Shown here: piece after piece, positions 1 to 35,535 of the stretch | Numbering within the stretch: position 1 is the first letter of the stretch | Layout: every line of letters starts with the position of its first letter | IMG/VR virus record: IMGVR_UViG_2718218136_000003 | Length of the DNA stretch: 35,535 nucleotides | Reading direction: 5' to 3' (one strand) | Source of the DNA: a virus | Taxonomy: Duplodnaviria > Heunggongvirae > Uroviricota > Caudoviricetes | The notes under the pieces: model-generated | What the model was told of the DNA's origin: nothing | Seen by the model: the letters and a program-made list of their open reading frames with translations, nothing else | Database searches by the model: none | Translations under genes and position numbers: made by a program

Positions 1-900
1 TTAACGCAATAATGGACAATCTGGTGGTAATCGACAACGCAACGCCGCCGGAAGTATTTCAATATGAAAGTTTTGTCCGCTCAACGGTTCGCCATCAAGA
101 TTAAAAGTGATTTCGTGTGGGGCTTGTATATCAAACCACGACGAAGCGCCTTCGATAATATTCGGGTTATCTTCGTCAGATTTTAAGGTTGATACGAGAG
201 CCGGAAGAATTTCATCGCCGGTAAAAATGCGCAGTTGCAGCAAGCCATCGTTAATTAACGCGTTCGGACACAATTGCTGACCGCCACCGGCCTGACGCCC
301 GTTACCAATACCAATGACCAGGGCGTCACCTTGCCAGTGAAAGTTTTCACCGCGGATTTCACAACGGTCCGGTTGCAGAGTATCCATGCGCATTAAGCCA
401 TGAATGATGTAAGAGACGCCACCCAGCGCGGCTTTTAATTTTTCCGGCGTTTCTGTGGTAATACGCGTCCCAAATCCGCCTGTCGCCATATTAATAAAAC
501 AGGTTTGTTTGTTGACCTGCGCCATATCTATCGCAATGGCGTTACCGGCAATTGCCAGTTTCAGCGCCTTATCCAGTGCCTCAGGAATCCCTACACTGGT
601 GGCAAAATCATTGGCGGTTCCTAATGGCAAAATTCCCAGCGCGGGTATGTCATCCCCCTCACACTGAATCAACGCCGTAGAAACTTCATTAATGGTGCCA
701 TCGCCACCACCGGCAATCACCGTTGCGACGCCCAACTTCCGGGCCTCCTCTACATATCGTGCGGCATCGCCTTTCTCCCAGGTGACCCGCACATGGATCG
801 TCATTCCTTCCTCACGCAACAGCATAATTGCTTCGCGCAAGGGTAGATTGTCAGTACTTTTGCCATTAAGAATCAGTAAGCTGGCGGGAAATTCTGCCAT
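1..900 (-). CDS. yegS: Lipid kinase YegS (DAG-kinase catalytic-domain family), complete 299 aa
   Basis: Full-length ORF with ATG at 898-900 and TAA at 1-3 on minus strand; translation carries the GGDGT nucleotide-binding motif typical of DAGK_cat/YegS kinases; synteny with yegR and yegQ. Confidence 0.88.
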
Positions 901-1314
901 GATCGTATGTGCCTTTATGATTGGTCTGTAGATAGTGTAGAGCAGAAAACAAAAGGTGGAGTCAGAACAGGATGAAAGTCGGAGGATAAAAAGTCAGTTC
1001 AAGTATGGAGGATTCAGTGGTTACCACCAGGAGCTTGCAATGGGGACAGCGAATACTAACGGCTGCCACCGATAAATTTCAAAAAAGAGCATATGCCTAA
1101 TATTCAACCAAACAGTGGCATCTTAAATATACTATTCCAAATATATTAAAGCCCCCATGGAGTTACCCTGAAGGGCCTCAATGTCCGTAATTCCTACTTA
1201 TGTAGGAAATGTTGTACAGAACATTTATTATAATCCTATTCAATTATAATAATCATGCCATTATTATATTTAAACACTAGAGAGTGTCGTTGGTATTTAA
1301 TGGGGGAAGGTGAG

Positions 1315-1632
1315 ATGAAAAAGATAGCTGCTATATCATTAATTAGTATTTTTATTATGTCTGGTTGTGCTGTGCATAATGATGAGACAAGTATCGGTAA
1401 ATTTGGTCTTGCATATAAAAGTAATATTCAGCGTAAACTCGATAACCAATACTACACCGAAGCCGAAGCTTCTTTAGCCAGGGGCAGAATATCTGGTGCA
1501 GAAAATATAGTAAAAAATGATGCAGCCCATTTCTGTGTTACTCAGGGCAAAAAAATGCAGATAGTTGACCTGAAGACAGAAGGTGCAGGATTACATGGCG
1601 TCGCTCGTCTGACATTCAAATGTGGAGAGTGA
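1315..1632 (+). CDS. yegR: Small lipoprotein (signal peptide with lipobox-like SGC), 105 aa; positionally equivalent to E. coli yegR
   Basis: ORF 1255-1632 trimmed to internal ATG at 1315 preceded by GGGGGAAGGTGAG Shine-Dalgarno-like sequence; N-terminus MKKIAAISLISIFIMSGCA is a lipoprotein signal. Confidence 0.6.
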   Translation: MKKIAAISLISIFIMSGCAVHNDETSIGKFGLAYKSNIQRKLDNQYYTEAEASLARGRISGAENIVKNDAAHFCVTQGKKMQIVDLKTEGAGLHGVARLTFKCGE

Positions 1633-1694
1633 GAATATTTTTTGGTAAGCGTCAAACATGCGCGTTCTGGTTGTGCTTAGCCGGAACCTGTGCG

Positions 1695-1727
1695 AGCACG
1701 ATGCCGTTACGTGAAAGGCATCGTGCT
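1695..1727 (+). terminator. Perfect 11-bp inverted repeat (AGCACGATGCC / GGCATCGTGCT) with 11-nt loop downstream of yegR; candidate transcription terminator, no clear U-tract
   Basis: Inverted repeat read directly from the sequence about 60 nt after the yegR stop codon. Confidence 0.35.
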
Positions 1728-1789
1728 ATGAAGGGAGATTCTATCGATGTGGTCAATGGAAGACGGTGACCAGGGATAGGGCTTATGCA

Positions 1790-1817
1790 TAAAAAATAAG
1801 CCCGTGTAAGGGAGATT
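1790..1817. repeat. attL core: TAAAAAATAAGCCCGTGTAAGGGAGATT, identical to attR core
   Basis: Exact 28-nt match to 34002-34029; sequences diverge immediately on both sides. Confidence 0.85.
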
Positions 1818-1896
1818 TAGGGTGTCACCAGTAGGGGCTTTCAACGGTACAATGCGGGTTTGAGCGGCATAAATTACCACTGAAAGCCCTTAAACG

Positions 1897-2910
1897 TTAC
1901 TCTACTGTGGACACTGTGTGGACACTCTCGGCTTCAGTACCACCTCTTAGCGGATTAAGAGAAATGGCGTCCTGAAGGTACTCTGGCGCAAAATGAGCGT
2001 AAACCATAGTTTGCTCAATCCGCGTGTGACCTAGTATCCGTTGTAGCGTGATAATACTTCCTCCATTAATCATGAAATGAGTGGCAAAGCTGTGCCTTAG
2101 TGCATGTGTGGCTTGCCCCGTTGGCAAATCCGGTTTTATTGCTTTCATTGTTCGTCTGAAGCGAGGGTAATCAGCATCAGGGAATAAAAAACCTCGTTTG
2201 TTATCCGCGATCATTTTGGCAACAGCCTCTGAGATCGGGACGGTGCGTGGTTTGTTTGTTTTCGTTTTAACAAACGTGACGCGGTTATGGATGATATTTT
2301 CTGCTTTCAAACGAGCTGCTTCTCCCCAACGTGCTCCTGTACTCAGGCAAAGAATCGCAATCTTTTTATTGTCGCCGTCAAGTGCTGCAAGCAGTAAGGC
2401 AATTTCTTCCTGTGTGAGATAGCCTGTTTCTGGTTTTTCCTCCTTAAGCCTCTTTGTCCCTCTGATAGGGTGCTCACCAAAGAATAACTCCGCTTCAATC
2501 AGGGCTGTAAACATGCCGCTAATACATGTTAAATCACGATTGATACTCGAAGGTTTAATACCCTGACTTCTTCGGGTGGCGCAGTACTGGCTGATAAGGG
2601 ATTTCGTGATTTGAAATGCGCATGGGTCATTCGTTATTTTTGTGAAGATTTCAATTTTTCCAAGATTAGATTTCCCATGCTCTTCGTGTTTACCCTTTAA
2701 ATCCCACCAGATCTGTGTCAGTTCCGACAGACGTCGTTTGTCTGTTGGTTTTGATAGCCATTCTTTATTGTGGTGGTTGTACAACGTGTATTTTTCGAAA
2801 GCGACAGCTTCGCTTTTCTTATCAAACTTCCTACGGATGCGTTTTCCGTTACGTCCAGTAGGGCGGATGTCCACTTCATATCGACCATCATCGAGTTTTT
2901 TGATTGCCAT
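1897..2910 (-). CDS. int: P2-type tyrosine integrase, 337 aa
   Basis: Translation has the tyrosine recombinase C-terminal catalytic region (…ATHALRHSFATHFMINGGSIITLQRILGHTRIEQTMVYAHF…); same length as P2 Int; located next to attL and downstream of the C repressor on the same strand. Confidence 0.92.
   Translation of the reverse strand: MAIKKLDDGRYEVDIRPTGRNGKRIRRKFDKKSEAVAFEKYTLYNHHNKEWLSKPTDKRRLSELTQIWWDLKGKHEEHGKSNLGKIEIFTKITNDPCAFQITKSLISQYCATRRSQGIKPSSINRDLTCISGMFTALIEAELFFGEHPIRGTKRLKEEKPETGYLTQEEIALLLAALDGDNKKIAILCLSTGARWGEAARLKAENIIHNRVTFVKTKTNKPRTVPISEAVAKMIADNKRGFLFPDADYPRFRRTMKAIKPDLPTGQATHALRHSFATHFMINGGSIITLQRILGHTRIEQTMVYAHFAPEYLQDAISLNPLRGGTEAESVHTVSTVE
1906..1925. promoter_or_regulatory. 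Two direct TGTGGACAC repeats spaced 11 bp apart in the int-proximal (P') arm; candidate Int arm-type binding sites
   Basis: Direct repeat at 1906-1914 and 1917-1925, overlapping the 3' end of int; related copies TGTGGTCA / TGTGGACG with the same 11-bp spacing occur in the ogr-proximal arm at 33944-33962. Confidence 0.5.
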
Positions 2911-3025
2911 CAGAAAACCCTCCGAGTGGTACTTTTTTTTGCTACTACTAATCGCTTTTTTCGTGGTGGCTGAAATTTAGCCACCAATAGTAGGCACTTG
3001 TGATGAATATATTCACGATAAATTG

Positions 3026-3325
3026 TTAACCAGTCTTTTGACCGGAGTGGGGCGACGTTGTTTCGTTTTGCCCAAAGTGTGCGAGAGCGGGCGCAATTTG
3101 CCCGGCTTCTGGAGCTACCTGATCAGTCATGAACCACAAAGTATATTTAGTAAATCTGGGATGTTGTAAGACCTTCATTATGGCTTCAACTCCAGCGTTT
3201 TTTGACCGGCTCTCATAGCTCGAAAGTGAGCTGTAGGCTACACCAGTTAATTCACTGAATTCTTTACGGTTTAACCTTTCAGATTCACGGATTAGCTTCA
3301 ACTTCTCCGAAACGTCTATTGACAT
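3026..3325 (-). CDS. C: Immunity repressor C (P2-type), 99 aa
   Basis: ORF 3026-3397 trimmed to ATG at 3323-3325; C-terminal half (…FTKYTLWFMTDQVAPEAGQIAPALAHFGQNETTSPHSGQKTG) matches my recollection of P2 C; divergent from cox. Confidence 0.85.
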   Translation of the reverse strand: MSIDVSEKLKLIRESERLNRKEFSELTGVAYSSLSSYESRSKNAGVEAIMKVLQHPRFTKYTLWFMTDQVAPEAGQIAPALAHFGQNETTSPHSGQKTG

Positions 3326-3446
3326 AATTACTCCGATTGCGTAATTTCTTGCTGATAGTGTGAAATGTTGCGCTTCTGGAGTTATCCTTTTAGGCAATAA
3401 TTAGCCATTAGGAGCCATTAGAAGCACTAAGGGAGAATCGTAGCAG
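3326..3446. promoter_or_regulatory. C/cox lysis-lysogeny switch region holding divergent promoters (Pc leftward, Pe rightward); contains direct repeat AGCCATTAG x2 at 3403-3411 and 3413-3421 as candidate operator
   Basis: 121-bp intergenic region between divergent C and cox starts; 9-bp direct repeat separated by 1 nt seen in sequence; role as C operator is inferred. Confidence 0.5.
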
Positions 3447-3722
3447 ATGAATAGACAGCTTGTAAGCGTGACTGATGCCGTGCCTTATCAGGAGTTTGCA
3501 AAACTCATTGGTAAAACTCCAAGAGCTGTAAGGGGCATGATTGAGAAAGGGAAATTACCAGTTATTGAGATTACTGACCCTCAGTCAGTATCGGGGCGTG
3601 CTGGTGAATATTGGGTATACCTTCCGGCATGGAATAACGGACTAAAACTGGCTTATGAAAGCCGTCCTAAAGAGATTCGTGACGGCTGGTTGATGTGGTT
3701 AGGTCTCGGTGAACCACGTTAA
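3447..3722 (+). CDS. cox: Cox (excisionase / Pc repressor, P2-type), 91 aa
   Basis: 91-aa ORF divergent from C, same length and position as P2 Cox. Confidence 0.85.
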   Translation: MNRQLVSVTDAVPYQEFAKLIGKTPRAVRGMIEKGKLPVIEITDPQSVSGRAGEYWVYLPAWNNGLKLAYESRPKEIRDGWLMWLGLGEPR

Positions 3723-3732
3723 GGAGAACCGT

Positions 3733-3903
3733 ATGAATGAGCCTCGTTGTATTGCTCAGTTATTGCGTAACGAAAGCCCCAGGGCGATTGACTTCACCAT
3801 CACCCACGGGAAGGGACGCAAGGGAATCATTATCCGCACCAAAAAACAGAGTCCGTTAAAGAAGGCTCTGACCTTTCTGAAAAGCCGGAGGGGCTGGAAA
3901 TGA
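3733..3903 (+). CDS. Small early protein (P2 orf78 position), 56 aa
   Basis: ORF trimmed to ATG at 3733 with AAGGAG Shine-Dalgarno 6 nt upstream; overlaps the start of B (ATGA). Confidence 0.5.
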   Translation: MNEPRCIAQLLRNESPRAIDFTITHGKGRKGIIIRTKKQSPLKKALTFLKSRRGWK

Positions 3904-4400
3904 CAGTGATGACGCTCAATCTCGTTGAAAAACAGCCAGCAACTATGCGCCGGATAATTGGTAAGCATCTTGCCGTTCCTCGCTGGCAGGAGACATGTGA
4001 TTATTATAATCAGATGATGGAGCGCGAACGGCTAACAGTTTGCTTTCATGCGCAGTTAAAACAACGTCACGCAACGATGCGTTTTGAAGAAATGAACGAC
4101 GTCGAACGTGAACGGCTGGTTTGTGCAATTGATGAATTGCGTGGGGCATTCTCAAAACGCCGTCAGGTCGGTGCAAGTGAGTATGCATATATTAGCTTTT
4201 TAACTGTCAGTCAGCGCCGCACTTTATTTATGCACGCACGACTGACAGAAAAAGAATTTAACCAGCCATACTGGCGAATTAATGAAGAATCATGTTACTG
4301 GCGTGAAGCTTTATTCCGTGCATTACGTGAATTATTCAGTCTGTTTGAGTATGCACCGACAATTCTGACATCGGTAAAACCAGAGCAATATCTGCATTAA
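3900..4400 (+). CDS. B: Replication protein B (helicase loader), 166 aa
   Basis: 166-aa ORF, same size and position as P2 B in the early operon. Confidence 0.85.
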   Translation: MTVMTLNLVEKQPATMRRIIGKHLAVPRWQETCDYYNQMMERERLTVCFHAQLKQRHATMRFEEMNDVERERLVCAIDELRGAFSKRRQVGASEYAYISFLTVSQRRTLFMHARLTEKEFNQPYWRINEESCYWREALFRALRELFSLFEYAPTILTSVKPEQYLH

Positions 4401-4463
4401 GTAATTAACCAGAGTTTTTAACGCACTTAATTGTGCGGGGCTTCTTTTTGCCTGGAGAAAGTC

Positions 4464-4688
4464 ATGCATACAGTTTCTGAAAATCAGTGCGGTAAATACG
4501 CATTACTGCTGCAACAGGCCAGAACCGAAGCACAGGCCGACGCAGCGACGCGCTTTTCTTCTCATCTTGACGCCATGATTCGCCATATCACAAAGGCGGA
4601 GTTATCCCGCGTGGAGATAGTCGAGCTGCTCAGTCAGGAGTCGGAAAAATTTCACAATATCGGATTGTCTCGCGGGGAGGTGCTTTGA
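4464..4688 (+). CDS. Early protein (P2 orf80 position), 74 aa
   Basis: ORF 4431-4688 trimmed to ATG at 4464 preceded by GGAGAAAG; stop overlaps the next gene. Confidence 0.6.
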
Positions 4689-4990
4689 TGTCCTGTTCTC
4701 ATTCAGTTGTATTACTGAACAATGCCTTAAAAATCGCCGTTATGAAAAATGGCGATTTGTCTCTTATTCAACTTGGTCTTGATAAAGAAAAACGCGAAAT
4801 AACTGAATCTGTTATCGCGATTTATCAGAACGAATTAAACCTCCTGTCTGATGTGGTCAATTTACTTGTTAAACGCGCTGTATTTCATAAGCAAATCTCC
4901 TCCGTGGATGAACTGACGAAATTAACGACAGAAATCGCCAGCTATTGCGCTGATGAATTTAAGAAGCTGAACGACAAAAGGAGCTGGTAA
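4688..4990 (+). CDS. Early protein (P2 orf81 position), 100 aa
   Basis: ATG at 4688 overlapping the upstream TGA; translationally coupled early-operon ORF. Confidence 0.6.
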   Translation: MSCSHSVVLLNNALKIAVMKNGDLSLIQLGLDKEKREITESVIAIYQNELNLLSDVVNLLVKRAVFHKQISSVDELTKLTTEIASYCADEFKKLNDKRSW

Positions 4991-5214
4991 TGCCGGACAA
5001 CGTGGATTTTATTCAGGAACAGCAGGCTGAATTACTGGAGCGCCAGATTAACGCGGCAAGGGTAAAACATTGCGGTGCTTCTGCGCTGGTTTGTGAAGAG
5101 TGTGACGTGCCAATATCTGCTGCCCGTCGTGCGGCTTATCCGTCAGCCACGCGTTGTGTTTCCTGTCAGTCAGTCTTTGAAGCAAAAAACAAACATTACC
5201 GGAGAATGGCATGA
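4990..5214 (+). CDS. DksA/TraR-type C4 zinc-finger protein (P2 orf82 position), 74 aa
   Basis: Translation contains CGASALVCEECDVPI…CVSC, four Cys in a CxxC-N17-CxxC arrangement typical of TraR/DksA zinc fingers. Confidence 0.7.
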   Translation: MPDNVDFIQEQQAELLERQINAARVKHCGASALVCEECDVPISAARRAAYPSATRCVSCQSVFEAKNKHYRRMA

Positions 5215-5486
5215 GCATTCGTATAGAAATTGGCGAACGTTATGTCGTTACCAGTGACAGCTTTCAGTTTATTCTCCATGAGAAAAAGAGAGCGGAAAGC
5301 GGTAAAAACGCCGGTCAGGAGTGGCTGGCGGTGGTTGGTTATTACCCGAAATTAAGCCAGCTCGTTTCCGGCCTGATGCATCACGATATTCTGACCGGAA
5401 GCGCAAAGTCTTTTGCTGATTTAAACGCGCAGGTTGAGCAACTCAGCAAGCGTTGTTCAGAGGCTTTTGGCTCATATGGCCATTAA
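5211..5486 (+). CDS. Early protein (P2 orf83 position), 91 aa
   Basis: 91-aa ORF; its stop overlaps the start of A. Confidence 0.6.
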   Translation: MSIRIEIGERYVVTSDSFQFILHEKKRAESGKNAGQEWLAVVGYYPKLSQLVSGLMHHDILTGSAKSFADLNAQVEQLSKRCSEAFGSYGH

Positions 5487-7761
5487 AGCCTCCGGGCGTT
5501 TTGTCCCTCCGTCAGCATTTGCTGCAGGCACCGGTAAGACGTTTACCGGTGCTTATGCATGGAGCGCGCCACGCGAGGCTGTCGGGCGCGAAAGACCCCT
5601 TACACGTGACGAGATGCGTCAGGTGCAAGGTGTTTTATCCACGATTAACCGCCTGCCTTACTTTTTGCGTTCGCTGTTTACTTCACGCTATGACTACATC
5701 CGGCGCAATAAAAGCCCGGTGCACGGGTTTTATTTCCTCACATCCACTTTTCAGCGCCGTTTATGGCCGCGCATTGAGCGTGTGAATCAGCGCCATGAAA
5801 TGAACACCGACGCGTCGTTACTGTTTCTGGCAGAGCGTGACCACTATGCGCGCCTGCCGGGAATGAATGACAAGGAGCTGAAAAAGTTTGCTGCCCGTAT
5901 CTCATCGCAGCTTTTCATGATGTATGAGGAACTCAGCGATGCCTGGGTGGATGCGCATGGCGAAAAAGAATCGCTGTTTACGGATGAGGCGCAGGCTCAC
6001 CTCTATGGTCATGTTGCTGGCGCTGCACGTGCTTTCAATATATCCCCTCTCTACTGGAAAAAATACCGTAAAGGGCAGATGACCACGAGGCAGGCATATT
6101 CTGCCATTGCCCGTCTGTTTAACGATGAGTGGTGGACTCATCAGCTTAAAGGCCAGCGTATGCGCTGGCATGAGGCGTTACTGATTGCTGTCGGGGAGGT
6201 CAATAAAGACCGTTCTCCTTATGCCAGTAAACATGCCATTCGTGATGTGCGTGCACGCCGCCAGGCAAATCTGGAATTTCTTAAATCGTGTGATCTCGAA
6301 AACAGGGAAACCGGCGAGCGCATCGACCTTATCAGTAAGGTGATGGGCAGTATTTCTAATCCTGAAATTCGCCGGATGGAGCTGATGAACACCATTGCCG
6401 GTATTGAGCGTTACGCCGCAGCAGAGGGTGATGTGGGGATGTTTATCACGCTGACCGCGCCGTCAAAGTATCACCCGACACGTCAGGTCAGAAAAGGCGA
6501 AAGTAAAACCGTCCAGCTAAATCACGGCTGGAACGATGAGGCATTTAATCCAAAGGATGCGCAGCGTTATCTCTGCCGTATCTGGAGCCTGATGCGCACG
6601 GCATTCAAGGATAATGATTTACAGGTCTACGGTTTGCGTGTCGTCGAGCCACACCACGACGGAACGCCGCACTGGCATATGATGCTTTTTTGTAATCCGC
6701 GCCAGCGTAACCAGATTATCGAAATCATGCGTCGCTATGCGCTCAAAGAGGATGGCGACGAAAGAGGAGCCGCGCGAAACCGTTTTCAGGCAAAACACCT
6801 TAATCGGGGCGGTGCTGCGGGGTATATCGCGAAATACATCTCAAAAAACATCGACGGCTATGCACTGGATGGTCAGCTCGATAACGATACCGGCAGACCT
6901 CTGAAAGATACTGCCGCGGCTGTTACTGCATGGGCGTCAACGTGGCGCATCCCGCAATTTAAAACGGTTGGTCTGCCGACAATGGGGGCTTACCGTGAAC
7001 TACGCAAATTGCCGCGCGGTGTCAGCATTGCTGATGAGTTTGACGAGCGCGTCGAGGCTGCACGCGCCGCCGCAGACAGTGGTGATTTTGCGTTGTATAT
7101 CAGCGCGCAGGGTGGGGCAAATGTCCCGCGCGATTGTCAGACTGTCAGGGTCGCCCGTAGCCCGTCGGATGACGTTAACGAGTACGAGGAAGAGGTCGAG
7201 AGAGTGGTCGGCATTTACGCGCCGCATCTCGGCGCGCGTCATATTCATATCACCAGAACGACGGACTGGCGCATTGTGCCGAAAGCTCCGGTCGTTGAGC
7301 CTTTGACTTTAAAAAGCGGCATCGCCGCGCCTCGGAGTCCTGTCAATAACTGTGGAAAGCTCACCGGTGGTGATACTTCGTTACCGGCTCCCACACCTTC
7401 TGAGCACGCCGCAGCAGTGCTAAATCTGGTTGATGACGGTGTTATCGAATGGAATGACCCGGAGGTTGTGAGGACGCTCAGGGGTGCATTAAAACACGGC
7501 CTGAAAACACCAAATCGTCAGCAAAGAAACGGAAGCCCGTTAAAACCACATGAAATAACACCGTCGGCCAGACTGACCCGGTCGGAACGATTGCAAATTA
7601 CCCGTATCCGCGTTGACCTCGCTCAGAACGGTATCAGGCCGCAACGATGGGAGCTTGAGGCGCTGGCGCGTGGCGCGACAGTAAATTATGACGGGAAAAA
7701 ATTCACGTATCCGGTCGCTGATGAGTGGTCGGGATTCTCAACAGTAATGGAGTGGACATGA
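5476..7761 (+). CDS. A: Replication initiation protein A (rolling-circle nicking protein), 761 aa
   Basis: ORF 5434-7761 trimmed to ATG at 5476, giving 761 aa as in P2 A; contains the HUH-type motif region (…PHHDGTPHWHMMLF…) and the YxxK-like region (AGYIAKYISK). Confidence 0.9.
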   Translation: MAIKASGRFVPPSAFAAGTGKTFTGAYAWSAPREAVGRERPLTRDEMRQVQGVLSTINRLPYFLRSLFTSRYDYIRRNKSPVHGFYFLTSTFQRRLWPRIERVNQRHEMNTDASLLFLAERDHYARLPGMNDKELKKFAARISSQLFMMYEELSDAWVDAHGEKESLFTDEAQAHLYGHVAGAARAFNISPLYWKKYRKGQMTTRQAYSAIARLFNDEWWTHQLKGQRMRWHEALLIAVGEVNKDRSPYASKHAIRDVRARRQANLEFLKSCDLENRETGERIDLISKVMGSISNPEIRRMELMNTIAGIERYAAAEGDVGMFITLTAPSKYHPTRQVRKGESKTVQLNHGWNDEAFNPKDAQRYLCRIWSLMRTAFKDNDLQVYGLRVVEPHHDGTPHWHMMLFCNPRQRNQIIEIMRRYALKEDGDERGAARNRFQAKHLNRGGAAGYIAKYISKNIDGYALDGQLDNDTGRPLKDTAAAVTAWASTWRIPQFKTVGLPTMGAYRELRKLPRGVSIADEFDERVEAARAAADSGDFALYISAQGGANVPRDCQTVRVARSPSDDVNEYEEEVERVVGIYAPHLGARHIHITRTTDWRIVPKAPVVEPLTLKSGIAAPRSPVNNCGKLTGGDTSLPAPTPSEHAAAVLNLVDDGVIEWNDPEVVRTLRGALKHGLKTPNRQQRNGSPLKPHEITPSARLTRSERLQITRIRVDLAQNGIRPQRWELEALARGATVNYDGKKFTYPVADEWSGFSTVMEWT

Positions 7762-8213
7762 TGGCAAAAATTCACGAGGTAAAGCTGCACGCAAAATATT
7801 TCGACCTTGTGCTGGAAGGAAAGAAACGCGCAGAGTTTCGGAAAAATGACCGTAATTATGAGCGCGGGGACACGTTGATTTTGCATGAATGGGGGCAGGG
7901 TGTGTATACGGGGCGAAAGGTTGAAGCCCGGATAACAGATGTTACTGACCTGTCAGACTGGCTGGAAGATTATGTCTTGCTAAGTATTGAGCTGCTTAAT
8001 ACAGGCGCATATGAGATTGTGAACTGGAAAGAACTTAGTGAGCGTGGTCTGTTATTCAGAATTAATCATGAAATTATGCATAAGCTCGGCCTTGCTGTTA
8101 TGTATGAACCAGAGACGGGAATGTCTGGCGGGGCAATGGTTGCCACGGATGGAGCATGGAACTATTCAGATGAACAGATGGAGCGTGCACAGCAAAACGG
8201 GTGGCTTGGATAA
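7758..8213 (+). CDS. ASCH/PUA-like (DUF3850-type) protein (P2 orf91 position), about 151 aa
   Basis: ATG at 7758 overlapping the A stop; N-terminal region (KIHEVKLHAKYFDLVLEGKKRAEFRKNDRNYERGDTLILHEW) resembles ASCH-domain proteins as I recall them. Confidence 0.65.
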   Translation: MMAKIHEVKLHAKYFDLVLEGKKRAEFRKNDRNYERGDTLILHEWGQGVYTGRKVEARITDVTDLSDWLEDYVLLSIELLNTGAYEIVNWKELSERGLLFRINHEIMHKLGLAVMYEPETGMSGGAMVATDGAWNYSDEQMERAQQNGWLG

Positions 8214-8419
8214 TGCACAGAATACCAGGCGAGATACCGCACCATAAAACTAAAAATATCAAGCTGATGGCTATTGTTCAGCGTTTACAGCGGATTATGG
8301 TCAACGAAAATCTGACGCCCGATGAGCTAGTCGGGTGTGCCGAAATAGTCCGGGATAATTACGGGCGGTTTAACTATATCGGTCAGTCCAGAGTTGCGCC
8401 ACCACCACGCAGACGATAG
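8213..8419 (+). CDS. Hypothetical small protein, 68 aa, translationally coupled to orf91 (TAATG overlap)
   Basis: ORF 8201-8419 trimmed to ATG at 8213; no recognisable domain; may be an ORF-finder artefact. Confidence 0.35.
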   Translation: MHRIPGEIPHHKTKNIKLMAIVQRLQRIMVNENLTPDELVGCAEIVRDNYGRFNYIGQSRVAPPPRRR

Positions 8420-8421
8420 AT

Positions 8422-8464
8422 AACGCCGCCAGTCGTGAAACTTGTTTTCAGGGCTGGCGGCGTT
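8422..8464 (+). other. Perfect 11-bp inverted repeat (AACGCCGCCAG / CTGGCGGCGTT) with 21-nt loop directly after the 8419 stop; candidate RNA stem-loop or terminator without U-tract
   Basis: Inverted repeat read from sequence. Confidence 0.4.
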
Positions 8465-8490
8465 GAACAACGAGTGAAGCGAGGCGTTAG
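8431..8490 (+). repeat. Copy A of a ~60-bp imperfect direct repeat (about 75% identical to copy B) upstream of cargo gene 1
   Basis: Manual alignment to 9401-9460 gives 45 of 60 matching positions, with long conserved blocks (TGAAACTTG, TGGCGG, GTTGA, GTTAG). Confidence 0.6.
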
Positions 8491-8648
8491 TTGACATTCA
8501 TATTTTTACTGCGTTGGTGCTGTTTTTTGACGGTTGAAAGGAGTTATCTCGGAGAGCTAAAGCTAACAACTTACAAATATTCAAAAGTAAGCTTCCTGTT
8601 GCTAACATAAGGTCGATTTTTTATGTGGATGATGCAAAAAGGATAGCT

Positions 8649-9380
8649 ATGGATACTATAATCGCTTTTCTATCACTCGCTTTTTTTGTTGCTTTTTTCA
8701 TCGGGTTAATCAAGCCATCACTGGTGCGAATGCCAAGCCGCAAACGTGCAAGTGCGGTTTATCTCGGAGGAGGTTTTGTATTGAGCATAATTGGTTCAAT
8801 ACTCTATCCAACAGAAAAAAGCCAGCCAGTTGCTAAAACTGAAACATCAACCGTTGTAGAACACCAAGTCCAAAAAACATTCGAATATGGTGAAAAAACA
8901 CTCAAGGAATATCGGAGCGAGCCAAAGAAAACTCGACACGATATTGTGAATAGTTACATTGACTTTAAGAAAGTTCCAGTCACCGCATCAGATGCATTTT
9001 ATGCCTGCATGAGTGAGTATACATTTACCAAAGATGATGAGTTGAAACTCGGTGATGTTCTTGGGTGGTGCTTTAATGATTATGAAAATGACCCGAGTTC
9101 ACTAAATAATAAAATCAATCTTGATACATTTCAGAGTAATTTTAGTGGTTGGGATGGTTCTTATCGTCCATTGGAAAAACTAATTAAAGATAATATGAAC
9201 GATGATTCATCTTATAAACATGTATCAACGGTATATCATTTAGTTTTGAATAAAGACCCGCACGCCATTGTGAAAACGACGTTTCGCGGCACTAATGCTT
9301 ATGGTGGCATGGTCAAACAGACTGTAGCAGCGCGAGTTGACGTGCGAACGGGTGAGATCGATTCAATACTCGACAATTAA
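8649..9380 (+). CDS. Uncharacterised membrane-anchored protein, 243 aa: two predicted N-terminal TM helices plus ~170-aa soluble domain; cargo in the tin/old slot
   Basis: ORF 8625-9380 trimmed to ATG at 8649 with AAGGA Shine-Dalgarno 6 nt upstream; hydrophobic stretches IIAFLSLAFFVAFFIGLI and AVYLGGGFVLSIIGSILY; AT-rich codon usage unlike the phage backbone. Confidence 0.6.
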   Translation: MDTIIAFLSLAFFVAFFIGLIKPSLVRMPSRKRASAVYLGGGFVLSIIGSILYPTEKSQPVAKTETSTVVEHQVQKTFEYGEKTLKEYRSEPKKTRHDIVNSYIDFKKVPVTASDAFYACMSEYTFTKDDELKLGDVLGWCFNDYENDPSSLNNKINLDTFQSNFSGWDGSYRPLEKLIKDNMNDDSSYKHVSTVYHLVLNKDPHAIVKTTFRGTNAYGGMVKQTVAARVDVRTGEIDSILDN

Positions 9381-9400
9381 ATAATATAGTGACAGCTCCG

Positions 9401-9460
9401 TCAGTGATGAAACTTGCTTTTAGTCTTGGCGGGGTTGAGCAATGAGTCTTGCAAGGTGTT
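9401..9460 (+). repeat. Copy B of the ~60-bp imperfect direct repeat, running into the ribosome-binding site and start codon of cargo gene 2
   Basis: Manual alignment to 8431-8490; copy B ends GTTAGC immediately before ATG 9464. Confidence 0.6.
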
Positions 9461-9463
9461 AGC

Positions 9464-10120
9464 ATGCGTAGAATGGAAGCTGCTTGGACGTGGGGTATTC
9501 ATATGAATTTAAAAATTTTCGGCATAATTGTCCTTTCTGCTTTGATGTTCGTTTTAGGTTTTTTTCTCGGTGGTTTTAATTGGGAATGGGCTGATAAGAA
9601 TTATGCAGGTGAGGTGGCGTTGTGGAGTATGTTAGGAGGGTGGTTATCCGCAATTGCAACTCTGTTTGCCGTGTTGGTTTCATTATATATGGCGTATCAA
9701 GCTACTCAGAATGAGATTGAAAAAATCAGGGTTACTCATGGAGTAAGTATGAGTGTCACTCATGACAATGAGTTAAGTTGTAATCTCATTATTCAGAACT
9801 TGAGAAATATGAAAGTGAATATTACTGGTGTTTTTTTGTCTCTAGGTAAATCATCAGGTAAGTACTCTTTGGATAAAGTAATTGACAATCGTAATATAAC
9901 GCTTTCATATAAAGGTGAAACAGAAAAGGTACAATTTGTAATCCATTCTGGGTATATTTGGTGGTCAATGTATAAATTATTCGATATGGATAAGAACATA
10001 GGTTTTGAAAAGGGTAAGATCTTGATAACAACCAACCTCAATACATATGAATTTGATTTGCCAAAAGAATATTTAAGAGCTTTTGAGAAAGCTTATTCGG
10101 AGTATCAGACAAAAAAATAA
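9464..10120 (+). CDS. Uncharacterised membrane-anchored protein, 218 aa: two predicted N-terminal TM helices plus ~150-aa soluble domain; cargo in the tin/old slot
   Basis: ORF 9449-10120 trimmed to ATG at 9464 with AAGGTG 5 nt upstream; hydrophobic stretches IFGIIVLSALMFVLGFFLGGF and WSMLGGWLSAIATLFAVLVSLYMAY; AT-rich. Confidence 0.6.
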   Translation: MRRMEAAWTWGIHMNLKIFGIIVLSALMFVLGFFLGGFNWEWADKNYAGEVALWSMLGGWLSAIATLFAVLVSLYMAYQATQNEIEKIRVTHGVSMSVTHDNELSCNLIIQNLRNMKVNITGVFLSLGKSSGKYSLDKVIDNRNITLSYKGETEKVQFVIHSGYIWWSMYKLFDMDKNIGFEKGKILITTNLNTYEFDLPKEYLRAFEKAYSEYQTKK

Positions 10121-10249
10121 TGAGCTGCATGCAAAAGGTGCATGTTTTTGCATGTGCTAAGTTCACTGGTTTTGTGTATATCGCTTCAGATCTAGCGTGG
10201 TTCCGGGGAGGGCATGCAACTGCATTAAAACCGCTCCATGAAGCGGGCG

Positions 10250-10268
10250 GGCGAGGCGGGGAAAGCAC
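10250..10268. other. cos site: 19-nt cohesive-end sequence GGCGAGGCGGGGAAAGCAC
   Basis: Exact string found about 170 bp beyond the Q stop codon, at the position of cos in P2; matches the P2 cohesive-end sequence as I recall it. Confidence 0.7.
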
Positions 10269-10437
10269 TGCGCGCTGGCGGTGGTGCTGATTTTATTTTT
10301 TCAGCGTCTGAGCGCGTCGTGATGGCGTTTAGATTGTTCGCCGGGGCGTTGGTGTGTCTGCGGGATGTTTTGTACGGTGGTGAGCGTGTGAGGGCGTGAT
10401 GACAGGGTGTAAAAAAGCCGCCCGCAGGCGGCGATGT

Positions 10438-11472
10438 TCAGCCGTTGTCAGTGTCCAGTGAGTAGTTTTTAAAGCGGATGACCTCCTGACCGAGCCAGCC
10501 GTTTATCTCGCGGATCCTGTCCTGTAACGGGATAAGCTCATTGCGGACAAAGACCTTTGCCACTTTCTCAATATCACCCAGCGACCCGACGTTCTCCGGC
10601 TTGCCGCCCATCAACTGAAAGGGGATGCGGTGCGCGTCCAGCAGGTCAGCGGCGCTGGCTTTTTTGATATTAAAAAAATCGTCCTTCGTCGCCACTTCAC
10701 TGAGGGGGATAATTTTAATGCCGTCGGCTTTCCCCTGCGGGGCATAGAGAAACAGATTTTTAAAGTTATTGCGGCCTTTCGACTTAACCATGTTTTCGCG
10801 AAGCATTTCGATATCGTTGCGATCCTGCACGGCATCGGTGACGTACATGATGTATCCGGCATGTGCGCCGTTTTCGTAATACTTGCGGCGGAACAGCGTG
10901 GCCGACTCATTCAGCCAGGCAGAGTTAAGGGCGCTGAGATATTCCGGCAGGCCGTACAGCTCCTGATTAATATCGGGCTCCAGCAGGTGAAACACGGAGC
11001 CGGGCGCGAAGGCTGTCGGCTCGTTGAAGGACGGCACCCACCAGTAAACATCCTCTTCCACGCCACGACGGGTATATTTTGCCGGTGAGGTTTCCAGTCT
11101 GATGACCTTACCGGTGGTGCTGTAGCGCTTTTCCAGAAACGCATTACCGAACACCAGAAAATCCAGCACAAAGCGGCTGAAATCCTGCTGGGAAAGCCAC
11201 GGGTGCGGGATAAACGTTGAAGCCAGAATATTACGTTTGACGTAAATCGGTGAGCTGTGATGCACGGCAGCACGCAGACTTTTTGCCAGACCGGTAAAGC
11301 TGACCGGCGGCTCATACCATCTGCCGTTACTGATGCATTCGACGTAATCCAGAATGTCACGGCGGTCGAGTACCGGCACCGGCTCGCCAAAGGTGAATGC
11401 CTCCATTTTCGGGGCGATGGCGGTCATGGTTTTTGCCGCAGGTTGCGGTGTTTTCCCTTTTTTCTTGCTCAT
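10438..11472 (-). CDS. Q: Portal protein Q, 344 aa
   Basis: 344-aa ORF on the minus strand in the P2 Q position, same length as P2 Q. Confidence 0.9.
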   Translation of the reverse strand: MSKKKGKTPQPAAKTMTAIAPKMEAFTFGEPVPVLDRRDILDYVECISNGRWYEPPVSFTGLAKSLRAAVHHSSPIYVKRNILASTFIPHPWLSQQDFSRFVLDFLVFGNAFLEKRYSTTGKVIRLETSPAKYTRRGVEEDVYWWVPSFNEPTAFAPGSVFHLLEPDINQELYGLPEYLSALNSAWLNESATLFRRKYYENGAHAGYIMYVTDAVQDRNDIEMLRENMVKSKGRNNFKNLFLYAPQGKADGIKIIPLSEVATKDDFFNIKKASAADLLDAHRIPFQLMGGKPENVGSLGDIEKVAKVFVRNELIPLQDRIREINGWLGQEVIRFKNYSLDTDNG

Positions 11473-13244
11473 CAGTAAAACTCCAGAATGGTGGATGTCA
11501 GCGGGGTGCTGATACCGGCGGTGAGTGGCTCATTTAACAGAGCGTGCATGGTCGCCCAGGCGAGGTCGGCGTGGCTGGCTTCCTCGCTGCGGCTGGCCTC
11601 ATAGGTGGCGCTGCGTCCGCTGCTGGTCATGGTCTTGCGGATAGCCATAAACGAGCTGGTGATGTCGGTGGCGCTGACGTCATATTCCAGACAGCCTCGG
11701 CGGATAACGTCTTTTGCCTTGAGCACCATTGAGGTTTTCATTTCCGGCGTGTAGCGGATATCGCGCGCGGCGGGATAGAACGAGCGCACGAGCTGGAACA
11801 CGCCGACACCGAGGCCGGTGGCATCAATCCCGATGTATTCAACGTTATATTTTTCGGTGAGTTTGCGGATGGATTCCGCCTGGGTGGCAAAGTCCATGCC
11901 TTTCCACTGGTGACGCTCAAGTATTCTGAATTTGCCACCGGCCACCACCGGCGGTGCCAGCACCACGCATCCGGCGCTGTCGCCACGGTGTGACGGGTCG
12001 TAACCAATCCAGACCGGGCGGGAGCCGAACGGATTGGCGGCAAAGGGTGCATAGTCTTCCCATTCTTCCAGCGTGTCGACCATGCAGCGTTGCAGCTCCT
12101 CGAACGGGAACACCGATGCCTTGTCGTCAACAAATTCACACATGAACAGGTTTTTAAAATCGTCGGCGCTGTTTTCGCGTTTGAGCTGCTCAATGTCGAA
12201 CAGCGTGCAGCCGCCTTTCAGGGCGTCCTCAATGGTGACAATCTGCCGCCACTGGCCGTCCGCACAGAGAAGCCCACCGGCAAGGGCGTTATGACTGACG
12301 TCGATTTCCACGCGTTCGGCGGCGCTGGCGCGTCCCCGGTTGAACAGTTCACCCGACCAGAACGGGTAGGCGTCGTGCGCCAGCGTGGACGGGGTGGAGA
12401 AATAGGTCGAGCGCAGGTGACTCTGTGAGGCCATACCTGATGCCACCTTACGCAGTACCTGAAAATTCGGGATCCAGAAAATCTCGTCGACGTACAGGTC
12501 GCCGTTATGGCTCTGCGCGGTGTTGGAGTTGGTGCCGAGAAAAATCAGTTTTGCGCCGTTATTGCCCAGGACAATCGGGTCACCGGTCAGGTCAACGTCA
12601 ACCAGACGGGCAAAGGCGATGATGTATTCGCGGAACACATACGCCTGCGTTTTACTGGCCGACAGAAAAATCTGGTTATGACCGGTTTTCAGGGCGCGCA
12701 GCAGCGCCTCGCGGGAAAAATAAAACGTCGCGCCAATCTGACGGGATTTCAGGATATCGCGGATGCGGTGCTCAAGCCCGGCGCGATACCAGTGCAACTG
12801 ATAGTCGAAAGACTGCTCAAAGAAAATCTGCTCCAGCTTTTCGATGGCTTCGTCGCTGAAAAAATTCTTTTTCGGTTTGCGCCGCCCGCCTTTGTTGCGG
12901 TTAGCGACGTTCGGATTAAGGTCTGCCTCGTTGCCGGTCTGACTGTAACGGTTTACCCGTGCCAGTCGTTCAATCTGGCGTCCGAGCAGGTCAATTTCCT
13001 TGAAGTCACCGCCGGTTTTCTGCGGTTTGATGATGAGCTGGGTCAGCCGCGCTTCCAGACTCATTTCGACACGGCTGATGGGAGCAACGCTGTCCCAGCC
13101 GTCGCGCTGTTTCCAGCTCTGCACCGTCGGGCGTTTCATCTGCAACATGGCGGCAATCTGCGGCACGGAAAACCCCTGCCAGTACAGCAGCGCCGCCTGA
13201 CGACGCGGGTCGTGTAAAAGAGTGGTGTCTGTGGTGATGGTCAT
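11472..13244 (-). CDS. P: Terminase large subunit (ATPase) P, 590 aa
   Basis: ORF 11472-13274 trimmed to the second Met (MTITTDTTLL), giving the P2 P length; upstream of Q on the same strand. Confidence 0.88.
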   Translation of the reverse strand: MTITTDTTLLHDPRRQAALLYWQGFSVPQIAAMLQMKRPTVQSWKQRDGWDSVAPISRVEMSLEARLTQLIIKPQKTGGDFKEIDLLGRQIERLARVNRYSQTGNEADLNPNVANRNKGGRRKPKKNFFSDEAIEKLEQIFFEQSFDYQLHWYRAGLEHRIRDILKSRQIGATFYFSREALLRALKTGHNQIFLSASKTQAYVFREYIIAFARLVDVDLTGDPIVLGNNGAKLIFLGTNSNTAQSHNGDLYVDEIFWIPNFQVLRKVASGMASQSHLRSTYFSTPSTLAHDAYPFWSGELFNRGRASAAERVEIDVSHNALAGGLLCADGQWRQIVTIEDALKGGCTLFDIEQLKRENSADDFKNLFMCEFVDDKASVFPFEELQRCMVDTLEEWEDYAPFAANPFGSRPVWIGYDPSHRGDSAGCVVLAPPVVAGGKFRILERHQWKGMDFATQAESIRKLTEKYNVEYIGIDATGLGVGVFQLVRSFYPAARDIRYTPEMKTSMVLKAKDVIRRGCLEYDVSATDITSSFMAIRKTMTSSGRSATYEASRSEEASHADLAWATMHALLNEPLTAGISTPLTSTILEFY

Positions 13245-13417
13245 GAATACCTCGCCGTGATGAATACACGGCAAGGCTACTGAGTCGCGCCCCGCGATTC
13301 GCTAAGGTGCTGTTGTGCCAGTGATAAGCCATCCGGGACTGATGGCGGAGGATGCGCATCGTCGGGAAACTGATGCCGACATGTGACTCCTCTAATCACT
13401 ATTCAGGACTCCTGACA
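13245..13417. promoter_or_regulatory. Divergent late promoter region between P and O; contains TGTTGTGCCAGTGATAAGCCA (13311-13331), candidate Ogr-dependent upstream element
   Basis: Intergenic region between divergent late operons; TGTTGT motif also found upstream of V and FI. Confidence 0.45.
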
Positions 13418-14272
13418 ATGGCAAAAAAAGTCTCAAAATTCTTTCGTATCGGCGTTGAGGGTGACACCTGTGACGGGCGTGTCATCAGTGCGCAGGATAT
13501 TCAGGAAATGGCCGAAACCTTTGACCCGCGAGTCTATGGTTGCCGCATTAACCTGGAACATCTGCGCGGCATCCTGCCTGACGGTATTTTTAAGCGTTAT
13601 GGCGATGTGGTCGAACTGAAGGCCGAAAAGATTGACGATGATTCGGCGCTGAAAGGCAAATGGGCGCTGTTTGCGAAAATCACCCCGACCGATGACCTTA
13701 TCGCGATGAACAAGGCCGCGCAGAAGGTCTACACCTCAATGGAAATTCAGCCGAACTTTGCCAACACCGGCAAATGTTATCTGGTGGGGCTGGCCGTCAC
13801 CGATGACCCGGCAAGCCTCGGCACGGAATACCTGGAATTCTGCCGCACGGCAAAACACAACCCCCTGAACCGCTTCAAATTAAGCCCTGAAAACCTGATT
13901 TCAGTAGCAACGCCCGTTGAGCTGGAATTTGAAGACCTGCCAGAAACCGTGTTCACCGCCCTGACCGAAAAGGTGAAATCCATTTTTGGCCGCAAACAGG
14001 CCAGCGATGACGCCCGTCTGAATGACGTGCATGAAGCGGTGACCGCTGTTGCTGAACATGTGCAGGAAAAACTGAGCGCCACTGAGCAGCGCCTCGCTGA
14101 GATGGAAACTGCCTTTTCCGCTCTTAAGCAGGAGGTGACTGACAGGGCGGATGAAACCAGCCAGGCATTCACCCGCCTGAAAAACAGTCTCGACCACACC
14201 GAAAGTCTGACCCAGCAGCGCCGCAGCAAGGCCACCGGTGGTGGCGGTGATGCCCTGCTGACGAACTGCTGA
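13418..14272 (+). CDS. O: Capsid scaffolding protein O, 284 aa
   Basis: ORF 13352-14272 trimmed to ATG at 13418 (MAKKVSKFF…), giving the P2 O length; first gene of the rightward late operon. Confidence 0.88.
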   Translation: MAKKVSKFFRIGVEGDTCDGRVISAQDIQEMAETFDPRVYGCRINLEHLRGILPDGIFKRYGDVVELKAEKIDDDSALKGKWALFAKITPTDDLIAMNKAAQKVYTSMEIQPNFANTGKCYLVGLAVTDDPASLGTEYLEFCRTAKHNPLNRFKLSPENLISVATPVELEFEDLPETVFTALTEKVKSIFGRKQASDDARLNDVHEAVTAVAEHVQEKLSATEQRLAEMETAFSALKQEVTDRADETSQAFTRLKNSLDHTESLTQQRRSKATGGGGDALLTNC

Positions 14273-14330
14273 CCGGCGTCAGTCAGTCCGGGAAAACCTT
14301 CACGATTAACCCTTAATTTCAGGAAAAACT

Positions 14331-15404
14331 ATGCGCCAGGAAACCCGCTTTAAATTTAATGCCTACCTGTCCCGTGTTGCCGAACTGAACGGCATCGACG
14401 CCGGTGATGTGTCGAAAAAATTCACCGTTGAACCGTCGGTCACCCAGACCCTGATGAACACCATGCAGGAGTCCTCTGACTTTCTGACCCGCATCAACAT
14501 TGTGCCGGTCAGCGAAATGAAAGGGGAAAAAATTGGCATCGGTGTCACCGGCTCCATTGCCAGCACCACCGACACCGCCGGTGGCACCGAGCGTCAGCCG
14601 AAGGACTTCTCGAAGCTGGCGTCCAACAAGTACGAATGCGACCAGATTAACTTCGATTTTTATATCCGCTACAAAACGCTTGACCTGTGGGCGCGTTATC
14701 AGGATTTCCAGCTCCGTGTCCGTAACGCCATTATCAAACGCCAGTCCCTTGATTTCATCATGGCCGGTTTTAACGGCGTGAAGCGTGCCGAAACCTCTGA
14801 CCGCAGCAGCAATCCGATGCTGCAGGATGTGGCGGTCGGCTGGCTGCAGAAATACCGCAATGAAGCCCCGGCGCGCGTGATGAGTAAGGTCACTGACGAG
14901 GAAGGCCGCACCACCTCTGAGGTTATCCGCGTGGGTAAGGGCGGTGATTATGTCAGCCTTGATGCACTGGTGATGGATGCGACCAACAACCTGATTGAGC
15001 CGTGGTATCAGGAAGACCCCGACCTTGTGGTGATTGTGGGGCGTCAGTTACTGGCGGACAAGTATTTCCCCATCGTTAACAAGGAGCAGGACAACAGCGA
15101 AATGCTGGCCGCTGACGTCATCATCAGCCAGAAACGCATCGGTAACCTGCCGGCGGTACGCGTCCCGTACTTCCCGGCGGATGCGATGCTCATCACGAAG
15201 CTGGAAAACCTGTCCATCTACTACATGGATGACAGCCATCGCCGCGTGATTGTGGAAAACCCGAAACTCGACCGCGTGGAGAACTACGAGTCAATGAACA
15301 TTGATTACGTGGTGGAAGACTACGCCGCCGGTTGTCTGGTGGAAAAAATTAAGGTCGGTGATTTCTCCACACCGGCTAAAGCGACCGCAGAGCCGGGAGC
15401 GTAA
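14331..15404 (+). CDS. N: Major capsid protein N, 357 aa
   Basis: 357-aa ORF, same length and position as P2 N. Confidence 0.9.
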   Translation: MRQETRFKFNAYLSRVAELNGIDAGDVSKKFTVEPSVTQTLMNTMQESSDFLTRINIVPVSEMKGEKIGIGVTGSIASTTDTAGGTERQPKDFSKLASNKYECDQINFDFYIRYKTLDLWARYQDFQLRVRNAIIKRQSLDFIMAGFNGVKRAETSDRSSNPMLQDVAVGWLQKYRNEAPARVMSKVTDEEGRTTSEVIRVGKGGDYVSLDALVMDATNNLIEPWYQEDPDLVVIVGRQLLADKYFPIVNKEQDNSEMLAADVIISQKRIGNLPAVRVPYFPADAMLITKLENLSIYYMDDSHRRVIVENPKLDRVENYESMNIDYVVEDYAAGCLVEKIKVGDFSTPAKATAEPGA

Positions 15405-15407
15405 CCG

Positions 15408-16145
15408 ATGACGAGTCCCGCACAGCGCCACATGATGCGGGTCTCGGCAGCGATAACCGCGCAGCGGGAAGCCGCCCCGCTGCGACATGCAACTGTCTAT
15501 GAGCAGATGCTGGTTAAGCTCGCCGCAGACCAGCGCACACTGAAAGCGATTTATTCAAAAGAGCTGAAGGCCGCAAAAAAACGCGAACTGCTGCCGTTCT
15601 GGTTGCCGTGGGTGAACGGCGTGCTGGAGCAGGGCAAAGGCGCACAGGATGACATTCTGATGACAGTCATGCTGTGGCGTCTGGATACCGGCGATATTGC
15701 CGGTGCGCTGGAGATTGCCCGTTATGCCCTGAAGTACGGTCTGACCATGCCGGGTAAACACCGCCGCACCCCGCCGTACATGTTCACCGAGGAGGTGGCG
15801 CTCGCGGCCATGCGTGCTCACGCTGCCGGTGAGTCTGTGGATACCCGCCTGCTGACGGAGACCCTTGAACTGACCGCCACGGCTGATATGCCTGATGAAG
15901 TGCGCGCAAAGCTGCACAAAATCACAGGTCTGTTTCTGCGTGATGGTGGTGATGCCGCCGGTGCGCTGGCTCACCTGCAACGTGCGACACAGCTCGACTG
16001 TCAGGCAGGTGTCAAAAAAGAGATTGAACGACTGGAGCGGGAGCTGAAACCGGAGCCGCAGCCCAAAGCGGCCACCCGTACCCCGCGTAAGACCCGGAGC
16101 GTGACACCGGCAAAACGTGGACGCCCGAAAAAGAAAGCCAGTTAA
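15408..16145 (+). CDS. M: Terminase small subunit / endonuclease M, 245 aa
   Basis: ORF following N; size close to P2 M; basic Lys/Arg-rich C-terminus. Confidence 0.85.
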   Translation: MTSPAQRHMMRVSAAITAQREAAPLRHATVYEQMLVKLAADQRTLKAIYSKELKAAKKRELLPFWLPWVNGVLEQGKGAQDDILMTVMLWRLDTGDIAGALEIARYALKYGLTMPGKHRRTPPYMFTEEVALAAMRAHAAGESVDTRLLTETLELTATADMPDEVRAKLHKITGLFLRDGGDAAGALAHLQRATQLDCQAGVKKEIERLERELKPEPQPKAATRTPRKTRSVTPAKRGRPKKKAS

Positions 16146-16244
16146 CAACCGAATGCGCCCCGCGCCAGGGCGGCACGCCGGTCAGTGAGGGTGAATCACC
16201 TGACGCTGCACCGGCGTCCACCGCCCGACTTTTCAGAGGTAGTC

Positions 16245-16754
16245 ATGATGACGCTGATTATTCCGCGAAAGGAGGCTCCCGTGTCCGGTGAGGGTACGGT
16301 GGTCATCCCGCAACCGGCAGGCGACGAGCCGGTGATTAAAAACACGTTCTTTTTTCCCGATATCGACCCGAAGCGCGTCCGGGAACGTATGCGCCTTGAG
16401 CAGACCGTCGCCCCCGCCCGTCTGCGTGAGGCCATCAAGTCAGGCATGGCGGAGACGAATGCGGAGCTGTACGAGTACCGCGAACAGAAAATTGCCGCCG
16501 GTTTTACGCGTCTGGCGGACGTTCCGGCGGACGACATCGACGGTGAAAGCATCAAAGTTTTTTACTACGAGCGCGCCGTGTGTGCGATGGCGACCGCGTC
16601 GCTTTATGAGCGTTATCGCGGCGTGGATGCCAGTGCGAAAGGCGACAAGAAGGCTGACAGCATTGACAGCACCATTGATGAGCTGTGGCGGGATATGCGC
16701 TGGGCAGTGGCGCGAATCCAGGACAAGCCGCGCTGCATCGTGAGTCAAATCTGA
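16245..16754 (+). CDS. L: Head completion protein L, 169 aa
   Basis: ORF 16185-16754 trimmed to ATG at 16245 preceded by AGAGG; P2 L length. Confidence 0.85.
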   Translation: MMTLIIPRKEAPVSGEGTVVIPQPAGDEPVIKNTFFFPDIDPKRVRERMRLEQTVAPARLREAIKSGMAETNAELYEYREQKIAAGFTRLADVPADDIDGESIKVFYYERAVCAMATASLYERYRGVDASAKGDKKADSIDSTIDELWRDMRWAVARIQDKPRCIVSQI

Positions 16755-16957
16755 TGAAGACCTTTGCGCTACAGGGCGACACGCTCGACGCCATTTGTGT
16801 CCGGTATTACGGGCGCACTGAGGGCGTGGTCGAAGCCGTGCTCGCCGCAAATCCGGGACTGGCTGAACTGGGTGTGGTGCTGCCGCACGGCACCGCCGTC
16901 GAACTGCCCGACGTTCAGACCGCGCCCGTGGCTGAAACTGTCAATCTGTGGGAGTAA
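16754..16957 (+). CDS. X: Tail protein X (LysM-like), 67 aa
   Basis: ORF 16685-16957 trimmed to ATG at 16754 overlapping the L stop (ATGA); MKTFALQGDTLDAICVRYYG… as in P2 X. Confidence 0.85.
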   Translation: MKTFALQGDTLDAICVRYYGRTEGVVEAVLAANPGLAELGVVLPHGTAVELPDVQTAPVAETVNLWE

Positions 16958-16960
16958 CGC

Positions 16961-17242
16961 ATGACAGCAGAAGAAAAAAGCGTCCTGTCGCTTTTCATGA
17001 TTGGGGTGCTGATTGTTGTCGGCAAGGTGCTTGCCGGTGGTGAACCCATCACCCCGCGTCTGTTTATCGGGCGCATGTTGCTCGGTGGTTTTGTCTCGAT
17101 GGTTGCCGGTGTTGTTCTGGTGCAGTTTCCTGACCTGTCACTGCCTGCGGTGTGCGGCATTGGCTCCATGCTGGGTATCGCCGGTTATCAGGTGATTGAG
17201 ATTGCCATTCAGCGCCGCTTTAAGGGCAGGGGGAAACAGTAA
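16961..17242 (+). CDS. Y: Holin Y, 93 aa
   Basis: 93-aa ORF with hydrophobic helices, first gene of the lysis cassette, P2 Y length. Confidence 0.85.
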   Translation: MTAEEKSVLSLFMIGVLIVVGKVLAGGEPITPRLFIGRMLLGGFVSMVAGVVLVQFPDLSLPAVCGIGSMLGIAGYQVIEIAIQRRFKGRGKQ

Positions 17243-17739
17243 TGCCGGTAATTAACACGCATCAGAATATCGCCGCCTTTCTCGACATGCTGGCCGTGTC
17301 CGAAGGGACGGCAAATCATCCGCTGACGAAAAACCGGGGCTATGACGTGATAGTCACCGGACTGGACGGGAAGCCGGAAATCTTCACCGACTACAGCGAC
17401 CACCCGTTCGCGCATGGCCGACCGGCGAAGGTGTTTAACCGTCGCGGTGAAAAATCCACGGCCTCCGGTCGCTATCAGCAGCTTTACCTGTTCTGGCCGC
17501 ATTACCGCAAACAGCTTGCCCTGCCGGATTTCAGTCCGCTGTCACAGGACAGACTTGCCATTCAGTTGATCCGCGAACGCGGTGCACTGGATGACATCCG
17601 GGCGGGATGCATTGAGCGCGCCATTTCACGCTGTCGCAATATCTGGGCGTCCCTGCCGGGTGCCGGTTACGGTCAGCGTGAGCATTCACTGGAAAAACTG
17701 GTCACCGTCTGGCGTACCGCTGGCGGCGTACCGGCTTAA
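17242..17739 (+). CDS. K: Endolysin K, 165 aa
   Basis: 165-aa ORF after the holin, P2 K length. Confidence 0.85.
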   Translation: MPVINTHQNIAAFLDMLAVSEGTANHPLTKNRGYDVIVTGLDGKPEIFTDYSDHPFAHGRPAKVFNRRGEKSTASGRYQQLYLFWPHYRKQLALPDFSPLSQDRLAIQLIRERGALDDIRAGCIERAISRCRNIWASLPGAGYGQREHSLEKLVTVWRTAGGVPA

Positions 17740-17753
17740 ACGGAGTAAACACC

Positions 17754-18179
17754 ATGAAGAAATTATCCCTTTCACTGATGCTGAACGTGTCGCTGGCGCT
17801 GATGCTGGCACTGTCCCTGATTTACCCGCAGAGCGGGGGCGTCAATTTTGTCGCTGCCTGGGCGATTCTGGCGACGGCTATCTGTGTGGTTGCCGGTGGT
17901 GTCGGCGTGTATGCCACTGAGTATGTACTGGAACGCTACGGGCGGGAGCTGCCGCCGGAATCGCTGGCCGTGAAGATTGTCACGTCGCTGTTTTTGCAGC
18001 CGATGCCGTGGCGCAGACGGGCAGTAGCTCTGGTGGTGATGGTGGCGACATTTATCTCGCTGGTTGCTGCCGGGTGGATTTTTACCGCGCTGATTTATCT
18101 TGTGGCGTCGCTGTTTTTCCGGCTGATACGTACGGCCTGCCGCCAGCGTCTTGAGGGGCGGGAACCATGTCAAAGCTGA
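17754..18179 (+). CDS. lysA: Lysis-timing membrane protein LysA, 141 aa
   Basis: 141-aa ORF with multiple hydrophobic helices after K. Confidence 0.8.
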   Translation: MKKLSLSLMLNVSLALMLALSLIYPQSGGVNFVAAWAILATAICVVAGGVGVYATEYVLERYGRELPPESLAVKIVTSLFLQPMPWRRRAVALVVMVATFISLVAAGWIFTALIYLVASLFFRLIRTACRQRLEGREPCQS

Positions 18180-18592
18180 TGATTGTGCTGGTCGTGTTGT
18201 TATCGCTGGCGGTGTCCTGTCTGTTTCTGGAGAAACACAAAAATGCCAGCCTGCGCGCCTCGCTGGACAGGGCGAACAACGTCGCCAGTGAACAGCAGAC
18301 GACCATCACCGTGCTGAAAAAGCAGCTTCATGTTGCCATCACCAGGGCAGACAAAAACGAGCTGGCGCAGGTGGCACTGCGTCAGGAACTGGAGAACGCC
18401 GCGAAGCGTGAAGCACAGCGCGAGAAAACCATCACGAGGTTACTCAATGAAAACGAAGATTTTCGCCGCTGGTACGGTGCTGACCTGCCTGATGCTGTGC
18501 GCCGGTTGCACCAGCGCCCCGCCTGCACCGACGCCAGTGATTGTCCACAACGCCTGCCCGAAAGTGAGCCTTTGCCCGATGCCGGGCAGTGA
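18167..18592 (+). CDS. lysB: Spanin inner-membrane subunit LysB (Rz-like), 141 aa
   Basis: N-terminal TM helix plus charged coiled-coil region; P2 LysB length. Confidence 0.85.
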   Translation: MSKLMIVLVVLLSLAVSCLFLEKHKNASLRASLDRANNVASEQQTTITVLKKQLHVAITRADKNELAQVALRQELENAAKREAQREKTITRLLNENEDFRRWYGADLPDAVRRLHQRPACTDASDCPQRLPESEPLPDAGQ

Positions 18593-18737
18593 CCCGGAGA
18601 CGAACGGCGATTTAAGTGCCGATATCCGGCAGCTTGAGAACGCGCTGGCACGTTGTGCCAGCCAGGTAAAAATGATTAAACACTGTCAGGACGAAAACGA
18701 TGCTCAAACCCGACAGCCTGCGCAGGGCGCTGACTGA
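18447..18737 (+). CDS. lysC: Spanin outer-membrane lipoprotein LysC (Rz1-like), 96 aa, starting inside lysB in the +1 frame
   Basis: ORF 18330-18737 trimmed to ATG at 18447; lipoprotein signal MKTKIFAAGTVLTCLMLCAGC; Pro-rich mature region; overlaps the 3' part of lysB and the start of R. Confidence 0.8.
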   Translation: MKTKIFAAGTVLTCLMLCAGCTSAPPAPTPVIVHNACPKVSLCPMPGSDPETNGDLSADIRQLENALARCASQVKMIKHCQDENDAQTRQPAQGAD

Positions 18738-19167
18738 TGCCGTCACGGTGCTGAAAACTAACCCCGATATGCTGCGGATATTCGTGGATAACGGGAGAAT
18801 TGCCTCCACACTGGCGGCGTCGTTGTCATTCGAAAAGCGTTACACGCTCAATGTCATTGTGACCGACTTTACCGGTGATTTTGACCTGCTCATCGTGCCG
18901 GTGCTGGCGTGGCTGCGGGAAAATCAGCCCGACATCATGACCACCGACGAAGGTCAGAAAAAGGGCTTCACGTTTTATGCAGACATCAACAATGACAGCA
19001 GCTTTGATATCAGCATCAGCCTGATGCTGACCGAGCGCACGCTGGTCAGTGAGGTGGACGGCGCACTACATGTGAAGAATATCCCGGAACCCCCGCCGCC
19101 GGAGCCGGTCACCCGCCCGATGGAGCTGTATATCAATGGCGAACTGGTGAGCAAGTGGGATGAATGA
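18700..19167 (+). CDS. R: Tail completion protein R, 155 aa
   Basis: 155-aa ORF, P2 R length and position. Confidence 0.85.
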   Translation: MLKPDSLRRALTDAVTVLKTNPDMLRIFVDNGRIASTLAASLSFEKRYTLNVIVTDFTGDFDLLIVPVLAWLRENQPDIMTTDEGQKKGFTFYADINNDSSFDISISLMLTERTLVSEVDGALHVKNIPEPPPPEPVTRPMELYINGELVSKWDE

Positions 19168-19612
19168 GTTTAAGCGTTTTGAAGACCGGCTGACCGGACT
19201 GATTGAGTCGCTGTCACCGTCAGGGCGTCGGCGACTGAGCGCCGAACTGGCGAAACGTCTGCGGCAGAGTCAGCAGCGTCGGGTGATGGCACAGAAAGCC
19301 CCGGATGGCACACCCTATGCGCCACGCCAGCAGCAGAGCGCCAGAAAAAAGACCGGTCGTGTTAAGCGAAAAATGTTTGCGAAACTTATCACCAGTCGTT
19401 TTTTGCATATCCGCGCCAGCCCTGAACAGGCATCAATGGAGTTTTACGGCGGGAAGTCACCGAAAATCGCCAGCGTGCATCAGTTCGGTCTGTCGGAAGA
19501 AACCAGGAAAGACGGTAAGAAAATTGATTATCCGGCGCGTCCTCTGCTCGGCTTTACCGGTGAGGATGTGCAGATGATTGAAGAGATTATCCTGGCTCAC
19601 CTTGAGCGTTAG
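19160..19612 (+). CDS. S: Tail completion protein S, 150 aa
   Basis: 150-aa ORF, P2 S length and position. Confidence 0.85.
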   Translation: MNEFKRFEDRLTGLIESLSPSGRRRLSAELAKRLRQSQQRRVMAQKAPDGTPYAPRQQQSARKKTGRVKRKMFAKLITSRFLHIRASPEQASMEFYGGKSPKIASVHQFGLSEETRKDGKKIDYPARPLLGFTGEDVQMIEEIILAHLER

Positions 19613-19642
19613 TTTTATCCAGGCAGAGGCTGATGCGCAATT

Positions 19643-19678
19643 AAACATTGAGCGGCCATGCTGGTCGCTCAATGTTTA
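19643..19678. terminator. Perfect 12-bp inverted repeat (AAACATTGAGCG / CGCTCAATGTTT) with 12-nt loop between convergent S and the orf30-slot gene; candidate bidirectional terminator
   Basis: Inverted repeat read from sequence in the 71-bp gap between convergent genes. Confidence 0.55.
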
Positions 19679-19683
19679 GAGGT

Positions 19684-20469
19684 TTATGAGTGATTTTTAT
19701 TTGATGCTTTGTATTCTACAACCTTCTTATTGGCGTAAAGGAATTTTGTATATGACAGGAATATAACCAGACCTGAAATGAAATAGATGAGGGATGTTAT
19801 TAATAATGCTTTTTTTTGGCTGTTATTATCTTTAATCTCCTGACTTAACCATTCGGAGTCCTCCTCGTTTAGCTGTAAGAGCTTATTGCAGGCGATCTCA
19901 GGAAGTGTGTCTTTTATAAATACGTTTCGTAGCCTCTTGCAATCGGCAAGGCTATAAGTTTTATTGAATTCAACTGTTTTATTGTTGAAGGATAAAAGAA
20001 CTTTGTCACTATAAACATAGTACATCATATTTTTATATGGTATGCCTATGGCATCTCTTACTATAGCGGATTGTTTGTTGTGTATATAACATGCGAAGAG
20101 AATATAAATAATACTGGACAGAATTACAATTATTGTTTTAATTATGTGTGGTGGTTTTGTTATGTCACCCCAGAAGCGAGTAAGAAAAAAATACGATGTT
20201 TTTAGTTTTCCATCAATCAGCCCCTGCTGTATCATTCTCACATCTTCGATGCCTGATACATTGATTCCGTTAATTATTTTAAATAGTTGAATGTCGCGCC
20301 ATTTTTTGTCGAGCATTTTTAACTTTCTGTCTGAATACTCAAAATTGAAATGATGTGCAATAAACCTCATAAGATTACTTTTACCAAAGGTAATAAATGT
20401 TAATGCTATTAATAAAAATAGATACAAAGAGATAAACCACCACGCATTAGTCACATTATCACTGAACAT
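19684..20469 (-). CDS. Uncharacterised AT-rich integral membrane protein, 261 aa (P2 orf30 slot)
   Basis: Opposite strand to flanking tail genes; three strongly hydrophobic segments (WWFISLYLFLLIALTFITF, IIKTIIVILSSIIYILFACYI, ALLITSLIYFISGLVIFLSY); GAGGAGAG Shine-Dalgarno before ATG; Lys/Asn/Ile-rich composition. Confidence 0.6.
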   Translation of the reverse strand: MFSDNVTNAWWFISLYLFLLIALTFITFGKSNLMRFIAHHFNFEYSDRKLKMLDKKWRDIQLFKIINGINVSGIEDVRMIQQGLIDGKLKTSYFFLTRFWGDITKPPHIIKTIIVILSSIIYILFACYIHNKQSAIVRDAIGIPYKNMMYYVYSDKVLLSFNNKTVEFNKTYSLADCKRLRNVFIKDTLPEIACNKLLQLNEEDSEWLSQEIKDNNSQKKALLITSLIYFISGLVIFLSYTKFLYANKKVVEYKASNKNHS

Positions 20470-20552
20470 TACGCTCTCCTCGAATGTTGTATGGTCGTTC
20501 TACAAATGAATCCAGATAGCATAACTTTTATATATTGTGCAATCTCACACGC

Positions 20553-21188
20553 ATGAACACTCTCGCAAATATTCAGGAACTCGCGCGCGCACTGCGCAAC
20601 ATGATTCGTACCGGCCTTGTCGTCGAAACCAACCTTAAAGCCGGTCGCTGCCGTGTGCAGACCGGTGGCATGTGCACTGACTGGCTTCAGTGGCTGACCC
20701 ATCGTGCCGGACGTTCGCGCACATGGTGGGCACCTTCCGTGGGGGAACAGGTGCTGATTCTGGCTGTGGGCGGTGAACTCGACACGGCGTTCGTTCTGCC
20801 GGGGATTTATTCCGGCGATAACCCCGCGCCGTCTGCGTCGGCGGATGCCCTGCATATCCGTTTCCCTGACGGGGCGGTGATTGAGTATGAACCCGAAACC
20901 AGTGCACTCACGGTAAGCGGAATTAAAACGGTCAGCGTGACGGCTTCTGATTCTGTTACCGCCACGGTGCCGGTGGTCATGGTGAAAGCGTCAACCCGCA
21001 TCACCCTGGACACACCGGAGGTGGTCTGCACCAACAGGCTGATTACCGGCACGCTGGAAGTACAGAAGGGCGGGACGATGCGCGGCAACATTGAACACAC
21101 CGGCGGTGAACTCTCATCAAACGGTAAGGTACTGCATACCCATAAACACCCCGGCGACAGCGGCGGCACAACCGGGGGACCTCTATGA
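20553..21188 (+). CDS. V: Baseplate spike / hub protein V, 211 aa
   Basis: ORF 20535-21188 trimmed to MNTLANIQEL, giving the P2 V length. Confidence 0.85.
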   Translation: MNTLANIQELARALRNMIRTGLVVETNLKAGRCRVQTGGMCTDWLQWLTHRAGRSRTWWAPSVGEQVLILAVGGELDTAFVLPGIYSGDNPAPSASADALHIRFPDGAVIEYEPETSALTVSGIKTVSVTASDSVTATVPVVMVKASTRITLDTPEVVCTNRLITGTLEVQKGGTMRGNIEHTGGELSSNGKVLHTHKHPGDSGGTTGGPL

Positions 21189-21532
21189 CAGCGCGTTATC
21201 TCGGAATGAATCGCAGTGATGGCCTGACTGTCACTGACCTTGAGCATATCAGCCAGAGTATCGGCGATATCCTGCGCACACCGGTCGGCTCGCGGGTGAT
21301 GCGTCGTGATTACGGCTCGTTGCTGGCGTCAATGATTGACCAGCCGCAGACTCCGGCGCTTGAGTTGCAGATTAAGGTCGCCTGTTACATGGCAGTGCTG
21401 AAATGGGAACCCCGCGTCACCCTGTCATCCGTCACCACTGAGCGCAGTTTTGACGGGCGAATGACGGTCACGTTAACCGGCCAGCACAACGACACCGGCC
21501 AGCCACTTTCATTAACCATCCCTGTGAGTTGA
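21185..21532 (+). CDS. W: Baseplate protein W (gp25-like), 115 aa
   Basis: 115-aa ORF with ATGA overlap to V. Confidence 0.85.
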   Translation: MTARYLGMNRSDGLTVTDLEHISQSIGDILRTPVGSRVMRRDYGSLLASMIDQPQTPALELQIKVACYMAVLKWEPRVTLSSVTTERSFDGRMTVTLTGQHNDTGQPLSLTIPVS

Positions 21533-21536
21533 AACC

Positions 21537-22445
21537 ATGCCGATTATCGACCTGAACCAGCTACCCGCACCGGATGTGGTCGAGGAGCTGGACTTTGAAA
21601 CCATTCTCGCTGAACGCAAGGCGACACTGATTTCTCTTTACCCGGAAGACCAGCAGGAGGCGGTCGCCCGTACCCTGACACTGGAATCCGAGCCTCTCGT
21701 CAAACTGCTGGAGGAAAATGCTTATCGTGAGCTTATCTGGCGTCAGCGTGTGAATGAGGCCGCACGGGCGGTGATGCTGGCCTGTGCCGCCGGTAATGAC
21801 CTTGATGTGATTGGTGCCAATTACAACACCACGCGCCTGATTATTACTCCGGCAGATGATTCGACCATCCCGCCGACACCGGCAGTGATGGAATCTGACA
21901 CGGATTATCGTCTGCGTATTCAGCAGGCGTTTGAAGGCTTAAGCGTCGCCGGGTCGGTGGGAGCCTATCAGTATCATGGTCGCAGTGCCGACGGGCGTGT
22001 CGCGGATATCTCTGTCACCAGTCCGTCTCCGGCCTGCGTCACCATCTCCGTGCTGTCACGTGAAAATAACGGTGTGGCATCCGAAGATCTGCTGGCGGCG
22101 GTGCGTAACGCCCTTAATGGCGAGGACGTCAGGCCGGTGGCCGACCGCGTGACCGTGCAGTCTGCCGCCATTGTTGAATACCAGATAAACGCCACGCTTT
22201 ACCTTTACCCTGGTCCCGAAAGCGAACCCATCCGCGCTGCCGCCGTGAAAAAACTGGAAGCGTATATCACGGCACAGCACCGGCTGGGGCGTGACATCCG
22301 TCTGTCTGCCATTTATGCCGCTTTGCATGTGGAAGGTGTGCAGCGTGTCGAACTGGCTGCACCACTGGCCGACATCGTGCTCAACAGTACGCAGGCGTCT
22401 TTCTGTACTGAATACCGCGTCGTGACCGGAGGCTCGGATGAGTGA
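21537..22445 (+). CDS. J: Baseplate wedge protein J, 302 aa
   Basis: 302-aa ORF, P2 J length and position. Confidence 0.85.
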   Translation: MPIIDLNQLPAPDVVEELDFETILAERKATLISLYPEDQQEAVARTLTLESEPLVKLLEENAYRELIWRQRVNEAARAVMLACAAGNDLDVIGANYNTTRLIITPADDSTIPPTPAVMESDTDYRLRIQQAFEGLSVAGSVGAYQYHGRSADGRVADISVTSPSPACVTISVLSRENNGVASEDLLAAVRNALNGEDVRPVADRVTVQSAAIVEYQINATLYLYPGPESEPIRAAAVKKLEAYITAQHRLGRDIRLSAIYAALHVEGVQRVELAAPLADIVLNSTQASFCTEYRVVTGGSDE

Positions 22446-22968
22446 TTCGCGACTGCTGCCGACCGGCTCATCACCGCTTGAGGTCGCCGCCGCAAAAGCC
22501 TGTGCGGAAATTGAAAAAACGCCGGTCAGTATTCGTGAGCTGTGGAACCCGGATACCTGTCCGGCAAATTTGCTGCCGTGGCTGGCGTGGGCGTTTTCGG
22601 TCGACAGGTGGGATGAGAAGTGGCCGGAAGCGACAAAACGCGCCGTTATCCGCGATGCGTATTTCATCCACTGTCATAAAGGCACTATAGGTGCAATCCG
22701 GCGTGTGGTGGAGCCGCTCGGCTATCTCATCAACGTGACGGAGTGGTGGGAAAACAGTGACCCGCCCGGCACCTTCCGGCTTGATATTGGTGTACTGGAA
22801 AGTGGCATCACAGAGGCAATGTATCAGGAAATGGAACGGCTGATTGCTGATGCCAAACCTGCAAGCCGTCACCTTATTGGCCTGAACATTACCCGGGACA
22901 TTCCCGGCTACCTGTTCGCCGGTGGTGTGGCTTACGACGGCGATGTAATTACGGTTTACCCCGGATAA
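22438..22968 (+). CDS. I: Baseplate protein I, 176 aa
   Basis: 176-aa ORF, P2 I length and position. Confidence 0.85.
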   Translation: MSDSRLLPTGSSPLEVAAAKACAEIEKTPVSIRELWNPDTCPANLLPWLAWAFSVDRWDEKWPEATKRAVIRDAYFIHCHKGTIGAIRRVVEPLGYLINVTEWWENSDPPGTFRLDIGVLESGITEAMYQEMERLIADAKPASRHLIGLNITRDIPGYLFAGGVAYDGDVITVYPG

Positions 22969-22978
22969 GTGAGGAATA

Positions 22979-25297
22979 ATGAGCACAAAATTCAAAACCG
23001 TTATCACCACTGCCGGTGCAGCAAAGCTGGCAGCGGCAACCGCGCCGGGAGGGCGGAAGGTCAACATTACCACGATGGCCGTCGGGGATGGCGGTGGTAA
23101 ATTGCCTGTCCCGGATGCCGGACAGACCGGGCTTATCCATGAAGTCTGGCGACATGCGCTGAACAAAATCAGCCAGGACAAACGAAACAGTAATTATATT
23201 ATCGCAGAGCTGGTTATTCCGCCGGAGGTGGGCGGTTTCTGGATGCGTGAGCTTGGCCTGTACGATGATGCGGGAACGTTAATTGCCGTGGCGAACATGG
23301 CCGAAAGTTATAAGCCAGCCCTTGCCGAAGGCTCAGGACGTTCGCAGACCTGCCGCATGGTCATTATCGTCAGCAGTGTGGCCTCAGTGGATCTGACCAT
23401 CGACACCACAACGGTGATGGCGACGCAGGATTACGTTGATGACAAAATTGCAGAGCACGAACAGTCACGACGTCACCCGGACGCCTCGCTGACCGCAAAA
23501 GGTTTTACTCAGTTAAGCAATGCGACCAACAGCACGTCTGAAACACTGGCCGCAACGCCGAAAGCGGTTAAGGCCGCATATGACCTTGCTAACGGGAAAT
23601 ATACCGCACAGGACGCTACCACAGCGCGAAAAGGTCTTGTCCAGCTAAGTAGTGCGACCAACAGCATGTCTGAAACGCTCGCCGCAACACCAAAAGCGGT
23701 TAAGGCAGCGTATGACCTTGCTAACGGGAAATACACTGCACAGGACGCCACCACAGCGCGAAAAGGTCTTGTCCAGCTCAGTAGCGTCACCAACAGCGAT
23801 TCTGAAACGCTTGCGGCAACGCCAAAGGCGGTTAAGACAGCGTATGACCTTGCTAACGGGAAATACACTGCACAGGATGCCACCACCGCGCGAAAAGGTC
23901 TTGTCCAGCTCAGTAGCGCCACCAACAGCGATTCTGAAACGCTGGCTGCAACATCAAAAGCGGTGAAGTCTGCCTATGACAATGCTGAAAAACGTCTTCA
24001 GAAAGATCAGAACGGTGCGGATATTCCGGGAAAGGATACCTTCACGAAAAATATCGGTGCCTGTCGTGCTTATAGCGGCGCTTTGAGCACTGAAGCCGGA
24101 AACTGGACAACCGCTCAGTTTATTGAATGGCTGGATTCCCGTGGTGCATTTAATCATCCGTACTGGATGTGCAAAGGCTCCTGGTCATATGCAAATAACA
24201 AAATCATTACGGATACCGGATGTGGTGATATCCACCTGGCTGGTTGTGTCGTCGAGGTCATGGGAACTAAATCTGCAATCACTATCCGAGTGACCACGCC
24301 GACAACATCAAGCGGTGGCGGTACAACCAGCGCGCAATTCACTTACATAAATCATGGGGACGGCTACTCCCCCGGCTGGCGTCGTGACTGGAATCGTCAG
24401 GGCGACGCAATGACCGGAACGATTAATCAGGATGGCGGAAGCCAGAATGCCTATATGTCTACGGCCTTATGTTCAGGCACCAGAGGCGGCAAAAAATATC
24501 TCAGAAAGTTTCGTGGTGGAGAAGGAGACACTATCTGGCATGAAACAGTACAGGGCGGGGTAGTTCGCTGGGCGACTGGTAATACTGATGCTCAGGAAGA
24601 ATTATCACTCAGCTCCGCTTATGGTCTCCGTTCAAGAGGTGAGATTACATCAAGCAGTGCTAATGGTCTGCGCATTGCTTATGGCAATTATGGATTCTTT
24701 ATCAGGAATGATGGCAGCAGCACTTATTTTATGTTGACTAAATCAGGTGACAGATTAGGCACTTATAATAATTTAAGACCACTGATTATAAATGATGCCA
24801 CGGGTGCTGTATCAATGGGGCATGGCCTGAGTGTTACAGGTGATATTGTCTCAAGTACCAAAGTACGTGCCGGTAGCGGGAAAAAGTTCACGGTCAGCAG
24901 CAGCAATACATCCACGAAGGAAGCCGCATTCAATTTGTGGGGAAACTCAAGTCGTCCTGTGGTGGCTGAATTAGGTGATGATGCAGGCTGGCATTTTTAC
25001 AGTCAGAGAAATACAGATAACAGCATCACTTTTGCTGTTAACGGGCAGGTATCACCATCTAACTATGGAAACTTTGATTCACGCTATGTCCGGGATATCC
25101 GGCTTGGTGGTGCTGCCACATACAAACCTGCGAACAATGGTATGACATGGACACATCAGGCACCGTCCGGGTGTGTATATTCCGGCATTATTGTTCAGGA
25201 TACCGGCTCAAACTCTGCCGATAACATTGGTGGCGTATATTACAGACCGGTGCAGAAATACATTAACGGGACTTGGTATAACGTGGCGCAGGTATAA
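22979..25297 (+). CDS. H: Tail fibre protein H, 772 aa, with an internal tandem repeat array
   Basis: Long ORF after the baseplate genes; conserved N-terminus; central 44-aa repeats; Gly/Ser-rich C-terminal region. Confidence 0.88.
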   Translation: MSTKFKTVITTAGAAKLAAATAPGGRKVNITTMAVGDGGGKLPVPDAGQTGLIHEVWRHALNKISQDKRNSNYIIAELVIPPEVGGFWMRELGLYDDAGTLIAVANMAESYKPALAEGSGRSQTCRMVIIVSSVASVDLTIDTTTVMATQDYVDDKIAEHEQSRRHPDASLTAKGFTQLSNATNSTSETLAATPKAVKAAYDLANGKYTAQDATTARKGLVQLSSATNSMSETLAATPKAVKAAYDLANGKYTAQDATTARKGLVQLSSVTNSDSETLAATPKAVKTAYDLANGKYTAQDATTARKGLVQLSSATNSDSETLAATSKAVKSAYDNAEKRLQKDQNGADIPGKDTFTKNIGACRAYSGALSTEAGNWTTAQFIEWLDSRGAFNHPYWMCKGSWSYANNKIITDTGCGDIHLAGCVVEVMGTKSAITIRVTTPTTSSGGGTTSAQFTYINHGDGYSPGWRRDWNRQGDAMTGTINQDGGSQNAYMSTALCSGTRGGKKYLRKFRGGEGDTIWHETVQGGVVRWATGNTDAQEELSLSSAYGLRSRGEITSSSANGLRIAYGNYGFFIRNDGSSTYFMLTKSGDRLGTYNNLRPLIINDATGAVSMGHGLSVTGDIVSSTKVRAGSGKKFTVSSSNTSTKEAAFNLWGNSSRPVVAELGDDAGWHFYSQRNTDNSITFAVNGQVSPSNYGNFDSRYVRDIRLGGAATYKPANNGMTWTHQAPSGCVYSGIIVQDTGSNSADNIGGVYYRPVQKYINGTWYNVAQV
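23498..23980 (+). repeat. About 3.7 tandem copies of a 132-bp (44-codon) in-frame repeat inside H (KGLVQLSSATNSxSETLAATPKAVKAAYDLANGKYTAQDATTAR)
   Basis: Unit starts at 23498, 23630, 23762 and 23894; near-identical at nucleotide level; also produces mirror ORFs on the opposite strand. Confidence 0.9.
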
Positions 25298-25300
25298 TTT

Positions 25301-25828
25301 ATGCAGCATTTGATAAATATAACGGCAGGTAATCCAAAAACGGTTGAACAATATCAATTGACAAAAGACTTTGATGTTGTCTGGTTTTTTTCAGAAGATG
25401 GTAAGAACTGGTACGAAGAACAAAAGTATTTTGCTGATGACACGCTAAAAATAGCGTACGACAAAGATAATATCATCCGCTATGTGGAAAAGGATGTGAC
25501 AGCTATCAGACCGGATGGATTAAGTGTGGTTGAAGTGGCGGATATTACTGCTAACCGACGGGCGGACATTTCAGGGGACTGGATGTTTAAGGGCGGCAAA
25601 GTGATTAAACGCATTTATACGGCAGAGGAATTGCAGCAGCAGGCAGAAAACCGGAAAGCCAGACTTCTTGCAGATGCTGAATCCGTGATTTTGCCGCTGG
25701 AGCGCGCTGTCAGGCTGAATATGGCTACAGAGGAGGAGCGCACACGACTGGAAGCATGGGAACGCTACAGCGTTCTGGTCAGTCGTGTGGATCCTGCAAA
25801 TCCTGAATGGCCGGAAATGCCGCAATAA
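25301..25828 (+). CDS. G: Tail fibre assembly chaperone G, 175 aa
   Basis: 175-aa ORF immediately after H, P2 G length. Confidence 0.85.
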
Positions 25829-25862
25829 GTTGTATGAGCTCTGGTGTGAGCTTACATATCTA

Positions 25863-25905
25863 TGGCACAGAGTAAAGACTAATCTGACAGTCCGCTCTGT
25901 GCCAA
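25863..25905. terminator. 10-bp inverted repeat (GGCACAGAGT / ACTCTGTGCC-like) with long loop after G; candidate stem-loop or terminator
   Basis: GGCACAGAG at 25864-25872 pairs with CTCTGTGCC at 25896-25904; no strong U-tract. Confidence 0.35.
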
Positions 25906-26032
25906 AAACGGACATGTCAAAGCGCAGAGTGAATGGCTAAGTCTAGCTCATTAGAAATGTTCGCTTCATGAAAATGGCTGCAGCAAGGATCTATCTCACT
26001 GCGGCCTCTTTACAATAACGAAATTTTGCGAG

Positions 26033-26788
26033 CTATTCCTTGGCCTCTTTATTTTTCTCGCCATCGCCAATGTAAAGAAGATAATCGTTTAAGGATATCC
26101 TTCCGGAGGGGCCGGTCCATGTTATCAATCCGTTCTCACGAAGATTAAATAATGCTTCCATGAACTCATTATCGTTAAAAGAATGATCCTCTGAGAACAG
26201 AATGTTCATTTTTCTCAATAGTTCTTCCACTTTAATCTTTTCATATCGCCTTATCAGACTTAGTGCTTTACGACGCATTAAGATTGTAGGTACTGCTTGT
26301 GAACGAATGGTTTTTTGTATTCCACTATCAAGAACTTTCTTGATCTTGCTCTCTAACTCTTTGATTTTAGTTTCATTATCTCCATTGGACTTAAGCTTTT
26401 CATCAACGATGCAAATAATTTCCTGACTAATGCTGTTCTTGAGGTTGTTTATTTTTTCTTCATTGTTGAGAATCTCATCAGAGCTTCCTGCATGGGGTTT
26501 TTTCCATATGTGCTGACGCATATCCGTTACCGTATCTCTCATCATAGAGAATGTATCTGAATATAACTTGTCAAATATTTTTTCCAGTCGTTCGACACTT
26601 GCCTGGATGTCTTTTGCTGCTTTAGTTGTCTCTTTAGAAGCCTCATTCGACATTTTATAAAAAACAAAAGAAAGCCAAATAGCCCCAATGGCGAGTACTA
26701 ATGAGGCTATTGTGGCAATAAAACCTATTATTGTTATTGCTGTATCTAATGTGCCTGCTGCATCTGTGACTACTGTTTCTGCTGCCAT
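26033..26788 (-). CDS. Uncharacterised AT-rich membrane-anchored coiled-coil protein, 251 aa (P2 Z/fun slot)
   Basis: Opposite strand to the tail genes; N-terminal hydrophobic helix (ITIIGFIATIASLVLAIGAIWLSFVFY) followed by a Lys/Glu-rich region; GAGGAT Shine-Dalgarno before ATG at 26788. Confidence 0.6.
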   Translation of the reverse strand: MAAETVVTDAAGTLDTAITIIGFIATIASLVLAIGAIWLSFVFYKMSNEASKETTKAAKDIQASVERLEKIFDKLYSDTFSMMRDTVTDMRQHIWKKPHAGSSDEILNNEEKINNLKNSISQEIICIVDEKLKSNGDNETKIKELESKIKKVLDSGIQKTIRSQAVPTILMRRKALSLIRRYEKIKVEELLRKMNILFSEDHSFNDNEFMEALFNLRENGLITWTGPSGRISLNDYLLYIGDGEKNKEAKE

Positions 26789-27179
26789 ATATCCTCAATA
26801 TTTAACCATACAGGGTAGCGTGTTTTAACCGCGGGGAAGTCGGGGTGGTGACACCCTAGCCTTACCCCGATTCCAGAGTATTTATTTATCATACCATTGA
26901 AACTATTTAATTTTATCGAAAATTTTGTCAGAGCGTGACTGAAAAGTCTTCAGCACGTCAAGCATATCGTCGCCGTTCAATTAACACTGAGCCTTTTCTT
27001 AGAGGGGTGGGCTGCGCAGTTGCGAGGTTATGCCCCAGTTCCTAGTTCCTCACTACATTCTAATTAAGCCGGCCAACTAAATGTCCGCTTTTCGCTCAAA
27101 GCAGACTGTCAGATTTGATAGCGTTTGGGCTATGTAAATTGTCAGTTGGAAAATGAGTGAGTGCAAATCATGGCAGGCT

Positions 27180-27298
27180 GGCGGATTACCCGCCTTTTCT
27201 TTGTCTGTTGTTTCATCCCCTGACCAGCCAGGTCAAATAGCGTCTCATGCTCTGCACAACAGAAAATAGTTGCACCCATTAACCACGGAGTTAAACGG
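27180..27298 (+). promoter_or_regulatory. Late promoter region for the FI-FII-E-T-U-D operon; contains TGTTGT motif at 27208-27213
   Basis: Position upstream of FI; motif shared with regions upstream of O and V. Confidence 0.45.
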
Positions 27299-28489
27299 AT
27301 GAGTGACTATCATCACGGCGTGCAGGTGCTGGAGATTAACGACGGCACCCGCGTCATTTCCACCGTATCCACGGCCATTGTCGGCATGGTCTGCACGGCC
27401 AGCGATGCGGATGCGGAAACCTTCCCCCTCAATAAACCGGTGCTGATTACTAATGTGCAGAGCGCAATTGCAAAGGCCGGTAAAAAAGGCACGCTGGCGG
27501 CGTCGTTACAGGCCATCGCTGACCAGTCAAAACCGGTCACCGTTGTTGTGCGCGTGGAAGACGGCACCGGCGACGACGAGGAAACGAAACTTGCGCAGAC
27601 CGTTTCCAATATCATCGGCACCACCGACGAAAACGGTCAGTACACCGGACTGAAAGCCCTGCTGGCGGCGGAGTCGGTAACCGGTGTTAAACCGCGCATT
27701 CTCGGTGTGCCGGGACTGGACACCAAAGAGGTGGCTGTTGCACTGGCATCAGTCTGTCAGAAGCTGCGCGCTTTCGGGTATATCAGCGCATGGGGCTGTA
27801 AGACCATTTCCGAGGTGAAAGCCTACCGCCAGAATTTCAGCCAGCGTGAGCTGATGGTCATCTGGCCGGATTTCCTCGCATGGGATACGGTCACCAGTAC
27901 CACCGCCACCGCGTATGCCACCGCCCGTGCGCTGGGGCTGCGTGCCAGAATCGACCAGGAGCAGGGCTGGCATAAAACGCTGTCCAATGTCGGGGTGAAC
28001 GGTGTTACCGGCATCAGCGCATCTGTATTCTGGGATTTGCAGGAGTCCGGCACCGATGCTGACCTGCTTAACGAGTCAGGCGTTACTACGCTGATTCGCC
28101 GCGACGGTTTCCGCTTCTGGGGTAACCGTACCTGCTCTGATGACCCGCTGTTCCTCTTTGAAAACTACACCCGCACCGCGCAGGTGCTGGCCGACACGAT
28201 GGCTGAGGCGCACATGTGGGCGGTGGACAAGCCCATCACCGCAACGCTGATTCGCGACATCGTTGACGGCATCAATGCCAAATTCCGTGAGCTGAAAACA
28301 AACGGCTATATCGTGGATGCGACCTGCTGGTTCAGCGAAGAATCCAACGATGCGGAAACCCTCAAGGCCGGAAAACTGTATATCGACTACGACTATACCC
28401 CGGTGCCTCCTCTTGAAAACCTGACCCTGCGCCAGCGTATTACTGATAAATACCTGGCAAATCTGGTCACCTCGGTTAACAGCAATTAA
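27299..28489 (+). CDS. FI: Tail sheath protein FI, 396 aa
   Basis: 396-aa ORF, P2 FI length and position. Confidence 0.9.
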   Translation: MSDYHHGVQVLEINDGTRVISTVSTAIVGMVCTASDADAETFPLNKPVLITNVQSAIAKAGKKGTLAASLQAIADQSKPVTVVVRVEDGTGDDEETKLAQTVSNIIGTTDENGQYTGLKALLAAESVTGVKPRILGVPGLDTKEVAVALASVCQKLRAFGYISAWGCKTISEVKAYRQNFSQRELMVIWPDFLAWDTVTSTTATAYATARALGLRARIDQEQGWHKTLSNVGVNGVTGISASVFWDLQESGTDADLLNESGVTTLIRRDGFRFWGNRTCSDDPLFLFENYTRTAQVLADTMAEAHMWAVDKPITATLIRDIVDGINAKFRELKTNGYIVDATCWFSEESNDAETLKAGKLYIDYDYTPVPPLENLTLRQRITDKYLANLVTSVNSN

Positions 28490-28501
28490 GGAGCCTGACC
28501 G

Positions 28502-29020
28502 ATGGCAATGCCGCGCAAACTCAAATACATGAATGTCTTTCTGAACGGCTACAGCTATCAGGGCGTTGCAAATTCCGTCACGCTGCCAAAACTGACCCGT
28601 AAGCTCGAAAACTATCGCGGTGCGGGGATGAACGGCAGCGCACCGGTAGACCTCGGCCTTGATGATGATGCGCTGTCAATGGAGTGGTCGCTCGGGGGCT
28701 TCCCGGATTCGGTTATCTGGGAGCTTTACGCTGCAACCAGTGCTGATGCCGTACCGATTCGTTTTGCTGGTTCTTACCAGCGCGACGATACCGGCGAAAC
28801 GGTGGCCGTCGAAGTGGTCATGCGTGGGCGTCAGAAAGAAGTCGACACCGGAGAGGGTAAACAGGGAGAGGATACCGAATCGAAACTCCCGGTGATTTGT
28901 ACTTATTTCAAGTTGACGATGGACGGTAAGGAGCTGGTCGAAATCGACACCATCAACATGATTGAGAAGGTGAACGGCGTCGACCGGCTGGAGCAACACC
29001 GCCGTAATATCGGCCTGTGA
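28502..29020 (+). CDS. FII: Tail tube protein FII, 172 aa
   Basis: 172-aa ORF, P2 FII length and position. Confidence 0.9.
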   Translation: MAMPRKLKYMNVFLNGYSYQGVANSVTLPKLTRKLENYRGAGMNGSAPVDLGLDDDALSMEWSLGGFPDSVIWELYAATSADAVPIRFAGSYQRDDTGETVAVEVVMRGRQKEVDTGEGKQGEDTESKLPVICTYFKLTMDGKELVEIDTINMIEKVNGVDRLEQHRRNIGL

Positions 29021-29076
29021 TTTTCATACGGTCAGCCAGGCTGACCGGTTAACCCTGATTCAGAAGTGAGAAAACC

Positions 29077-29352
29077 ATGAACAAAGAAAATGTGATTACC
29101 CTGGACAATCCGGTCAAACGTGGTGAGCAGGTTATCGAACAGGTCACGCTGATGAAACCCAATGCCGGGACGCTGCGCGGTGTCAGTCTGGCAGCGGTCG
29201 CGAACTCCGAAGTCGATGCACTGATTAAGGTGCTGCCGCGCATGACAGCACCGATGCTGACCGAGCAGGAGGTCGCCGCGCTGGAACTGCCTGACCTTGT
29301 GGCGCTGGCCGGTAAGGTGGTCGGTTTTTTGTCGCCGAACTCGGTGCAGTGA
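29077..29352 (+). CDS. E: Tail assembly chaperone E, 91 aa
   Basis: 91-aa ORF before the tape measure gene, P2 E length. Confidence 0.85.
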   Translation: MNKENVITLDNPVKRGEQVIEQVTLMKPNAGTLRGVSLAAVANSEVDALIKVLPRMTAPMLTEQEVAALELPDLVALAGKVVGFLSPNSVQ

Positions 29353-29504
29353 CGTTTCCGAAAAATCTCTCGGTCGATGACCTGATGGCGGATGTGGCTG
29401 TGATATTTCACTGGCCGCCATCAGAACTGTACCCCATGAGCCTGACCGAACTCATCACATGGCGCGAAAAGGCGCTCCGGCGAAGCGGAAACACGAATGA
29501 GTAA
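29077..29504 (+). CDS. E': E+E' fusion product made by programmed -1 ribosomal frameshift at slippery heptamer T_TTT_TTG (29325-29331), about 142 aa
   Basis: Heptamer sits in the X_XXY_YYZ register of the E frame; -1 frame is open from 29331 to TAA at 29502-29504, overlapping the T start. Confidence 0.75.
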
Positions 29505-31944
29505 CAATGTAAAATTACAAGTATTGCTCAGGGCTGTTGACCAGGCATCCCGCCCGTTTAAATCCATCCGCACAGCGAGTAAGTCGCTGTCGGGGGATAT
29601 CCGGGAAACACAAAAATCACTGCGCGAGCTGAACGGTCACGCATCCCGTATTGAGGGATTCCGCAAGACCAGTGCACAGCTCGCCGTGACTGGTCAGGAA
29701 CTGAAAAAAGCCAGACAGGAAGCCGCAGCTCTGGCTGTCCAGTTTAAAAATACTGAACGACCGACAAATGCACAGGCAAAGGCAATGGAAGCCGCGCGTA
29801 AAAATGCGTCTGAGTTACAGGCGAAATATAACAGCCTGAGATTGTCGGTACAGCGTCAGCGTCAGGAATTGAGTCAGGCGGGTATTAATACCCGTAATCT
29901 GGCGCATGATGAACGAGGACTGAAAAACCGTATCAGTGAAACCACCGCACAGCTTAACCGTCAGCGTGACGCGCTGGCGCGTGTCAGTGCGCAACAGGCA
30001 AAACTTAACGCAGTAAAAAAGCGTTATCAGGCAGGCAAGGAACTGGCCGGAAATATGGCCTCAGTGGGCGCTGCCGGTGTGGGGATTGCGGCGGCGGGAA
30101 CGATGGCCGGAGTTAAGCTGCTGATGCCCGGTTATGAGTTTGCGCAGAAAAACTCAGAATTACAGGCTGTGATCGGAGTGGCAAAAGACTCCGCCGAAAT
30201 GACCGCACTACGCAAACAGGCGCGCCAGCTCGGCGACAATACCGCCGCCTCGGCGGATGATGCGGCCGGTGCACAGATAATCATCGCGAAAGCGGGTGGG
30301 GATGTTGATGCCATTCAGGCGGCAACGCCGGTCACGCTGAATATGGCGCTGGCGAACCGCCGCACGATGGAAGAAAACGCCGCCCTGCTGATGGGGATGA
30401 AATCCGCCTTTCAGCTTTCAAACGATAAGGTCGCTCATATCGGGGATGTTCTCTCCATGACGATGAACAAAACCGCCGCCGATTTTGACGGCATGAGCGA
30501 TGCGCTGACCTATGCCGCACCTGTGGCAAAAAATGCCGGTGTCAGCATTGAAGAAACCGCCGCAATGGTCGGGGCGCTGCATGATGCAAAAATCACAGGC
30601 TCAATGGCGGGGACGGGAAGCCGTGCCGTGTTAAGCCGTCTGCAGGCACCGACGGGAAAAGCATGGGATGCACTCAAAGAGCTTGGAGTGAAAACCTCAG
30701 ATAGTAAGGGAAACACCCGGCCAATATTTACCATTCTGAAAGAAATGCAGGCCAGTTTTGAGAAAAACCGGCTCGGTACTGCCCAGCAGGCTGAATACAT
30801 GAAAACTATTTTCGGGGAGGAGGCCAGCTCAGCCGCCGCCGTGCTGATGACTGCCGCCTCAACCGGAAAGCTGGACAAACTGACCGCTGCGTTTAAAGCC
30901 TCAGACGGGAAGACCGCCGAGCTGGTAAATATCATGCAGGACAACCTCGGCGGTGACTTTAAGGAGTTTCAGTCCGCTTATGAGGCGGTGGGGACTGACC
31001 TGTTTGACCAGCAGGAAGGCGCGCTGCGTAAGCTCACGCAGACGGCCACAAAGTATGTGTTAAAACTCGACGGCTGGATCAAGAAAAACAAATCACTGGC
31101 GTCAACCATCGGCCTCATTGTCGGTGGCGCACTGGCGCTTACTGGCATCATCGGTGCAATCGGTCTTGTAGCCTGGCCGGTTATCACCGGCATTAATGCC
31201 ATCATCGCGGCAGCAGGCGCAATGGGGGCAATCTTCACGACGGTTGGCAGTGCTGTTATGACCGCCATCGGGGCGATTAGCTGGCCGGTTGTGGCTGTGG
31301 TGGCCGCCATTGTCGCCGGGGCGTTACTTATCCGTAAATACTGGGAGCCTGTCAGCGCATTCTTTGGCGGTGTGGTTGAAGGGCTGAAAGCGGCATTTGC
31401 GCCGGTGGGGGAACTGTTCACGCCACTGAATCCGGTGTTTGACTGGCTGGGCGAAAAGTTACAGGCCGCGTGGCAGTGGTTTAAAAACCTGATTGCCCCG
31501 GTTAAAGCCACCCAGGACACCCTGAACCGTTGCCGTGACACGGGCGTCATGTTCGGGCAGGCACTGGCTGACGCGTTGATGCTGCCGCTTAATGCGTTCA
31601 ACAAACTGCGCAGTGGTATTGACTGGGTACTGGAAAAACTCGGTGTTATCAACAAAGAGTCAGACACACTTGACCAGACCGCCGCCAGAACTCATGCCGC
31701 CACGTATGGCACCGGTGGTTATATTCCGGCGACCAGTTCTTATGCAGGCTATCAGGCTTATCAGCCGGTCACGGCACCGGCTGGCCGCTCTTATGTGGAC
31801 CAGAGTAAAAACGAATATCACATCAACCTGACGGGTGGTACTGCGCCGGGGACACAGCTTGACCGCCAGTTACAGGATGCGCTCGAAAAATACGAGCGGG
31901 ATAAACGTGCGCGCGCCCGTGCCAGCATGATGCATGACGGTTAA
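29497..31944 (+). CDS. T: Tail tape measure protein T, 815 aa
   Basis: 815-aa ORF with coiled-coil N-terminal half and hydrophobic Gly/Ala-rich segment, P2 T length. Confidence 0.9.
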   Translation: MSNNVKLQVLLRAVDQASRPFKSIRTASKSLSGDIRETQKSLRELNGHASRIEGFRKTSAQLAVTGQELKKARQEAAALAVQFKNTERPTNAQAKAMEAARKNASELQAKYNSLRLSVQRQRQELSQAGINTRNLAHDERGLKNRISETTAQLNRQRDALARVSAQQAKLNAVKKRYQAGKELAGNMASVGAAGVGIAAAGTMAGVKLLMPGYEFAQKNSELQAVIGVAKDSAEMTALRKQARQLGDNTAASADDAAGAQIIIAKAGGDVDAIQAATPVTLNMALANRRTMEENAALLMGMKSAFQLSNDKVAHIGDVLSMTMNKTAADFDGMSDALTYAAPVAKNAGVSIEETAAMVGALHDAKITGSMAGTGSRAVLSRLQAPTGKAWDALKELGVKTSDSKGNTRPIFTILKEMQASFEKNRLGTAQQAEYMKTIFGEEASSAAAVLMTAASTGKLDKLTAAFKASDGKTAELVNIMQDNLGGDFKEFQSAYEAVGTDLFDQQEGALRKLTQTATKYVLKLDGWIKKNKSLASTIGLIVGGALALTGIIGAIGLVAWPVITGINAIIAAAGAMGAIFTTVGSAVMTAIGAISWPVVAVVAAIVAGALLIRKYWEPVSAFFGGVVEGLKAAFAPVGELFTPLNPVFDWLGEKLQAAWQWFKNLIAPVKATQDTLNRCRDTGVMFGQALADALMLPLNAFNKLRSGIDWVLEKLGVINKESDTLDQTAARTHAATYGTGGYIPATSSYAGYQAYQPVTAPAGRSYVDQSKNEYHINLTGGTAPGTQLDRQLQDALEKYERDKRARARASMMHDG

Positions 31945-31958
31945 GGAGGTGACGAAAA

Positions 31959-32438
31959 ATGATGCTCGCGTTAGGTATGTTTGTTTTTATGCGCCAGACG
32001 TTGCCACACCAGACCATGCAGCGTGAATCAGATTATCGCTGGCCGTCAAATTCCCGTATCGGTAAACGGGATGCCTACCAGTTTCTCGGTGTTGGTGAGG
32101 AAAACATGACGCTGGCCGGTGTGCTTTATCCCGAACTGACCGGCGGCAAGCTGACGATGACCACGCTCAGGCTGATGGCAGAGGAAGGCCGGGCGTGGCC
32201 GTTGCTGGATGGCACCGGCATGATTTACGGCATGTATGTCATCAGCAGGGTGAGTGAAACAGGGAGTATTTTCTTTGCAGACGGCACACCCCGGAAAATT
32301 GATTTTACGCTGTCGCTCACCCGCGTTGATGAATCACTGGCCGCGCTTTATGGCGATATCGGTAAACAGGCGGAGTCGCTCATCGGTAAGGCTGGCAGTA
32401 TGGCGACTAAATTCACGGGTATGACGGGGGTGGGATAA
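31959..32438 (+). CDS. U: Tail protein U, 159 aa
   Basis: 159-aa ORF, P2 U length and position. Confidence 0.85.
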   Translation: MMLALGMFVFMRQTLPHQTMQRESDYRWPSNSRIGKRDAYQFLGVGEENMTLAGVLYPELTGGKLTMTTLRLMAEEGRAWPLLDGTGMIYGMYVISRVSETGSIFFADGTPRKIDFTLSLTRVDESLAALYGDIGKQAESLIGKAGSMATKFTGMTGVG

Positions 32439-33601
32439 TGCTGGATGCGCTGACATTTGATGCAGGCAGTACGCTGACGCCGGATTATATGCTGATGCTC
32501 GACAGCAGGGATATTACCGGCAATATCAGCGACCGTCTGATGAGCATGACCCTGACGGATAACCGGGGCTTTGAGGCTGACCAGCTTGATATTGAACTGA
32601 ACGATGCCGACGGGCAGGTCGGACTACCGATTCGTGGCGCTGTCCTGACGGTGTATATCGGCTGGAAAGGTTTTGCCCTGGTATGCAAAGGGAAATTTAC
32701 CGTTGATGAGGTTGAACACCGGGGCGCACCGGATGTGGTCACCATCCGCGCCCGGAGTGCAGATTTTCGCGGGACGCTCAATTCCCGCCGTGAAGGCTCA
32801 TGGCATGACACCACGCTCGGTGCGATTGTTGAGGCGATTGCCTCCCGTAACAGGCTGGAAGCCAGTGTCGCGCCGTCACTGGCCGGAATTAAAATCCCGC
32901 ACATCGACCAGTCGCAGGAGTCTGATGCGAAATTCCTGACCCGCCTTGCTGAACGCAACGGCGGTGATGTGTCGGTAAAAATGGGAAAACTGCTGTTTCT
33001 CAAAGCGGGGCAGGGGGTGACTGCCAGCGGTAAAAAAACCCCGCAGATTACCATCACCCGCAGCGACGGTGACCGTCATCATTTTGCGATTGCTGACCGT
33101 GGAGCCTACACCGGTGTAACGGCAAAATGGCTACACACTAAAGACCCGAAGCCGCAAAAGCAGAAGGTAAAACTGAAACGCAAAAAGAAAGAGAAACACC
33201 TGCGCGCACTGGAGCACCCGAAAGCGAAACCGGTCAGGCAGAAGAAAGCGCCAAAAGTACCGGAAGCGCGCGAAGGTGAATACATGGCCGGTGAGGCTGA
33301 CAACGTTTTTGCCCTGACCACGGTATATGCCACGAAAGCGCAGGCCATGCGCGCCGCTCAGGCGAAGTGGGATAAACTGCAACGGGGCGTCGCGGAGTTC
33401 TCCATCAGTCTGGCTATCGGTCGGGCAGATATTTACACGGAAACGCCGGTCAAAGTGTCAGGCTTTAAGCGCGTCATAGACGAGCAGGACTGGACAATCA
33501 CTAAGGTGACACATTTTCTGAATAATAGCGGCTTCACGACGTCCTTGGAGCTTGAGGTCAGGCTTTCTGATGTGGAGTACGAAACAGAAGATGATGAGTG
33601 A
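32438..33601 (+). CDS. D: Tail protein D (late control gene D), 387 aa
   Basis: 387-aa ORF, P2 D length and position. Confidence 0.88.
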   Translation: MLDALTFDAGSTLTPDYMLMLDSRDITGNISDRLMSMTLTDNRGFEADQLDIELNDADGQVGLPIRGAVLTVYIGWKGFALVCKGKFTVDEVEHRGAPDVVTIRARSADFRGTLNSRREGSWHDTTLGAIVEAIASRNRLEASVAPSLAGIKIPHIDQSQESDAKFLTRLAERNGGDVSVKMGKLLFLKAGQGVTASGKKTPQITITRSDGDRHHFAIADRGAYTGVTAKWLHTKDPKPQKQKVKLKRKKKEKHLRALEHPKAKPVRQKKAPKVPEAREGEYMAGEADNVFALTTVYATKAQAMRAAQAKWDKLQRGVAEFSISLAIGRADIYTETPVKVSGFKRVIDEQDWTITKVTHFLNNSGFTTSLELEVRLSDVEYETEDDE

Positions 33602-33682
33602 TGTATTTTGTTTATCTGTTTGTTTTATAAAGATAAATTAACTAAAATGGCACTATCAACAAAACCGGAAGAGGTGCTCGCG

Positions 33683-33901
33683 ATGTTTCATTGTCCTTTA
33701 TGCCAGCATGCCGCACATGCGCGTACAAGCCGCTATATCACTGACACGACAAAAGAGCGTTATCACCAGTGCCAGAACGTGAATTGCAGCGCCACGTTCA
33801 TCACCTATGAGTCGGTACAGCGATACATCGTGAAGCCGGGAGAAGTCCACGCCGTAAGGCCGCACCCGTTGCCGTCAGGGCAGCAAATTATGTGGATGTA
33901 A
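33683..33901 (+). CDS. ogr: Late-gene transcriptional activator Ogr (zinc finger), 72 aa
   Basis: ORF 33608-33901 trimmed to MFHCPLCQHAAHARTSRYITDTTKERYHQCQNVNCSATF…, the C4 zinc-finger protein of P2 as I recall it; last gene before attR. Confidence 0.9.
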   Translation: MFHCPLCQHAAHARTSRYITDTTKERYHQCQNVNCSATFITYESVQRYIVKPGEVHAVRPHPLPSGQQIMWM

Positions 33902-33911
33902 TTACAAACAG

Positions 33912-33938
33912 GAAGCCCCTCAGTCGAGGGGCTTTTTT
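33912..33938 (+). terminator. Rho-independent terminator after ogr (AAGCCCCTC-loop-GAGGGGCTT followed by TTTTTT)
   Basis: 9-bp GC-rich stem with a T-run immediately downstream of the ogr stop. Confidence 0.8.
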
Positions 33939-34001
33939 GTCGATGTGGTCAATGTGTGGACGTGACCAGAAATAAATCCTTTTATTTCATTGTATTACGC
34001 G

Positions 34002-34029
34002 TAAAAAATAAGCCCGTGTAAGGGAGATT
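34002..34029. repeat. attR core: TAAAAAATAAGCCCGTGTAAGGGAGATT, identical to attL core
   Basis: Exact 28-nt match to 1790-1817; overlaps the 3' terminator of cyaR. Confidence 0.85.
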
Positions 34030-34089
34030 ACACAGGCTAAGGAGGTGGTTCCTGGTACAGCTAGCATTTTATGGGTTATGTTTTTCAGC
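34003..34089 (-). ncRNA. cyaR: CyaR (RyeE) Hfq-dependent sRNA, about 87 nt
   Basis: Minus-strand sequence GCTGAAAAACATAACCCATAAAATGCTAGCTGTACCAGGAACCACCTCCTTAGCCTGTGTAATCTCCCTTACACGGGCTTATTTTTT matches CyaR as I recall it; ends in a terminator hairpin plus U-tract; lies between ogr and yegQ as in E. coli. Confidence 0.8.
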
Positions 34090-34173
34090 GAAACGGATGA
34101 TAACCTTAATAAATGCAGCTGTATGTGATCGGTTTCTAAGAATTTTCCATCCGGGAAAAATAATCGAAATTAA

Positions 34174-35535
34174 TCACTTACCGTGGGGATTACGCGTGGT
34201 TTCCCCGGAGAAATTACGCATCAGCAGCGCGTAATTGAGCTCAAGATCCTGCGGGACCGGGAGCCACACAGTATAACCATCGCCTGGTGCTATCGGCATA
34301 GCTTCGCCTTTGGCGTTTTCCATGTGCTCAAGGGTAAAATTAATGTTGCCTTGCGGCGTCATCAGCTCAAGGCTGTCGCCAACGGAGAATTTATTTTTCA
34401 CCGCTACCGCCGCGAGGTCCCCCTTGCGCTCACCGGTAAACTCACCAACAAACTGCTGGCGGTCAGAAACTGAATAACCGTATTCGTAGTTCTGATAATC
34501 GTCGTGAGTATGACGACGCAGGAAACCTTCGGTATAGCCACGATGCGCCAGACCTTCCAGAGTTTCCAGCAGGCTGGTATCGAACGGTTTTCCCGCAGCG
34601 GCGTCATCGATAGCTTTGCGGTAAACCTGTGCGGTGCGTGCACAATAGTAGAAAGATTTGGTACGACCTTCGATTTTCAGCGAATGCACGCCCATTTTGG
34701 TCAGGCGTTCTACATGGGCGATGGCGCGCAGATCTTTCGAGTTCATGATGTAAGTGCCGTGCTCATCTTCAAACGCGGTCATATACTCGCCCGGACGCTG
34801 GGCCTCTTCGATCATAAACACTTTGTCGGTTGGTGCGCCGATACCCAGCGTCGGCTCAACATTTTGCACCGGAATCGGCTCGTACTTGTGTACGATGTTG
34901 CCAACATCATCTTCTTTCCCTTCCTGGACGTTGTACTCCCAGCGGCAGGCGTTGGTGCAGGTGCCCTGGTTCGGGTCGCGCTTGTTGATATAGCCAGAGA
35001 GCAGGCAGCGACCGGAGTAGGCCATGCACAGCGCGCCGTGAACGAAGATCTCGATCTCCATATCCGGCACCTGATTGCGGATCTCTTCAATCTCTTCCAG
35101 CGACAGCTCGCGAGAGAGGATCACGCGGGTCAGGCCCATTTGCTGCCAGAATTTCACCGTCGCCCAGTTCACGGCGTTAGCCTGCACCGAAAGGTGGATC
35201 GGCATTTCAGGGAAGTGCTCACGCACCAGCATAATCAGCCCTGGATCGGACATAATCAGCGCATCCGGCCCCATTTCCACCACCGGTTTCAGGTCACGGA
35301 TAAAGGTTTTCAGCTTGGCGTTGTGCGGTGCAATGTTGACCACGACATAAAACTTTTTCCCCAGCGCGTGGGCTTCATTGATGCCGAGCTGAAGATTTTC
35401 GTGGTTGAATTCGTTGTTGCGCACACGCAGGGAATAACGCGGCTGGCCCGCATAAACAGCATCTGCGCCATAAGCGAAAGCGTAACGCATATTTTTCAGC
35501 GTTCCCGCCGGGGAAAGGAGTTCCGGTTTAAACAT
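34174..35535 (-). CDS. yegQ: Peptidase U32 family protein YegQ (tRNA hydroxylation protein), complete 453 aa
   Basis: Full-length minus-strand ORF starting at the window edge (ATG at 35533-35535); U32 family features including a Cys-rich segment (CMAYSGRC…CTNACRWEY); backbone-like GC content. Confidence 0.85.
   Translation of the reverse strand: MFKPELLSPAGTLKNMRYAFAYGADAVYAGQPRYSLRVRNNEFNHENLQLGINEAHALGKKFYVVVNIAPHNAKLKTFIRDLKPVVEMGPDALIMSDPGLIMLVREHFPEMPIHLSVQANAVNWATVKFWQQMGLTRVILSRELSLEEIEEIRNQVPDMEIEIFVHGALCMAYSGRCLLSGYINKRDPNQGTCTNACRWEYNVQEGKEDDVGNIVHKYEPIPVQNVEPTLGIGAPTDKVFMIEEAQRPGEYMTAFEDEHGTYIMNSKDLRAIAHVERLTKMGVHSLKIEGRTKSFYYCARTAQVYRKAIDDAAAGKPFDTSLLETLEGLAHRGYTEGFLRRHTHDDYQNYEYGYSVSDRQQFVGEFTGERKGDLAAVAVKNKFSVGDSLELMTPQGNINFTLEHMENAKGEAMPIAPGDGYTVWLPVPQDLELNYALLMRNFSGETTRNPHGK

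Follow-up and report, generated by a model that had tools for sequence, protein, structure and literature searches.

Immediately outside the left end of a P2-type prophage at the cyaR locus of Escherichia coli lies a short stretch of chromosome that resembles the prophage's own arm at its opposite end, which raises the question of whether this DNA is ordinary host sequence or the trace of an earlier phage. We examined this question in a window of 35,535 nucleotides (IMG/VR record IMGVR_UViG_2718218136_000003), in which a P2-type prophage is integrated in the 3′ end of cyaR. A preliminary description of the window had pointed to the resemblance, and all of the strings that it quoted were found at the positions it gave for them.

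On the left side of the window, the ORF map places yegS at 1-900 on the minus strand, and yegR follows. A flank of 158 bp (1633-1790) leads from yegR to the attL core of the resident prophage (AAAAAATAAGCCCGTGTAAGGGAGATT, 1791-1817, plus strand). Adjoining attL is the P2-type integrase gene, int (1897-2910, minus strand), whose 337-aa product is identical to P2 Int at 336 of 337 positions. At the other end, the final gene ahead of attR is ogr, the late-gene activator (33683-33901, plus strand, from the P2 annotation). It is followed by the rho-independent terminator of the ogr/F operon (33912-33935, plus strand), which was placed from the P2 annotation (24265-24288) and the sequence. The attR core (34003-34029, plus strand) was located by its repeat match to 1791-1817, and the two junctions share one and the same 27-bp core sequence, which is also that of the P2 attP core (24356-24382 in AF063097, where the annotated core feature reads 24356-24383). 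This right-hand core is also the 3′ half of the terminator of cyaR, a small regulatory RNA gene on the minus strand (34006-34091; Rfam RF00112, 100.7 bits, full length) and the only family above threshold in an Rfam scan. Beyond cyaR, on the right side of the window, the ORF map places yegQ. The attL junction of the window is common to 783 genomes, and the whole arrangement is therefore a common one. The insertion site at the 3′ end of cyaR is the classical P2 site, named locI. A published table covering E. coli W, B and K-12 lists the cyaR RNA gene among the sites of P2 prophages (PMC3032704, Table 2).

Repeats of the TGTGGACA type lie in pairs, with 11-bp spacing, on both arms of this prophage (1906-1925 and 33944-33962). 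On the left, TGTGGACAC occurs twice within the int coding sequence, at 1906-1914 and 1917-1925, and on the P arm TGTGGTCA (33944-33951) is followed by TGTGGACG (33955-33962). The double-repeat pattern TGTGGWCNNNNTGTGGAC, with at most 1 mismatch allowed, occurs at two places in the window, 1906 and 33944, where 0.04 would be expected. P2 Int uses its N-terminal domain to bind a pair of direct repeats on either arm and its core-binding domain to bind the core, and Yu and Haggard-Ljungquist reportedly dealt with the P2 attP/attL/attR system in 1993. We carried the sites of the P2 record AF063097 to the window by core offset. The Int P′ arm site (protein_bind 24470-24496) falls at 1905-1931 on the plus strand, where the two direct TGTGGACAC repeats occupy the last codons of int, and the Int P arm site (protein_bind 24293-24320) falls at 33940-33967 on the plus strand and contains TGTGGTCA and TGTGGACG; both are identical in sequence to their P2 counterparts. 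Position transfer also yields a predicted Cox-binding region on the P′ side (1834-1907, plus strand, from P2 protein_bind 24399-24472) and a predicted IHF site on the P arm (33971-34004, plus strand, from P2 24324-24357). Compared as far as window position 1951, the P′ side has one difference from P2, which is outside the Cox region. On the P arm, the IHF-region sequence has a few near the core.

Each side of the core carries at least two direct repeats of the arm-repeat consensus tgTGGaCa (Nilsson et al. 2011, PMC3448106), and the repeats match the features labeled "Int, P arm" and "Int, P′ arm" in AF063097. The preliminary description had offered them as candidate Int arm-type sites, and by these matches they appear to be just that, already known from the P2 record. 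As annotated P2 Int arm sites they need no more attention. Relative to P2 attP, the window has the same 27-bp core, the same Int arm sites with 11-bp-spaced repeats, a P′ site that in both lies within the 3′ end of int, and the same order of ogr terminator, P arm, IHF site and core. The sole difference in this arrangement is the few substitutions in the core-proximal IHF region, and here the window arm is the same as the arm of PR-X, the cryptic prophage of K-12. Through integration, attL receives the P′ arm, which overlaps the end of int there, and attR receives the P arm.

A second, degraded version of the P arm lies in the left flank. The string TCGATGTGGTCAATG occurs at 1744-1758 and at 33940-33954 with 15 of 15 positions matching, and GTGACCAG occurs at 1766-1773 and 33962-33969, in register with the TCGATGTGGTCAATG match. 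A repeat search pairs 1730-1778 with 33926-33974 at 71% identity, and the repeat pair formed by the two cores reaches 8 bp leftward past the 27-bp core (TTATGCAT versus TTACGCGT). When we aligned the flank (1633-1790) locally with the P arm (33903-34002), the score was 38, which was reached by none of 2000 dinucleotide shuffles (mean 14.8, maximum 27); the likeness of the left flank to the phage arm after ogr, as first described, is thus borne out. The alignment places the decayed P2-type P arm, in the short allele, at 1744-1790 on the plus strand. Its first repeat, TGTGGTCA, is intact at 1748-1755, its second is degenerate (GAAGACGG, 1759-1766), GTGACCAG is retained at 1766-1773, and TTATGCAT abuts the core. 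Most of the IHF-site region is deleted from the short allele, and across alleles this region is either decayed or deleted. About one-fifth of genomes have a long allele (L086 type) with 12 additional bp. Between the first Int repeat and the core, the long allele is identical to the P arm in 44 of 64 columns. Its core-proximal tail, a stretch separate from the 15-mer, has by itself a score reached by 12 of 5000 shuffles (p~0.002). Phage-arm sequence is therefore found collinear with the core and adjoining it on the attR side, and the alignment identifies 1744-1790 as the P2 P arm in its full extent, in decayed form. Leftward of the arm, toward the ogr terminator and ogr, similarity is marginal in the nearest 15 nt (67 of 3000 shuffles reach the score), and further left there is none.

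Identical stretches of 10-13 nt are frequent when the flank is compared with the 32-kb prophage, and a likeness of host flank and phage arm could in principle arise by chance. We nevertheless consider chance extremely improbable, since no shuffle of the 2000 reached the score and the two sequences match collinearly, in one orientation and beside the core; there is, moreover, independent similarity both in the core-proximal tail and, as described below, at the far end of the islet to which the flank belongs.

The flank and its relic are not peculiar to lysogens of this phage. A query made of yegR plus the flank matched 5388 of 5426 complete E. coli genomes at 80% coverage or more, and a 98-bp query centered on the relic found a match in at least 5288 of the 5426. 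At a prophage-free site (L003), the flank is identical to that of the window and is joined directly to cyaR. The prophage had been suggested to lie beside the decayed end of an earlier P2-like element. A decayed P-type arm is indeed present, but it does not belong to a local or strain-specific element, as it occurs in nearly every genome and at the empty site too. The flank is native DNA in prophage-free strains, as the preliminary description had envisaged it might be, but it is related to the phage arm all the same.

That description had also linked the relic to the ogrK/yegZ remnant of K-12, and this identification does not hold. In a K-12-type chromosome (strain 9FA, L002), a flank of the window type is followed by a core that is cut after CCCGTGTA and fused to D′ (yegZ); to the right of D′ come ogrK, a complete P arm, the core and, last, cyaR. 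In the annotation of MG1655, PR-X extends only from the core to yegZ. Strain 9FA has both the flank relic and, on the right of it, PR-X, which rules out that the two are the same, and the position of PR-X to the right of the relic in this chromosome indicates that PR-X was a later, separate insertion. Both are P2-like remnants with the same core and with the attR side retained, PR-X having arisen by deletion from the attL side. PR-X, however, is young (~97% identical to the window prophage), still has phage genes and is found in some strains only, whereas the flank fossil is old (~67-75% identity), has no phage genes and is species-wide.

If flank and phage share an arm, one has to ask which of them had it first. 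The host sequence could be the original, with the P2 P arm captured from the E. coli flank through an aberrant excision that took the B arm along. The geometry would permit this, in that an excised B arm would sit between ogr and the core, as the P arm does. But Yersinia phage vB_YpM_46 has the same P arm joined to a different core, and in eight other species the same P arm, within a P2-like prophage or remnant, adjoins cyaR, while the host copy was found in E. coli only, in a form from which the second repeat and most of the IHF region are missing. The repeat recognized by Int is common to the two phage arms, and the host islet has a decayed P′ arm at its other end. Capture by the phage is, in our judgment, very improbable. 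The different core in vB_YpM_46, the eight other species and the lack of Int and IHF elements in the host copy indicate instead that the arm is intrinsic to the phage and the host copy derived, and from these comparisons the direction of transfer appears to be from phage to host.

We then compared the yegQ loci of 80 species; in 77, all other Enterobacteriaceae, the cyaR terminator was recognizable. The start of yegS lies within 250 bp of the core at the cyaR terminator in 47 of these 77 loci (at 75-118 bp in 44 of the 47), and in Escherichia sp. E1V33 the distance from yegS to the core is 86 bp. Neither yegR nor the relic is present in the 47 short yegS-cyaR loci. In eight of the 77 loci a P2-type double repeat lies at a distance of 40-41 bp from the core, a sign of prophages or remnants there, and the remaining loci contain other insertions. 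In E. coli, an islet of ~800 bp that includes yegR (988-1817) starts where the outgroup core starts; related species lack it at the ancestral locus, one unoccupied Escherichia outgroup (L005) among them.

The left end of the islet appears to hold a decayed left att core, a fossil attL (AAAAAGTCAGTTCAAGTATGGAGGATT, 988-1014, plus strand), which matches the core without gaps at 18 of 27 positions, a level equaled at one other non-core position in the window when both strands are considered. This segment lies 88 bp from the yegS ATG, at the position of the outgroup core. Directly after it comes what appears to be the decayed start of a P′ arm (1015-1046, plus strand). In an anchored global alignment with 1818-1850, 22 of 33 positions are identical, and the score was reached by 1 of 5000 shuffles and by 1 of 1069 genomic segments; the joint score of decayed core and P′ arm was reached by none of the 5000 shuffles and none of the 1069 segments. 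A second core copy, accompanied by the other phage arm, is thus found at the opposite boundary of the fossil. The preliminary description, which spoke of a short relic, understated its extent: the relic would be the right end of an ~800-bp fossil with a decayed attL at its left.

Other species with insertions at this site have partial left core copies in the same place, matching at 23 of 27 positions in L060 and L071, 19 of 27 in L065 and 18 of 27 in L031. As in E. coli, degraded P2-like remnants or islets lie between yegS and cyaR in L065, L076, L060, L071 and E. albertii (L006), with partial left cores ~80 bp from yegS; some of them also have a P-type arm at a distance of 40-41 bp from the core. 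Their contents and ages differ, the remnant in E. albertii being a different one that carries cdt genes, and the E. coli fossil is smaller than these and is fixed in the species.

One further element of the flank bears on how many insertions the locus has seen. The string AAGGGAGATT at 1731-1740 (plus strand) equals the last 10 nt of the core, as first described, with 10 of 10 positions matching, but its reading as a core remnant is not established. If it were one, a second P2-like prophage could have inserted beside an already existing yegR islet and then suffered a deletion that ran from immediately past its attL core up to its P arm, leaving AAGGGAGATT as the rest of the attL core and 1744-1790 as the P arm. 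This would fit the exact match to the right end of the core only 4 bp from the arm relic, given that the chance of any 10-mer being common to the core and the 158-nt flank is ~0.005 by a post hoc estimate. It would also fit the rank of 1714-1740 as the second-best core-like 27-mer of the flank (15 of 27) and the precedent of PR-X, which shows that deletions starting within the attL core do occur at this site. However, the remaining core positions match at only 5 of 17, versus ~69-80% in the neighboring arm, which would not be expected from decay over an equal time, and ~70 positions in the window reach 15 of 27 or better by chance. An unconstrained search of AAGGGAGATT against the prophage returned E=20, which is weak on its own, and K-12 has AAGGAGGATT in its place. 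An in-register alternative, GAAGGGAGATTCTAT versus GAGGGGCTTTTTTGT in the tail of the ogr terminator, fits equally well (9 of 15, a score reached by 67 of 3000 shuffles), and 988-1046 already provides a genuine decayed attL with both core and P′ arm. We regard such a nested insertion as unlikely. On its sequence, AAGGGAGATT itself is ambiguous between a core remnant and the ogr-terminator tail.

The only gene in the islet is yegR (1315-1632, plus strand), identified as an ORF and by family match as a 105-aa lipoprotein gene (PF27694). Homologues of YegR come almost entirely from E. coli and Shigella. Divergent homologues are found at unrelated loci or flanked by IS elements, and in one such context the gene is paired with a second lipoprotein gene; 170 bp that follow yegR in B2/ST131 strains only are the 5′ remnant of that second gene. 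Two seemingly divergent matches in NCBI/ENA proved to be frameshifted assemblies of the same yegS-yegR-yegQ locus and were set aside. We found no recognizable phage genes in the islet (988-1817). Searches of a phage collection by blastn and tblastn with 986-1790 and with YegR returned only records that include host flank (vB_EcoM-720R8 and "Phage TP"), and the strong PHROG match of YegR probably stems from contamination of this kind. A match of the islet to phage 186 (E=3) was not significant, and blastn-short of the islet against the resident prophage gave nothing past the arm. We infer that yegR arrived with the fossil phage, although it could have been inserted into the remnant later.

Downstream of yegR, sequence and folding identify a perfect hairpin with an 11-bp stem (AGCACGATGCC...GGCATCGTGCT, 1695-1727, plus strand), and this stem is retained in the K-12 and ST131 variants. 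Folding of the flank RNA (1625-1830) gave z=-3.98, and from such modeling the flank hairpins may serve yegR. It could be argued more broadly that the flank is a host element under selection, either because its retained TGTGGTCA binds Int, with an effect on attB preference or attL excision, or because the hairpins act as a 3′ UTR or terminator of yegR or as a structure in cyaR read-through. The unusually stable fold would agree with this, as would a stem change in ST131 that is G-U-compatible in the yegR sense, and TCGATGTGGTCAATGGAAGACGGT is invariant in four E. coli variants while adjacent positions vary. Diversity within the species is, however, too low for four sequences to reveal selection, and an intrinsic terminator scan of the flank detected none. 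The spacing between repeat and core is 25 or 37 bp depending on the allele, compared with 40-41 bp in attP, and the second repeat that paired Int binding needs is gone. Selection on the flank as a host element is, we believe, decidedly unlikely, and we give little credence to a combined version in which the P2 site is a fossil attR, yegR is phage cargo and the repeat at 1748-1755 still binds Int and affects site preference or attL excision. With a single repeat, an altered and variable distance to the core and no IHF site, the fossil should not assemble Int as the arm does. The fossil arm would then have no recombination role now, and the fossil as a whole most likely has no present function.

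Taken together, we consider it probable that the resident of the window is a P2-type prophage integrated at the 3′ end of cyaR, that the repeats are Int arm sites and that the flank is the end of a fossil P2-like prophage, now the attB. A decayed attL at one end of the islet and a decayed P arm with a live core at the other suggest a P2-like prophage that has been almost completely deleted. An ancient P2-like prophage would have integrated in the same core before the sampled E. coli lineages diverged, and would then have been almost wholly lost. What survived would be the decayed attL core, ~32 nt of decayed P′ arm, ~700 bp with yegR, the decayed P arm and an intact core. Its place in the functional cyaR terminator is most likely what kept the right core intact. 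The fossil attR would now be an ordinary attB, into which later P2-type phages (the window prophage and K-12 PR-X) entered. The similar decay of the three parts (67%, 67-75% and 69% identity) fits one old event, and both ends of the islet would then come from one element; alternatively, two different old events could have left the P arm relic and the attL end. Counting against a fossil prophage are the lack of any recognizable phage gene in the islet and of similarity left of the arm into ogr. So does the fact that L005 is the only unoccupied Escherichia outgroup, E. albertii having a different remnant.

In the searchable full text, a scope that does not take in Barreiro & Haggard-Ljungquist 1992 or Yu & Haggard-Ljungquist 1993, we found no statement of a fossil origin for the yegR-cyaR interval. 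Our reading would correct a habit of annotation, in which this interval is treated as native host DNA and, in MG1655, only ogrK-yegZ is marked as prophage. Each end of a much older P2-type prophage has left its signature in the interval. The practical effect is small: programs that call prophage boundaries may put attL in the wrong place at this locus, and yegR is already included in some phage records as though it were phage DNA. For the orphan gene yegR, the fossil offers an origin. For the phages and their host, it would mean that one phage after another can make use of the 3′ end of a small-RNA gene, and that an old attR can decay back to a working attB.

The islet around the lipoprotein gene yegR differs among E. 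coli strains. Directly 3' of the yegR stop codon, B2 strains carry an additional 170 bp (1883-2053 of L085, the ST131/B2-type locus), with the insertion point at approximately 1637 in the window. We identified these 170 bp as what remains of the 5' end of a second lipoprotein gene. In L093 (73% identity over 449 bp), a locus from another enterobacterial context, that second gene comes after a yegR-like one. Comparison of these sequences argues that the B2 form is probably ancestral and that the window form would be a deletion. One E. coli genome, strain FDAARGOS_1077 (L084, 2590-2615), lacks the greater part of yegR together with some of the flank, owing to a deletion between two copies of TCTGGTTGTGCT whose window equivalents are at 1362-1373 and 1665-1676.

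Host yegR and flank sequence was also contained in two phage-collection records, ON470606.1 (vB_EcoM-720R8) and AY639599.1 ("Phage TP"), and this is probably why YegR has a PHROG family of its own, phrog_21109.

Several Enterobacter species share an islet of approximately 630 bp between cyaR and yegS that is unlike the one in E. coli (loci L004, L063, L069, L073, L077 and L079). In L004, labelled Enterobacter hormaechei B17-3, YegQ shows 100% identity to its E. coli counterpart and the core is of the E. coli type, an odd combination for Enterobacter.

In E. albertii NBRC 107761 (L006, 4533-7100), a P-arm-like relic adjoins cyaR and retains only the second repeat (GTGGACG...CAGAAATAAA). The relic is followed by CdtA-like and CdtB-like open reading frames, as judged by eye from their translations, and this arrangement suggests that the cdt genes lie within a P2-like remnant occupying the same att site.

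Within the prophage, GATGTGGTCAAT, a 12-nt portion of the 15-nt first repeat region in the P arm, recurs on the same strand in the early region at 4850-4861; an E-value of 1.3 suggests that this recurrence is due to chance. In the late region, a direct repeat with a period of 132 bp occurs in three overlapping copies that are 81-87% identical (23497-23986).

At the left core edge, an 8-bp hairpin (GGGCTTAT-gcataaaaa-ATAAGCCC, 1777-1801) takes in the left part of the att core, and it lies immediately downstream of the cyaR terminator in empty sites and apart from cyaR in lysogens. The core itself is polymorphic inside this terminator (1803-1805 and 34015-34017; L005, L006, L085 and other outgroup loci). 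The window and K-12 have GCCCGTG, matching P2 at 27 of 27 positions, while ST131 has GCCTGTG (26/27) and GCCTGCG (25/27) occurs in both Escherichia sp. E1V33 (L005) and E. albertii. Either GCCCGCG or GCCTGCG is present in most genera, and the Kluyvera core is an exact match to P2. The host cyaR terminator may have been rewritten as phages integrated and excised.

Follow-up and report, generated by a model that had tools for sequence, protein, structure and literature searches.

Downstream of gene A, a P2-type phage sequence of 35,535 nucleotides (the whole stretch analyzed, referred to as the window) includes a genuine conserved gene for a protein of 68 amino acids (aa), followed by a conserved two-hairpin element of about 75 nt, which was named EL. 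The reading that is somewhat favored here is that the operon of gene A ends with this real 68-aa gene and with EL as a cis-acting RNA, which is both the module border and a recombination linker.

Gene Organization Between Gene A and cos

At its 3' end, the early (replication) operon of P2 type encodes gpA, a 151-aa protein, and the 68-aa open reading frame (ORF), with overlapping stop and start codons. The gpA stop codon TGA (7759-7761) overlaps the ATG (7758-7760) of the 151-aa ORF as ATGA, and the TAA (8211-8213) of the 151-aa ORF overlaps the ATG (8213-8215) of the 68-aa ORF. The latter overlap, TAATG, was described in an earlier note based on the sequence, and it is present at this position. 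The 151-aa gene, which belongs to the orf91 family, is located at 7758..8213, and the 68-aa gene at 8213..8419 with a TAG stop codon, both on the + strand; the hairpin begins 2 nt past this stop. The P2-type ori GCGCCTCGGAGTCCTGTCAA was found within gene A at 7327..7346 (+ strand) as an exact 20-mer match, with 0 expected by chance. In the P2 record the nick site is annotated at 29892, within the ori 20-mer, and the equivalent in the window is approximately 7334.

EL copy 1 is located at 8414..8493 (+ strand; covariance model 85.7 bits, E = 4e-22). The first cargo gene (8649..9380, + strand) encodes a 243-aa homologue of Orf97 from phage 186 (phrog_3403, E = 7e-144; 78% identity over 243 aa), and it is followed by a diverged EL copy 2 at 9386..9465 (+ strand; covariance model 62.4 bits, E = 1.1e-15; direct repeat family D1). 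The second cargo gene (9464..10120, + strand; phrog_16957, E = 2e-94) probably starts at the ATG at 9464, 9473, or 9503. The right limit of the cargo slot is the cos cohesive end GGCGAGGCGGGGAAAGCAC at 10250..10268 (+ strand), which was read directly from the sequence and which we take to be the P2 cos sequence. The portal gene Q in the ORF list (10438-11472, - strand) lies 3' of cos.

The N-terminus of the Orf97 homologue is hydrophobic and resembles a membrane helix, and the record of phage 186 states that plasmid expression of Orf97 blocks 186 infection. The protein of the second cargo gene also has a membrane-like N-terminus, and a homologue with 27% identity occupies the same slot after Orf97 and EL in another locus (L138). 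PADLOC gave no match for the second cargo gene, and the PADLOC and NCBIfam searches with four proteins of the region revealed nothing meaningful.

The 151-aa Protein Has Two Domains

The ASCH-like N-terminal region recognized in the earlier note is confirmed by Pfam, with DUF3850 (PF12961; E = 5.5e-18, 65.4 bits against a gathering cut-off of 22.9) and ASCH (PF04266; E = 4.3e-11, 43.9 bits against 21.2) at aa 5-77, and by sequence homology of aa 4-79 to the solved chain 3IUW_A (PDB 3IUW; E = 4.5e-13). A second domain, which the note overlooked, is DUF7415 (PF24187) at aa 87-129 (E = 2.5e-13, 50.4 bits against a cut-off of 27); this region also matches the stand-alone PHROGs 3954 and 2502. The protein matches phrog_1812 (E = 1.5e-81), and its homologue in phage S164 is annotated as a DUF3850 protein. 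The annotation of the ASCH gene at the orf91 position should read two-domain protein.

P2 Orf91, encoded at the same position with the same ATGA coupling to gene A, shares 96% identity with the N-terminal 75 aa. P2 Orf91 lacks DUF7415, and the homology of the window to P2 ends at 7981, which corresponds to the domain boundary. The label "RNA-binding" for the ASCH/DUF3850 protein derives from the ASCH-PUA superfamily (phrog_986). The ASCH protein was considered as a binder of EL and rejected, since the two do not consistently co-occur: no ASCH gene adjoins A in 52 of 79 EL loci, and P2 has ASCH but not EL.

The 68-aa ORF Is a Conserved Gene

Whether the small ORF is a real gene had been left open, and conservation, the maintained frame, dN/dS, and in-frame indels answer this in the affirmative. 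The protein matches phrog_11386 over its full length (residues 1-68 against positions 1-69 of 69 in the profile; E = 4.9e-39). The 179 homologues found across Enterobacterales go down to 45% identity, in Rosenbergiella, where the frame is kept. The family shares an invariant core, NENLTPxELVGCAxIVRDNY, and its indels in the C-terminal tail are multiples of three. The median dN/dS is 0.14 (233 pairs), and the variable columns of the codon alignment are 59/64 at third positions, compared with 37 at position 1 and 29 at position 2. The frame is open in 28/28 unique sequences, while both other + frames are closed in all 28; on the antisense strand a single frame is open, in 2 of the 28.

Absence or frame disruption in close relatives, proposed earlier as grounds for refuting the ORF, does occur in part, but it does not refute the gene. 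P2 and L-413C are without the ORF because of mosaic replacement. Wphi, an old sequence, owes its frame breaks to seven single-base insertions that look like sequencing errors.

A rival view, in which the small ORF is open by chance and the hairpin is a fortuitous palindrome or an ordinary terminator, has next to no probability. PGAP-style annotations of S164, P22H4, and P24A7b omit the ORF, with P24A7b calling an antisense ORF instead, and the protein belongs to no Pfam or NCBIfam family, which could be taken in favor of chance. The homologues, the in-frame indels, and the selection on the ORF, together with the strong covariation and missing U-tract of the hairpin described below, refute it. 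The 68-aa gene is routinely overlooked in annotations or displaced by a spurious antisense ORF.

The AlphaFold model includes helices at residues 10-31 and 36-59 with a core pLDDT above 90, and thus a two-helix hairpin with a basic, proline-rich tail is predicted. No analogue was found by Foldseek of this model (PDB, BFVD) or by profile search of PDB sequences, and therefore any role is a guess from the neighbors: it may be a small protein that modulates a function of the host or of a competitor, similar to the neighboring DinI and Tum. PHROG 11386 is a phage small-protein family, to which the present analysis adds the selection, the two-helix model, and the fixed association with EL in two contexts.

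Sequence and Fold of EL

The stem-loop behind the small ORF is the first half of EL. The earlier note described it as a perfect stem-loop; it is indeed present, and its outer 11 bp are perfect (AACGCCGCCAG/CTGGCGGCGTT), but the 19-nt arms are 89% complementary overall, and it is a part of a larger element rather than a plain feature. This first hairpin (HP1, 8422-8464) is G+C-rich and folds with a minimum free energy of -37.6 kcal/mol (centroid structure -32.5 kcal/mol; z = -3.5 against dinucleotide shuffles, 1/200 of which fold equally well). HP1 is closed by AAC...GTT, and one unpaired G separates it from the second hairpin (HP2) in the tail (8466-8488; AACAACGAG-N5-CGAGGCGTT); EL copy 1 ends with GTTAG at 8486-8490. 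HP1 is long, and compensatory changes maintain it while its sequence varies; HP2 is short, hardly varies, and includes tandem G.A pairs. The tail as a whole comprises 30 nt and is nearly invariant in the alignment, in part because the search pattern imposed it, and copies found independently of the pattern vary more.

The fold is conserved. In the EL alignment, 94% of cells are paired, compared with 24-44% when the partners are slid. Both sides are altered in 12 of the 16 pairs of HP1, and the covariation score is reached by 0/500 shuffles. HP2 is supported by the swap of CGAGC-N3-GCGAG to CUCGC-ACC-GCGAG in internal copies. G-U/U-G pairs outnumber A-C/C-A pairs by 70 to 7 (about 10:1), which indicates a fold on the + strand, where gene A is also encoded. 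Such strand-specific G-U pairing could equally come from single-stranded DNA (ssDNA), as G.T. Copy 2 shows 74% identity to copy 1 and lies directly 3' of the Orf97 homologue, and its AAGG and GTTAG (9458-9462) come just before the ATG at 9464.

Rfam 15 includes nothing over EL at E <= 10 in the search of the region, nor at the gathering score in the search of the whole window. With its strong covariation, EL is a promising candidate for a new family of RNAs (or ssDNAs). The sequence 3' of HP1 is GAACAACGAG, which includes no U run, as is the case in all 46 aligned copies, and the terminator scan did not report the EL hairpin. EL is not a canonical terminator, since the U-tract is missing.

Another reading takes EL as a signal for processive antitermination, either an RNA like HK022 put or an ops-like DNA site recruiting RfaH, which lets transcription proceed into AT-rich foreign cargo. 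This appears quite improbable. The two hairpins are separated by one unpaired G, just as the HK022 put hairpins are one base apart, EL is upstream of the cargo and of terminators such as 186 t95b, and the end of the tail, GGCGTTAG, matches the ops core GGCGGTAG at 7/8 positions. RfaH reads G5 and T6 of ops (GGCGGTAGnnTG) and is no longer recruited after the G5A substitution, and the pause requires T11/G12 (PMC5995543). EL is not an RfaH ops element, because GGCGTTAG has T at position 5 and the downstream pause bases, past GTTAG, are not conserved. Further, read-through of 186 t95b would cross cos into the antisense Q with no obvious benefit, and EL has no sequence similarity to any Rfam family.

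Several other candidates were rejected. The tail is not coding sequence or a stop read-through, because none of the three codon positions varies in it and its offset from the upstream stop is not constant. A pseudo-cos was considered, as GCGAGGCG is common to the tail and the cos end, but the tail is unchanged in 186-type phages, whose cos is GGCGTGGCG; the 17-mer after EL copy 1 resembles the sequence to the right of cos marginally (2/500 shuffles). As for a second gpA nick site, the minus strand has CGCCTCG as in ori, but the cut would miss the observed junction after GTTAG. No likeness to Xer sites (dif/cer) or the P2 attP core was seen in a by-eye comparison. Finally, EL is not a REP/BIME/ERIC-type repeat; it has 1-2 copies per E. 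coli genome, not many dispersed copies.

Distribution and Orientation of EL

An exact-pattern scan of IMG/VR revealed EL at 120 or more loci. EL was also found in 78 phage records, including 186, PSP3, Wphi, and EtG, and among 5426 complete E. coli genomes, 514 carry it, with 1-2 copies each. Its occurrence was restricted to P2/186-like phages, in the interval between A and cos. EL lies a median of 763 nt past the A stop, and 317 to 3944 nt separate it from the Q stop. The covariance-model scan of the window detected the two copies only, both between A and cos and none at other P2 hotspots, which favors a function tied to this position, such as replication or packaging, over a generic module of mRNA 3' ends. 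EL is absent from P2 and L-413C, internally deleted in Buttiauxella L012, and replaced by a plain terminator in L014; it is therefore dispensable.

The orientation and position raise the reading of EL as an ssDNA signal, a lagging-strand origin (ssi/sso) on the + strand displaced after the gpA nick, which recruits host priming or helicase loading. The strand-specific fold (G-U over A-C) fits this reading, and in all of the 108 loci holding gene A, EL is on the strand of gene A and ori and downstream of A. The ori 20-mer is on the + strand as well, and the nick sites of P2 and 186 are annotated without a complement flag, although other minus-strand features in the P2 record are flagged. The invariance of the tail across genera fits recognition by a conserved host factor. 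The ssoA of rolling-circle plasmids are also exchangeable hairpin cassettes flanked by recombination sites. The distance of EL downstream of the nick is given as 1-3 kb in this framework. Still, P2, the reference phage for the rolling-circle mode, replicates without EL. By eye, the tail consensus includes no G4-type primase CTG start triplet, and no loop sequence resembling ssoA CS-6 was seen. EL adjoins stop and start codons closely and its tail is used as a ribosome-binding site, both of which point to RNA. A lagging-strand origin is considered unlikely, though it is the strongest of the competing explanations.

EL Is the Boundary Between Exchangeable Modules

The genes on both sides of EL vary. 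Upstream ORFs from several unrelated families end 0-5 nt before HP1 in most of 133 loci, and at least five small genes with no relation to one another have EL at their 3' ends: the DinI-like gene, the 68-aa family, Orf97, and two other small ORF families. A Tum homologue adjoins EL in some double-copy loci. The 147 EL instances are flanked by 21 families on the left and 52 on the right in 71 combinations, and one left-flank family has 26 different right partners. Forward ORFs begin 0-9 nt past GTTAG in about a quarter of loci, and long reverse ORFs stop inside the CTAAC of EL in 9 loci. The megablast matches of Wphi, P2 OU784549, YpM_50, and YpM_46 stop at 8490-8492 of the window. EL is where homology between phages that differ in cargo breaks off, directly after GTTAG.

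The order A - DinI/Tum - EL - small ORF - EL - cargo - Q was observed in 11 loci. In 186-like prophages the 68-aa gene has its own Shine-Dalgarno sequence and is located between two ELs behind DinI or Tum, while here it is behind the ASCH gene. The 68-aa gene and EL together are a portable accessory module on the backbone side of the cargo boundary, seen in these two contexts. The question in the earlier note, whether the small ORF belongs to the phage backbone or to the cargo, hence offers too simple a choice; the module stands beside the cargo, on the backbone side.

These patterns also suggest a site-specific recombination site like integron attC, where a recombinase inserts or excises a cassette of one gene and EL at the GTTAG end of the folded strand. 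EL is found 3' of several unrelated genes, two ELs bracket the small-ORF module, and the right flanks, of 52 different kinds, begin 0-2 nt past GTTAG. AAC...GTT closes HP1 in 45-46 of 46 sequences and closes HP2 too, and the AAC/GTT triplets are conserved in attC. However, the 7-nt core consensus of attC (RYYYAAC / GTTRRRY) is not observed in EL, where GATAAC, GCGAAC, or AGAAAC stands on the left side and any base may come after GTTAG. Within 1-5600 of the window there is one integrase-sized ORF (1897-2910), which is read by its position as P2-type int, and no second recombinase was seen there. Moreover, the HP1 variant stays with its upstream gene and the tail alone is shared, a pattern that homologous exchange in the tail predicts. 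An attC-like site is therefore given a low probability, below that of a lagging-strand origin and above that of antitermination. Precise junctions at GTTAG could also arise by trimming to a selected boundary and are therefore no proof of recombination inside EL.

Proposed Function and Significance

The most likely function of EL is that of a cis-acting RNA at the module boundary, which would also serve as a recombination linker. In the operon, the 68-aa protein would be made by translational coupling early in lytic growth. As its strand-specific G-U pairing suggests, EL may act in cis as a stable 3' or intercistronic RNA structure, which would end or insulate the backbone message through processing or through protection from 3' exonucleases. 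Its GAGG may supply a ribosome-binding site to a gene joined 2-5 nt downstream. The 30-nt tail probably serves as a homology patch for the reassortment of left and right modules, because it is the sole sequence common to otherwise unrelated modules; as such a linker it would be the left border of the defense/cargo hotspot.

A broader proposal is more tentative: EL could represent a class of structured cis-acting elements that has not been described before and is confined to the interval between A and cos in P2/186-like phages, which combines a selected strand-specific fold with an invariant 30-nt adaptor for expression (ribosome-binding site and RNA-end control) and for the recombination joint. 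The accessible hotspot literature does not mention EL, where an overlap with Nilsson 2004 is possible, and the tail sequence has no occurrence in searchable paper texts.

The gpA-gpQ interval of P2-like phages is a model defense hotspot (Rousset 2022, PMC9122126). EL coincides with the left edge of the variable DNA and is common to phages with unrelated neighbor genes, and thus it is a concrete, testable candidate for the flanking homology of the hotspot. It is also a practical landmark for delimiting cargo. If the adaptor reading is true, EL would supply the mechanism, so far missing, by which one of the best-known phage defense hotspots turns over rapidly.

Comparison with Known Systems

Single-strand origins are a concept established for rolling-circle replicons (PMC5714925). 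Like ssoA with its RSB and the ssi of phiX174/G4, EL is an orientation-specific non-coding hairpin on a HUH-nickase replicon, exchangeable and dispensable. It differs from them in the absence of the ssoA and G4 consensus motifs and in its tight integration with translation signals.

With integron attC cassettes, EL shares a structured, strand-specific imperfect hairpin 3' of unrelated genes, a variable sequence with a kept structure, the AAC/GTT closure, and a precise junction. Unlike attC, EL misses the core consensus, has a second hairpin that is conserved in sequence, and is present in 1-2 copies instead of an array, and its exchange pattern fits homologous recombination in the tail.

The early mRNA of T7 and lambda sib include intercistronic or 3' RNase III processing hairpins of approximately 20 bp without a U-tract. 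EL, which likewise has no U-tract, may be comparable to them as an RNA hairpin in an early phage transcript, placed 3' or between cistrons, but the RNase III sites have no counterpart of the invariant 30-nt tail.

The modular theory of lambdoid phages is reportedly due to Susskind and Botstein, and module linker or boundary sequences and morons of these phages are said to have been described by Juhala and coworkers in 2000 and Clark and coworkers in 2001. EL resembles them as a short conserved sequence at the joint of exchangeable modules, with accessory genes bounded by stem-loops. In contrast, EL is about 75 nt long, shows structural covariation, and is without the U-tract of moron terminators. 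The structural covariation indicates that selection acts on the fold of EL, not on homology alone.

Setting in the gpA-gpQ interval

The window is a P2-like (Peduovirus) prophage. Its upstream ORFs match P2 int, C, cox, B, the orf80-83 group, and gene A in size and order, the names being assigned from position and length alone. The opposite strand carries the portal gene Q and the terminase gene P (10438-13274, -). The cos site, read directly from the sequence as GGCGAGGCGGGGAAAGCAC, is at 10250-10268. Two terminator-like hairpins with a T-run are located just past the second of two cargo genes (10127-10145, +) and just past the Q stop (10417-10432, -); their positions on either side of cos fit convergent transcription units closed there. 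The right end of the prophage adjoins cyaR, an integration region of the P2 family. The CyaR/RyeE sRNA gene itself is found at 34006-34091 (-; Rfam RF00112, 100.7 bits).

The locus analyzed here, a 68-aa ORF (8213-8419, +) followed by a two-hairpin element of about 75 nt designated EL, falls within the gpA-gpQ interval. This is the tin/old slot of P2, described as a defence hotspot (PMC9122126). Escherichia phage S164 shows 99.9% identity across the region.

ASCH-domain protein

The gpA stop TGA (7759-7761) shares bases with the ATG at 7758 of the 151-aa ORF of the orf91 family (7758-8213, +). An ASCH-like N-terminal region had been noticed in this protein, and the Pfam search bears it out: aa 5-77 match DUF3850 (E = 5.5e-18) and ASCH (E = 4.3e-11), and the same domain matches the solved chain 3IUW_A (E = 4.5e-13). 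The second domain is DUF7415 (aa 87-129; Pfam, E = 2.5e-13). P2 Orf91 shows 96% identity, but over the first 75 aa only, and DNA homology with P2 ends at 7981, the ASCH/DUF7415 domain boundary; in L-413C, both domains are present and the small ORF is absent. The Pfam domains and these comparisons therefore place the ASCH protein, with its modular build, in an already known family.

Three 186-like prophages (L068, L082, and L131) have an ASCH-domain gene directly 5' of gene A, where 186 has orf84 (PAPS-reductase-like), with 42-43% identity to the N-terminal domain of the ASCH protein in the window. Thus, ASCH genes flank A on either side, depending on the lineage.

The 68-aa ORF is a gene

The 151-aa ORF ends with a TAA (8211-8213) whose last base begins the ATG of the small ORF (8213), which runs to 8419; this TAATG overlap is as the earlier note described it. 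The same note doubted whether the small ORF is real, and the doubt is now removed. PHROG 11386 covers it end to end (E = 4.9e-39), and 179 homologues were found, in Escherichia, Salmonella, Citrobacter, Klebsiella, and Buttiauxella, with a translated homologue from Rosenbergiella reaching down to 45% identity. The alignment has an invariant core (M19, Q26, M29, E32-N33-L34, P36, E38-L39-V40, C42, and V46-R47-D48-N49) and a variable tail with in-frame indels, ending in PPRRR. Coding selection is evident among 28 distinct DNA sequences: the median dN/dS is 0.14, and variable sites at codon positions 1, 2, and 3 number 37, 29, and 59 of 64 columns. There is no other conserved frame over the small ORF; neither alternative same-strand frame is open in any of the 28 sequences, and of the antisense frames just one is, in 2 sequences. 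The AlphaFold2 model is a two-helix hairpin (helices 10-31 and 36-59) with a core pLDDT above 90, for which neither structural nor sequence analogues were found. The proteins of the locus belong to known but uncharacterised families.

An apparent frame disruption in a relative is seen in Wphi (AY135739). Relative to three close relatives, Wphi carries seven single-base insertions within 320 nt (3585-3905), which divide the ASCH gene into two parts, gp91 and gp92, and disrupt the small ORF as well. All seven duplicate an adjacent base and are therefore probably errors in the old (2003) sequence.

The small gene is unannotated in modern records such as those of S164 and P22H4. In P24A7b (NC_049390, 3386-3685), a 99-aa antisense ORF is annotated across the small ORF and EL, replacing the conserved gene. 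N-terminally truncated forms of the 68-aa protein (P0079 and P0088; E. coli hits H117 and H122) bear the NCBI name "meiotically up-regulated 80 protein", evidently a naming artefact propagated through Enterobacteriaceae annotations.

Structure and distribution of EL

The "perfect stem-loop" recorded earlier after the small ORF is present at 8422-8464 (z-score -3.5), with a perfect outer stem of 11 bp; the 19-nt arms as a whole are 89% complementary. Across genera, the DNA 3' of the small ORF is better conserved than the small ORF. A chance origin of the small ORF and the hairpin was also considered; its probability is negligible, and it is refuted.

This hairpin is part of EL1 (8414-8493). A diverged second copy with 74% identity lies directly after cargo gene 1 (9391-9462), and a covariance model built from the alignment detects exactly these two copies in the whole window (85.7 and 62.4 bits). 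An exact scan of IMG/VR with the tail pattern gave at least 120 loci, and a blastn search detected it in 78 phage records, among them 186, PSP3, Wphi, and Erwinia EtG. Of 5426 complete E. coli genomes, 514 carry EL, with one or two copies per genome; it is therefore not a genome-wide repeat. No Rfam family matched EL, which is absent from that collection.

The structure was analyzed with an alignment of 46 diverse copies. The long first hairpin, HP1 (AAC...GUU, about 17-19 bp), has changes on both sides in 12 of 16 pairs, 94% of its cells are paired versus 24-44% with slid partners, and its covariation score was matched by 0 of 500 shuffles. G-U/U-G pairs outnumber A-C/C-A pairs 70 to 7, and therefore the EL fold is selected on the + strand. 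HP1 is followed by one unpaired G and the tail AACAACGAG-N5-CGAGGCGUU-AG, nearly invariant in the main alignment, partly as set by the search pattern, and more variable in independently found copies. The tail can fold as a short hairpin with tandem G.A pairs; copies obtained independently of the pattern have Watson-Crick pairs (CUCGC-ACC-GCGAG) in their place, which supports the second helix. No U-tract follows the EL hairpins. That EL is a put-like or ops-like antitermination signal is very improbable, as the ops features G5 and T11/G12 are lacking (ops requirements: PMC5995543).

In a Buttiauxella locus, the EL 3' of the small ORF is internally deleted, with AAACCCCGCCAG joined to GCGTTAG, and in an Entomohabitans locus EL is missing and a canonical t95b-like terminator comes after the small ORF. 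EL is therefore dispensable in some lineages.

Position of EL and exchange of its flanks

EL follows a positional rule. In 108 of 108 loci containing gene A, it is on the strand of that gene. It follows the A stop at a distance of 211-2314 nt (median 763), and the stretch between EL and the Q stop is variable DNA of 317-3944 nt. This polarity is consistent with a single-strand DNA origin if the EL strand is the displaced one, yet P2 replicates without EL in its genome, and such a function is considered unlikely.

In most of 133 loci, the upstream ORF stops 0-5 nt before HP1. These ORFs belong to unrelated families: DinI-like 77-aa proteins (75 loci), the 68-aa family (27), Orf97 (9), and three more small-ORF clusters; some double-copy loci have a Tum homologue on the 5' side of EL. 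The EL of phage 186 is flanked by orf97 and the terminator t95b. On the 3' side, similarity is lost within 0-2 nt of the terminal GTTAG, and homology of the window to phages with other cargo (Wphi, YpM_50, YpM_46, and others) stops at 8490-8492, the end of EL1. The flanks are reassorted: among 147 instances, 21 families on the left flank and 52 on the right occur in 71 combinations, a single left family having 26 right partners and 12 right families having at least two left partners. Nilsson et al. 2004 reportedly invoke site-specific recombination at the gpA-gpQ locus in their title. A conserved sequence at this locus may already have been described there or in Odegrip et al. 2006. EL as an attC-like site for site-specific recombination has a low probability, since the core consensus is missing and no dedicated recombinase was seen in the upstream part of the window (1-5600). 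Neither "hairpin" nor "stem-loop" is present in the searchable hotspot papers (PMC9122126, PMC13586616, and bioRxiv 2024.10.15.618418), and the EL tail sequence was not found in searchable paper texts.

In about one quarter of the loci, a forward ORF begins 0-9 nt past GTTAG, with the GAGG of the tail at Shine-Dalgarno distance. Cargo gene 2 of the window is among these cases, with AAGG-N6-ATG after EL copy 2 (ATG at 9464, its probable start). In nine loci, the TAA within CTAAC is the stop of long reverse ORFs. The 17-mer at 8511-8527 after EL1 (GCGTTGGTGCTGTTTTT) is similar to 10278-10294 just right of cos (GCGGTGGTGCTGATTTT), an equal score being obtained in only 2 of 500 shuffles.

Portable module and possible functions

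The earlier note left it unclear whether the small ORF belongs to the backbone or to the cargo, an alternative that proves too narrow. Eleven 186-like loci are arranged as A - DinI or Tum - EL - leader - small ORF - EL - cargo - Q, with a leader of about 120 nt that has a GAGGG Shine-Dalgarno sequence of its own; in the Peduovirus setting, the small ORF is joined to the ASCH gene through TAATG. Given these two contexts, the small ORF and EL constitute a portable accessory module, which is on the backbone side of the border, EL being the border.

At the end of the early operon, the small protein would be translated through coupling; like its neighbours, it may be a small modulator. EL probably works in cis as RNA, with a structure at the 3' end or between cistrons that would serve processing, protection, or insulation, and it may donate a ribosome-binding site. 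Module exchange could use the invariant tail as a homology patch. The whole package of described features and proposed functions is slightly favoured; its descriptive part is solid, while the functional part is about equally likely to be right or wrong.

Cargo genes and comparison with phage 186

Cargo gene 1 (8649-9380, +) and cargo gene 2 (9464-10120, +) both have hydrophobic N-terminal stretches resembling membrane helices. Cargo gene 2 encodes a phrog_16957 protein. Neither gene has a PADLOC match, and the same pair with EL in between recurs in another locus (L138) at 27% identity. Cargo gene 1 is homologous to 186 Orf97 (78% identity), and according to the 186 record, Orf97 expression from a plasmid blocks 186 infection. 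In view of the missing PADLOC match, the two genes are a candidate two-gene exclusion system. Cargo gene 1 has its own EL, as does Orf97 in phage 186.

What the first reader, a model, noticed from the sequence alone, without database searches (positions are those of the whole stretch)
8213..10120. The tin/old slot of this P2-like prophage carries an uncharacterised two-gene membrane-protein module
In P2 the interval between the replication genes (A, orf91) and cos/Q holds the superinfection-exclusion genes tin and old, and this slot is a known variable hotspot for anti-phage cargo in P2-like prophages. Here neither tin nor old is present. The slot holds a 68-aa ORF coupled to orf91 and two co-directional AT-rich genes (8649-9380 and 9464-10120). 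Each encodes a protein with two N-terminal transmembrane helices and a 150-170-aa soluble domain in which I recognise no known catalytic or binding motif. Position, composition and architecture fit a horizontally acquired exclusion or abortive-infection module, but function is not shown by the sequence.
Basis: partly seen in the sequence, partly recalled or inferred. Interest (0 to 1): 0.85.

Follow-up and report, generated by a model that had tools for sequence, protein, structure and literature searches.

The report
Two stacked phage-exclusion candidate genes, one known
The gap next to the packaging site of this P2-like prophage holds two separate membrane-protein genes: a close copy of phage 186 orf97, already reported to block 186 infection, and an untested gene from a fast-evolving family of phage accessory proteins. 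Both are already catalogued, so this is a reasonable test candidate, not a surprise.

Summary
The ORFs at 8213-8419, 8649-9380 and 9464-10120 are real. The two large ones are AT-rich (GC 0.32-0.40 against 0.50-0.58 in the flanks). Each starts with two transmembrane helices, and tin and old are absent.

- **Gene 1 is not uncharacterised.** It is a same-length, 78%-identical homologue of coliphage 186 Orf97. The GenBank note for Orf97 reads "expression from plasmid blocks 186 infection".
- **The genes are not an obligate pair.** Orf97 homologues occur without gene 2 in 59 of 80 viral contigs. Gene-2 relatives occur without Orf97 in 3 of 19. Orf97 sequences group by phage backbone, not by downstream cargo. 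A conserved ~70-nt RNA hairpin separates the two cassettes.
- **The 68-aa ORF is P2 backbone, not cargo.**
- **Both genes are already listed.** Rousset et al. 2022 record them as separate single-gene "2 TM" systems, #12 and #30, of the P2 hotspot. Neither appears in that paper's table of cloned and tested systems.

Gene 1 is predicted to expose a disulfide-bearing alpha/beta domain to the periplasm. It most likely blocks genome entry. Gene 2 is a membrane anchor plus a probably cytoplasmic Ig-like beta-sandwich with no enzyme fold. Relatives sit in accessory slots of several phage types, so it is probably a second exclusion or abortive-infection determinant, but this is unproven.

Interest is moderate to low.

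The parts
7761..8213 (+). orf91 homologue (DUF3850/ASCH + DUF7415). P2 backbone, last recognisable early-operon gene before the slot.
   Evidence: Pfam DUF3850 6.6e-18, DUF7415 3e-13, ASCH 5e-11. RefSeq CDS at the same coordinates.
8213..8419 (+). 68-aa ORF coupled to orf91 (TAATG overlap). Conserved P2-like backbone, not cargo.
   Evidence: phrog_11386 6e-39. Present with many different cargos. P2-like phages without Orf97 share the DNA up to about 8492. Detected by tblastn in divergent P2-like loci L033 and L034.
8421..8490 (+). Copy 1 of a conserved ~70-nt hairpin element: long stem, then the tail GTTGAACAACGAG-N4-GCGAGGCGTTAG. It marks the left edge of the variable slot.
   Evidence: Inverted repeat with 19-nt arms, 89% complementary. 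RNA MFE -34 kcal/mol. nhmmer E=2.5e-20. 9 of 20 predicted pairs show compensatory changes, with many G-U pairs, in 52 distinct copies. No Rfam match.
8491..8648 (+). Leader of gene 1, 95% conserved among P2-like prophages that carry Orf97. No LexA box and no promoter at the scan threshold. The weak candidate TTCAAA(8580-8585)-17-TAACAT(8603-8608) is my own reading.
   Evidence: Alignment A4. Promoter scan found nothing in 8420-8648. LexA scan negative. Sequence read. Homology to 186 starts only at about 8617.
8649..9380 (+). Gene 1: homologue of coliphage 186 orf97. Predicted topology is N-out, TM, cytoplasmic RMPSRKRAS loop, TM, disordered linker, then a periplasmic alpha/beta domain with an invariant Cys pair (C120, C141).
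9393..9462 (+). Copy 2 of the hairpin element, 74% identical to copy 1. It fills the gene 1 - gene 2 spacer, and its tail supplies the AAGGTG Shine-Dalgarno for the 9464 start.
   Evidence: Direct repeat D1. nhmmer E=2.3e-18. The same element follows orf97 in 186 and in 58 of 80 Orf97 loci.
9464..10120 (+). Gene 2: member of an uncharacterised phage accessory family. It has a 2-TM anchor (TM2 is the most conserved part), an Ig/Fn3-like beta-sandwich (88-198) and a C-terminal helix. The conserved family start is M14 (9503).
10127..10150 (+). Terminator-like hairpin plus T-run directly after gene 2.
   Evidence: Terminator scan. Sequence.
10250..10268 (.). cos 19-mer GGCGAGGCGGGGAAAGCAC. The cargo therefore lies at the right end of the packaged genome. 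The RefSeq ORF at 10238-10399 overlaps it and is doubtful.
   Evidence: Sequence. The same 19-mer occurs in the P4 cos-proximal clones listed by Rousset et al.. Its identity as the P2 cohesive end is from my own knowledge.
10438..11472 (-). Portal gene Q, the right border of the hotspot.
   Evidence: ORF list. RefSeq 'phage portal protein'.

Best explanation
The interval holds two independent single-gene accessory cassettes, stacked between the P2 early operon and cos. Each is preceded by a copy of a conserved RNA hairpin element that marks the cassette junction.

**Cassette 1 (8649-9380)** is a homologue of phage 186 orf97, moved onto a P2-like backbone without tum and without the LexA-controlled p95 promoter.
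- Its product is an inner-membrane protein. The conserved ~165-aa alpha/beta domain, with an invariant cysteine pair, faces the periplasm.
- Most likely mechanism (inferred): it interferes in the periplasm or at the inner membrane with genome entry of P2/186-type phages. It would act like T4 Imm/Sp, P22 SieA or HK97 gp15, not by killing the cell.

**Cassette 2 (9464-10120)** belongs to a separate, rapidly diverging family of phage accessory proteins.
- A conserved membrane anchor (one or two helices) holds a variable Ig-like beta-sandwich at what is probably the cytoplasmic face.
- With no enzyme fold, it most likely works by binding. The variable sandwich would recognise a phage or host component at the membrane. 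The conserved helix would then either obstruct DNA translocation or oligomerise to depolarise the cell. This is inferred; the anti-phage role itself is unproven.

**Shown:** gene identity, architecture, independence of the two genes, and prior cataloguing.
**Inferred:** topology, mechanism and expression.
For: Identity of gene 1:
- 78% identity, no gaps, equal length to 186 Orf97.
- The GenBank note for U32222 reads 'expression from plasmid blocks 186 infection'.
- Full-length match to phrog_3403.

Topology of gene 1:
- Family-wide, the loop carries 4.7 K+R and 0.02 D+E. The N-terminus has no positive charge.
- C120 and C141 are invariant in 57 sequences spanning 53-93% identity.
- The best structural neighbours are the periplasmic, disulfide-bonded HdeA and HdeB, followed by periplasmic Rap1a and YmgD.

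Independence of the two genes:
- In 5,426 complete E. coli genomes, gene 1 is in 87 and gene 2 in 29.
- Among 80 IMG/VR Orf97 loci, a gene-2 relative follows in 21. The rest have no cargo or one of at least 14 unrelated cargos, including an RT-like protein.
- 3 of 19 gene-2-family loci lack Orf97.
- Orf97 identity tracks the backbone, not the cargo.
- Rousset 2022 Table S5B lists them as separate single-gene systems #12 (210 occurrences) and #30 (119 occurrences).

Junction element.

Gene 2:
- AF2 gives a TM hairpin, a beta-sandwich and a C-terminal helix.
- TM2 identity is 0.645 against 0.305 for the C-domain.
- Single-TM relatives have an RR/K-rich flank after the helix, consistent with a cytoplasmic domain.
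- Three distant relatives all sit in accessory slots of other prophage types.
Against: - The 186 phenotype is known to me only from a GenBank note and from my memory of Brumby et al. 1996, which I could not read. It came from plasmid expression against 186 only, and nothing is known of the mechanism.
- The window has no LexA box and no promoter at the scan threshold upstream of gene 1. Expression in the lysogen is therefore unproven. Transcription may depend on read-through of the repressed early operon.
- Gene 2 topology rests on a weak charge bias. The flank after TM2 is net negative in the 2-TM subfamily.
- No experiment exists for any gene-2 relative.
- 16 of 19 gene-2 relatives do follow Orf97, so some cooperation cannot be excluded.
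Confidence: 0.55

Rival explanations
1. True two-component membrane module. The Orf97-like protein (periplasmic domain) and the gene-2 protein (cytoplasmic domain) would form one trans-membrane complex through their helices. Together they would sense and block, or abort, infection.
For: - All 29 E. coli genomes with gene 2 have gene 1 immediately upstream.
- 16 of 19 IMG/VR loci and all 6 phage records with a gene-2 relative also carry Orf97.
- The most conserved part of gene 2 is a membrane helix with a GG motif. That would suit helix-helix packing with a conserved partner.
- The predicted soluble domains lie on opposite sides of the membrane.
Against: - Orf97 occurs without any gene-2 relative in 59 of 80 loci, and in 186 itself, where it is reported to be sufficient from a plasmid.
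- Gene-2 relatives occur without Orf97 in both P2-like and 186-like backbones. Single-TM relatives occur in lambdoid-type prophages where no Orf97 was seen nearby.
- Orf97 does not co-vary with its cargo.
- A junction element separates the genes.
- The adjacency is explained by both occupying the same narrow slot.
Confidence: 0.15
2. Functions of the phage's own induction or lytic programme, not lysogen defence. The genes would be switched on with the SOS or early transcript. They would make the induced cell refractory to re-infection by progeny or competitors, or otherwise condition the envelope for lytic growth.
For: - In 186, orf97 is the second gene of the LexA-repressed p95 operon behind tum.
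- LexA boxes precede tum in every 186-like locus inspected. A second LexA box directly precedes the 85-aa + gene-2-like cassette in L010-L014, L035 and L033/L034.
- 59 of 80 Orf97 loci are in the tum context.
- In the window no independent promoter is recognisable, and the genes continue the early operon's strand.
Against: - P2-like backbones lack tum and LexA boxes yet keep the genes.
- The AT-rich composition and the cassette-like turnover of gene 2 resemble accessory cargo, not core lytic functions.
- This rival differs from the best explanation mainly in timing of expression, not in molecular action.
Confidence: 0.2
3. Lysogenic-conversion function unrelated to phages. Gene 1 would be a membrane-tethered HdeA-like periplasmic chaperone or stress protein. 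Gene 2 would be a membrane scaffold.
Against: - No Pfam hit at all was found, so none to an HdeA family.
- The only recorded phenotype of the family is phage exclusion.
- The family is confined to phage genomes and prophages in every context examined.
Confidence: 0.07

Closest known systems
Coliphage 186 Orf97 (AAC34191, PHROG 3403), second gene of the SOS operon p95-tum-orf97
   Same: Gene 1 is a same-length, 78%-identical homologue. It has the same position between the replication gene and cos, and the same hairpin element downstream. The recorded phenotype of Orf97 is exclusion of 186 when expressed from a plasmid.
   Different: The window has no tum, no p95 promoter and no LexA box. Homology to 186 starts only about 32 nt before the ATG. 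The backbone is P2-like (cox, orf91), not 186-like. The mechanism of Orf97 itself is unknown.
Rousset et al. 2022 P2-hotspot catalogue, systems #12 and #30 ('2 TM', no Pfam)
   Same: The protein sequences listed there are near-identical to gene 1 (#12, 210 occurrences) and gene 2 (#30, 119 occurrences). The full arrangement 'DUF3850/ASCH + 3 hypotheticals' appears in Table S5A.
   Different: They are catalogued only. Neither sequence appears in Table S2 of cloned and tested systems. The link between #12 and 186 Orf97 was not found in the text I searched.
Inner-membrane superinfection-exclusion proteins: P22 SieA (PMC10883804); T4 Imm/Sp and HK97 gp15 (from my own knowledge; the HK97 gp15 paper is in the reference list of PMC11436027)
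   Same: These are small prophage or phage-encoded inner-membrane proteins without enzymatic domains that block genome entry of related phages. SieA also exists as sequence types less than 30% identical, reminiscent of the gene-2 family's divergence.
   Different: No sequence or profile similarity to any named exclusion family. The architecture differs: gene 1 has a large periplasmic alpha/beta domain and gene 2 has a beta-sandwich. A block of DNA injection has not been shown for either.
Membrane-anchored defence proteins acting at the injection site or as pore-forming effectors: SNIPE (PMC13190303); CBASS Cap15-type 2TM + beta-barrel effectors (from my own knowledge)
   Same: An N-terminal membrane anchor is combined with a cytoplasm-facing recognition domain. 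SNIPE homologues also diversify their domains.
P2 tin and old
   Same: Same genomic slot (gpA to gpQ, next to cos), with an accessory exclusion role in P2.
   Different: No homology. Tin and Old are soluble cytoplasmic proteins (Old is an ATPase-TOPRIM nuclease). The proteins here are membrane proteins without catalytic folds.

Membership tests
186 Orf97 family (PHROG 3403) | Full-length sequence homology at the conserved length of 243 aa | tested here: met
   78% identity over 243/243 aa with no gaps. phrog_3403 E=6.9e-144 over 1-243/243. 158 homologous clusters, almost all 243 aa.
186 Orf97 family (PHROG 3403) | Location between the replication gene A region and cos/portal in a P2/186-type phage | tested here: met
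186 Orf97 family (PHROG 3403) | Membership of the LexA-controlled p95 SOS operon behind tum | tested here: not met
   No tum, and no CTG-N10-CAG LexA box in 7700-10450. 186 and the 186-like loci inspected have one. 21 of 80 family loci share this P2-like, tum-less context. This feature therefore defines the 186 arrangement, not the protein family.
186 Orf97 family (PHROG 3403) | Exclusion of 186 infection when expressed | not testable with these tools
   Known only from the GenBank note on U32222. Needs plating assays.
P2 Tin / Old exclusion genes | Sequence homology to Tin or to the Old ATPase-TOPRIM nuclease | tested here: not met
   No PADLOC, Pfam or NCBIfam hit. The interval contains only the ORFs described.
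Named inner-membrane Sie proteins (T4 Imm, P22 SieA/SieB, HK97 gp15, Cor/Llp) | Profile or sequence similarity to a named family | tested here: not met
   The Pfam, PHROGs, NCBIfam and PDB sequence searches return only unknown-function PHROGs.
Named inner-membrane Sie proteins (T4 Imm, P22 SieA/SieB, HK97 gp15, Cor/Llp) | Inner-membrane location, with a block of genome entry and no block of adsorption | not testable with these tools
   Membrane helices and topology are predicted only.
CBASS/Pycsar-type 2TM effector (Cap15-like) | Partner nucleotide cyclase in the operon, and a nucleotide-binding beta-barrel matching the family profile | tested here: not met
HdeA/HdeB periplasmic chaperones | HdeA fold with its disulfide, in a small soluble periplasmic protein | tested here: inconclusive
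Rousset 2022 P2-hotspot systems #12 and #30 | Near-identical protein sequence in the gpA-gpQ locus of E. coli P2-like prophages | tested here: met
   Peptide strings of both proteins were found in Table S5B, rows 12 and 30. WP_042002655 was found in Table S5A.

The most novel reading that the evidence does not exclude
Gene 2 may represent a widespread, unrecognised class of single-protein phage-exclusion determinants. The class would be a conserved membrane helix (one or two TMs) coupled to a hypervariable cytoplasmic Ig-like sandwich. It would sit in accessory slots of P2-like, 186-like and lambdoid-type prophages and often be SOS-controlled. It would sense an incoming phage component at the inner membrane and then block DNA entry or collapse the membrane. 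In addition, the conserved hairpin RNA flanking the cassettes may be a functional junction or regulatory element that organises cassette exchange and expression in P2/186-type phages.
Probability: 0.25. Interest if true: 0.6.

Novelty: new member of a known kind. Interest (0 to 1): 0.35.

Why it matters
- Orf97 is carried by most 186-like prophages and a subset of P2-like prophages across Enterobacterales (158 clusters at 90% identity). Its mode of exclusion has never been worked out. A periplasm-facing, disulfide-bonded domain gives a concrete and testable model.
- The gene-2 family (220 representatives at 50% clustering) has no experimental data at all.
- This locus offers both genes in one natural 1.9-kb fragment that is easy to clone.
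- The practical gain is modest: one or two more entries in the list of prophage exclusion genes, and a marker (the hairpin element) for delimiting cargo in P2/186-type hotspots.

Tried and rejected
- **Family libraries.** Pfam, NCBIfam and PADLOC gave nothing credible for either protein. PDB sequence profiles gave nothing.
- **RNA families.** The Rfam scan of 7700-10600 was empty.
- **Regulation.** I looked for a LexA box or a sigma-70 promoter ahead of gene 1. There is none at threshold. Only a weak 8/12 candidate is visible by eye.
- **Genome scan.** The genome-contig scan for gene-2 relatives returned a single locus and was uninformative.
- **Literature.** I tried to read Brumby et al. 1996 and the HK97 gp15 paper; neither is held. 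The supplements of the 2026 P2/P4 preprint do not list these proteins.
- **Rst_3HP.** I considered that the 'three hypothetical proteins' system validated against P1 by Rousset et al. might be this locus. I rejected this because neither protein sequence occurs in their Table S2 of cloned systems.
- **Holin or lysis role.** Considered and set aside. The genes are far from the lysis cassette, and relatives sit beside, not within, lysis genes.
Full report
**1. What is there**

The window is 100% identical over the tested 2.2 kb to the chromosome of E. coli O177:H21 (NZ_CP016546). The RefSeq annotation there shows a P2-like prophage: integrase, C-type repressor, cox, gpA, orf91/DUF3850, portal, terminase and capsid genes.

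- 8213-8419: 68 aa, start overlapping the orf91 stop.
- 8649-9380: 243 aa.
- 9464-10120: 218 aa.

GC drops to 0.32-0.40 over 8600-10200, against 0.50-0.58 on either side. Both large proteins begin with two hydrophobic helices. The cos 19-mer lies at 10250-10268, so the cargo sits at the very right end of the packaged genome. There is no tin or old, and no Pfam, NCBIfam or PADLOC match for either protein.

**2. Gene 1 is a homologue of 186 orf97**

DNA and protein searches show that gene 1 matches coliphage 186 Orf97. Identity is 78% over all 243 residues, with no gaps. It matches phrog_3403 end to end.

The 186 GenBank record annotates orf97 as 'expression from plasmid blocks 186 infection'. 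It places the gene behind tum in the LexA-controlled p95 operon. The primary paper (Brumby et al. 1996) is not held. A Salmonella study also recognises tum and orf97 homologues in prophage BTP5.

The family has 158 clusters at 90% identity across Enterobacterales, nearly all 243 aa long. More distant relatives occur in Vibrio, Aeromonas and Helicobacter phages.

**3. Architecture of gene 1**
- *Charge.* Across 57 family members the inter-helix loop averages 4.7 K+R and 0.02 D+E. The N-terminus has no positive charge. By the positive-inside rule the loop is cytoplasmic and the C-terminal domain periplasmic.
- *Cysteines.* Two cysteines, C120 and C141, are invariant.
- *Model.* AlphaFold2 gives a confident model, with pLDDT above 90 for residues 80-243. 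It shows a disordered linker (57-74), a helical sub-domain and a four-stranded sheet.

All this points to a periplasm-exposed binding domain tethered to the inner membrane. That is the expected form for a protein interfering with genome entry. It is an inference, not a demonstration.

**4. Gene 2**

A single-sequence search found 23 clusters. A profile search found 89, all from Enterobacterales and 24-40% identical to the query. An exhaustive profile search of 1.84 billion representatives found 220 proteins at E of 0.001 or better.

Most homologues start at the residue equivalent to M14. The best-conserved stretch is the second helix and its stalk (MLGGWxSxxATxxAVxVS...YQ...EK), with mean pairwise identity 0.645. 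The C-terminal domain averages 0.305.

Many distant relatives are 175-185 aa with a single helix followed by an Arg/Lys-rich flank. This supports a cytoplasmic location for the sandwich. The charge signal in the 2-TM subfamily itself is weak.

Three distant relatives that I looked up all lie in accessory slots of other prophage types:
- after the lysis cassette;
- between the lysis genes and terminase;
- antisense between terminase and portal.

**5. Are the two genes a module?**

No, on the evidence available.
- *E. coli genomes.* In 5,426 complete genomes, gene 1 occurs in 87 and gene 2 in 29, always together.
- *What else follows Orf97.* In the other genomes Orf97 is followed by divergent gene-2 relatives or by unrelated genes: a 224-aa soluble protein, a 429-aa protein, a 260-aa protein with a C-terminal TM, and a 198-aa protein next to an FRG-domain gene.
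- *Viral contigs with Orf97.* Of 80 IMG/VR loci, 59 are 186-like (with tum) and 21 P2-like (with orf91). A gene-2 relative follows in 21. The rest have no cargo (about 500 nt to the portal gene, as in 186) or one of at least 14 unrelated cargo families, including a reverse-transcriptase-like protein.
- *Viral contigs with gene-2 relatives.* Of 19 loci, 16 follow Orf97. Three do not: two P2-like and one 186-like.
- *Co-variation.* Orf97 proteins cluster by backbone, at 76-79% identity between P2-like and 186-like and 88-97% within each. They do not cluster by downstream cargo.
- *Prior curation.* Rousset et al. 2022 curated them as two separate single-gene systems of this hotspot, #12 (210 occurrences) and #30 (119 occurrences), each annotated only '2 TM'. 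The whole arrangement is in their Table S5A. Neither sequence is in their table of cloned systems.

**6. The junction element**

The spacer after the 68-aa ORF (8421-8490) and the gene 1 - gene 2 spacer (9393-9462) are a 72-nt direct repeat, 74% identical. It is a conserved element with a long hairpin (-34 kcal/mol for copy 1) and the tail GTTGAACAACGAG-N4-GCGAGGCGTTAG.

Where it occurs:
- after the 68-aa ORF in all 21 P2-like Orf97 loci and in the three P2-like loci without Orf97 that I inspected (L015, L033, L034);
- after orf97 in 186 and in 58 of 80 Orf97 loci;
- after tum in L041.

It is always on the + strand. Homology between phages breaks directly after ...GGCGTTAG. Among 52 distinct copies, 9 of 20 predicted pairs show compensatory changes. 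Several pairs are mostly G-U, which argues for an RNA structure on the coding strand. Rfam has no match.

The element marks the left edge of the variable slot. The window has two copies because the orf97 cassette brought its own.

**7. Regulation**

186 and the 186-like loci inspected have a LexA box ahead of tum. One subfamily of gene-2 relatives carries its own LexA box plus an ORF of about 85 aa. The window has no LexA box in 7700-10450. No promoter reaches the scan threshold between 8420 and 8648. I see only a weak TTCAAA-17-TAACAT candidate at 8580-8608. A terminator-like hairpin follows gene 2.

Whether the genes are expressed in the repressed prophage or only with the early transcript is open. 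This is the main weakness of the 'lysogen defence' reading.

**8. Verdict**

The locus is a stack of two independent accessory cassettes in a known hotspot.
- **Gene 1** is a new copy of a known exclusion gene. It now has a testable topological model.
- **Gene 2** is an untested member of a broad phage accessory family. Its design (conserved membrane helix, variable non-catalytic sandwich) fits a binding-based exclusion or abortive-infection protein.

Nothing here is categorically new, and both genes were already catalogued. The mechanisms of both families remain unknown, which gives the locus moderate experimental value.

Noticed in passing
window 8421-8490 and 9393-9462; also L002 3771-3840 (phage 186) and most related loci: A conserved ~70-nt structured element on the + strand only: a long hairpin with compensatory and G-U changes, then an invariant tail ending GGCGTTAG. 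It marks the left border of the variable slot in both P2-like and 186-like phages. It is not in Rfam and is not annotated in the 186 record. Its function (transcript end or stability, processing site, recombination junction) is unknown.
   Followed up: partly
L010 5681-6651 (Enterobacter prophage); L035 3686; L033/L034 about 3704: One subfamily of gene-2 relatives travels as a LexA-box + ~85-aa ORF + gene-2-like cassette. It is therefore under its own SOS control, even in a P2-like backbone that otherwise lacks LexA sites.
   Followed up: partly
window 19684-20469 (-) and 20469-20855 (-): Two adjoining minus-strand ORFs (261 and 128 aa) lie inside the late-gene region. Neither has a Pfam or PADLOC match. 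This may be another cargo insertion.
   Followed up: partly
window 26033-26788 (-): A 251-aa minus-strand ORF lies where P2 carries Z/fun, the second P2 accessory slot. It has no Pfam or PADLOC match.
   Followed up: partly
window 10238-10399 (+): RefSeq annotates a 53-aa hypothetical protein here. The ORF runs across the cos 19-mer (10250-10268) in GC-rich packaging sequence, so it is probably not a gene.
   Followed up: no
L098 4940-5149 (IMG/VR 186-like contig): A homologue of the P2-type 68-aa ORF sits downstream of Orf97 in a 186-like phage and is followed by another copy of the hairpin element. This is evidence of exchange of small cassettes between the two phage lineages at this junction.
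   Followed up: no
NZ_CM145183.1, E. coli strain E1 (hits H57/H73): In one genome the match to the gene 1 query (8649-9380) is split in two by an IS1A insertion, apparently within gene 1. The locus may therefore be naturally disrupted there.
   Followed up: no
L120 4783-6339 (-), L119 4813-5760 (-): Other cargo seen after Orf97 includes a 518-aa reverse-transcriptase-like protein (by my reading of its sequence) and a 315-aa protein that I took by eye to be a nuclease. Neither was checked further. They illustrate how diverse the slot immediately right of the hairpin element is.
   Followed up: no

Follow-up and report, generated by a model that had tools for sequence, protein, structure and literature searches.

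A conserved, strand-specific two-hairpin element at the border of the gpA–cos cargo slot in P2- and 186-like prophages

INTRODUCTION

Boundary or linker sequences at the junctions between modules of mosaic temperate phages belong to the Susskind–Botstein modular theory, and junction sequences have been reported in lambdoid phages. The early RNase III sites of phage T7 and the sib site of phage lambda are intercistronic hairpins that process or stabilize polycistronic phage mRNAs. The put RNAs of phage HK022 are cis-acting antiterminators of about 70 nt, with two stem-loops and one unpaired base between them. Integron attC sites have the core consensus GTTRRRY and are conserved mainly in structure. 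Lastly, ssi signals typically combine a hairpin with a conserved single-stranded sequence, are dispensable, and sometimes occur as a second copy.

Few reservoirs of anti-phage defence systems have been studied as closely as the gpA–cos interval of P2-like prophages. Rousset et al. (2022) described 1,650 gene arrangements in this interval, left open the mechanism by which they are exchanged, and speculated on the cos ends (PMC9122126). Here, we describe a short structured sequence at one border of the interval's variable cargo slot, with family members in P2- and 186-like prophages across Enterobacterales. We refer to the family as element E, a label given here. The starting point was an initial annotation of a single viral sequence of 35,535 nt (“the window”), which had described a repeated leader in front of each of two cargo genes.

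Element E appears to be undescribed. The annotation's remark that it knew of no described equivalent agrees with what we found: there is none in Rfam, in the GenBank annotations of 186, Wphi, P2-EC58 and P2-EC67, or in the literature that was searched. An earlier mention of the stem-loop may exist in Nilsson et al. 2004, Odegrip et al. 2006 or Christie & Calendar 2016. Sequence strings from E retrieved only unrelated primers from the literature searched. With Rfam 15, a cmscan of window positions 7500–11000 (E <= 10) returned nothing over either copy; its single match was a weak and unrelated one to a group II intron, at 8733–8807.

RESULTS

Two copies of element E in one prophage

Element E is a non-coding sequence of ~70 nt. 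A long hairpin (HP1) comes first, followed by a single unpaired G, a second, irregular hairpin (HP2) and a final AG. A repeat search of the window aligned positions 8419–8490 with 9391–9462 (72 nt, 74% identity, spacing 972). These two copies, A and B, match at 53 of 72 positions, compared with 31.3 ± 1.4 and a maximum of 36 in 300 shuffles. The repeat first noticed is therefore real and far beyond chance, but its register is 972 rather than 970, and its length is ~70–72 nt rather than 60. The covariance model detected no further copies above noise in the window. Table 1 lists the features of the locus.

The immediate surroundings of the copies are largely as first described. Copy B directly abuts cargo gene 2, with the element ending at 9462, an AAGG in HP2 at 9453–9456, and the ATG at 9464. 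At 159 nt, the distance from copy A downstream to cargo gene 1 (ATG at 8649) is close to the reported value of about 160, and the perfect 11-bp stem at 8422–8464 is present in copy A. Copy B had been said to lack this stem-loop; however, its + strand RNA makes the same hairpin by way of G·U pairs and one double change, from G-C to U-G. The statement that no start codon follows copy A is not strictly true, in that a TTG at 8491 opens a putative 39-codon ORF. The suggestion that copy A is possibly a relic does not hold: by the covariance model, copy A is the canonical and best-scoring copy, and it is copy B that is degenerate.

Table 1. Features of the gpA–cos interval in the window
Feature	Position	Strand	Evidence or remarks
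gpA replication endonuclease, conserved left anchor	5434..7761	+	ORF; RefSeq on matching sequence: “replication endonuclease”
orf92-like small gene, 72 aa	8201..8419	+	phrog_11386 match; TAG stop 2 nt before copy A
Element E copy A (canonical)	8422..8490	+	Covariance model 90.3 bits; nhmmer E = 1e-19
Copy A parts	HP1 8422-8464; linker G 8465; HP2 8466-8488; terminal AG 8489-8490	+	
P2-type spacer (“leader”), copy A to cargo gene 1	8491..8648	+	94% identity, with copy A and orf97, to P2-type loci L107, L050, L019
Cargo gene 1, homologue of 186 Orf97	8649..9380	+	phrog_3403 E = 7e-144; about 76% DNA identity to 186 orf97
Element E copy B (diverged)	9394..9462	+	Covariance model 63.8 bits
Copy B parts	HP1 9394-9436; linker 9437; HP2 9438-9460; terminal AG 9461-9462	+	
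Cargo gene 2, 218 aa	9464..10120	+	phrog_16957 match; ATG 2 nt after copy B
cos-side edge of variable slot, GCATGCAAAAGGTGCATGTTTTTGCATGT	10127..10155	+	21 loci become homologous again at 10125-10127

Why does this prophage have two copies? Positions 8381–9380 of the window are 94% identical to P2-type loci, and positions 8599–10197 are about 80% identical to 186-type loci. Each copy is nearer to elements of other phages than to its partner in the window, and the equivalent of copy B in phage 186 lies at 3271–3340 of locus L001. These relationships point to a fusion close to the orf97 end, with a P2-type block (orf92–E–leader–orf97) on the left and a 186-type block (orf97–E–cargo gene 2–cos) on the right. 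Hence, the two copies are explained by the junction of two module lineages, and not by an array of cassettes that each bring their own leader, as had been supposed. Homology between copy A and its P2-like relatives stops at 8490–8494. The orf92-like gene nearly always has E directly after it in E. coli genomes, and matches end at the same positions. The sequence to the right of copy A, TTGACAGAC..., is found again in >10 loci, and cargo gene 2 begins at the same 2-nt distance from E in the 186-type loci L023, L024, L083 and L047.

As for the genes themselves, the P2 ori region maps to window positions 7234–7434. The annotation of 186 orf97 states that “expression from plasmid blocks 186 infection”; searches for a defence annotation of cargo genes 1 and 2 gave no PADLOC or Pfam matches. 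The cos-side edge of the slot has three TGCAT repeats and a terminator-like hairpin, which was also picked by the terminator scan. We considered orf92 as a truncated homologue of the N-terminus of Tum and rejected this (weak BLASTP match, E = 0.028; profile–profile probability 0.4–1.8%).

Element E is constrained to fold on one strand

The two hairpins are conserved in different ways. HP2 is almost invariant (AAC-AA-CGAGC-N3-GCGAG-GC-GUU, where invariance in the species-level set is partly imposed by the search pattern), and its 3′ arm carries GAGG, at 8481–8484 in copy A. A variant, CUCGC-ACC-GCGAG, replaces the tandem G·A pairs of HP2 with Watson–Crick pairs. HP1 has changes on both sides at 9 pairs, with 91.8% of cells paired, and 3–5 pair types at most positions in the species-level set. 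The covariation values observed for HP1 were reached by none of 500 shuffles, and sliding the partners lowered pairing to 28–44%. In E, 11 pairs have changed on both sides, and none of the 500 shuffles reached the observed values. Thus, E has the compensatory changes on the transcribed strand that are expected of a structured cis-acting RNA. A competing pairing between the HP1 5′ arm and the terminal GGCGUU, seen in the minimum-free-energy fold of the 186 copy, was rejected: the arm varies while the terminal block is constant, with no covariation between them.

Counted on the + strand, the family has 219 G·U pairs against 12 A·C pairs; a second count, made on the species set, gave 89 against 16. 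Element E is constrained to fold on the + strand only. The same excess excludes a function as a minus-strand terminator, and neither copy B nor the phage 186 copy folds better than shuffles on the minus strand. Folding of both leaders, which had been proposed as a check, gave a divided answer. Copy A folds beyond shuffles as RNA (−35.9 kcal/mol, z = −5.2), whereas copy B, at −21.9 kcal/mol as RNA versus −6.0 as DNA, does not do so by energy alone (RNA z = −0.9). In our reading of the alignment, four of the five substitutions in HP2 of copy B keep the pairing. The invariance of E extends over 45 nt, more than a simple stabilizing hairpin or ribosome-binding site would need, which implies a sequence-specific partner. 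A search of the prophage for trans-acting targets of the invariant core led us to reject such targets: with its own antisense excluded, the best duplexes were about −33 kcal/mol, roughly 3.6 sd from the mean, over about 7,000 windows.

Element E lies at the border of a hypervariable slot

Element E is present in 78 phage records, as 119 elements in 120 viral contigs, in 515 of 5426 E. coli genomes, at 1–2 places per genome (median 1), and in 38 species genomes from Enterobacteriaceae, Erwiniaceae, Yersiniaceae and Pectobacteriaceae. It is always within the gpA–cos interval, in the same orientation as gpA, in one or two copies, and its invariant core is kept beside proteins that are only 30–40% identical. 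Canonical P2 lacks it, and in E. coli about one in four P2-type gpA loci has it (538 places with E, including some in 186-type prophages, versus 2008 P2-type gpA places). Since E is not universal, its function is dispensable. Unlike dispersed repeats such as REP/BIME, ERIC and MITE sequences, E was in a P2-like prophage at every locus whose neighbors were examined, with some of these prophages on plasmids. Confinement to one locus and one orientation likewise excludes MITE-like mobility.

The upstream neighbor of E is usually tum, orf92 or orf97, with a stop codon a few nt before the element. The distance from the stop codon is 4–11 nt for tum, also at loci whose gpA shares no more than about 30% identity with that of the window, 2–5 nt for orf92, and 9–16 nt for orf97. 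Among tum-sampled loci with enough downstream sequence, about 48 of 75 have E within 2.5 kb downstream of tum. Phage 186 has E between the stop codon of orf97 and terminator t95b, a position that the annotated p95 transcript covers.

Downstream of E there is little constancy. The last copy of E forms the left edge of the hypervariable cargo slot and gives way to unrelated sequence from the very next nucleotide: GTTAG is directly followed by at least 30 different sequences. There are at least five left contexts, and both left and right contexts diverge within 0–3 nt of the edges of E. One 313-aa cargo travels with E beside three unrelated left flanks. The similarity search that the annotation had proposed therefore shows the same element bounding many different cargo genes in other P2-like phages. 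An ATG lies 1–3 nt past E in the family of cargo gene 2 and in loci L059 and L008. Often, however, the cargo 3′ of E is on the opposite strand, with its stop codon 1–2 nt from the element, and in locus L128 the left neighbor of E is the 5′ end of a reverse-oriented Fic gene. Thus, E persists where it is neither the 3′ UTR of an adjacent gene nor a leader. The description of E as a leader before each cargo gene does not hold across the family, in which E follows the stops of tum, orf92 and orf97. As proposed, E is a shared module found at the boundaries of modules and of cargo. A dedicated recombination mechanism is not needed, since the cos-side edge of the slot has no such element and yet is just as sharp.

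Comparison with known systems

The closest parallels to E are only partial. Like boundary or linker sequences in mosaic phages, E is short, conserved and non-coding, and lies at the joints of non-homologous modules with many different neighbors, which places it among such sequences. It differs from them in having a covarying, strand-specific two-hairpin structure and a core that is invariant across Enterobacterales; these features indicate a functional constraint of its own rather than mere residual homology. Like the T7 RNase III sites and lambda sib, E has a long, near-perfect hairpin with an internal loop or mismatch, located after stop codons on the transcribed strand, and it recurs at several gene junctions of one operon. 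Unlike those sites, E has a second, invariant, irregular hairpin that contains the Shine–Dalgarno of the next gene, and in some phages no gene comes after it. In overall geometry (about 70 nt, two hairpins, one unpaired linker) and in its probable cis action on the transcript strand, E resembles the HK022 put RNAs. However, E lies distally in operons rather than immediately after promoters, and terminator t95b of 186 ends the transcript immediately after E, which argues against antitermination.

Other signals fit less well. A terminator scan of 8100–10500 placed no intrinsic terminator at either copy, and neither hairpin leads on as a terminator would: GUUGAACAAC comes after HP1, and the sequence past HP2 is variable. 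The 3′ arm of HP1 in copy A contains GCTGGCGG, which is one mismatch away from Chi; this octamer is not conserved in the wider family, and the window contains no true Chi site.

DISCUSSION

What is the function of element E? Our preferred reading, held tentatively and somewhat short of probable, is that E is a cis-acting RNA junction element that is also a portable homology patch. It most likely acts in cis on the rightward strand, as RNA in the early or SOS-operon transcript. We infer this function, and the case for an RNA role combines that inference with one annotated terminator in 186. On the mRNA, HP1 would cap or insulate the upstream message, as a block to 3′ exonucleases, as a processing site, or as both. 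HP2 would present or hide the Shine–Dalgarno for whichever forward gene sits directly after E, and cargo gene 2 may be one gene served in this way. In addition, E could be the patch at which crossovers bring left and right modules into new combinations, since it is the only sequence common to otherwise unrelated neighbors.

Strand-specific folding could also reflect a role as single-stranded DNA, which we regard as unlikely, though worth weighing. During gpA rolling-circle replication, the displaced + strand would fold into HP1 and HP2 as a lagging-strand priming or helicase-loading site, comparable to ssi/PAS and sso signals. The orientation of E is fixed relative to gpA, and E lies 0.7–3 kb downstream of the ori nick inside gpA, just as those signals are modular, strand- and orientation-specific hairpins with a conserved flank downstream of an HUH-nickase origin. 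The combination of a hairpin with conserved single-stranded sequence, the dispensability of E and its occasional second copy are further similarities. As + strand DNA, too, copy A and the copy of phage 186 have significant folds (z = −6.3 and −3.7), and tandem G·A pairs in a 5′-CGAG-3′ context, as in HP2, are stable in DNA too. Nevertheless, the many G·U positions would be much weaker as G·T, and the hairpin of copy B, lost on the minus strand, is marginal as DNA (z = +0.6). A priming site also gives no rationale for stop codons 2–11 nt before E and start codons 1–3 nt after it; placement relative to stop and start codons, like G·U-rich stems that are weak as DNA, sets E apart from ssi/PAS and sso signals. 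Moreover, canonical P2 replicates without E, and it is only by resemblance to the phiX174 origin that the + strand would be the one nicked and displaced. A separate candidate, a second gpA nick site (a pseudo-ori cut between GCGCCTCGG and AGTCCTGTC), was rejected, as alignment to the P2 ori on both strands gave trivial matches (score 16).

The sharp edges of E raise the further idea of a folded-strand, attC-like site for site-specific recombination, with cargo inserted or excised precisely after GTTAG; we consider this improbable. Both edges have nucleotide-sharp junctions to many unrelated partners, starts or stops of cargo ORFs lie 1–3 nt from E, folding is strand-specific, AAC...GTT closes both hairpins, and the terminal GTTAG resembles the attC core. 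Like attC sites, E has folded-strand hairpins bounded by AAC...GTT with genes abutting within a few nt, and arrays such as tum–E–orf92–E and orf92–E–orf97–E look like cassettes with their own 3′ site. But cargo gene 2 and most other cargo reach the cos-side motif without a further E, and nothing points to a crossover between G and TT. The two bases after GTTAG are unconstrained, with all four bases at +1 and no RRY preference, nor are they complementary to the bases that precede AAC. Conservation of E is in sequence, that of attC mainly in structure. A scan of five ORFs at the left end of the prophage, within the window, revealed neither an integron integrase nor attI; the sole recombinase there, adjacent to the C repressor and cox, is a phage integrase of P2 type (PF24624 + PF00589). 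In filled slots, cargo has replaced the t95b segment instead of inserting beside it, and the equally sharp cos-side edge, at a packaging-region motif, shows that such edges arise without a recombinase. A fuller version, in which E is a folded single-strand site for nucleotide-precise, integron-like cargo exchange without an integron integrase, catalyzed by an enzyme of phage or host that is as yet unconnected with E, is slightly less probable still; the evidence allows an integron-like reading but does not favor it. Far less credible than any of these is a chance local duplication or functionless remnant, the scenario that the annotation had named as its own refutation. The low score and shuffle-like folding energy of copy B are what one might expect of it. 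The excess of matches over shuffles, the presence of E in hundreds of phages from four Enterobacterales families, the covariation and invariant core, and the closer kinship of each copy with elements of other phages refute it.

What are the implications of a cis-acting junction element at this site? E is a discrete, deeply conserved structured element at one border of the slot, and there is a conserved motif at the cos-side border; together, they provide precise landmarks with which to delimit cargo. By donating a ribosome-binding site inside a hairpin, E is a candidate for driving translation of forward cargo, and it is also a candidate site of module recombination. In diverse Enterobacterales, E is associated with tum, the gene for the SOS antirepressor, and this suggests that it takes part in the induction circuit. 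Element E is a small and testable RNA/DNA element, and its invariant 45-nt core implies that it has a binding partner.

A direct repeat in the tin/old slot

The window is a P2-like (Peduovirus) prophage adjoined by a host yegS-like gene, and its gene order from gpA to cos places the repeat in the tin/old slot (see table), the gpA-cos hotspot for defence genes (Rousset et al. 2022, PMC9122126). A repeat search returned a single outstanding direct repeat (8419-8490 and 9391-9462; 72 nt, 74% identity, spacing 972). Its copies match at 53 of 72 positions, whereas shuffled sequence from the neighbouring 2 kb gives 31.3 +/- 1.4 (maximum 36). The leader repeat reported before each cargo gene in the initial annotation is therefore real, although it was placed 2 nt out of register. 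The underlying element, here called E, is strand-specific and covarying, consists of two hairpins (HP1 and HP2) with an invariant core, and is tied to rightward gene ends and to the cargo-slot border. An unfiltered covariance-model search finds exactly two in the window, copy A (90.3 bits) and copy B (63.8 bits).

Features of the window around the cargo slot
Feature	Position	Strand	Remark
int	1897-2910	minus	window left end
C repressor, cox			window left end, with int
gpA	5434-7761		left of orf91
orf91, ASCH/DUF3850 protein	7725-8213		3' of gpA
orf92-like gene, 72 aa	8201-8419
'Hypothetical protein' call	8327-8497	minus	lies across E; probably spurious
Copy A of E	8422-8490	plus
Near-Chi octamer	8453-8460	plus	in HP1 3' arm of copy A
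39-codon ORF	8491-8610	plus	probably not a gene
Cargo gene 1	8649-9380		homologue of phage 186 orf97
Copy B of E	9394-9462	plus
Cargo gene 2 (cargo2)	9464-10120		then cos-proximal region
cos-side motif	10127-10155
Portal gene Q	10438-11472	minus

The perfect 11-bp stem described for copy A is present and extends to 14 + 5 bp, with a predicted RNA fold of -35.9 kcal/mol (z = -5.2). Copy B had been said to lack this stem-loop; it has the same hairpin on the plus strand, built with G·U pairs and one G-C to U-G double change, and its minus strand gives no fold. Copy B does abut cargo gene 2, ending 1 nt before the first in-frame ATG, with an AAGG seven bases upstream of that ATG. A 159-nt spacer separates copy A from cargo gene 1. 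Within the spacer, a TTG at 8491, right after copy A, opens a short ORF (MTFIFLLRWCCFL...) from which the HP2 GAGG would be suitably spaced; frame-changing differences in related loci suggest that this is probably not a gene. Annotation pipelines, in matching RefSeq records too, often call a protein across E (in some records 'meiotically up-regulated 80 protein'), probably spuriously given the variable length of the HP2 loop and the covariation. The 3' arm of HP1 in copy A holds GCTGGCGG, one mismatch from Chi (GCTGGTGG) and in the active direction for RecBCD entering from the cos end. There is no true Chi within the window, and distant members of the family do not keep the octamer.

A widespread and structured family

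E forms a family found in phages and prophages across Enterobacterales and is not a local duplication. With copy A as query, blastn matches 78 phage records (hosts Escherichia, Salmonella, Klebsiella, Yersinia and Erwinia), and the matches nearly always end at window 8490-8493. A pattern scan of viral contigs gave 120 loci, and these hold 119 true copies of E in 90 distinct contexts. With one genome scanned per species, E turned up in 38 genomes (Enterobacteriaceae, Erwiniaceae, Yersiniaceae and Pectobacteriaceae), and 515 of 5426 complete E. coli genomes carry it at 1-2 places each. Neither scan pattern forced both halves of E: the first, HP1 3' arm plus HP2 5' half, recovered the invariant GCGAGGCGTTAG, and the second, HP2, recovered a freely covarying HP1. 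The plasmid matches come from P2-like prophages inserted in the plasmids, conjugative IncC plasmids among them. In many complete assemblies E lies at the same coordinate, near 2,600-3,000 (2940-3020 in E. coli RefSeq chromosomes, 2623-2691 in IncC plasmids). In the one IncC record inspected, the P2-like 'replication endonuclease' (gpA) gene begins at coordinate 1, which suggests rotation of these assemblies to a gpA start; automatic start-fixing presumably took a prophage gene for the replicon start.

Alignments divide E into HP1, a single unpaired G as linker, HP2 and a terminal AG. HP1 is a long hairpin closed by AAC...GUU, in which the fourth pair is usually a conserved G·G mismatch and the inner helix UGAAA/UUUCA, capped by a 5-nt loop. 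Its sequence is highly variable, yet pairing is kept: among 75 distinct sequences, nine pairs are changed on both sides, with 91.8% of cells paired. The observed values are reached in none of 500 shuffles, and sliding the partners leaves 28-44% paired. Most HP1 positions in the species-level set show 3-5 standard pair types. HP2 is near-invariant (AAC-AA-C-GA-GC-[2-4 variable nt]-GC-GA-G-GC-GUU) and can be read as an irregular hairpin whose loop varies and whose tandem G·A pairs lie in CGAG/CGAG context. The stem is backed by U·G and U-A variants, and in the variant CUCGC-ACC-GCGAG both G·A pairs become Watson-Crick. Four of five HP2 substitutions in copy B keep or create pairs (A to G and three C to U). 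The folding constraint is on the plus strand only: 219 G·U/U·G cells stand against 12 A·C/C·A cells in one set and 89 against 16 in another, and on the minus strand neither copy B nor the 186 copy folds better than shuffled sequence. Loci L038 and L053 (L-numbers denote related P2/186-like loci) carry, 3' of orf97, an internally deleted remnant, AAACGCCGCCGGTG-TTGAAAAACGACTACCGCGAGGCGTTTG, lacking the HP1 loop and 3' arm, so E can decay in place.

Placement and junctions

In loci mapped by tblastn with the window proteins and 186 Tum, an SOS antirepressor with a DinI-like C-terminal domain, E always lies between gpA and Q, in gpA orientation. The layouts that recur are gpA-orf91-orf92-E-[cargo]; gpA-orf91-orf92-E-orf97-(no E)-...; gpA-tum-E-[cargo]; gpA-tum-orf97-E-[nothing or cargo]; gpA-tum-E-orf92-E-[cargo], with the E copies ~405 nt apart; and gpA-orf91-orf92-E-orf97-E-cargo2, found in the window, L002, L088 and L120, and with other cargo in L046. 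In the species-level sample, the commonest start of E is 4-11 nt 3' of the tum homologue stop codon, a spacing kept even where gpA is only ~30% identical to that of the window; in E. coli, almost every orf92 has E after it. The orf91 product (DUF3850/ASCH plus DUF7415) belongs to a fold labelled RNA-binding by PHROGs, and its homologue lies upstream of gpA in 186-type loci, unlike in the window. The orf92 product shares a short similarity with the N-terminal part of Tum (AEIVRDN... / AEIARGN..., APP next in both; E-value 0.028), but profile comparison did not support homology to that part (L001, the phage 186 locus, 2010-2450).

Phage 186 also has E, immediately 3' of orf97. In 186-type empty slots (L001 3271-3391 and many loci), the t95b hairpin and U run follow within ~25 nt, and E and t95b form a conserved ~120-nt unit at the SOS transcript 3' end, laid out like a 3'-UTR-derived small RNA. 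E is facultative. Canonical P2 has no E and an orf91-tin gap of just 38 nt, E. coli genomes have P2-type gpA at 2008 places versus E at 538, and in a sample selected by tum rather than by E, the 2.5 kb downstream include E in ~48 of the 75 loci whose downstream sequence was long enough.

The edges of E adjoin at least five unrelated left and at least 30 unrelated right contexts, diverging within 0-3 nt, and all four bases occur directly 3' of GTTAG. Forward cargo can start 1-3 nt 3' of E (cargo2 family, L059, L008), and reverse cargo can end 1-2 nt 3' of it (ORFs of 313, 239 and 244 aa). In L128, where E stands alone between cargo on both sides, the reverse cargo's stop codon is the TTA of GTTAG and the left neighbour is a reverse-oriented Fic gene. 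The 313-aa cargo (82-93% identical) and its E (80-87% identical) lie beside three unrelated left flanks, and the P2-type orf92-E unit adjoins many different cargos; either neighbour can travel with E. As a control, the cos-side slot border is equally sharp: homology resumes exactly at the conserved motif GCATGCAAnAGGTGCATGnTTTTGCATGCG (also L001 3429-3460), with three TGCAT repeats and a terminator-like hairpin, a possible signal for packaging (terminase-binding) or termination.

How did the window acquire two copies? The stretch 8381-9380, which holds copy A, the spacer and orf97, has ~94% identity to P2-type loci whose orf97 is followed by a different hairpin, without E. The stretch 8599-10197, which takes in orf97, copy B, cargo2 and the cos-proximal region, aligns collinearly at ~80% identity with 186-type tum-orf97-E-cargo2 loci. 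A P2-type by 186-type crossover near the orf97 3' end would produce this layout. The suggestion that copy A is a relic is reversed: copy A is canonical, and copy B is the most diverged E in the data set.

Possible functions of E

What might E do? The reading that we favour, tentatively, is that it acts as RNA in the rightward transcript. Three observations point this way: the annotated p95 (SOS) transcript of phage 186 includes E, 5' of the annotated terminator t95b; E is placed relative to stop codons and, in several families, also start codons; and its G·U-rich stems are strong as RNA and weak as DNA (copy B, -21.9 versus -6.0 kcal/mol). HP1 could be a processing site, or else a cap or insulator for the message upstream, and HP2 holds a GAGG that the gene directly downstream could use, offering a way to gate its translation. 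Counting against an RNA role are the dispensability of E, its persistence beside reverse-oriented genes and its 45-nt invariance, which implies a partner. An unlikely alternative, set against the weak DNA fold, is that E is a signal in single-stranded DNA, on the strand displaced during rolling-circle replication.

E may also serve as a natural crossover patch for module exchange, being the sole sequence common to unrelated neighbours, with the cos-side motif as the other anchor. An attC-like recombination site is much less probable: the five ORFs scanned at the left end of the prophage include no integron integrase, the one-site-per-cassette arrangement of integrons does not hold for E, and the equally sharp cos-side border indicates that sharp edges here do not in themselves call for a site-specific recombinase. 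Chance or a remnant is effectively refuted by the family. Tests of E as an intrinsic terminator, a dispersed repeat and a second ori were negative, and no Rfam family matched. In its behaviour E resembles both the conserved boundary sequences of mosaic phages and intercistronic processing hairpins. The phage records and literature examined, which covered older P2 papers only partly, neither annotate nor describe E. We rate E as a structured junction element, and it matters to research on P2 hotspots and prophage induction circuits.

Follow-up and report, generated by a model that had tools for sequence, protein, structure and literature searches.

A predicted P2-type cos site adjoining hotspot cargo in an apparently intact Peduovirus prophage

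The stretch of DNA analysed here (35,535 nt, hereafter the window) holds a prophage closely related to phage P2, bounded by a pair of 28-bp direct repeats that form the attL and attR cores (Table 1). Homology to P2 begins at 1790, which corresponds to P2 24355 in the attP core, and BLASTN against P2 yielded 95–98% identity over 1790–3155, 3469–7981, 10250–23704 and 27084–34029. The excised genome between the att cores is 32,212 bp, a packageable size, vs 33,593 bp for P2. Every essential P2 gene is present as a full-length open reading frame (ORF), including the tape measure gene T (815 aa), and besides the proteins listed in Table 1, Int (99.7%) and gpN (99.2%) closely match their P2 counterparts. 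The cognate terminase (gpP, gpM) and portal (gpQ) are encoded by the same element as the cos site described below. Beyond the gene for the large terminase subunit, the strand opposite to Q and P encodes the GPO scaffold and the P2-type major capsid protein. Rfam yielded a single match in the window, to the sRNA CyaR/RyeE (34006–34091, − strand, 100.7 bits). One end of this sRNA gene extends into the 28-bp att core at 34002–34029, which identifies cyaR as the integration locus of the prophage. The flanks consist of a YegS-type kinase gene (1–900, −) and a peptidase U32 gene (34174–35535, −).

Table 1. Features of the prophage and of the cos region in the window; negative and positive offsets are counted from the predicted top-strand nick.
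Feature	Position	Strand	Remarks
attL core	1790–1817	+	28 bp, TAAAAAATAAGCCCGTGTAAGGGAGATT; direct repeat with 34002–34029
gpA	5476–7761		replication gene, left of the hotspot; 97.6% identity to P2
Hotspot cargo	8213–10120	+	ORFs 8213–8419 (68 aa), 8649–9380 (243 aa) and 9464–10120 (218 aa; 223 aa as 9449–10120)
TGCA(T) repeat array	10126–10153	+	TGCATGCAaaaggTGCATgttttTGCAT; repeats at −124, −120, −111 and −101
Spacer of variable sequence and fixed length	10154–10213		between array and core; vestigial dyad AGATCT at 10188–10193
Near-perfect palindrome (candidate recognition element)	10214–10225		ATGCAAC TGCAT; dyad axis −30.5, inside the core
Conserved cos core (−35 to +26)	10215–10275	+	TGCAACTGCATTAAAACCGCTCCATGAAGCGGGCG, the 19-mer, TGCGCGC
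19-nt cohesive-end sequence (predicted)	10250–10268	+	GGCGAGGCGGGGAAAGCAC; unique exact match, equals P2 cosL/cosR
Non-coding spacer, cos to Q terminator	10276–10408		96–98% identity to P2-type phages; P2 annotates no gene here
tQ, intrinsic terminator of the P-Q operon	10409–10432	−	GCCGCC-TGCG-GGCGGC, then TTTTTT; from terminator scan
gpQ, portal protein	10438–11472	−	Pfam Phage_portal; 99.4% identity to P2 Q
gpP, terminase large (ATPase) subunit	11472–13244	−	590 aa; Terminase_6N, Terminase_6C, N-terminal HTH Terminase_5; 99.8% identity to P2 P
gpM, terminase small subunit	15408–16145	+	Pfam Phage_term_smal (PF05944); 98.0% identity to P2 M
attR core	34002–34029	+	28 bp; pairs with attL; P2 homology stops here

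Variable non-backbone genes occupy the interval between gpA/orf91 and cos, which places them in the well-known hotspot that P2-like phages have near cos. The cargo is low in GC (0.35–0.39; 0.40 for the whole segment 7982–10249 vs 0.516 for the prophage), and BLASTN detected no homology to P2 across 7982–10249. P2 homology ends at 7981. This position falls inside the orf91-like gene (7761–8213), which therefore contains the left breakpoint of the hotspot replacement; the product of the gene combines a DUF3850/ASCH domain with an extra C-terminal DUF7415. The segment resembles the P2 TO (tin-old) region in its location between gpA/orf91 and cos and in its low GC content, and it is replaced wholesale relative to P2: the cargo of the window has the orientation of gpA and no relationship to tin and old, whereas the latter are transcribed away from cos in P2. 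None of the cargo ORFs matched Pfam, PADLOC or NCBIfam families; their matches were to phrog_11386, phrog_3403 and phrog_16957, PHROG families without assigned function. Compared with the gpA–gpQ anti-phage hotspot, this cargo is free of recognised defence domains (PADLOC, Pfam). Because they are located in the cos-proximal P2 hotspot, these genes are reasonable candidates for anti-phage or lysogenic-conversion functions.

The orf91-like protein is identical to WP_042002657 at 144 of 150 residues, the 243-aa ORF product to WP_042002655 at all 243, the 218-aa product to WP_042002654 at 216 of 218 and the 68-aa product to WP_053272972 at all 68. Exactly these four accessions appear in the supplement of PMC9122126 as "DUF3850/ASCH + hypothetical + hypothetical + hypothetical". 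Moreover, Rousset et al. 2022 (PMC9122126) described that the gpA–gpQ hotspot of P2-like phages adjoins cos, and a 2026 NAR paper repeats this. The first-pass annotation had found cos at the expected position with hotspot cargo directly beside it; this holds, and the adjacency is a known property of the family (PMC9122126). With the arrangement already in that supplement and the hotspot-cos adjacency published, both parts of the finding, the P2-family cos site and the cargo adjoining it, are in the literature, and the site is an ordinary one. Among 5,426 complete E. coli genomes, 28 contain the cargo and cos arrangement and 2,160 the cos/Q portion. An earlier account of a hotspot beside cos, together with retrons in 186-like prophages, is said to have been given by Dodd and Egan in 1996.

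The 19-mer GGCGAGGCGGGGAAAGCAC lies in a gap of 317 bp between the stop codon of the 223-aa ORF at 9449–10120 (+) and that of Q (344-aa ORF, 10438–11472, −), i.e., between the second cargo gene and Q, just where the initial reading had put it. As is typical for the P2 family, it is located beyond the Q stop and the terminator of the P-Q operon, with gpA and the hotspot on the opposite side. The Q stop falls on virion coordinate 189 in the window, 187 in P2 and 189 in the phage fiAA91-ss, and a spacing of about 190 bp from cos to the Q stop also occurs in 73 of 91 P2-like loci from IMG/VR. The window thus shows the canonical cos-Q spacing. A minority of P2-like elements (L011, L013, L021, L032, L035, L037 and others; about 16 of the 91 IMG/VR loci) carry cos 0.45–3 kb from the Q stop, which indicates that DNA can also be inserted directly beyond +26, on the Q side.

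The non-coding spacer at 10276–10408 is conserved among P2-type phages of E. coli and missing from P4-like satellites, which diverge right after +26. The tQ hairpin (10417–10432, −; fold of −15.2 kcal/mol) with its T-run is the counterpart of the tQ annotated at 160–181 in P2. Three small ORFs in this region, at 10120–10290 (+), 10238–10399 (+) and 10038–10268 (−), were treated as spurious: they are unannotated in P2 and overlap conserved non-coding elements. Another hairpin, at 10231–10246 (−), looked like a terminator in the scan and was rejected, being situated inside the conserved core and folding no better than shuffled sequences (z = −0.97). Searches for structured RNA near cos gave no Rfam match at the gathering threshold.

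As an exact string, the 19-mer at 10250–10268 (+) occurs once in the window, and no other cos-like copy with up to three mismatches was found on either strand (0.01 expected by chance). All 19 positions agree with nt 1–19 ("cosL; left cohesive end") and nt 33575–33593 ("cosR") of the P2 record NC_001895. The first-pass annotation had taken the string for the cohesive end of P2, and the annotation of P2 bears this out. The same 19 nt are given as the 5′-protruding cohesive end of P2 and P2-related phages in PMC3931495, after Padmanabhan, Wu & Calendar 1974. The satellite P4 carries the P2 19-mer as well, whereas the annotated cos of phage 186, GGCGTGGCGGGGAAAGCAT, agrees at 17 of 19 positions; the window sequence fits the family pattern GGCG(A/T)GGCGGGGA(A/T)AGCA(C/T). 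A megablast search with 10000–10560 against 50,697 phage records matched 75 of them. At least 11 distinct genomes (14 listed rows, H27–H40) have their record start (position 1) or their last base exactly at window position 10250, among them fiAA91-ss, L-413C, S164, HQ103 and P24A7b. In fiAA91-ss, cosL is annotated at 1–19, and its record start equals window position 10250.

Following the geometry annotated for 186 ("top strand cut at 5′ end and bottom strand cut at 3′ end"), staggered nicks are predicted at 10249|10250 on the top and 10268|10269 on the bottom strand, which would leave 19-nt 5′ overhangs. The P2 terminase cuts cos on circular monomers and yields 19-nt 5′ cohesive ends (PMC2231350; P2 and 186 annotations). 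As both the terminase and the cos core of the window are essentially those of P2, cutting at the same two places is expected, by homology and from what is established for P2. The nick contexts, GCGGGC(G/A)^ and GCGCGCA^, are two-fold symmetric and each is about 90–100% conserved over the loci. In the window, the seven bases 5′ of the nicks are near-identical between the strands (GCGGGCG^ on top, 10243–10249; GCGCGCA^ on the bottom, 10269–10275).

Considering this evidence, 10250–10268 is very probably the cleavage site of the cos packaging signal in an apparently intact P2-type prophage (Peduovirus). Such a site sets the zero point and the orientation of the virion map for the annotation of the prophage. 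The first-pass annotation had proposed that the site fixes the linear genome ends and that the cargo module lies at the extreme right of the packaged DNA. Consistent with both, the predicted virion chromosome would run from 10250 through to 10249 and measure 32,212 bp, not counting the 19-nt overhangs. The segment 7982–10249 would take up the last ~7% of this map and the cargo (8213–10120) the last ~5%, with the 243- and 218-aa ORFs at 30,588–32,083 of 32,212 (95.0–99.6%). In P2, tin and old are found at the same position (30,684–33,380 of 33,593).

To delimit the packaging signal, we compared 76–77 loci anchored on the top-strand nick, which were taken from one-genome-per-species contigs of many enterobacterial species and located via the Q protein. 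A second set comprised 120 IMG/VR loci found by the core pattern, of which 91 adjoin a Q homologue and 17 a homologue of the P4 gene psu. Per-column conservation is 0.8–1.0 from −35 to +26 in 77/76 genome loci, and this core is also conserved in 83 P2-like and 17 P4-like IMG/VR loci, i.e., in about 200 loci overall. The window agrees with the consensus at the highly conserved columns (76–77 genome loci, 100 IMG/VR loci), and its cos module does not deviate from the consensus at any invariant position. The core contains the ~55-bp cos core that P2 and P4 are known to share (PMC2231350, PMC9594776, PMC5694545).

Within the core, TGCA repeats at −35 and −29 make up the palindrome ATGCAACTGCAT. 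Its axis at −30.5 is the strongest in a dyad scan from −140 to −10 over 76 loci (5.9 of 10 pairs vs a mean of 2.5, s.d. 0.6), and its five outer pairs are complementary in 76–99% of cases. We regard it as a candidate protein-recognition element. Relative to P2, the window has the identical 19-mer, the same right flank (TGCGCGCTG.CGGTGGTGCTGATT), a left flank (TGCATTAAAACCGC.CC.TGAAGCGGGCG) that agrees at all but two positions, a similar distance to the Q stop (189 vs 187), the tQ terminator and a near-identical terminase. However, left of −30 it is nearer to 186 and P4 (cATGCAACTGCATT) than to P2 (aaggTGCATT), and the spacer sequence differs from that of P2. With 186 and P4 it shares the distal TGCA array, the spacer, the ATGCAACTGCAT palindrome, the 19-nt stagger and the (T/C)GCGCGC motif. 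The two also differ from the window: 186 deviates at 2 of the 19 positions and has a clear palindrome, GCCAGagCTGGC, at −60, whereas P4 has its cargo on the +27 side of cos and psu on the repeat side.

Three other explanations of the site were weighed. The site could be a bona fide cos by descent in a prophage that is defective or non-inducible, hence a relic that is never cut. Many P2-like prophages are cryptic, and in the closest complete-genome relative (NZ_CP033884, locus L004, 41791 onward; 99.5% identity around cos) T is annotated as a pseudogene with an internal stop. In E. coli K-12, a P2-like element at this chromosomal location survives only as a remnant. In the window, in contrast, all essential P2 genes including T (815 aa) are full length, both att cores are intact, Int and the terminase subunits (98–99.8%) remain nearly those of P2 and the cos module matches the consensus at invariant positions, all of which makes a relic very improbable. 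Alternatively, the cos could belong not to the P2-like phage but to an inserted hitchhiker such as a P4-like satellite; P4-like satellites have the same 19-mer and core and likewise carry cargo beside cos (PMC9122126). However, no psu, sid, delta or alpha gene flanks the site. At P4-like loci, the end of psu is 167 bp to the left of the nick and divergence sets in right of +26, whereas here the DNA to the right of the site continues as P2 sequence (97%) through Q, P, O and N, with gpA to the left; a satellite origin is excluded. Equally excluded is a chance GC-rich match without packaging role, which has only the shortness of the string in its favour and is countered by the 0.01 matches expected even with ≤3 mismatches, by 42 further conserved flanking bases that match too and by the P2-like position relative to Q.

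Around this P2-type cos, conservation extends further on one side than on the other. Right of +26 it falls to background in P4-like satellites and in P2-like loci with insertions between cos and Q, whereas leftward it reaches background only past about −125. The only constraint on the sequence from −125 to −36 is a set of TGCA(T) repeats whose positions are fixed: in the 76 genome loci, TGCA starts at −124/−120, at −111 (51+9 loci) and at −101 (51+8 loci), and 90 P2-like and 17 P4-like IMG/VR loci show the repeats at these positions too. TGCAT is 23-fold enriched in −160 to −36 compared to the surroundings. P2 (repeats at −123/−111/−101), 186 and P4 each have a TGCA array, with differing sequence between the repeats. 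A distant BLASTN search with 10100–10249 against E. coli genomes found matches over at least 80% of the query length in 215 genomes. Of eight listed rows with such coverage, six start at window position 10126 (71–76% identity), which is independent evidence for a boundary there. Altogether, the array is found at −124 to −97 in P2, P4, 186 and about 190 related loci, well beyond the cited 55-bp core, which is said to be all of cos that P2 and P4 share (PMC9594776).

The array (10126–10153) also forms a hairpin, which a simple terminator scan picks out. Although this hairpin (10127–10145) was at first a candidate terminator of the second cargo gene, we now assign it to the conserved TGCA array, given that P2, P4 and 186 have the repeats at equal distance from the nick next to unrelated neighbours; it may serve both as array and as terminator. 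In the spacer between array and core, roughly one locus in two has a palindrome (consensus GCCAGnnCTGGC or a variant) centred at −59.5 (−66 to −53). At this axis at least four consecutive symmetric pairs occur in 49% of the 76 loci vs 0–11% at 18 control axes. In some cases the arms are 8–16 bp long and differ in sequence, and at some loci a T-run follows, as in a terminator facing cos. Of this dyad, only AGATCT is present in the window and nothing in P2; therefore, it is not essential for P2-type packaging.

Based on these comparisons, the functional signal probably spans about −125 to +26 (10125–10275) and would comprise the TGCA(T) array, the spacer of fixed length, the ATGCAACTGCAT palindrome and the nick region, with all additional recognition elements on the cargo side. 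If so, the stop codon of the cargo (10118–10120) would lie only 5 bp from the packaging signal and not 129 bp. The spacer between cargo and 19-mer would not be inert, since it contains conserved cos-associated repeats. A cosmid with longer cos flanks transduced at 0.035 vs 1.7e-5 for a shorter signal (PMC9594776), which means that the flanks matter; this fits a signal longer than 55 bp and does not map it. Against an extended module speaks that the repeats are short, AT/GC-balanced palindromic cores. The inference is weakened further in P4-like satellites, in which the entire left flank is next to psu and is conserved for that reason anyway. Moreover, the old-tin transcripts of P2 start at 33424/33426, so that the first P2 repeat may overlap the old promoter region and could have another role. 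The site itself is unsurprising, and a modest by-product of the analysis has been to define the cos module by comparison; the limits of −125 to +26 may aid efficient P2/P4 cosmid design and the automatic delimitation of hotspots.

For background, the cos of phage lambda consists of the nicking site cosN and of cosB with the terminase-binding repeats R1–R3 and an IHF site, and its stagger is 12 nt. The P2-type site resembles it by analogy only, in having a partly two-fold symmetric nick site and a one-sided array of short repeats at a fixed distance; there is no sequence relationship, and the stagger is 19 nt instead of 12. Ziermann and Calendar reportedly studied the cos of P2 in 1990. P2 was reported to prefer circular monomers (PMC2231350). 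In the proposed mechanism, the prophage would be excised at the att cores and replicated to circular monomers, on which the terminase (gpP and gpM) would recognise cos. Recognition may involve TGCA half-sites, in the distal array and the proximal palindrome on the cargo side, and these could be bound by the HTH-containing N terminus of gpP (Terminase_5/HTH_23), by gpM or by both. Cutting would then take place at the two near-symmetric nick contexts, top 10249|10250 and bottom 10268|10269, and the DNA would be threaded through the gpQ portal, giving a linear virion chromosome of 32.2 kb with 19-nt 5′ cohesive ends, Q at its left end and the gpA–gpQ hotspot cargo at its right end.

A bolder reading, which we offer tentatively and consider rather unlikely, would see a common asymmetric signal of ~150 bp in P2, P4 and 186, in which the array serves terminase recognition (cosB-like), a spacer of ~60 bp, constant in length and unconstrained in sequence, often carries a palindrome at −60, and the edges at −125 and +26 form hard boundaries for cargo exchange. 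The −125 edge would then bound the cargo in P2-like phages and the +26 edge that in P4-like satellites. Were this true and the array previously undescribed, it would explain the poor packaging of short cos cassettes, the one-sided cargo of P2 and the recombination breakpoints permitted in the hotspot.

Further observations concern other parts of the prophage. The second P2 hotspot, at the Z/fun position, is also replaced (25914–27083, GC 0.395) and contains an ORF of 251 aa (26033–26788, −) that matches phrog_36054 and has no Pfam match. The tail-fibre gene H (22979–25297) encodes 772 aa vs ~669 aa according to the P2 CDS coordinates; its C-terminal part diverges from P2, and at 23525–23980 a 132-bp (44-aa) unit is repeated in tandem, in 3.5 copies with 88% identity. 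Additionally, in many complete E. coli chromosomes the equivalent of window position 8400 is record position 2925, so that these records begin at the equivalent of 5476, the position aligned with residue 1 of P2 gpA. These assemblies were evidently rotated to the replication gene of the prophage, probably by a start-fixing tool that mistook gpA for a replication initiator.

Follow-up and report, generated by a model that had tools for sequence, protein, structure and literature searches.

TGTTGT motifs upstream of the late operons of a P2-type prophage as probable half-sites for the Ogr activator

We believe, with very little doubt, that the three copies of TGTTGT lying upstream of the late operons O, V and FI are the promoter-distal halves of Ogr binding sites at late promoters. 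The DNA analysed here, which we call the window, is the whole 35,535-nucleotide stretch of the IMG/VR virus record IMGVR_UViG_2718218136_000003. The observation is real and it is already known; the motif is a textbook element of a P2-type prophage. The value of the finding lies in correct annotation and exact coordinates for the regulatory sites, and little beyond that.

The window as a whole reads as an ordinary P2-type prophage. It is flanked by yegS-like and yegQ-like host genes, and the region between P and O has 99.6% identity with many Peduovirus genomes. O, V, FI and P were identified by tblastn and with the help of the P2 annotation. An Ogr-family zinc-finger activator is encoded on the same element as the late promoters (coordinates of all features are in the table), and its sequence shows the CX2CX22CX4C motif. 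The prophage keeps all four predicted Ogr-dependent late promoters as well as an intact ogr, so a P4-type satellite can probably still induce it, or it can probably grow lytically.

The mechanism we propose leans on the P2 literature and annotation, as does anything we say about Ogr binding, the contact with polymerase and the start points in this prophage. The trigger would be Ogr, a small C4 zinc-finger protein made once replication begins, or else P4 Delta from a satellite. Each late promoter would lack a usable -35 element; centred some 55-57 bp before its start it would have an inverted repeat, imperfect but of the TGT-N12-ACA type. The activator on this repeat would touch RNA polymerase at the C-terminal domain of alpha, and that contact would recruit sigma-70 polymerase to PP, PO, PV and PF. 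A single site between P and O would drive both of the divergent promoters. Ogr is described as binding inverted repeats centred near -55 and as requiring contact with the alpha subunit (PMC3152322), and the four late promoters of P2 are described as carrying TGT-N12-ACA (PMC3931495, which cites Christie & Calendar 1985 and Julien & Calendar 1995 for the P2 late promoters and the Ogr-Delta sites).

Table. Coordinates in the window of the TGTTGT copies, the predicted activator sites and related features
Feature	Position	Strand	Basis or remark
TGTTGT copy 1 (PO/PP)	13311..13316	+	within mapped P2 activator site
TGTTGT copy 2 (PV)	20485..20490	+	motif search
TGTTGT copy 3 (PF)	27206..27211	+	motif search
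Ogr binding site (predicted), common to divergent PO and PP	13308..13338	.	P2 AF063097 feature 3057-3087
O operon transcription start (putative)	13378	+	transferred from P2 position 3127
P-Q operon transcription start (putative)	13267	-	transferred from P2 position 3016
PV activator binding site (predicted)	20484..20511	+	P2 feature 10239-10266
V start codon, also V-operon transcription start in P2 annotation (leaderless mRNA)	20553	+	P2 feature 10308
PF activator binding site (predicted)	27202..27230	+	P2 feature 17555-17583, by alignment
F operon transcription start (putative)	27273..27275	+	transferred from P2 positions 17626-17628
orf30 allele, divergent from V, 261 aa	19684..20469	-	85% aa identity to P2 Orf30
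ogr, cognate zinc-finger late activator	33683..33901	+	72/72 aa same as P2 Ogr

The argument begins with where the motifs lie. The preliminary description had placed them 68-107 bp upstream of the first codons of three late operons, and this agrees with the distances we measure: 107 bp for O (start codon at 13418), 68 bp for V (20553) and 93 bp for FI (27299). Two of its positions stand, and the third, given as 27208, is really 2 nt lower at 27206. Its list of late operons is right as far as it goes; it is missing a fourth, divergent late promoter, PP, which faces P on the other strand. The sites lie directly before O, V and FI, and before P on that strand.

Each copy of TGTTGT sits inside one activator binding site annotated in P2 (AF063097). 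The idea that the motifs belong to an Ogr-dependent partial dyad near -55 is borne out by this placement and by their distance from the annotated starts. P2 has the same four promoters at the same genes and positions, with an activator that is 100% identical. The P2 feature between P and O is labelled 'activator binding site; pO, pP promoters', and the alignment there is free of gaps with 1 mismatch in the site; the stretch from the site to the ATG of O is the same as in P2, and the putative P-Q and O starts are 111 bp apart. At PV the alignment with P2 has 97% identity, no gaps and 2 mismatches in the site. A partial dyad near -55 is found in each, and the P2 reference sites are imperfect dyads like those of the window. 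PF is the one that has diverged. In the segment 27206-27275, with the site at one end and the -10 region at the other, the window differs from P2 and carries an allele identical in type to that of phage Wphi. The window has TGTTGT where P2 has GGTTGT, and the window copy lies 1 nt nearer to the start. Between the putative F start and the ATG, all 26 nt match the P2 sequence.

The right half-sites are degenerate (CCA, CAA and CCA), and this accounts for the lack of a perfect dyad. The preliminary description could not confirm a perfect TGT-N12-ACA, and our exact search of the window likewise gives 6 matches against 9 expected, with 0 at the late promoters. The dyads are TGT(13314-16)-N12-CCA(13329-31) at PO/PP and TGT(27209-11)-N12-CCA(27224-26) at PF, each an inverted repeat matching TGT-N12-ACA at 5/6 positions. 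PV can be read as TGT(20488-90)-N12-CAA, which matches at 4/6, or equally as TGT-N11-ACA, which matches at 6/6, with the centre at -56.5 to -57; another reading is a 5-bp inverted repeat, TTGTA(20487-91)-N9-TACAA(20501-05). With starts transferred from the P2 annotation in AF063097 by sequence identity, the second TGT of each hexamer begins at -64 (PO), -65 (PV) and -65 (PF), and the dyad centres fall at -55.5 for PO, -55.5 for PP on the other strand, and -56.5 for both PV and PF. This centring is about 55 bp upstream of the start. A sigma-70 consensus scan of 13230-13430, 20380-20620 and 27100-27310 found no promoter, as expected for activator-dependent promoters, although this is a weak test since only 0.2-0.7 would be expected by chance.

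Further evidence comes from relatives. We compared nine genomes, the window plus eight others including P2, from at least six genera. A TGT is present at equal spacing before the start codons of O, V and FI in all eight of the other P2-family genomes, sometimes with unrelated flanks. It lies at -65 +/- 2 from the ATG of V in 9/9 and at -90 +/- 3 from the ATG of FI in 9/9, and the regions upstream of V are mostly unrelated in sequence among these genomes. None of the nine has a Shine-Dalgarno sequence before V. In the PF regions GTTGT is kept in 8/9, and the final A of the right half-site (27226 in the window) is invariant among the genomes compared. At its first position the hexamer is variable, with T/G/T/A/C/T/C/G across eight PF regions. 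The conserved half-site is confined to the 3' portion, (G)TTGT, and the TG with which the hexamer opens is no conserved part of the element.

Phage 186 (U32222) gives a comparison outside P2. Its B-dependent promoters p12/pV and pJ include a TGTTGT...CCA between the divergent terminase and scaffold genes that is homologous to PO/PP of the window, and an AGTTGT-N12-CCA 90 nt before the sheath gene. The 186 activator is a homologous C4 zinc-finger protein, and the sites we predict overlap the activator sites annotated in both reference phages (P2 features, and the protein_bind feature for 'B protein' in 186). The spacers differ between 186 and the window, the leader of the 186 O homologue is 8 nt shorter, and 186 is without the orf30 module. 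A motif comparison with P4 finds perfect TGT-N12-ACA at Psid and PLL, which are activated by Delta or Ogr (P4 9493-9510, 9531-9548 and 9133-9150). Psid has a second copy of the repeat near the start, preceded by TGTTGTTGT. The repeats of P4 are perfect, whereas those of the window are imperfect and single.

It is important to realize how little the hexamer says without its position. One could argue that it is a coincidence with no sequence-specific role and that activation works through other features of these regions. TGTTGT is not enriched in the window (15 copies against 20.8 +/- 4.7 expected). It is the sole hexamer common to the three 120-nt upstream regions, but some shared hexamer also turns up when the sequences are shuffled (7.6% of trials) or when triples are drawn at random (18%). 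Its first T is variable, and PF of P2 does without TGTTGT altogether. From the window alone, then, the shared hexamer could have arisen by chance. What goes beyond chance is the position of the TGT, not the hexamer itself. Coincidence does not account for a position fixed at -64/-65 in three promoters, for the overlap with annotated sites in two independently studied phages, or for a TGT kept at the same distance in non-homologous regions upstream of V in seven lineages, and we regard it as very improbable. Mutation of the TGT in PF of P2 and Psid of P4 reportedly abolishes Ogr-dependent activation, in work attributed to Grambow in 1990 and Van Bokkelen in 1991. P2 also has several other DNA-binding regulators, which is the sole reason to weigh whether the motif is an operator for the C repressor, Cox, integrase or IHF rather than for Ogr; we found no support for this. 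The P2 record puts the C operators and the Cox, Int and IHF sites at attP and the Pe/Pc region (P2 24293-25923) and none at the late promoters, where the sites are explicitly labelled as activator sites. An operator of this kind seems to us even less credible than coincidence, and Ogr half-sites remain our reading.

The element itself is hard to recognise. The relaxed pattern TTGT-N12-[AC][AC]A has 11 matches on the + strand of the window, of which 3 are at promoters, and is not specific alone. We also scanned the window with a weight matrix trained on 11 sites in diverged relatives, one of them (ST512_O) 1 nt out of register. PO ranks first at 26.3 bits, aided by homology. PF is second at 14.9 bits, no more than the best scores in shuffled sequence can reach (mean 13.0, maximum 17.5); PV is outside the top 15 in the window. 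The outcome for PF and PV means that the element is so degenerate that it can be recognised only in its positional context, and we dropped the matrix as a discriminating test. The reverse complement of the hexamer, ACAACA, occurs at 27256-27261, 50 bp beyond the PF copy on its downstream side. We weighed whether the two could form a long-range dyad and decided against it, since neither P2 nor Wphi conserves this ACAACA.

The remaining question concerns orf30. The preliminary description put the PV copy at the 5' end of a cargo gene and suggested coupling between cargo and late transcription. The placement is correct: the copy is 16 bp from the ATG of orf30 (20469, minus strand) and 3 bp from its GAGGAG. 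The gene, whose GC content is 32%, is by its similarity to P2 an allele of the orf30 that P2 itself carries. Coupling is possible, for example as interference between overlapping divergent promoters. One version would give the PV copy a second role, in which Ogr and polymerase at PV switch off or modulate orf30 at late onset; this would add to the Ogr-site explanation without replacing it. The predicted PV site begins 15 bp from the ATG of orf30, and the ribosome-binding site (GAGGAG, 20474-81) abuts it, so the promoter or 5' leader of orf30 must overlap both the site and the core of PV. The gap between orf30 and V is only 83 bp (20470-20552), and the two promoters must therefore overlap. P2-like phages without orf30 align with the window solely from the ATG of V onward (63/83 records), which means that the orf30 module carries its own allele of PV as a unit. 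Against this, we could detect no sigma-70-like promoter for orf30 on either strand, and a manual check of the minus strand gave weak hexamers only. If Ogr at the PV site also drove transcription in mirror image, the start would lie 28 nt into orf30, which excludes shared bidirectional activation of the kind proposed for PP and PO. The gene is annotated in P2 merely as non-essential, and Pfam and PADLOC searches of the cargo proteins, orf30 included, found no family. We consider a second role for the PV copy unlikely. A more specific picture, with the cassette bringing a private late promoter for V and the Ogr site acting as a two-way switch (orf30 on in the prophage and occluded when Ogr fires the leaderless V transcript), is somewhat less likely again. 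If it were true, exchange of cargo at the orf30 slot would also swap the regulation of baseplate gene expression.

The prophage has three variable cargo slots. At the orf30 slot the exchanged segment includes the adjoining late promoter. The Z slot excludes its late promoter; the inverted repeats there (25881-25915 and 27081-27115) stop some 90 bp short of the PF site.

The window is an integrated prophage, since its flanks encode a YegS-like kinase and a YegQ-like U32 peptidase (Table), an interval we take to be the locus of the ogrK/yegZ P2 remnant in E. coli K-12. Its gene order is that of P2, and across the P/O intergenic region (13200-13460) the window shares 99.6% identity with dozens of Peduovirus (P2-like) genomes. 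Its Ogr, the late activator, is identical to that of P2 (72/72 aa) and carries the zinc motif CX2CX22CX4C. The product of the tail-fibre gene H (22979-25297) is 772 aa long and those of P2 and Wphi are 669 aa, which indicates a different receptor-binding part.

Features of the prophage and its flanks, with late activator sites and transcription starts taken from P2 record AF063097
Feature	Window position	Strand	Details
YegS-like lipid kinase	1-900		left flank (segment 1-1632), domain hit
int	1897-2910	-	then C, cox, B, A
variable region			after A, then cos
tin/old-slot ORF 1	8625-9380	+	251 aa, 39% GC
tin/old-slot ORF 2	9449-10120	+	223 aa, 35% GC
Q/P		-	after cos, then O through S
PO/PP site	13308-13338		P2 3057-3087, starts 3127 (O), 3016 (P); TGTTGT-GCCAGTGATAA-GCCA = TGT-N12-CCA
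orf30 allele	19684-20469	-	between S and V; 261 aa, 85% identity to P2 orf30, equal length
PV site	20484-20511		P2 10239-10266, start 10308; TGTTGT-ATGGTCGTTCT-ACAA = TGT-N12-CAA
V through G, variable region, FI through D, ogr			P2 order
Z/fun-slot cargo	26033-26788	-	251 aa, 37% GC
PF site	27202-27230		P2 17555-17583, start 17626-17628; TGTTGT-TTCATCCCCTG-ACCA = TGT-N12-CCA
YegQ-like U32 peptidase	34174-35535		right flank, domain hit

The preliminary description reported TGTTGT 68-107 bp upstream of the first codons of O, V and FI. The plus-strand copies lie at 13311, 20485 and 27206, so two of its coordinates are exact and the third, 27208, was 2 nt off; the distances to the start codons (O 13418, V 20553, FI 27299) are 107, 68 and 93 bp, as claimed. 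TGTTGT is the single hexamer common to all three 120-nt upstream regions. It shows no enrichment (15 copies counting both strands, 20.8 +/- 4.7 expected), and some common hexamer appears in 7.6% of shuffles and 18% of random window triples. The pattern is real, yet from the window alone it is not clearly beyond chance. The reverse complement, ACAACA, occurs at 27256-27261, roughly -18 to -13 relative to PF and 50 bp away from its TGTTGT; this copy is probably a chance occurrence because P2 and Wphi lack it at that place.

P2 record AF063097 annotates activator sites and transcription starts for PO/PP, PV and PF. The PO/PP and PV regions align to P2 gap-free and PF is identical over the 26 nt from start to ATG, therefore the activator sites can be placed in the window as tabulated. 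Each has a single TGTTGT, placed at the left end. The PO/PP site differs from P2 at 1 nt and the PV site at 2 nt; the PF site is another allele, TGTTGT where P2 has GGTTGT, and Wphi shares it. The consensus TGT is the second within the hexamer. It starts at -64 (PO), -65 (PV) and -65 (PF), and the repeats centre on -55.5, -56.5 and -56.5, counted from starts transferred from P2. The earlier proposal of an Ogr dyad near -55 thus agrees with the annotated sites. Two other readings fit PV: a perfect TGT-N11-ACA, and TTGTA-N9-TACAA. The four P2 late promoters are described as Ogr-dependent with TGT-N12-ACA (PMC3931495); a search found no perfect copy at any late promoter of the window, just as the preliminary description could confirm none. 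The comparison it suggested with P2 and P4 bears it out: the P2 activator sites coincide, and in P4 perfect TGT-N12-ACA repeats occur both ahead of sid and within the PLL region.

Counted from the P start on the minus strand, the PO site has its centre at -55.5, and the two divergent starts are separated by 111 bp. PP and PO therefore share a single site, and the P2 and 186 records annotate the same arrangement. PP is the promoter of a fourth late operon, absent from the original list.

Inverted repeats centred near -55 are the binding sites of Ogr, which also needs contact with the RNA polymerase alpha subunit (PMC3152322). By analogy Ogr would bind the partial dyad here, contact alpha and drive PP, PO, PV and PF. 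The sites were observed directly in position, sequence and conservation, as was the activator gene; exact starts, binding and alpha contact in this prophage are carried over from P2. A consensus scan of the three late-promoter regions found no sigma-70 promoter, which fits activator dependence of PO, PV and PF. The main interpretation is correct; the Ogr element itself has long been known in the P2 family and is annotated in reference genomes.

Nine genomes were compared: the window, P2, Wphi, 186, Klebsiella Kp4852-2, Salmonella FSL SP-004, Erwinia ENT90, Yersinia vB_YenM_201.16 and Klebsiella ST512-KPC3phi13.2, with O, V and FI located in the eight relatives by tblastn. All nine have a TGT at -65 +/- 2 of the V ATG and at -90 +/- 3 of the FI ATG. 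At O, eight of the nine have it at -104/-103 or -96; the ninth, ENT90, carries TGTs at -107 and at -101. The fixed position at V is striking because the regions upstream of V are mostly not alignable. The PF alignment has GTTGT in 8/9, and the base before it varies (T, G, T, A, C, T, C, G); the right half ends in A (27226) in every genome. The conserved unit is therefore (G)TTGT, frequently with GCCA after it, together with a degenerate [A/C][C/A]A at 12 nt distance. On these alignments the hexamer is this core with a non-conserved extension. Phage 186 has TGTTGT...CCA at its annotated site for B, its counterpart activator. The PF segment from site to -10 (27206-27275) is far more diverged from P2 than its near-identical flanks, which suggests that two PF alleles circulate among Peduoviruses, the window having the Wphi type.

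P2-like phages have three recognised variable regions, and the orf30 locus is one of them (PMC3091744). The allele here is 32% GC, with no Pfam or PADLOC family found. The PV site begins at a distance of 3 bp from the Shine-Dalgarno sequence of orf30. Activation of both genes from one site, as at PP/PO, is excluded at PV because the mirror-image Ogr-dependent start, at about 20441, would fall 28 nt inside orf30. Any promoter or leader of orf30 has to overlap the Ogr site and the core of PV, which makes interference plausible; a sigma-70 scan identified no orf30 promoter. Of 83 matching phage records, 63 resemble the window only from the V ATG on, therefore the orf30 module includes its own PV allele. 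Orf30-less P2-like phages (Wphi, L-413C and many others) match only from that ATG onward. Comparing window 20470-20553 with 9369-9435 of one such relative, L005, the PV versions are unrelated, with the half-site at -65 in both. The orf30-less PV has a conserved GC hairpin (for example gccgccgg-tatgac-ccggcggc) and then CATCCTT (L005 ~9395-9425; also upstream of V in L006 and L009), between activator site and V ATG, within the core promoter, and this hairpin may also act as the O-operon terminator. The P2 record places the transcription start of the V operon at the A of the V start codon (window 20553). None of the nine genomes has a Shine-Dalgarno sequence before V, which together with the TGT at 65 +/- 2 nt suggests a leaderless V mRNA conserved across the family.

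The Z/fun slot is bounded by 35-nt inverted repeats (25881-25915 and 27081-27115, 86% complementary), and the P2-EC67 Z-region record (AJ512685) annotates the same kind of left/right inverted repeat. The right repeat ends about 90 bp before the PF site, unlike the orf30 slot, which has PV inside. A terminator-like GC hairpin, GGCGGATTACCCGCC TTTTCTTTGT (27180-27194), with a T-run to 27204 ends 2-3 nt before the PF TGTTGT and probably insulates PF from cargo read-through. P2, 186, FSL SP-004 and ST512phi13.2 have a similar hairpin and T-run ahead of the PF site. For the Z-slot protein there is neither a Pfam match above curated cut-offs (three weak ones below) nor a PADLOC family; Peduovirus P22H4 and Escherichia phage 9W encode a 'hypothetical protein' 99.6% identical to it. 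Its gene is a candidate for lysogenic conversion or defence. The two tin/old-slot ORFs are AT-rich, and neither has a Pfam or PADLOC family. Escherichia phage S164 matches that whole segment at 99.9% identity, and P22H4 annotates the first half of it as 'Orf97'; according to the 186 record, plasmid-borne expression of the orf97 of 186 blocks infection by that phage.

What the first reader, a model, noticed from the sequence alone, without database searches (positions are those of the whole stretch)
19613..20552. orf30 slot between S and V holds an AT-rich polytopic membrane protein on the opposite strand
The 261-aa protein (19684-20469, minus strand) has three strongly hydrophobic segments and Lys/Asn/Ile-rich composition, in sharp contrast to the surrounding tail genes. 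It is convergent with S across a perfect 12-bp hairpin and its start abuts the V upstream region. This matches the position of the nonessential low-GC orf30 in P2, a third cargo site; function is unknown.
Basis: partly seen in the sequence, partly recalled or inferred. Interest (0 to 1): 0.55.

Follow-up and report, generated by a model that had tools for sequence, protein, structure and literature searches.

The report
Phage P2 orf30 membrane-protein gene
This is the already catalogued but still function-less gene orf30 of phage P2, an AT-rich membrane-protein gene wedged backwards between two tail genes. It belongs to a fast-diverging family that repeatedly occupies this same spot in related prophages and most plausibly helps the lysogen keep other phages out.

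Summary
Window 19684-20469 (-) is an intact 261-codon gene in a 940-bp cassette of about 32-37 % GC. The cassette fills the whole space between tail genes S and V of a P2-type prophage.

The gene is the ortholog of P2 orf30, not just a gene in its position: 92 % DNA and 85 % protein identity, no gaps, phrog_2407. P2's annotated terminator hairpin and its Ogr-site/pV region are conserved around it. The feature is therefore already known. Its function is not.

New here:
- Orf30 belongs to a very divergent family of 250-270-aa proteins with three predicted transmembrane segments, remotely related to Pfam DUF6216.
- At least three other clades (21-25 % identity) lie antisense at the same slot, among them the BL21 prophage's "DUF6216" gene. 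V and W stay 42-82 % identical.
- A preprint reports that the BL21 gene is bound by H-NS and derepressed in Δhns ΔstpA.
- Among 5426 complete E. coli genomes the slot is empty in about 1024 and holds orf30 in 459.

Orf30 matches no known defence, exclusion or holin family and no solved fold.

Best guess (about 0.4): an H-NS-damped, prophage-expressed inner-membrane protein that excludes superinfecting phages. Interest is low to moderate.

The parts
19613..20552 (.). Whole exchangeable S-V cassette (940 bp, low GC): terminator hairpin, orf30 and the orf30/V control region
   Evidence: Similarity to slot-empty and other-cargo P2-like prophages stops at the S stop codon (+2 nt) and resumes exactly at the V ATG (loci L002-L005). 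GC profile. The full 940 bp is 92-99 % identical to P2 and other Peduovirus records.
19642..19678 (.). Bidirectional terminator-like hairpin shared by the convergent S (O operon) and orf30 transcripts
   Evidence: Maps onto P2's annotated 'putative rho-independent terminator for O operon', 9397-9433. RNA folds: -32.5 kcal/mol (z -6.0) on the + strand and -22.4 (z -5.5) on the - strand.
19684..20469 (-). orf30 coding sequence, 261 aa: predicted three-TM inner-membrane protein, ortholog of P2 Orf30
   Evidence: ORF. 85 % identity to P2 Orf30. phrog_2407 at E 5e-143. Six alleles all keep 261 codons; dN/dS is 0.33-0.60 overall (one near-identical pair, 5 differences, gives 1.0) and 0.21-0.34 in the two loops.
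20386..20442 (-). TM1 (aa 10-28); the short N-terminus carries no K/R and is predicted periplasmic
   Evidence: Hydropathy and charge counts; helix in the AlphaFold model. Fastest-evolving part of the gene, dN/dS about 1.
20149..20385 (-). Loop 1 (aa 29-107), predicted cytoplasmic helical domain carrying the family motif D-x-Q-L-F-K..N-G-I-N-V...D-A..I......G
   Evidence: 14 K/R against 8 D/E. Conserved columns G29, Q61, G68, D76, G87 across 28 family members. dN/dS 0.21-0.28.
20086..20148 (-). TM2 (aa 108-128)
   Evidence: Hydropathy peak 2.49; helix 109-134 in the model.
19810..20085 (-). Loop 2 (aa 129-220), predicted periplasmic domain: four-stranded beta-sheet plus helices, with two conserved cysteines (C177, C194)
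   Evidence: Secondary structure from the model. C194 is invariant and C177 nearly so in 28 sequences. This region plus TM3 aligns with the DUF6216 clade (hhalign probability 73 %, E 3e-5).
19750..19809 (-). TM3 (aa 221-240), followed by a basic cytoplasmic tail (aa 241-261; conserved N247, K254)
20476..20481 (-). Shine-Dalgarno GAGGAG, 6 nt upstream of the orf30 ATG
   Evidence: Read directly from the sequence. In five other alleles it reads AAGGAG.
20484..20511 (+). Ogr/activator binding site of the late promoter pV (mapped from the P2 annotation); lies 15-42 bp upstream of the orf30 start codon, inside the orf30 leader or promoter region
   Evidence: P2 feature 10239-10266, 'activator binding site; activation of pV promoter', mapped by offset. 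The 83-bp spacer is 99 % identical in six alleles whose orf30 coding sequences differ by up to about 12 %.
19160..19612 (+). Gene S (tail completion), left border of the slot
   Evidence: P2 annotation; 96 % DNA identity to P2 S.
20553..21188 (+). Gene V (baseplate spike), right border of the slot
   Evidence: 96 % DNA identity to P2 V.

Best explanation
**Shown or strongly supported.** The gene is the ortholog of bacteriophage P2 orf30. It sits in a self-contained AT-rich cassette that replaces the whole S-V intergenic region of a P2-type prophage. The cassette brings a bidirectional terminator, which stops the convergent late O-operon transcript and the orf30 transcript, and the control region that P2 uses for its Ogr-dependent V promoter. 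The product is predicted to be an inner-membrane protein with three transmembrane helices.

**Inferred topology.** N-terminus out; an 80-residue helical loop in the cytoplasm; a 90-residue beta/alpha domain with two conserved cysteines in the periplasm; a basic C-terminal tail in the cytoplasm.

**Inferred family.** It belongs to a very divergent family related to Pfam DUF6216. Members of this family sit at this same slot, antisense, in several divergent P2-like phages.

**Inferred mechanism (about 0.4).** Like P2's other AT-rich cargo genes (old, tin, fun), it is a lysogen-expressed anti-phage function. Most likely it is a superinfection-exclusion protein that acts at the inner membrane, hindering DNA entry or the membrane-penetrating machinery of incoming phages, with the periplasmic domain as the contact surface. 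Because of its AT-richness it is kept at a low level by H-NS/StpA. Its weak promoter shares the short spacer with pV. It would therefore be made from the repressed prophage and not as part of the late programme.
For: **Identity**
- 92 % DNA and 85 % protein identity, full-length phrog_2407 match, same flanking features as P2.

**A real gene under selection**
- The chance of an open frame this long is 1.9e-9.
- Six alleles keep 261 codons without indels. dN/dS is 0.33-0.60 overall (one near-identical pair gives 1.0) and 0.21-0.34 in the two soluble loops, at dS similar to the flanks.
- There is a good Shine-Dalgarno.

**Membrane protein**
- Hydropathy and positive-inside charge counts; AlphaFold model with pLDDT 84.1 and pTM 0.73.
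- Two conserved Cys fall in the loop predicted to be periplasmic.

**Family**
- 44 representatives at 50 % identity, about 25 of them full length (alignment).
- 5 of 28 members hit Pfam DUF6216 (best E 8.7e-7).
- Profile-profile match to the BL21 DUF6216 clade: probability 73 %, E 3e-5 over 115 columns.

**Slot association**
- The BL21(DE3) 'DUF6216 family protein' lies between S and V, antisense. It is present in 111 E. coli genomes, always under the S annotation.
- P0026 lies between S and V. P0021 lies beside V. P0032 overlaps the end of an S gene, though its other neighbour is unidentified.
- Slot proteins are 21-25 % identical to each other, while V is 42-82 % and W 51-71 % identical.

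**Lysogen-side expression and host benefit**
- The gene is antisense to the late operon.
- A Pantoea relative lies directly after cI-yebY-int on the same strand, overlapping the int stop.
- Relatives persist in degraded prophage remnants, one of them beside an Old/AriA-like ATPase.

**H-NS**
- Preprint 10.64898/2026.09.05.749240 reports an H-NS ChIP peak on the BL21 DUF6216 gene and its up-regulation in Δhns ΔstpA. GC is 0.33 there and 0.32 here.

**The slot can hold defence genes**
- A RelA_SpoT protein matching PADLOC PDC-S33 (E 1e-16) occupies it in E. coli SC434.

**Precedents for the mechanism**
- YmfE/Kunado is an H-NS-silenced prophage membrane protein that defends against T5-like phages without blocking adsorption.
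Against: - There is no experimental phenotype for orf30. The P2 record says only 'nonessential', and papers list it as unknown.
- To my knowledge, the exclusion phenotypes of P2 lysogens have been mapped to old, tin and fun, not to orf30.
- No hit in PADLOC, Pfam or NCBIfam.
- No homology to SieA, SieB or YmfE.
- No sigma-70 consensus promoter upstream of the gene. Together with H-NS silencing of the BL21 homolog, this means the protein may be nearly absent in ordinary lysogens.
- About two thirds of close E. coli relatives do without any gene in the slot.
- The link to DUF6216 is sub-threshold for Orf30 itself.
- Guilt by association with other P2 cargo is weak evidence.
Confidence: 0.4

Rival explanations
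1. Abortive-infection effector. Orf30 is a dormant membrane toxin. Its conserved cytoplasmic loop senses a product of an infecting phage; the protein then oligomerises and collapses the membrane potential, killing the cell before the phage completes its cycle.
For: It has the same cargo context as the best explanation. The most strongly conserved motif lies in the predicted cytoplasmic loop. H-NS silencing of the BL21 homolog would suit a potentially toxic protein. The BL21 protein has a faint sub-threshold hit to a holin family (Phage_holin_2_3, E 0.037).
Against: No sensor or enzymatic domain was detected. No partner gene sits in the cassette. The conserved periplasmic Cys-containing domain is unexplained by this model. 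Known single-gene membrane effectors usually work with a separate sensor.
Confidence: 0.15
2. Lysogenic-conversion factor unrelated to phages. Orf30 would be an envelope protein that benefits the host in another way, for example immunity to a pore-forming bacteriocin or contact-dependent toxin, tolerance of envelope stress, or colonisation fitness.
For: Relatives are retained after the prophage decays. orf30 is present in 459 of 5426 complete E. coli genomes, many from human and poultry extra-intestinal isolates. Three-TM inner-membrane proteins with small soluble loops resemble immunity proteins of pore-forming colicins (my own knowledge, not tested). One distant relative lies next to a DsbA-like gene.
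Against: No toxin gene accompanies it. The family is tied to P2-like phage slots rather than to bacteriocin or secretion loci. No homology to any known immunity family was found in Pfam or NCBIfam.
Confidence: 0.22
3. Phage-intrinsic accessory function. Orf30 would modulate P2's own cycle, for example lysis timing, membrane events during its own DNA entry or exit, or control of the adjacent V promoter, either by transcriptional interference or through the protein.
For: Family members sit at this particular slot next to the spike gene V in divergent P2-like phages. The orf30 leader or promoter overlaps the Ogr site and pV region, and that 83-bp spacer is 99 % conserved. In slot-empty phages the V upstream region has an entirely different sequence.
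Against: It is annotated nonessential in P2. It is absent from about two thirds of closely related E. coli prophages, which have 96-97 % identical S and V. It is antisense to the late operon with no late-promoter element of its own. Relatives also occur after int and in prophage remnants that lack tail genes.
Confidence: 0.15
4. Non-functional leftover. The ORF would be a decaying or selfish AT-rich insert with no selected protein function.
For: Overall dN/dS is fairly high (0.33-0.60). No function is known, no family annotation exists, and the promoter is weak or absent.
Against: The open frame is far beyond chance. All six alleles are intact with no indels, and dN/dS is 0.21-0.34 in the loops. 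Motifs are conserved across relatives at 17-25 % identity. The AlphaFold model is confident. In 459 of 463 matching genomes the match covers at least 80 % of the cassette.
Confidence: 0.05

Closest known systems
Bacteriophage P2 Orf30 (AAD03281.1; phrog_2407)
   Same: Same gene. 85 % protein identity over all 261 residues, the same S-V slot, the same antisense orientation, and the same terminator hairpin and Ogr-site/pV spacer.
   Different: An allelic variant. Most substitutions fall in TM1 (aa 1-30), where dN/dS is about 1. Neither allele has a known function.
Pfam DUF6216 (PF19723), e.g. the BL21(DE3) P2-like prophage protein WP_000115390.1 (ECD_RS04470)
   Same: Same slot between S and V, same antisense orientation, similar length (268 aa), similar GC (0.33), several TM segments, and the two-Cys motif in the loop before the last TM. 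The profile-profile match covers loop 2, TM3 and the tail (probability 73 %, E 3e-5). Some Orf30-family members hit the Pfam model in their N-terminal half.
   Different: Orf30 itself gives no DUF6216 hit even at E < 10. Pairwise identity is at noise level. The N-terminal halves differ: the BLASTP and profile alignments to the BL21 protein do not extend over Orf30's conserved 80-residue loop 1, while Pfam matches only its residues 72-237. DUF6216 also has no known function. The only data are H-NS binding and derepression in Δhns ΔstpA.
P22 SieA (superinfection exclusion, inner-membrane block of DNA injection)
   Same: A small prophage-encoded inner-membrane protein, encoded antisense at the end of the late structural operon. 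[quoted passage not shown] It is expressed from the prophage (PMC10883804). This is the working analogy for the mechanism.
   Different: No detectable homology (hhalign probability 0.3 %). SieA is 164 aa, has a mapped promoter, and has demonstrated targets (ejection proteins gp16/gp20). None of that is known for Orf30.
Kunado / YmfE of prophage e14
   Same: An AT-rich, H-NS-silenced prophage cargo gene for a multi-TM protein. It protects against T5-like phages without blocking adsorption (preprint).
   Different: Not homologous to Orf30 or to the DUF6216 clade (probability below 1 %). Different prophage and different locus.
P2 cargo genes old, tin and fun(Z)
   Same: Non-essential, low-GC, horizontally acquired genes in the other variable regions of the same phage. 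All have anti-phage phenotypes (Rousset 2022, PMC9122126; regions named in PMC3091744).
   Different: No relationship of these genes to Orf30 is known or was tested here. They act by other mechanisms, and they have phenotypes whereas orf30 has none.

Membership tests
P2 Orf30 ortholog group (phrog_2407) | Full-length sequence similarity to P2 Orf30 | tested here: met
   BLASTP: 85 % identity, 261/261 aligned, E 1e-167. phrog_2407: E 5e-143, positions 1-261 of 261.
P2 Orf30 ortholog group (phrog_2407) | Located between tail genes S and V, transcribed against them, flanked by the O-operon terminator and the pV activator site | tested here: met
   The whole 940-bp cassette is collinear with P2 9368-10304.
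Pfam DUF6216 (PF19723) | Score above Pfam's gathering threshold (27.3 bits) | tested here: not met
   No DUF6216 hit for Orf30 at E up to 10. Relatives P0038, P0035, P0050 and P0052 score 13-24 bits. The BL21 slot protein scores 44.5 bits.
Pfam DUF6216 (PF19723) | Remote homology at profile level | tested here: inconclusive
   hhalign of the Orf30-family alignment against the BL21-clade alignment: probability 73 %, E 3e-5, 115 columns, C-terminal half only. 5 of 28 family members hit the Pfam model at E up to 0.01, best 8.7e-7.
P22 SieA-type superinfection exclusion proteins | Sequence homology to SieA | tested here: not met
   hhalign probability 0.3 %; SieB 0.2 %.
P22 SieA-type superinfection exclusion proteins | Inner-membrane location | tested here: inconclusive
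   Prediction only: three hydrophobic helices, positive-inside charge pattern and an AlphaFold model. No fractionation data.
P22 SieA-type superinfection exclusion proteins | Blocks DNA entry of superinfecting phage when expressed from the prophage | not testable with these tools
   Needs plating, adsorption and DNA-injection assays.
Kunado (YmfE) | Sequence homology to YmfE | tested here: not met
   hhalign probability 0.1 % (Orf30 family) and 0.6 % (DUF6216 clade).
Catalogued anti-phage defence systems (PADLOC-DB v2.0.0) | Match to any defence-protein model | tested here: not met
   0 families at E up to 10.
Holins / lysis proteins | Holin-family match, late-operon expression, adjacency to the endolysin gene | tested here: not met
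   No holin hit for Orf30. The gene is antisense to the late operon. P2's lysis genes Y, K and lysABC lie upstream of R and S. Only the BL21 relative gives a sub-threshold Phage_holin_2_3 hit (E 0.037, 14.5 bits against a cut-off of 28.8).
H-NS-silenced prophage cargo | H-NS binding and derepression in hns/stpA mutants | not testable with these tools
   Reported for the BL21 slot homolog only (preprint). For this gene only the low GC (0.32) is shown.

The most novel reading that the evidence does not exclude
Orf30/DUF6216 would be a previously unrecognised family of prophage inner-membrane exclusion or defence proteins. It would be the characteristic, rapidly diversifying resident of the S-V slot of P2-like phages, next to the spike gene. 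Its activity would be hidden in laboratory lysogens by H-NS silencing. That would explain why P2 orf30 has had no phenotype since P2 was sequenced.
Probability: 0.35. Interest if true: 0.55.

Novelty: already known. Interest (0 to 1): 0.3.

Why it matters
P2 is a textbook temperate phage, and orf30 is one of its few genes with no assigned role. About 8 % of complete E. coli genomes carry it (459 of 5426).

This work ties it to a wider membrane-protein family (DUF6216) that sits at the same tail-gene slot in divergent P2-like prophages, and notes that a homolog in BL21 is silenced by H-NS. Together these turn an old 'hypothetical protein' into a simple experiment: clone the gene, derepress it and challenge with phages.

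If the protein is an exclusion or defence function, it adds a new single-gene membrane mechanism to the repertoire. It would also add a hotspot to the P2 defence map, which so far stresses the region near cos and the Z/fun locus.

If no phenotype appears, the gene remains an ordinary prophage accessory gene of unknown function.

Tried and rejected
- **Family libraries.** Pfam, NCBIfam and PADLOC scans of Orf30 gave only noise (DUF6535 at E 0.002, below cut-off; an antiporter fragment at E 0.012). Rejected.
- **Word-index protein search.** It found only 5 clusters, which would have suggested an orphan gene. The exhaustive HMMER search showed the family is wider.
- **Homology to candidate analogues.** P22 SieA, P22 SieB and e14 YmfE/Kunado are all negative.
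- **Promoter.** No sigma-70 match of at least 9/12 lies upstream of orf30. A relaxed scan found only an implausible site overlapping the start codon. I therefore do not name a promoter.
- **Ogr-site spacing.** I tried to check the TGT/ACA dyad spacing from memory of the consensus. I could not verify it and make no claim about it.
- **Other cargo in this prophage.** The ORFs at 8625-9380, 9449-10120 and 26033-26788 have no Pfam or PADLOC hits.
- **Literature.** Searches for 'orf30' with P2 terms found only position and nonessentiality statements, no functional work. Rousset 2022 does not mention orf30.
Full report
**1. The observation**

A GAGGAG ribosome-binding site lies 6 nt upstream (sequence).

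GC falls to 0.32-0.37 across 19600-20600, against 0.55-0.60 on both sides. The ORF itself is 0.323, against 0.513 for the window. In DNA this AT-rich an open frame of this length is not a chance event. With the cassette's own composition the probability is 1.9e-9. The longest open frame in 2000 shuffles was 183 codons, against 271 observed.

Three hydrophobic stretches (aa 10-28, 108-128, 221-240) and the Ile/Leu/Lys/Asn-rich composition are confirmed.

The 12-bp perfect inverted repeat (19644-19655 / 19667-19678) is real. As RNA it extends through a G-U pair and three more pairs to a 3-nt loop. The 71-nt stretch folds at -32.5 kcal/mol on the + strand (z -6.0) and -22.4 on the - strand (z -5.5). 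S ends at 19612 and V starts at 20553, so the finding's coordinates are precisely the S-V intergenic space.

**2. What it is**

The 940 bp match bacteriophage P2 (AF063097 9368-10304) at 92.3 % and other Peduovirus genomes at 88-99 %. The protein is 85 % identical to P2 Orf30 over all 261 residues with no gap. It hits phrog_2407 ('unknown function') end to end at E 5e-143.

The P2 record annotates orf30 as 'nonessential'. It places a putative terminator for the O operon at the hairpin and an 'activator binding site; activation of pV promoter' between orf30 and V. Mapped onto the window, these fall at 19642-19678 and 20484-20511.

So this is P2 orf30 itself in a P2-type prophage. The window matches P2 at about 97 % over most of the first 24 kb. 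The literature available to me lists orf30 only as one of three regions where P2-like phages carry horizontally acquired genes, function unknown (PMC3091744; PMC6823313). Rousset et al. 2022 do not mention it.

**3. Anatomy of the slot**

I queried complete E. coli genomes with S-orf30-V.

| Arrangement | Genomes (of 5426) |
|---|---|
| S..V region of this type present | 1582 |
| orf30 in the slot | 459 |
| Empty slot (66-bp S-V spacer junction matched) | 1024 |

Rare alternatives in the slot are:
- a 359-aa RelA_SpoT protein matching PADLOC candidate PDC-S33, antisense;
- a 347-aa unknown protein, antisense;
- a 246-aa ORF on the sense strand, the type described for phage R18C.

Comparing the junctions shows that similarity stops at the S stop codon (+2 nt) and resumes exactly at the V ATG. 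The entire intergenic region is exchanged as a unit. That unit includes the terminator and the region P2 uses as its Ogr-dependent V promoter.

Among six orf30 alleles, the 83 bp between the two start codons are 99 % identical. The coding sequences differ by up to about 12 %.

**4. Is the gene under selection?**

All six alleles examined keep 261 codons with no indel. Pairwise dN/dS is 0.33-0.60 overall; one nearly identical pair, with 5 differences, gives 1.0. It is 0.21-0.34 in the two soluble loops and about 1 in TM1.

dS is similar to that of the flanking genes: 0.16 for orf30 against 0.16 for S and 0.11 for V. dN/dS is 0.04 for S and 0.20 for V.

It is therefore a real protein-coding gene. 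Its protein sequence evolves faster than that of its structural neighbours.

**5. The protein and its family**

The charge distribution fits this topology:

| Segment | Residues | K/R | D/E | Predicted side |
|---|---|---|---|---|
| N-terminus | 1-9 | 0 | 1 | periplasm |
| Loop 1 | 29-108 | 14 | 8 | cytoplasm |
| Loop 2 | 130-221 | 14 | 12 | periplasm |
| C-terminal tail | 241-261 | 5 | 1 | cytoplasm |

A word-index search found only five close clusters. An exhaustive HMMER search of 1.84 billion representatives found 44 relatives. About 25 are full length, at 250-270 aa and 17-40 % identity.

Their alignment keeps the three TM segments and three conserved features:
- a loop-1 motif, D-x-Q-L-F-K..N-G-I-N-V...D-A..I......G;
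- two cysteines in loop 2 (C177, and the invariant C194), which would suit a periplasmic disulfide;
- N247 and K254 in the tail.

With this alignment AlphaFold gives pLDDT 84.1 and pTM 0.73. Loop 1 is helical. Loop 2 is a four-stranded sheet plus helices. A long helix runs into TM3. Neither this model nor the earlier one has an informative neighbour in the PDB or BFVD.

**6. Link to DUF6216 and to this slot**

Five of the 28 aligned members hit Pfam DUF6216 weakly (best E 8.7e-7). Orf30 itself does not.

A literature search for DUF6216 led to a 2026 preprint on H-NS. [quoted passage not shown]

In BL21(DE3) that 'DUF6216 family protein' (885114-885920, minus strand) lies between the S-type 'virion morphogenesis protein' and 'baseplate assembly protein V', antisense. 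This is the same slot. The gene is in 111 E. coli genomes, always overlapping S.

A profile of its clade matches the Orf30-family profile at probability 73 %, E 3e-5. The match runs over 115 columns covering loop 2, the Cys motif, TM3 and the tail. Pairwise comparison is at noise level.

Further Orf30-family clades sit at or next to the same slot:
- P0026 lies between Phage_tail_S and Phage_base_V.
- P0021 lies next to V, divergently.
- P0032 converges on the 3' end of an S gene and overlaps it; its other neighbour is unidentified.

Across these phages the slot proteins are 21-25 % identical to each other, while V is 42-82 % and W 51-71 % identical. All slot genes have GC 0.30-0.35.

A Pantoea clade instead sits directly after cI-yebY-int of a 186/P2-like prophage, on the same strand and overlapping the int stop. 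It survives where the prophage has been lost. DUF6216 genes also persist in prophage remnants, one of them beside an Old/AriA-like ATPase.

**7. Mechanism**

*Shown:* identity with P2 orf30, cassette structure, the bidirectional hairpin, purifying selection, and family membership. The polytopic membrane character is predicted, not shown.

*Inferred:*
- Topology and the disulfide.
- Expression from the prophage rather than in the late programme. The reasons are antisense orientation, no late-promoter element of its own, and a relative placed in a cI-int operon.
- Damping by H-NS, by analogy with the BL21 homolog and the equal GC.
- Function.

My preferred function is an inner-membrane superinfection-exclusion or anti-phage protein, at a probability of about 0.4. 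The grounds are the anti-phage roles of P2's other AT-rich cargo, the RelA_SpoT candidate defence gene in the same slot, fast protein divergence, retention in remnants, and two precedents. The first is P22 SieA: inner membrane, blocks DNA injection, encoded antisense at the end of the late operon, with sequence types below 30 % identity. The second is YmfE/Kunado, an H-NS-silenced prophage membrane protein active against T5-like phages. Neither is homologous to Orf30, so both are analogies only.

Against this reading:
- No phenotype has ever been attached to orf30.
- There is no defence-database hit.
- No consensus promoter is present.
- Most close relatives lack the gene.

Rivals are an abortive-infection membrane effector (0.15), a non-phage lysogenic-conversion role (0.22), a phage-intrinsic accessory role (0.15) and no function (0.05).

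**8. Comparison with known systems, and novelty**

The gene is a member of the P2 Orf30 ortholog group; both defining features were met. It is not a member of Pfam DUF6216 by Pfam's own threshold, although remote homology is likely. It belongs to no catalogued defence, Sie or holin family.

The feature is already known. It has been annotated in the P2 GenBank record and grouped as phrog_2407. The added value is the family and slot pattern and the link to H-NS.

**9. Verdict**

The thing is ordinary in kind: a known prophage accessory gene. It carries a modestly interesting, cheaply testable hypothesis. Interest 0.3.

Noticed in passing
L002 754-819 (E. coli A5); compare window 19613-20552: In slot-empty P2-like prophages the 66-bp S-V spacer carries a GC-rich hairpin (GCCGCCGG-N6-CCGGCGGC). 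Nothing in it resembles P2's annotated Ogr site or pV region. The classical pV control region therefore seems to travel with the orf30 cassette, and how V is transcribed in the roughly 1024 slot-empty genomes is unclear.
   Followed up: partly
L003 834-1913 (-), E. coli SC434: The same S-V slot holds a 359-aa RelA_SpoT-domain protein (Pfam E 1.8e-21) that matches the PADLOC candidate system PDC-S33 (E 1e-16). It may be a toxic alarmone-synthetase type defence gene.
   Followed up: partly
L004 856-1899 (-); L005 771-1511 (+): Two further slot occupants with no family hits: a 347-aa antisense ORF, and a 246-aa sense-strand ORF of the type reported for phage R18C.
   Followed up: partly
L008 6001-6777; L014 6001-6777 (Pantoea): A distant Orf30-family member lies immediately after cI-yebY-int of a 186/P2-like prophage, overlapping the int stop. 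In another strain it remains at the same rplS-aroF site with only a 79-aa ORF upstream and the prophage gone.
   Followed up: partly
L006 35115-35173 (BL21(DE3) 885114-885172): The BL21 DUF6216 gene and gene S overlap by 59 bp at their 3' ends, convergently. There is no intervening hairpin, unlike the P2/orf30 arrangement.
   Followed up: no
window 8625-9380 (+), 9449-10120 (+), 26033-26788 (-): The prophage's other low-GC cargo ORFs lie in the region near cos and in the Z/fun-type slot (GC 0.35-0.39). Each encodes a protein with N-terminal transmembrane segments, and none has a Pfam or PADLOC hit.
   Followed up: partly
window 1255-1632 (+): A 125-aa low-GC ORF with a lipoprotein-like signal (…IMSGC) lies between host yegS (1-900) and the prophage integrase (1897-2910). 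This is the int-att position that a 2026 NAR paper lists as a minor P2 defence hotspot.
   Followed up: no
window 7725-8213 (+): A 162-aa protein with ASCH/DUF3850 and DUF7415 domains lies just downstream of the large 775-aa ORF (5434-7761), at the edge of the variable region.
   Followed up: no
L015 5001-8849: A DUF6216 gene survives in a degraded P2-like remnant next to ybjL. With it are a CI-type repressor and a 662-aa ATPase matching AriA, Old and GajA models (best E 2e-20).
   Followed up: partly
L027 66-752: One distant family member (P0017) lies next to a divergently oriented DsbA/thioredoxin-like gene. This is suggestive given the two conserved cysteines in the family's predicted periplasmic loop, but the contig is too short to judge.
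   Followed up: no

Follow-up and report, generated by a model that had tools for sequence, protein, structure and literature searches.

The tail fibre protein H of bacteriophage P2 is a 669 aa protein that is accompanied by a chaperone, G. That P2-type H is a mosaic has been known for a long time, and the P2 fibre genes were reportedly recognised as recombinational mosaics by Haggard-Ljungquist and colleagues in 1992, a view that has been held ever since. One of the domains found in prophage fibres is PF03406 (Phage_fiber_2 or Pf2, the "phage tail fibre repeat"), which is listed among the conserved domains of these proteins (PMC3368898) and is described as structurally uncharacterised (PMC3368898, PMC8078820). 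In some of the EPcl fibres of EHEC prophages the Pf2 repeat is located between collagen segments (PMC3368898). The repeat is discussed neither in a tail-fibre structure atlas preprint nor in a 2026 survey of P2-like viruses. Phage Mu alternates between the fibre proteins S and S' by means of its invertible G segment (PMC11915804), and the receptor specificity of fibres of this kind is assigned to their distal part (PMC7460101, PMC9594776).

The H gene considered here belongs to a complete P2-like prophage which constitutes the whole stretch of DNA that was analysed (35,535 nucleotides, IMG/VR record IMGVR_UViG_2718218136_000003, hereafter the window). The prophage contains an integrase and replication gene A and is flanked by a yegS-like gene and a U32 peptidase gene. 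The cargo ORFs of the window have no match in PADLOC, Pfam or NCBIfam, and their matches in PHROGs are to families of unknown function only. The features of H and of the gene that follows it are listed below.

22979..25297, + strand: tail fibre gene H of a P2-like (Peduovirus) prophage, 772 aa (ORF list, Pfam, annotated relatives)
22979..23431, + strand: N-terminal domain, conserved proximal part, aa 1-151 (PF12571 Phage_tail_fib, E 1.9e-58)
23498..23629, + strand: unit A, aa 174-217, a 29-aa motif head followed by the 15-aa connector LANGKYTAQDATTAR (reading frame, Pfam, pairwise identity)
23630..23761, + strand: unit B, aa 218-261, 87.1% identical to A and 89.4% to C
23762..23893, + strand: unit C, aa 262-305, with a 40-nt exact run in common with unit B
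23894..23980, + strand: motif head of the terminal unit D, aa 306-334, the fourth PF03406 stretch
23981..24028, + strand: connector of unit D, NAEKRLQKDQNGADIP, aa 335-350, of the Mu S type and the second module joint (alignment to Mu S)
24029..25294, + strand: mosaic distal part, presumed receptor-binding region (solved-structure sequence search, PF21446)
25301..25828, + strand: tail fibre assembly (chaperone) gene G (PF02413 Caudo_TAP, E 5.5e-34)

The ORFs of this cluster follow each other in the order 20535..21188, 21185..21532, 21537..22445, 22438..22968, H and 25301..25828, and the corresponding ORFs of relatives are annotated as V, W, J, I, H and G. The 772 aa product carries the PF12571 N-terminal tail-collar fibre domain that is typical of P2-type H, has the expected position in the cluster with the chaperone gene next to it, and is annotated as a tail fiber protein in the complete E. 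coli genomes and phage records listed. Its Pfam matches are PF12571, four copies of PF03406, and PF21446. The N-terminal domain, which would attach the fibre to the baseplate, shows 97-100% amino-acid identity to the best 80 IMG/VR P2-like loci. The distal part is composed of a Mu S'-like segment (aa 334-487; PDB 8ju3, E 3.6e-91 for the whole match) and a Mu S-like C-terminus (aa 544-771; 5yvq, E 5.6e-64), with the Gp34_trimer domain (PF21446) at aa 541-604. H is a known gene holding a known repeat family, and neither is new in itself.

The repeats are placed between the P2-type N-terminal domain and the mosaic distal part. Tandem Repeats Finder reports one array in the window (23525-23980, period 132, 3.5 copies, 88% matches, score 686), and in the reading frame of H the 44-codon (132-nt) units start at 23498, 23630, 23762 and 23894, corresponding to aa 174, 218, 262 and 306. 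An earlier note on this DNA, which had described in-frame 132-bp tandem repeats at 23498-23980 in the 772-aa H, gave coordinates, unit length and copy count correctly, and it also rightly held that the array lengthens the protein, as P2-type H with two units has 669 aa. Identities of 80-89% over 132 nt show that the array is not due to chance. PF03406 matches H in four stretches with 248.8 bits (cut-off 22; E 1.7e-75), of which the best covers aa 170-210 of H and profile positions 1-41 of 42; the score is above the gathering cut-off of the family and the motif is repeated within a phage tail fibre protein. Units A, B and C read KG(F/L)(T/V)QLS..TNS.SETLAATPKAVK.AYDLANGKYTAQDATTAR, whereas unit D retains the first 29 residues and then continues with its own connector, so that the match to the other units stops about 29 codons in, at 23980. 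The description of the array as three full copies and one partial copy is accurate in so far as D matches the other units over these 29 codons, but according to the Pfam definition all four are complete repeats and D is distinct only in its connector. This connector aligns with Mu S residues of about 135-160 (5yvq, 8ju3), and since the motif copy of Mu S has the same connector, D is a complete unit of a "terminal" type and not a decayed copy.

Contrary to what the earlier note had stated, and to what would be expected of a hypervariable (contingency-type) locus, the units are not near-identical at the nucleotide level. The full units are only 80-89% identical (87.1% for A and B, 89.4% for B and C, 79.5% for A and C), unit D is 75-89% identical to the others over its first 87 nt, and the longest exact direct repeat in the array is 40 nt (at 23706 and 23838), the next being 31 and 29 nt. 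Most of the differences are synonymous, with a between-unit dS of 0.35-0.92 and a dN of 0.05-0.10, which implies that the peptide is under purifying selection and that the duplications are old.

The age of the array is further apparent from its relatives. Related loci were fetched (n=117) and every unit was typed against window units A to D. The A-B-C-D order is found in 33 loci. Of the 152 units in the 38 other four-copy arrays, which comprise 30 distinct sequences, 145 resemble the window unit in the same position more than any other window unit (38/38 for unit A, 32/38 for B and 37/38 for C), the four-copy loci with such positional orthology including Yersinia phage vB_YpM_115. Phages whose arrays are 92-97% identical keep the same order. 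Since units in the same position are the closest to each other, the array is older than the divergence of these phages. The median dS of orthologous units (0.13-0.29) exceeds that of the first 173 codons of H, which is only 0.07 relative to other four-copy loci; this fits conversion or exchange of units and could also reflect a relaxed codon constraint. The second unit is C-like in six of the 38 four-copy arrays and one locus (L052) contains two units that are 100% identical, hence whole-unit conversion or fresh duplication does occur within the family.

Copy number was counted by profile HMM; a regular expression misses divergent units in seven loci. Complete H ORFs contain one unit in 3 loci, two in 28, three in 16, four in 37 and five in 5, and database proteins have up to six, in a sample of relatives which is biased in that it consists of the best 80 IMG/VR loci and of 120 listed database proteins, all of them of 613 aa or less. 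Across the relatives, successive units are spaced by 44 aa without exception (542 of 542), and H proteins that have a distal type in common vary in length by whole units (772/728, 764/720, 736/692, 749/705 and 709/665/621 aa). The earlier note had proposed to compare copy number among relatives and had named invariance as the outcome that would speak against its reading; what the comparison reveals is variation from one to six units.

Within the fibre type of the window (distal 438 aa, 96-99% identical) ten other loci have four units and three have three units, giving proteins of 772 and 728 aa, respectively. The junctions in the three 728-aa forms map to three different intervals (unit 1 offset 21-47, unit 1 offset 108-119, and the boundary of units 2 and 3), which implies at least three independent one-unit events in this fibre type alone. 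The flanks of the three-unit sisters are 96-97% identical to the window and the four-unit sisters fall in the same range, and a difference of 3-4% in the flanks identifies the one-unit events as evolutionary rather than recent. Very close relatives, by comparison, do not differ in copy number in the way known of contingency loci. The 2319-nt gene is present at 97.7-99.9% identity in 40 of 40 complete E. coli genomes among the matches listed, and four units are likewise kept by E. coli H10 and LR-51, where identity along the gene is 99.9%, and by a locus that is 99.6% identical over 6.4 kb (L038). The constancy of four units in close relatives rules out a recent expansion, which the dS values and the 145 of 152 positional matches likewise contradict, and makes an assembly artefact very unlikely. 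The copy-number change that had been predicted from the repeats is real, with one to six units and three junctions among relatives, but it appears to be slow, the close relatives keeping four units. Furthermore, copy number is not free of the distal type, because a P2-type terminal unit is associated with two units in every case sampled whereas the Mu-S-type connector is associated with three to five.

The last unit has an additional significance. When each relative is compared in register with the window from the start of the last unit, about 29 loci, among them all P2-type two-unit alleles, lose homology to window H just after ...AVK of this unit, and about 20 loci do so just after ...NGADIP. 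In the relatives, distal parts of at least nine different lengths follow one and the same proximal part and array. As the last unit is the most frequent end point of homology between relatives, it is the main joint at which modules are swapped. The H protein of phage L-413C provides a further break, in this case inside unit A, where the homology to P2 ends at aa 207 (PMC7460101). The similarity extends to a lambdoid stf gene (in a J-lom-stf-tfa context), which contains the same 44-aa unit, connector included, at 77-82% nucleotide identity to the window units in an ungapped comparison; megablast aligns this gene to the window at 84.6% over 207 nt. The motif is therefore a stretch of DNA homology common to otherwise unrelated fibre genes, which is in agreement with the mosaic view of the P2 fibre genes.

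Taken together, the likely picture is that of an old array, composed of positional orthologues whose peptide is under purifying selection, in which whole units are gained or lost on rare occasions and the last unit serves as the swap joint. It is proposed that the four tandem PF03406 copies form a modular stretch of the P2-type H shaft between the N-terminal domain and an interchangeable distal part. Whole 132-nt units would on rare occasions be added or removed in frame through unequal homologous recombination or replication slippage involving the diverged units, which would generate the series from one to six, and one unit may also be converted into another. The last unit and its connector, a DNA motif common to P2-like, Mu-type and lambdoid fibre genes, would act as the main homologous-recombination joint for distal modules. 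RecA-dependent recombination in E. coli has a minimal length requirement close to the exact runs of 23-40 nt, and a divergence of 10-20% should make recombination between units rare. Each unit would be expected to add a fixed length to the trimeric shaft. An AlphaFold2 monomer model of aa 140-380, made with a 20-sequence alignment, has a mean pLDDT of 38.9, too low for its fold to carry meaning, and the solved structures that contain the motif are Mu S fibre entries only.

Several other explanations have to be weighed against this one. If the copies had expanded recently and were near-identical they would slip or recombine often, and lysogens would be mixed in fibre length and perhaps in host range. 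The differences in copy number among relatives are in line with such a hypermutable locus, as are the exact runs of 23-40 nt between units, which represent a minimal substrate, and the two identical units of L052, which point to a fresh duplication or conversion somewhere in the family. However, with units that are only 80-89% identical (dS 0.35-0.92), an A-B-C-D order that phages with 92-97% identity in the array have in common, the same gene length in relatives at 99.6-99.9% identity and in all 40 complete genomes listed, and three-unit sister alleles whose flanks differ by 3-4% and whose changes are thus not recent, this explanation is very improbable. That the copy number in the window is an artefact of an array collapsed or inflated during assembly is hardly credible. 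It is true that contig ends truncate many of the H proteins in databases, which bear the label partial, and that a 358-member cluster is represented by a protein whose contig ends 26 aa past the last unit, exactly at the ...NGADIP joint. Nevertheless the identical 2319-nt gene occurs in all 40 complete E. coli genomes listed and in independent phage and IMG/VR records, and exact repeats of no more than 40 nt mean that ordinary reads and k-mers, being longer than this, resolve the array. Only two of the 120 database proteins listed stop in or right after the array, the others ending more than 60 aa downstream, although a listing confined to proteins of 613 aa or less gives a biased measure of contig breaks. 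The supposed liability of the locus to collapse in short-read assemblies is accordingly weak. Matched genomes contain a median of two and up to eleven matching places (among the genomes listed), and contig breaks are better explained by homology between the different fibre genes of one genome, which probably causes them, than by collapse within the array.

The two remaining alternatives concern the consequences of copy number. It is possible, if on balance unlikely, that copy number has no effect on fitness and that the array is a recombination adaptor only, the gain and loss of units being a harmless by-product. The clustering of homology breaks at the last unit, the DNA-level similarity of the motif in P2-like, Mu and lambdoid fibres and the tolerance of several copy numbers by each distal type would all be compatible with this, whereas a dN/dS of about 0.1 on every unit indicates that the peptide itself is needed and not the DNA homology alone, and the association of P2-type terminal units with two units and of the Mu-S-type connector with three to five also argues against it. 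Conversely, copy number may be adaptive, in that the reach of the fibre is matched to the depth of the O-antigen or capsule and host range or adsorption is altered accordingly. Recurrent and independent one-unit changes inside a single distal type, always of whole units at a fixed period, speak for such an effect, but receptor specificity is credited to the distal part (PMC7460101, PMC9594776), and an adaptive role appears doubtful. Equally doubtful is the broader idea that the 44-residue unit is a natural length module whose gain and loss tune the reach of the fibre tip, with the motif also serving as a universal splice site for Mu-like and lambdoid distal modules. If this were true, copy number would constitute a second, independent axis of host-range evolution and the engineering of fibres and tailocins would have a design rule at hand.

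The favoured explanation, an old array under purifying selection with rare whole-unit change and a swap joint at its end, has some practical consequences, although its discovery value is small and its practical value modest. Annotators can rely on the four-unit state of this gene, and should not infer recent expansion from the mere presence of tandem repeats in a fibre gene. The comparison yields a clean natural series of one to six units at a fixed period of 44 residues, and anyone constructing chimeric P2 or tailocin fibres could take the joints after ...AVK and ...NGADIP as a guide.

Compared with known systems, window H resembles H of bacteriophage P2 in its PF12571 domain, in the gene order V-W-J-I-H-G with the chaperone G, and in the presence of the repeat motif, and unit A of the 669-aa P2-type alleles in the sample has 96-100% nucleotide identity with that of the window. 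P2-type H differs in having two units, one full unit and a terminal head that continues into ...AVKTVMDETNKKAPL, while window H has three full units and a terminal unit with a Mu-S-type connector that leads into another distal part. The 772-aa tail fiber protein of E. coli prophages (H10, LR-51) is essentially the same gene, 97.7-99.9% identical over 2319 nt. Yersinia phages vB_YpM_115, 117 and 46 are 95-97.5% identical to window H over the first 2129 nt and unlike it in the last ~190 nt, and vB_YpM_115 and vB_YpM_46 have the A-B-C-D array of the window; H of Yersinia phage P37 has three units (A-B-D) and 720 aa. The Stf proteins of lambda and lambdoid phages (PF03406) contain the same 44-aa unit including the connector LANGKYTAQDATTA(R/Q), but have a different N-terminal attachment domain and belong to a siphovirus context. 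Like window H, the S and S' proteins of phage Mu (PDB 5yvq, 8ju3, 9ki1) carry the motif with the same connector, …AVKIAMDNANARLAKDRNGADIP…, and aa 334-487 and 544-771 of window H have homologues in their distal segments; Mu has one copy rather than an array, and window H combines S- and S'-like segments in one polypeptide. The EHEC prophage fibres EPclA-D also have shaft segments that vary by whole structural periods from one prophage copy to another (PMC3368898), but their variable elements are Gly-X-Y triplets and heptads of collagen-like and coiled-coil type, as opposed to the 44-aa Pf2 unit which sets the period in window H.

The tail fibre gene H carries four in-frame 44-codon units at 23498-23980, and these have diverged further from their counterparts than the sequence beside them. 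When the window was compared with the other four-copy relatives, the median dS was 0.13-0.29 in the repeat units and 0.07 in the adjoining N-terminal 173 codons (22979-23497), so that synonymous divergence in the units is 2 to 4 times that of their immediate neighbours. Because dS is higher in the units than in the adjacent N-terminal codons, it hints at conversion between units or at exchange with other fibre genes. Among the arrays examined, only that of one related locus, L052 (IMGVR_UViG_3300045988_127872), contains identical adjacent units; its units 2 and 3, of 132 nt each, are 100% identical, which is evidently the trace of a recent duplication or conversion. This is the type of event that the earlier note had assumed for the array of the window.

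Two open reading frames overlap the array outside the frame of H:
23509-23925, minus strand, 138-aa ORF
23652-23966, plus strand, in a frame other than that of H, 104-aa ORF
The translations of both are also repetitive. Neither ORF has the look of a genuine gene; they seem to arise simply because the repeated sequence lacks stop codons in these frames.

A contig ends shortly downstream of the array in the related locus L119 (GCA_026307195.1, contig JAGFGG010000058.1, 3001-4212). The H gene there has five units and is cut by the contig end, which falls 26 amino acids past the last unit and precisely at the ...NGADIP joint. Since the cluster of this H at 90% identity comprises 358 member sequences, many assemblies may break at the same joint.

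Elsewhere in the prophage, ORFs lie at three positions considered as possible cargo sites, and host genes flank the element:
1-900, minus strand, yegS-like lipid kinase gene (DAGK_cat, YegS_C)
8625-10120, plus strand, 251-aa and 223-aa ORFs downstream of replication gene A
within 19684-20855, minus strand, 261-aa and 128-aa ORFs directly upstream of baseplate gene V
26033-26788, minus strand, 251-aa ORF between the chaperone gene G and the tail gene at 27299
34174-35535, minus strand, U32 peptidase gene (yegQ-like)

In four close relatives (L038, L084, L075 and L094) the alignment with the window breaks off at about 25915 and resumes at about 27081. Because they match on both sides and differ inside, the interval 25915-27081 is a variable cargo slot. 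The sole match of its ORF is PHROG 36054, of unknown function, with nothing above cut-off in Pfam, PADLOC or NCBIfam. In P2 the Z/fun cargo slot occupies the same position. The interruption of another alignment suggests a second variable slot upstream of V (19684-20855), as L089 and L105 align as far as 19479-19614, restart at 20553 and leave the gap unaligned. The 261-aa ORF here matches PHROG 2407 (function unknown) and the 128-aa ORF has no match in any library. The region downstream of A may be a third cargo position; its 251-aa and 223-aa ORFs match PHROG 3403 and 16957, respectively, both of unknown function, and neither matched Pfam, PADLOC or NCBIfam. As for the flanks, E. coli K-12 carries a cryptic P2 remnant at the same chromosomal site.

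The distal part of H (amino acids 334-771, 23978-25291) contains both a segment closely resembling Mu S' (8ju3 residues 177-332) and a Mu S-like C-terminus (5yvq residues 260-503). In Mu, S and S' belong to alternative fibres, the choice between which is made by inversion of the G segment (PMC11915804), whereas in the H protein of the window the S'-like and S-like segments are joined in a single polypeptide.
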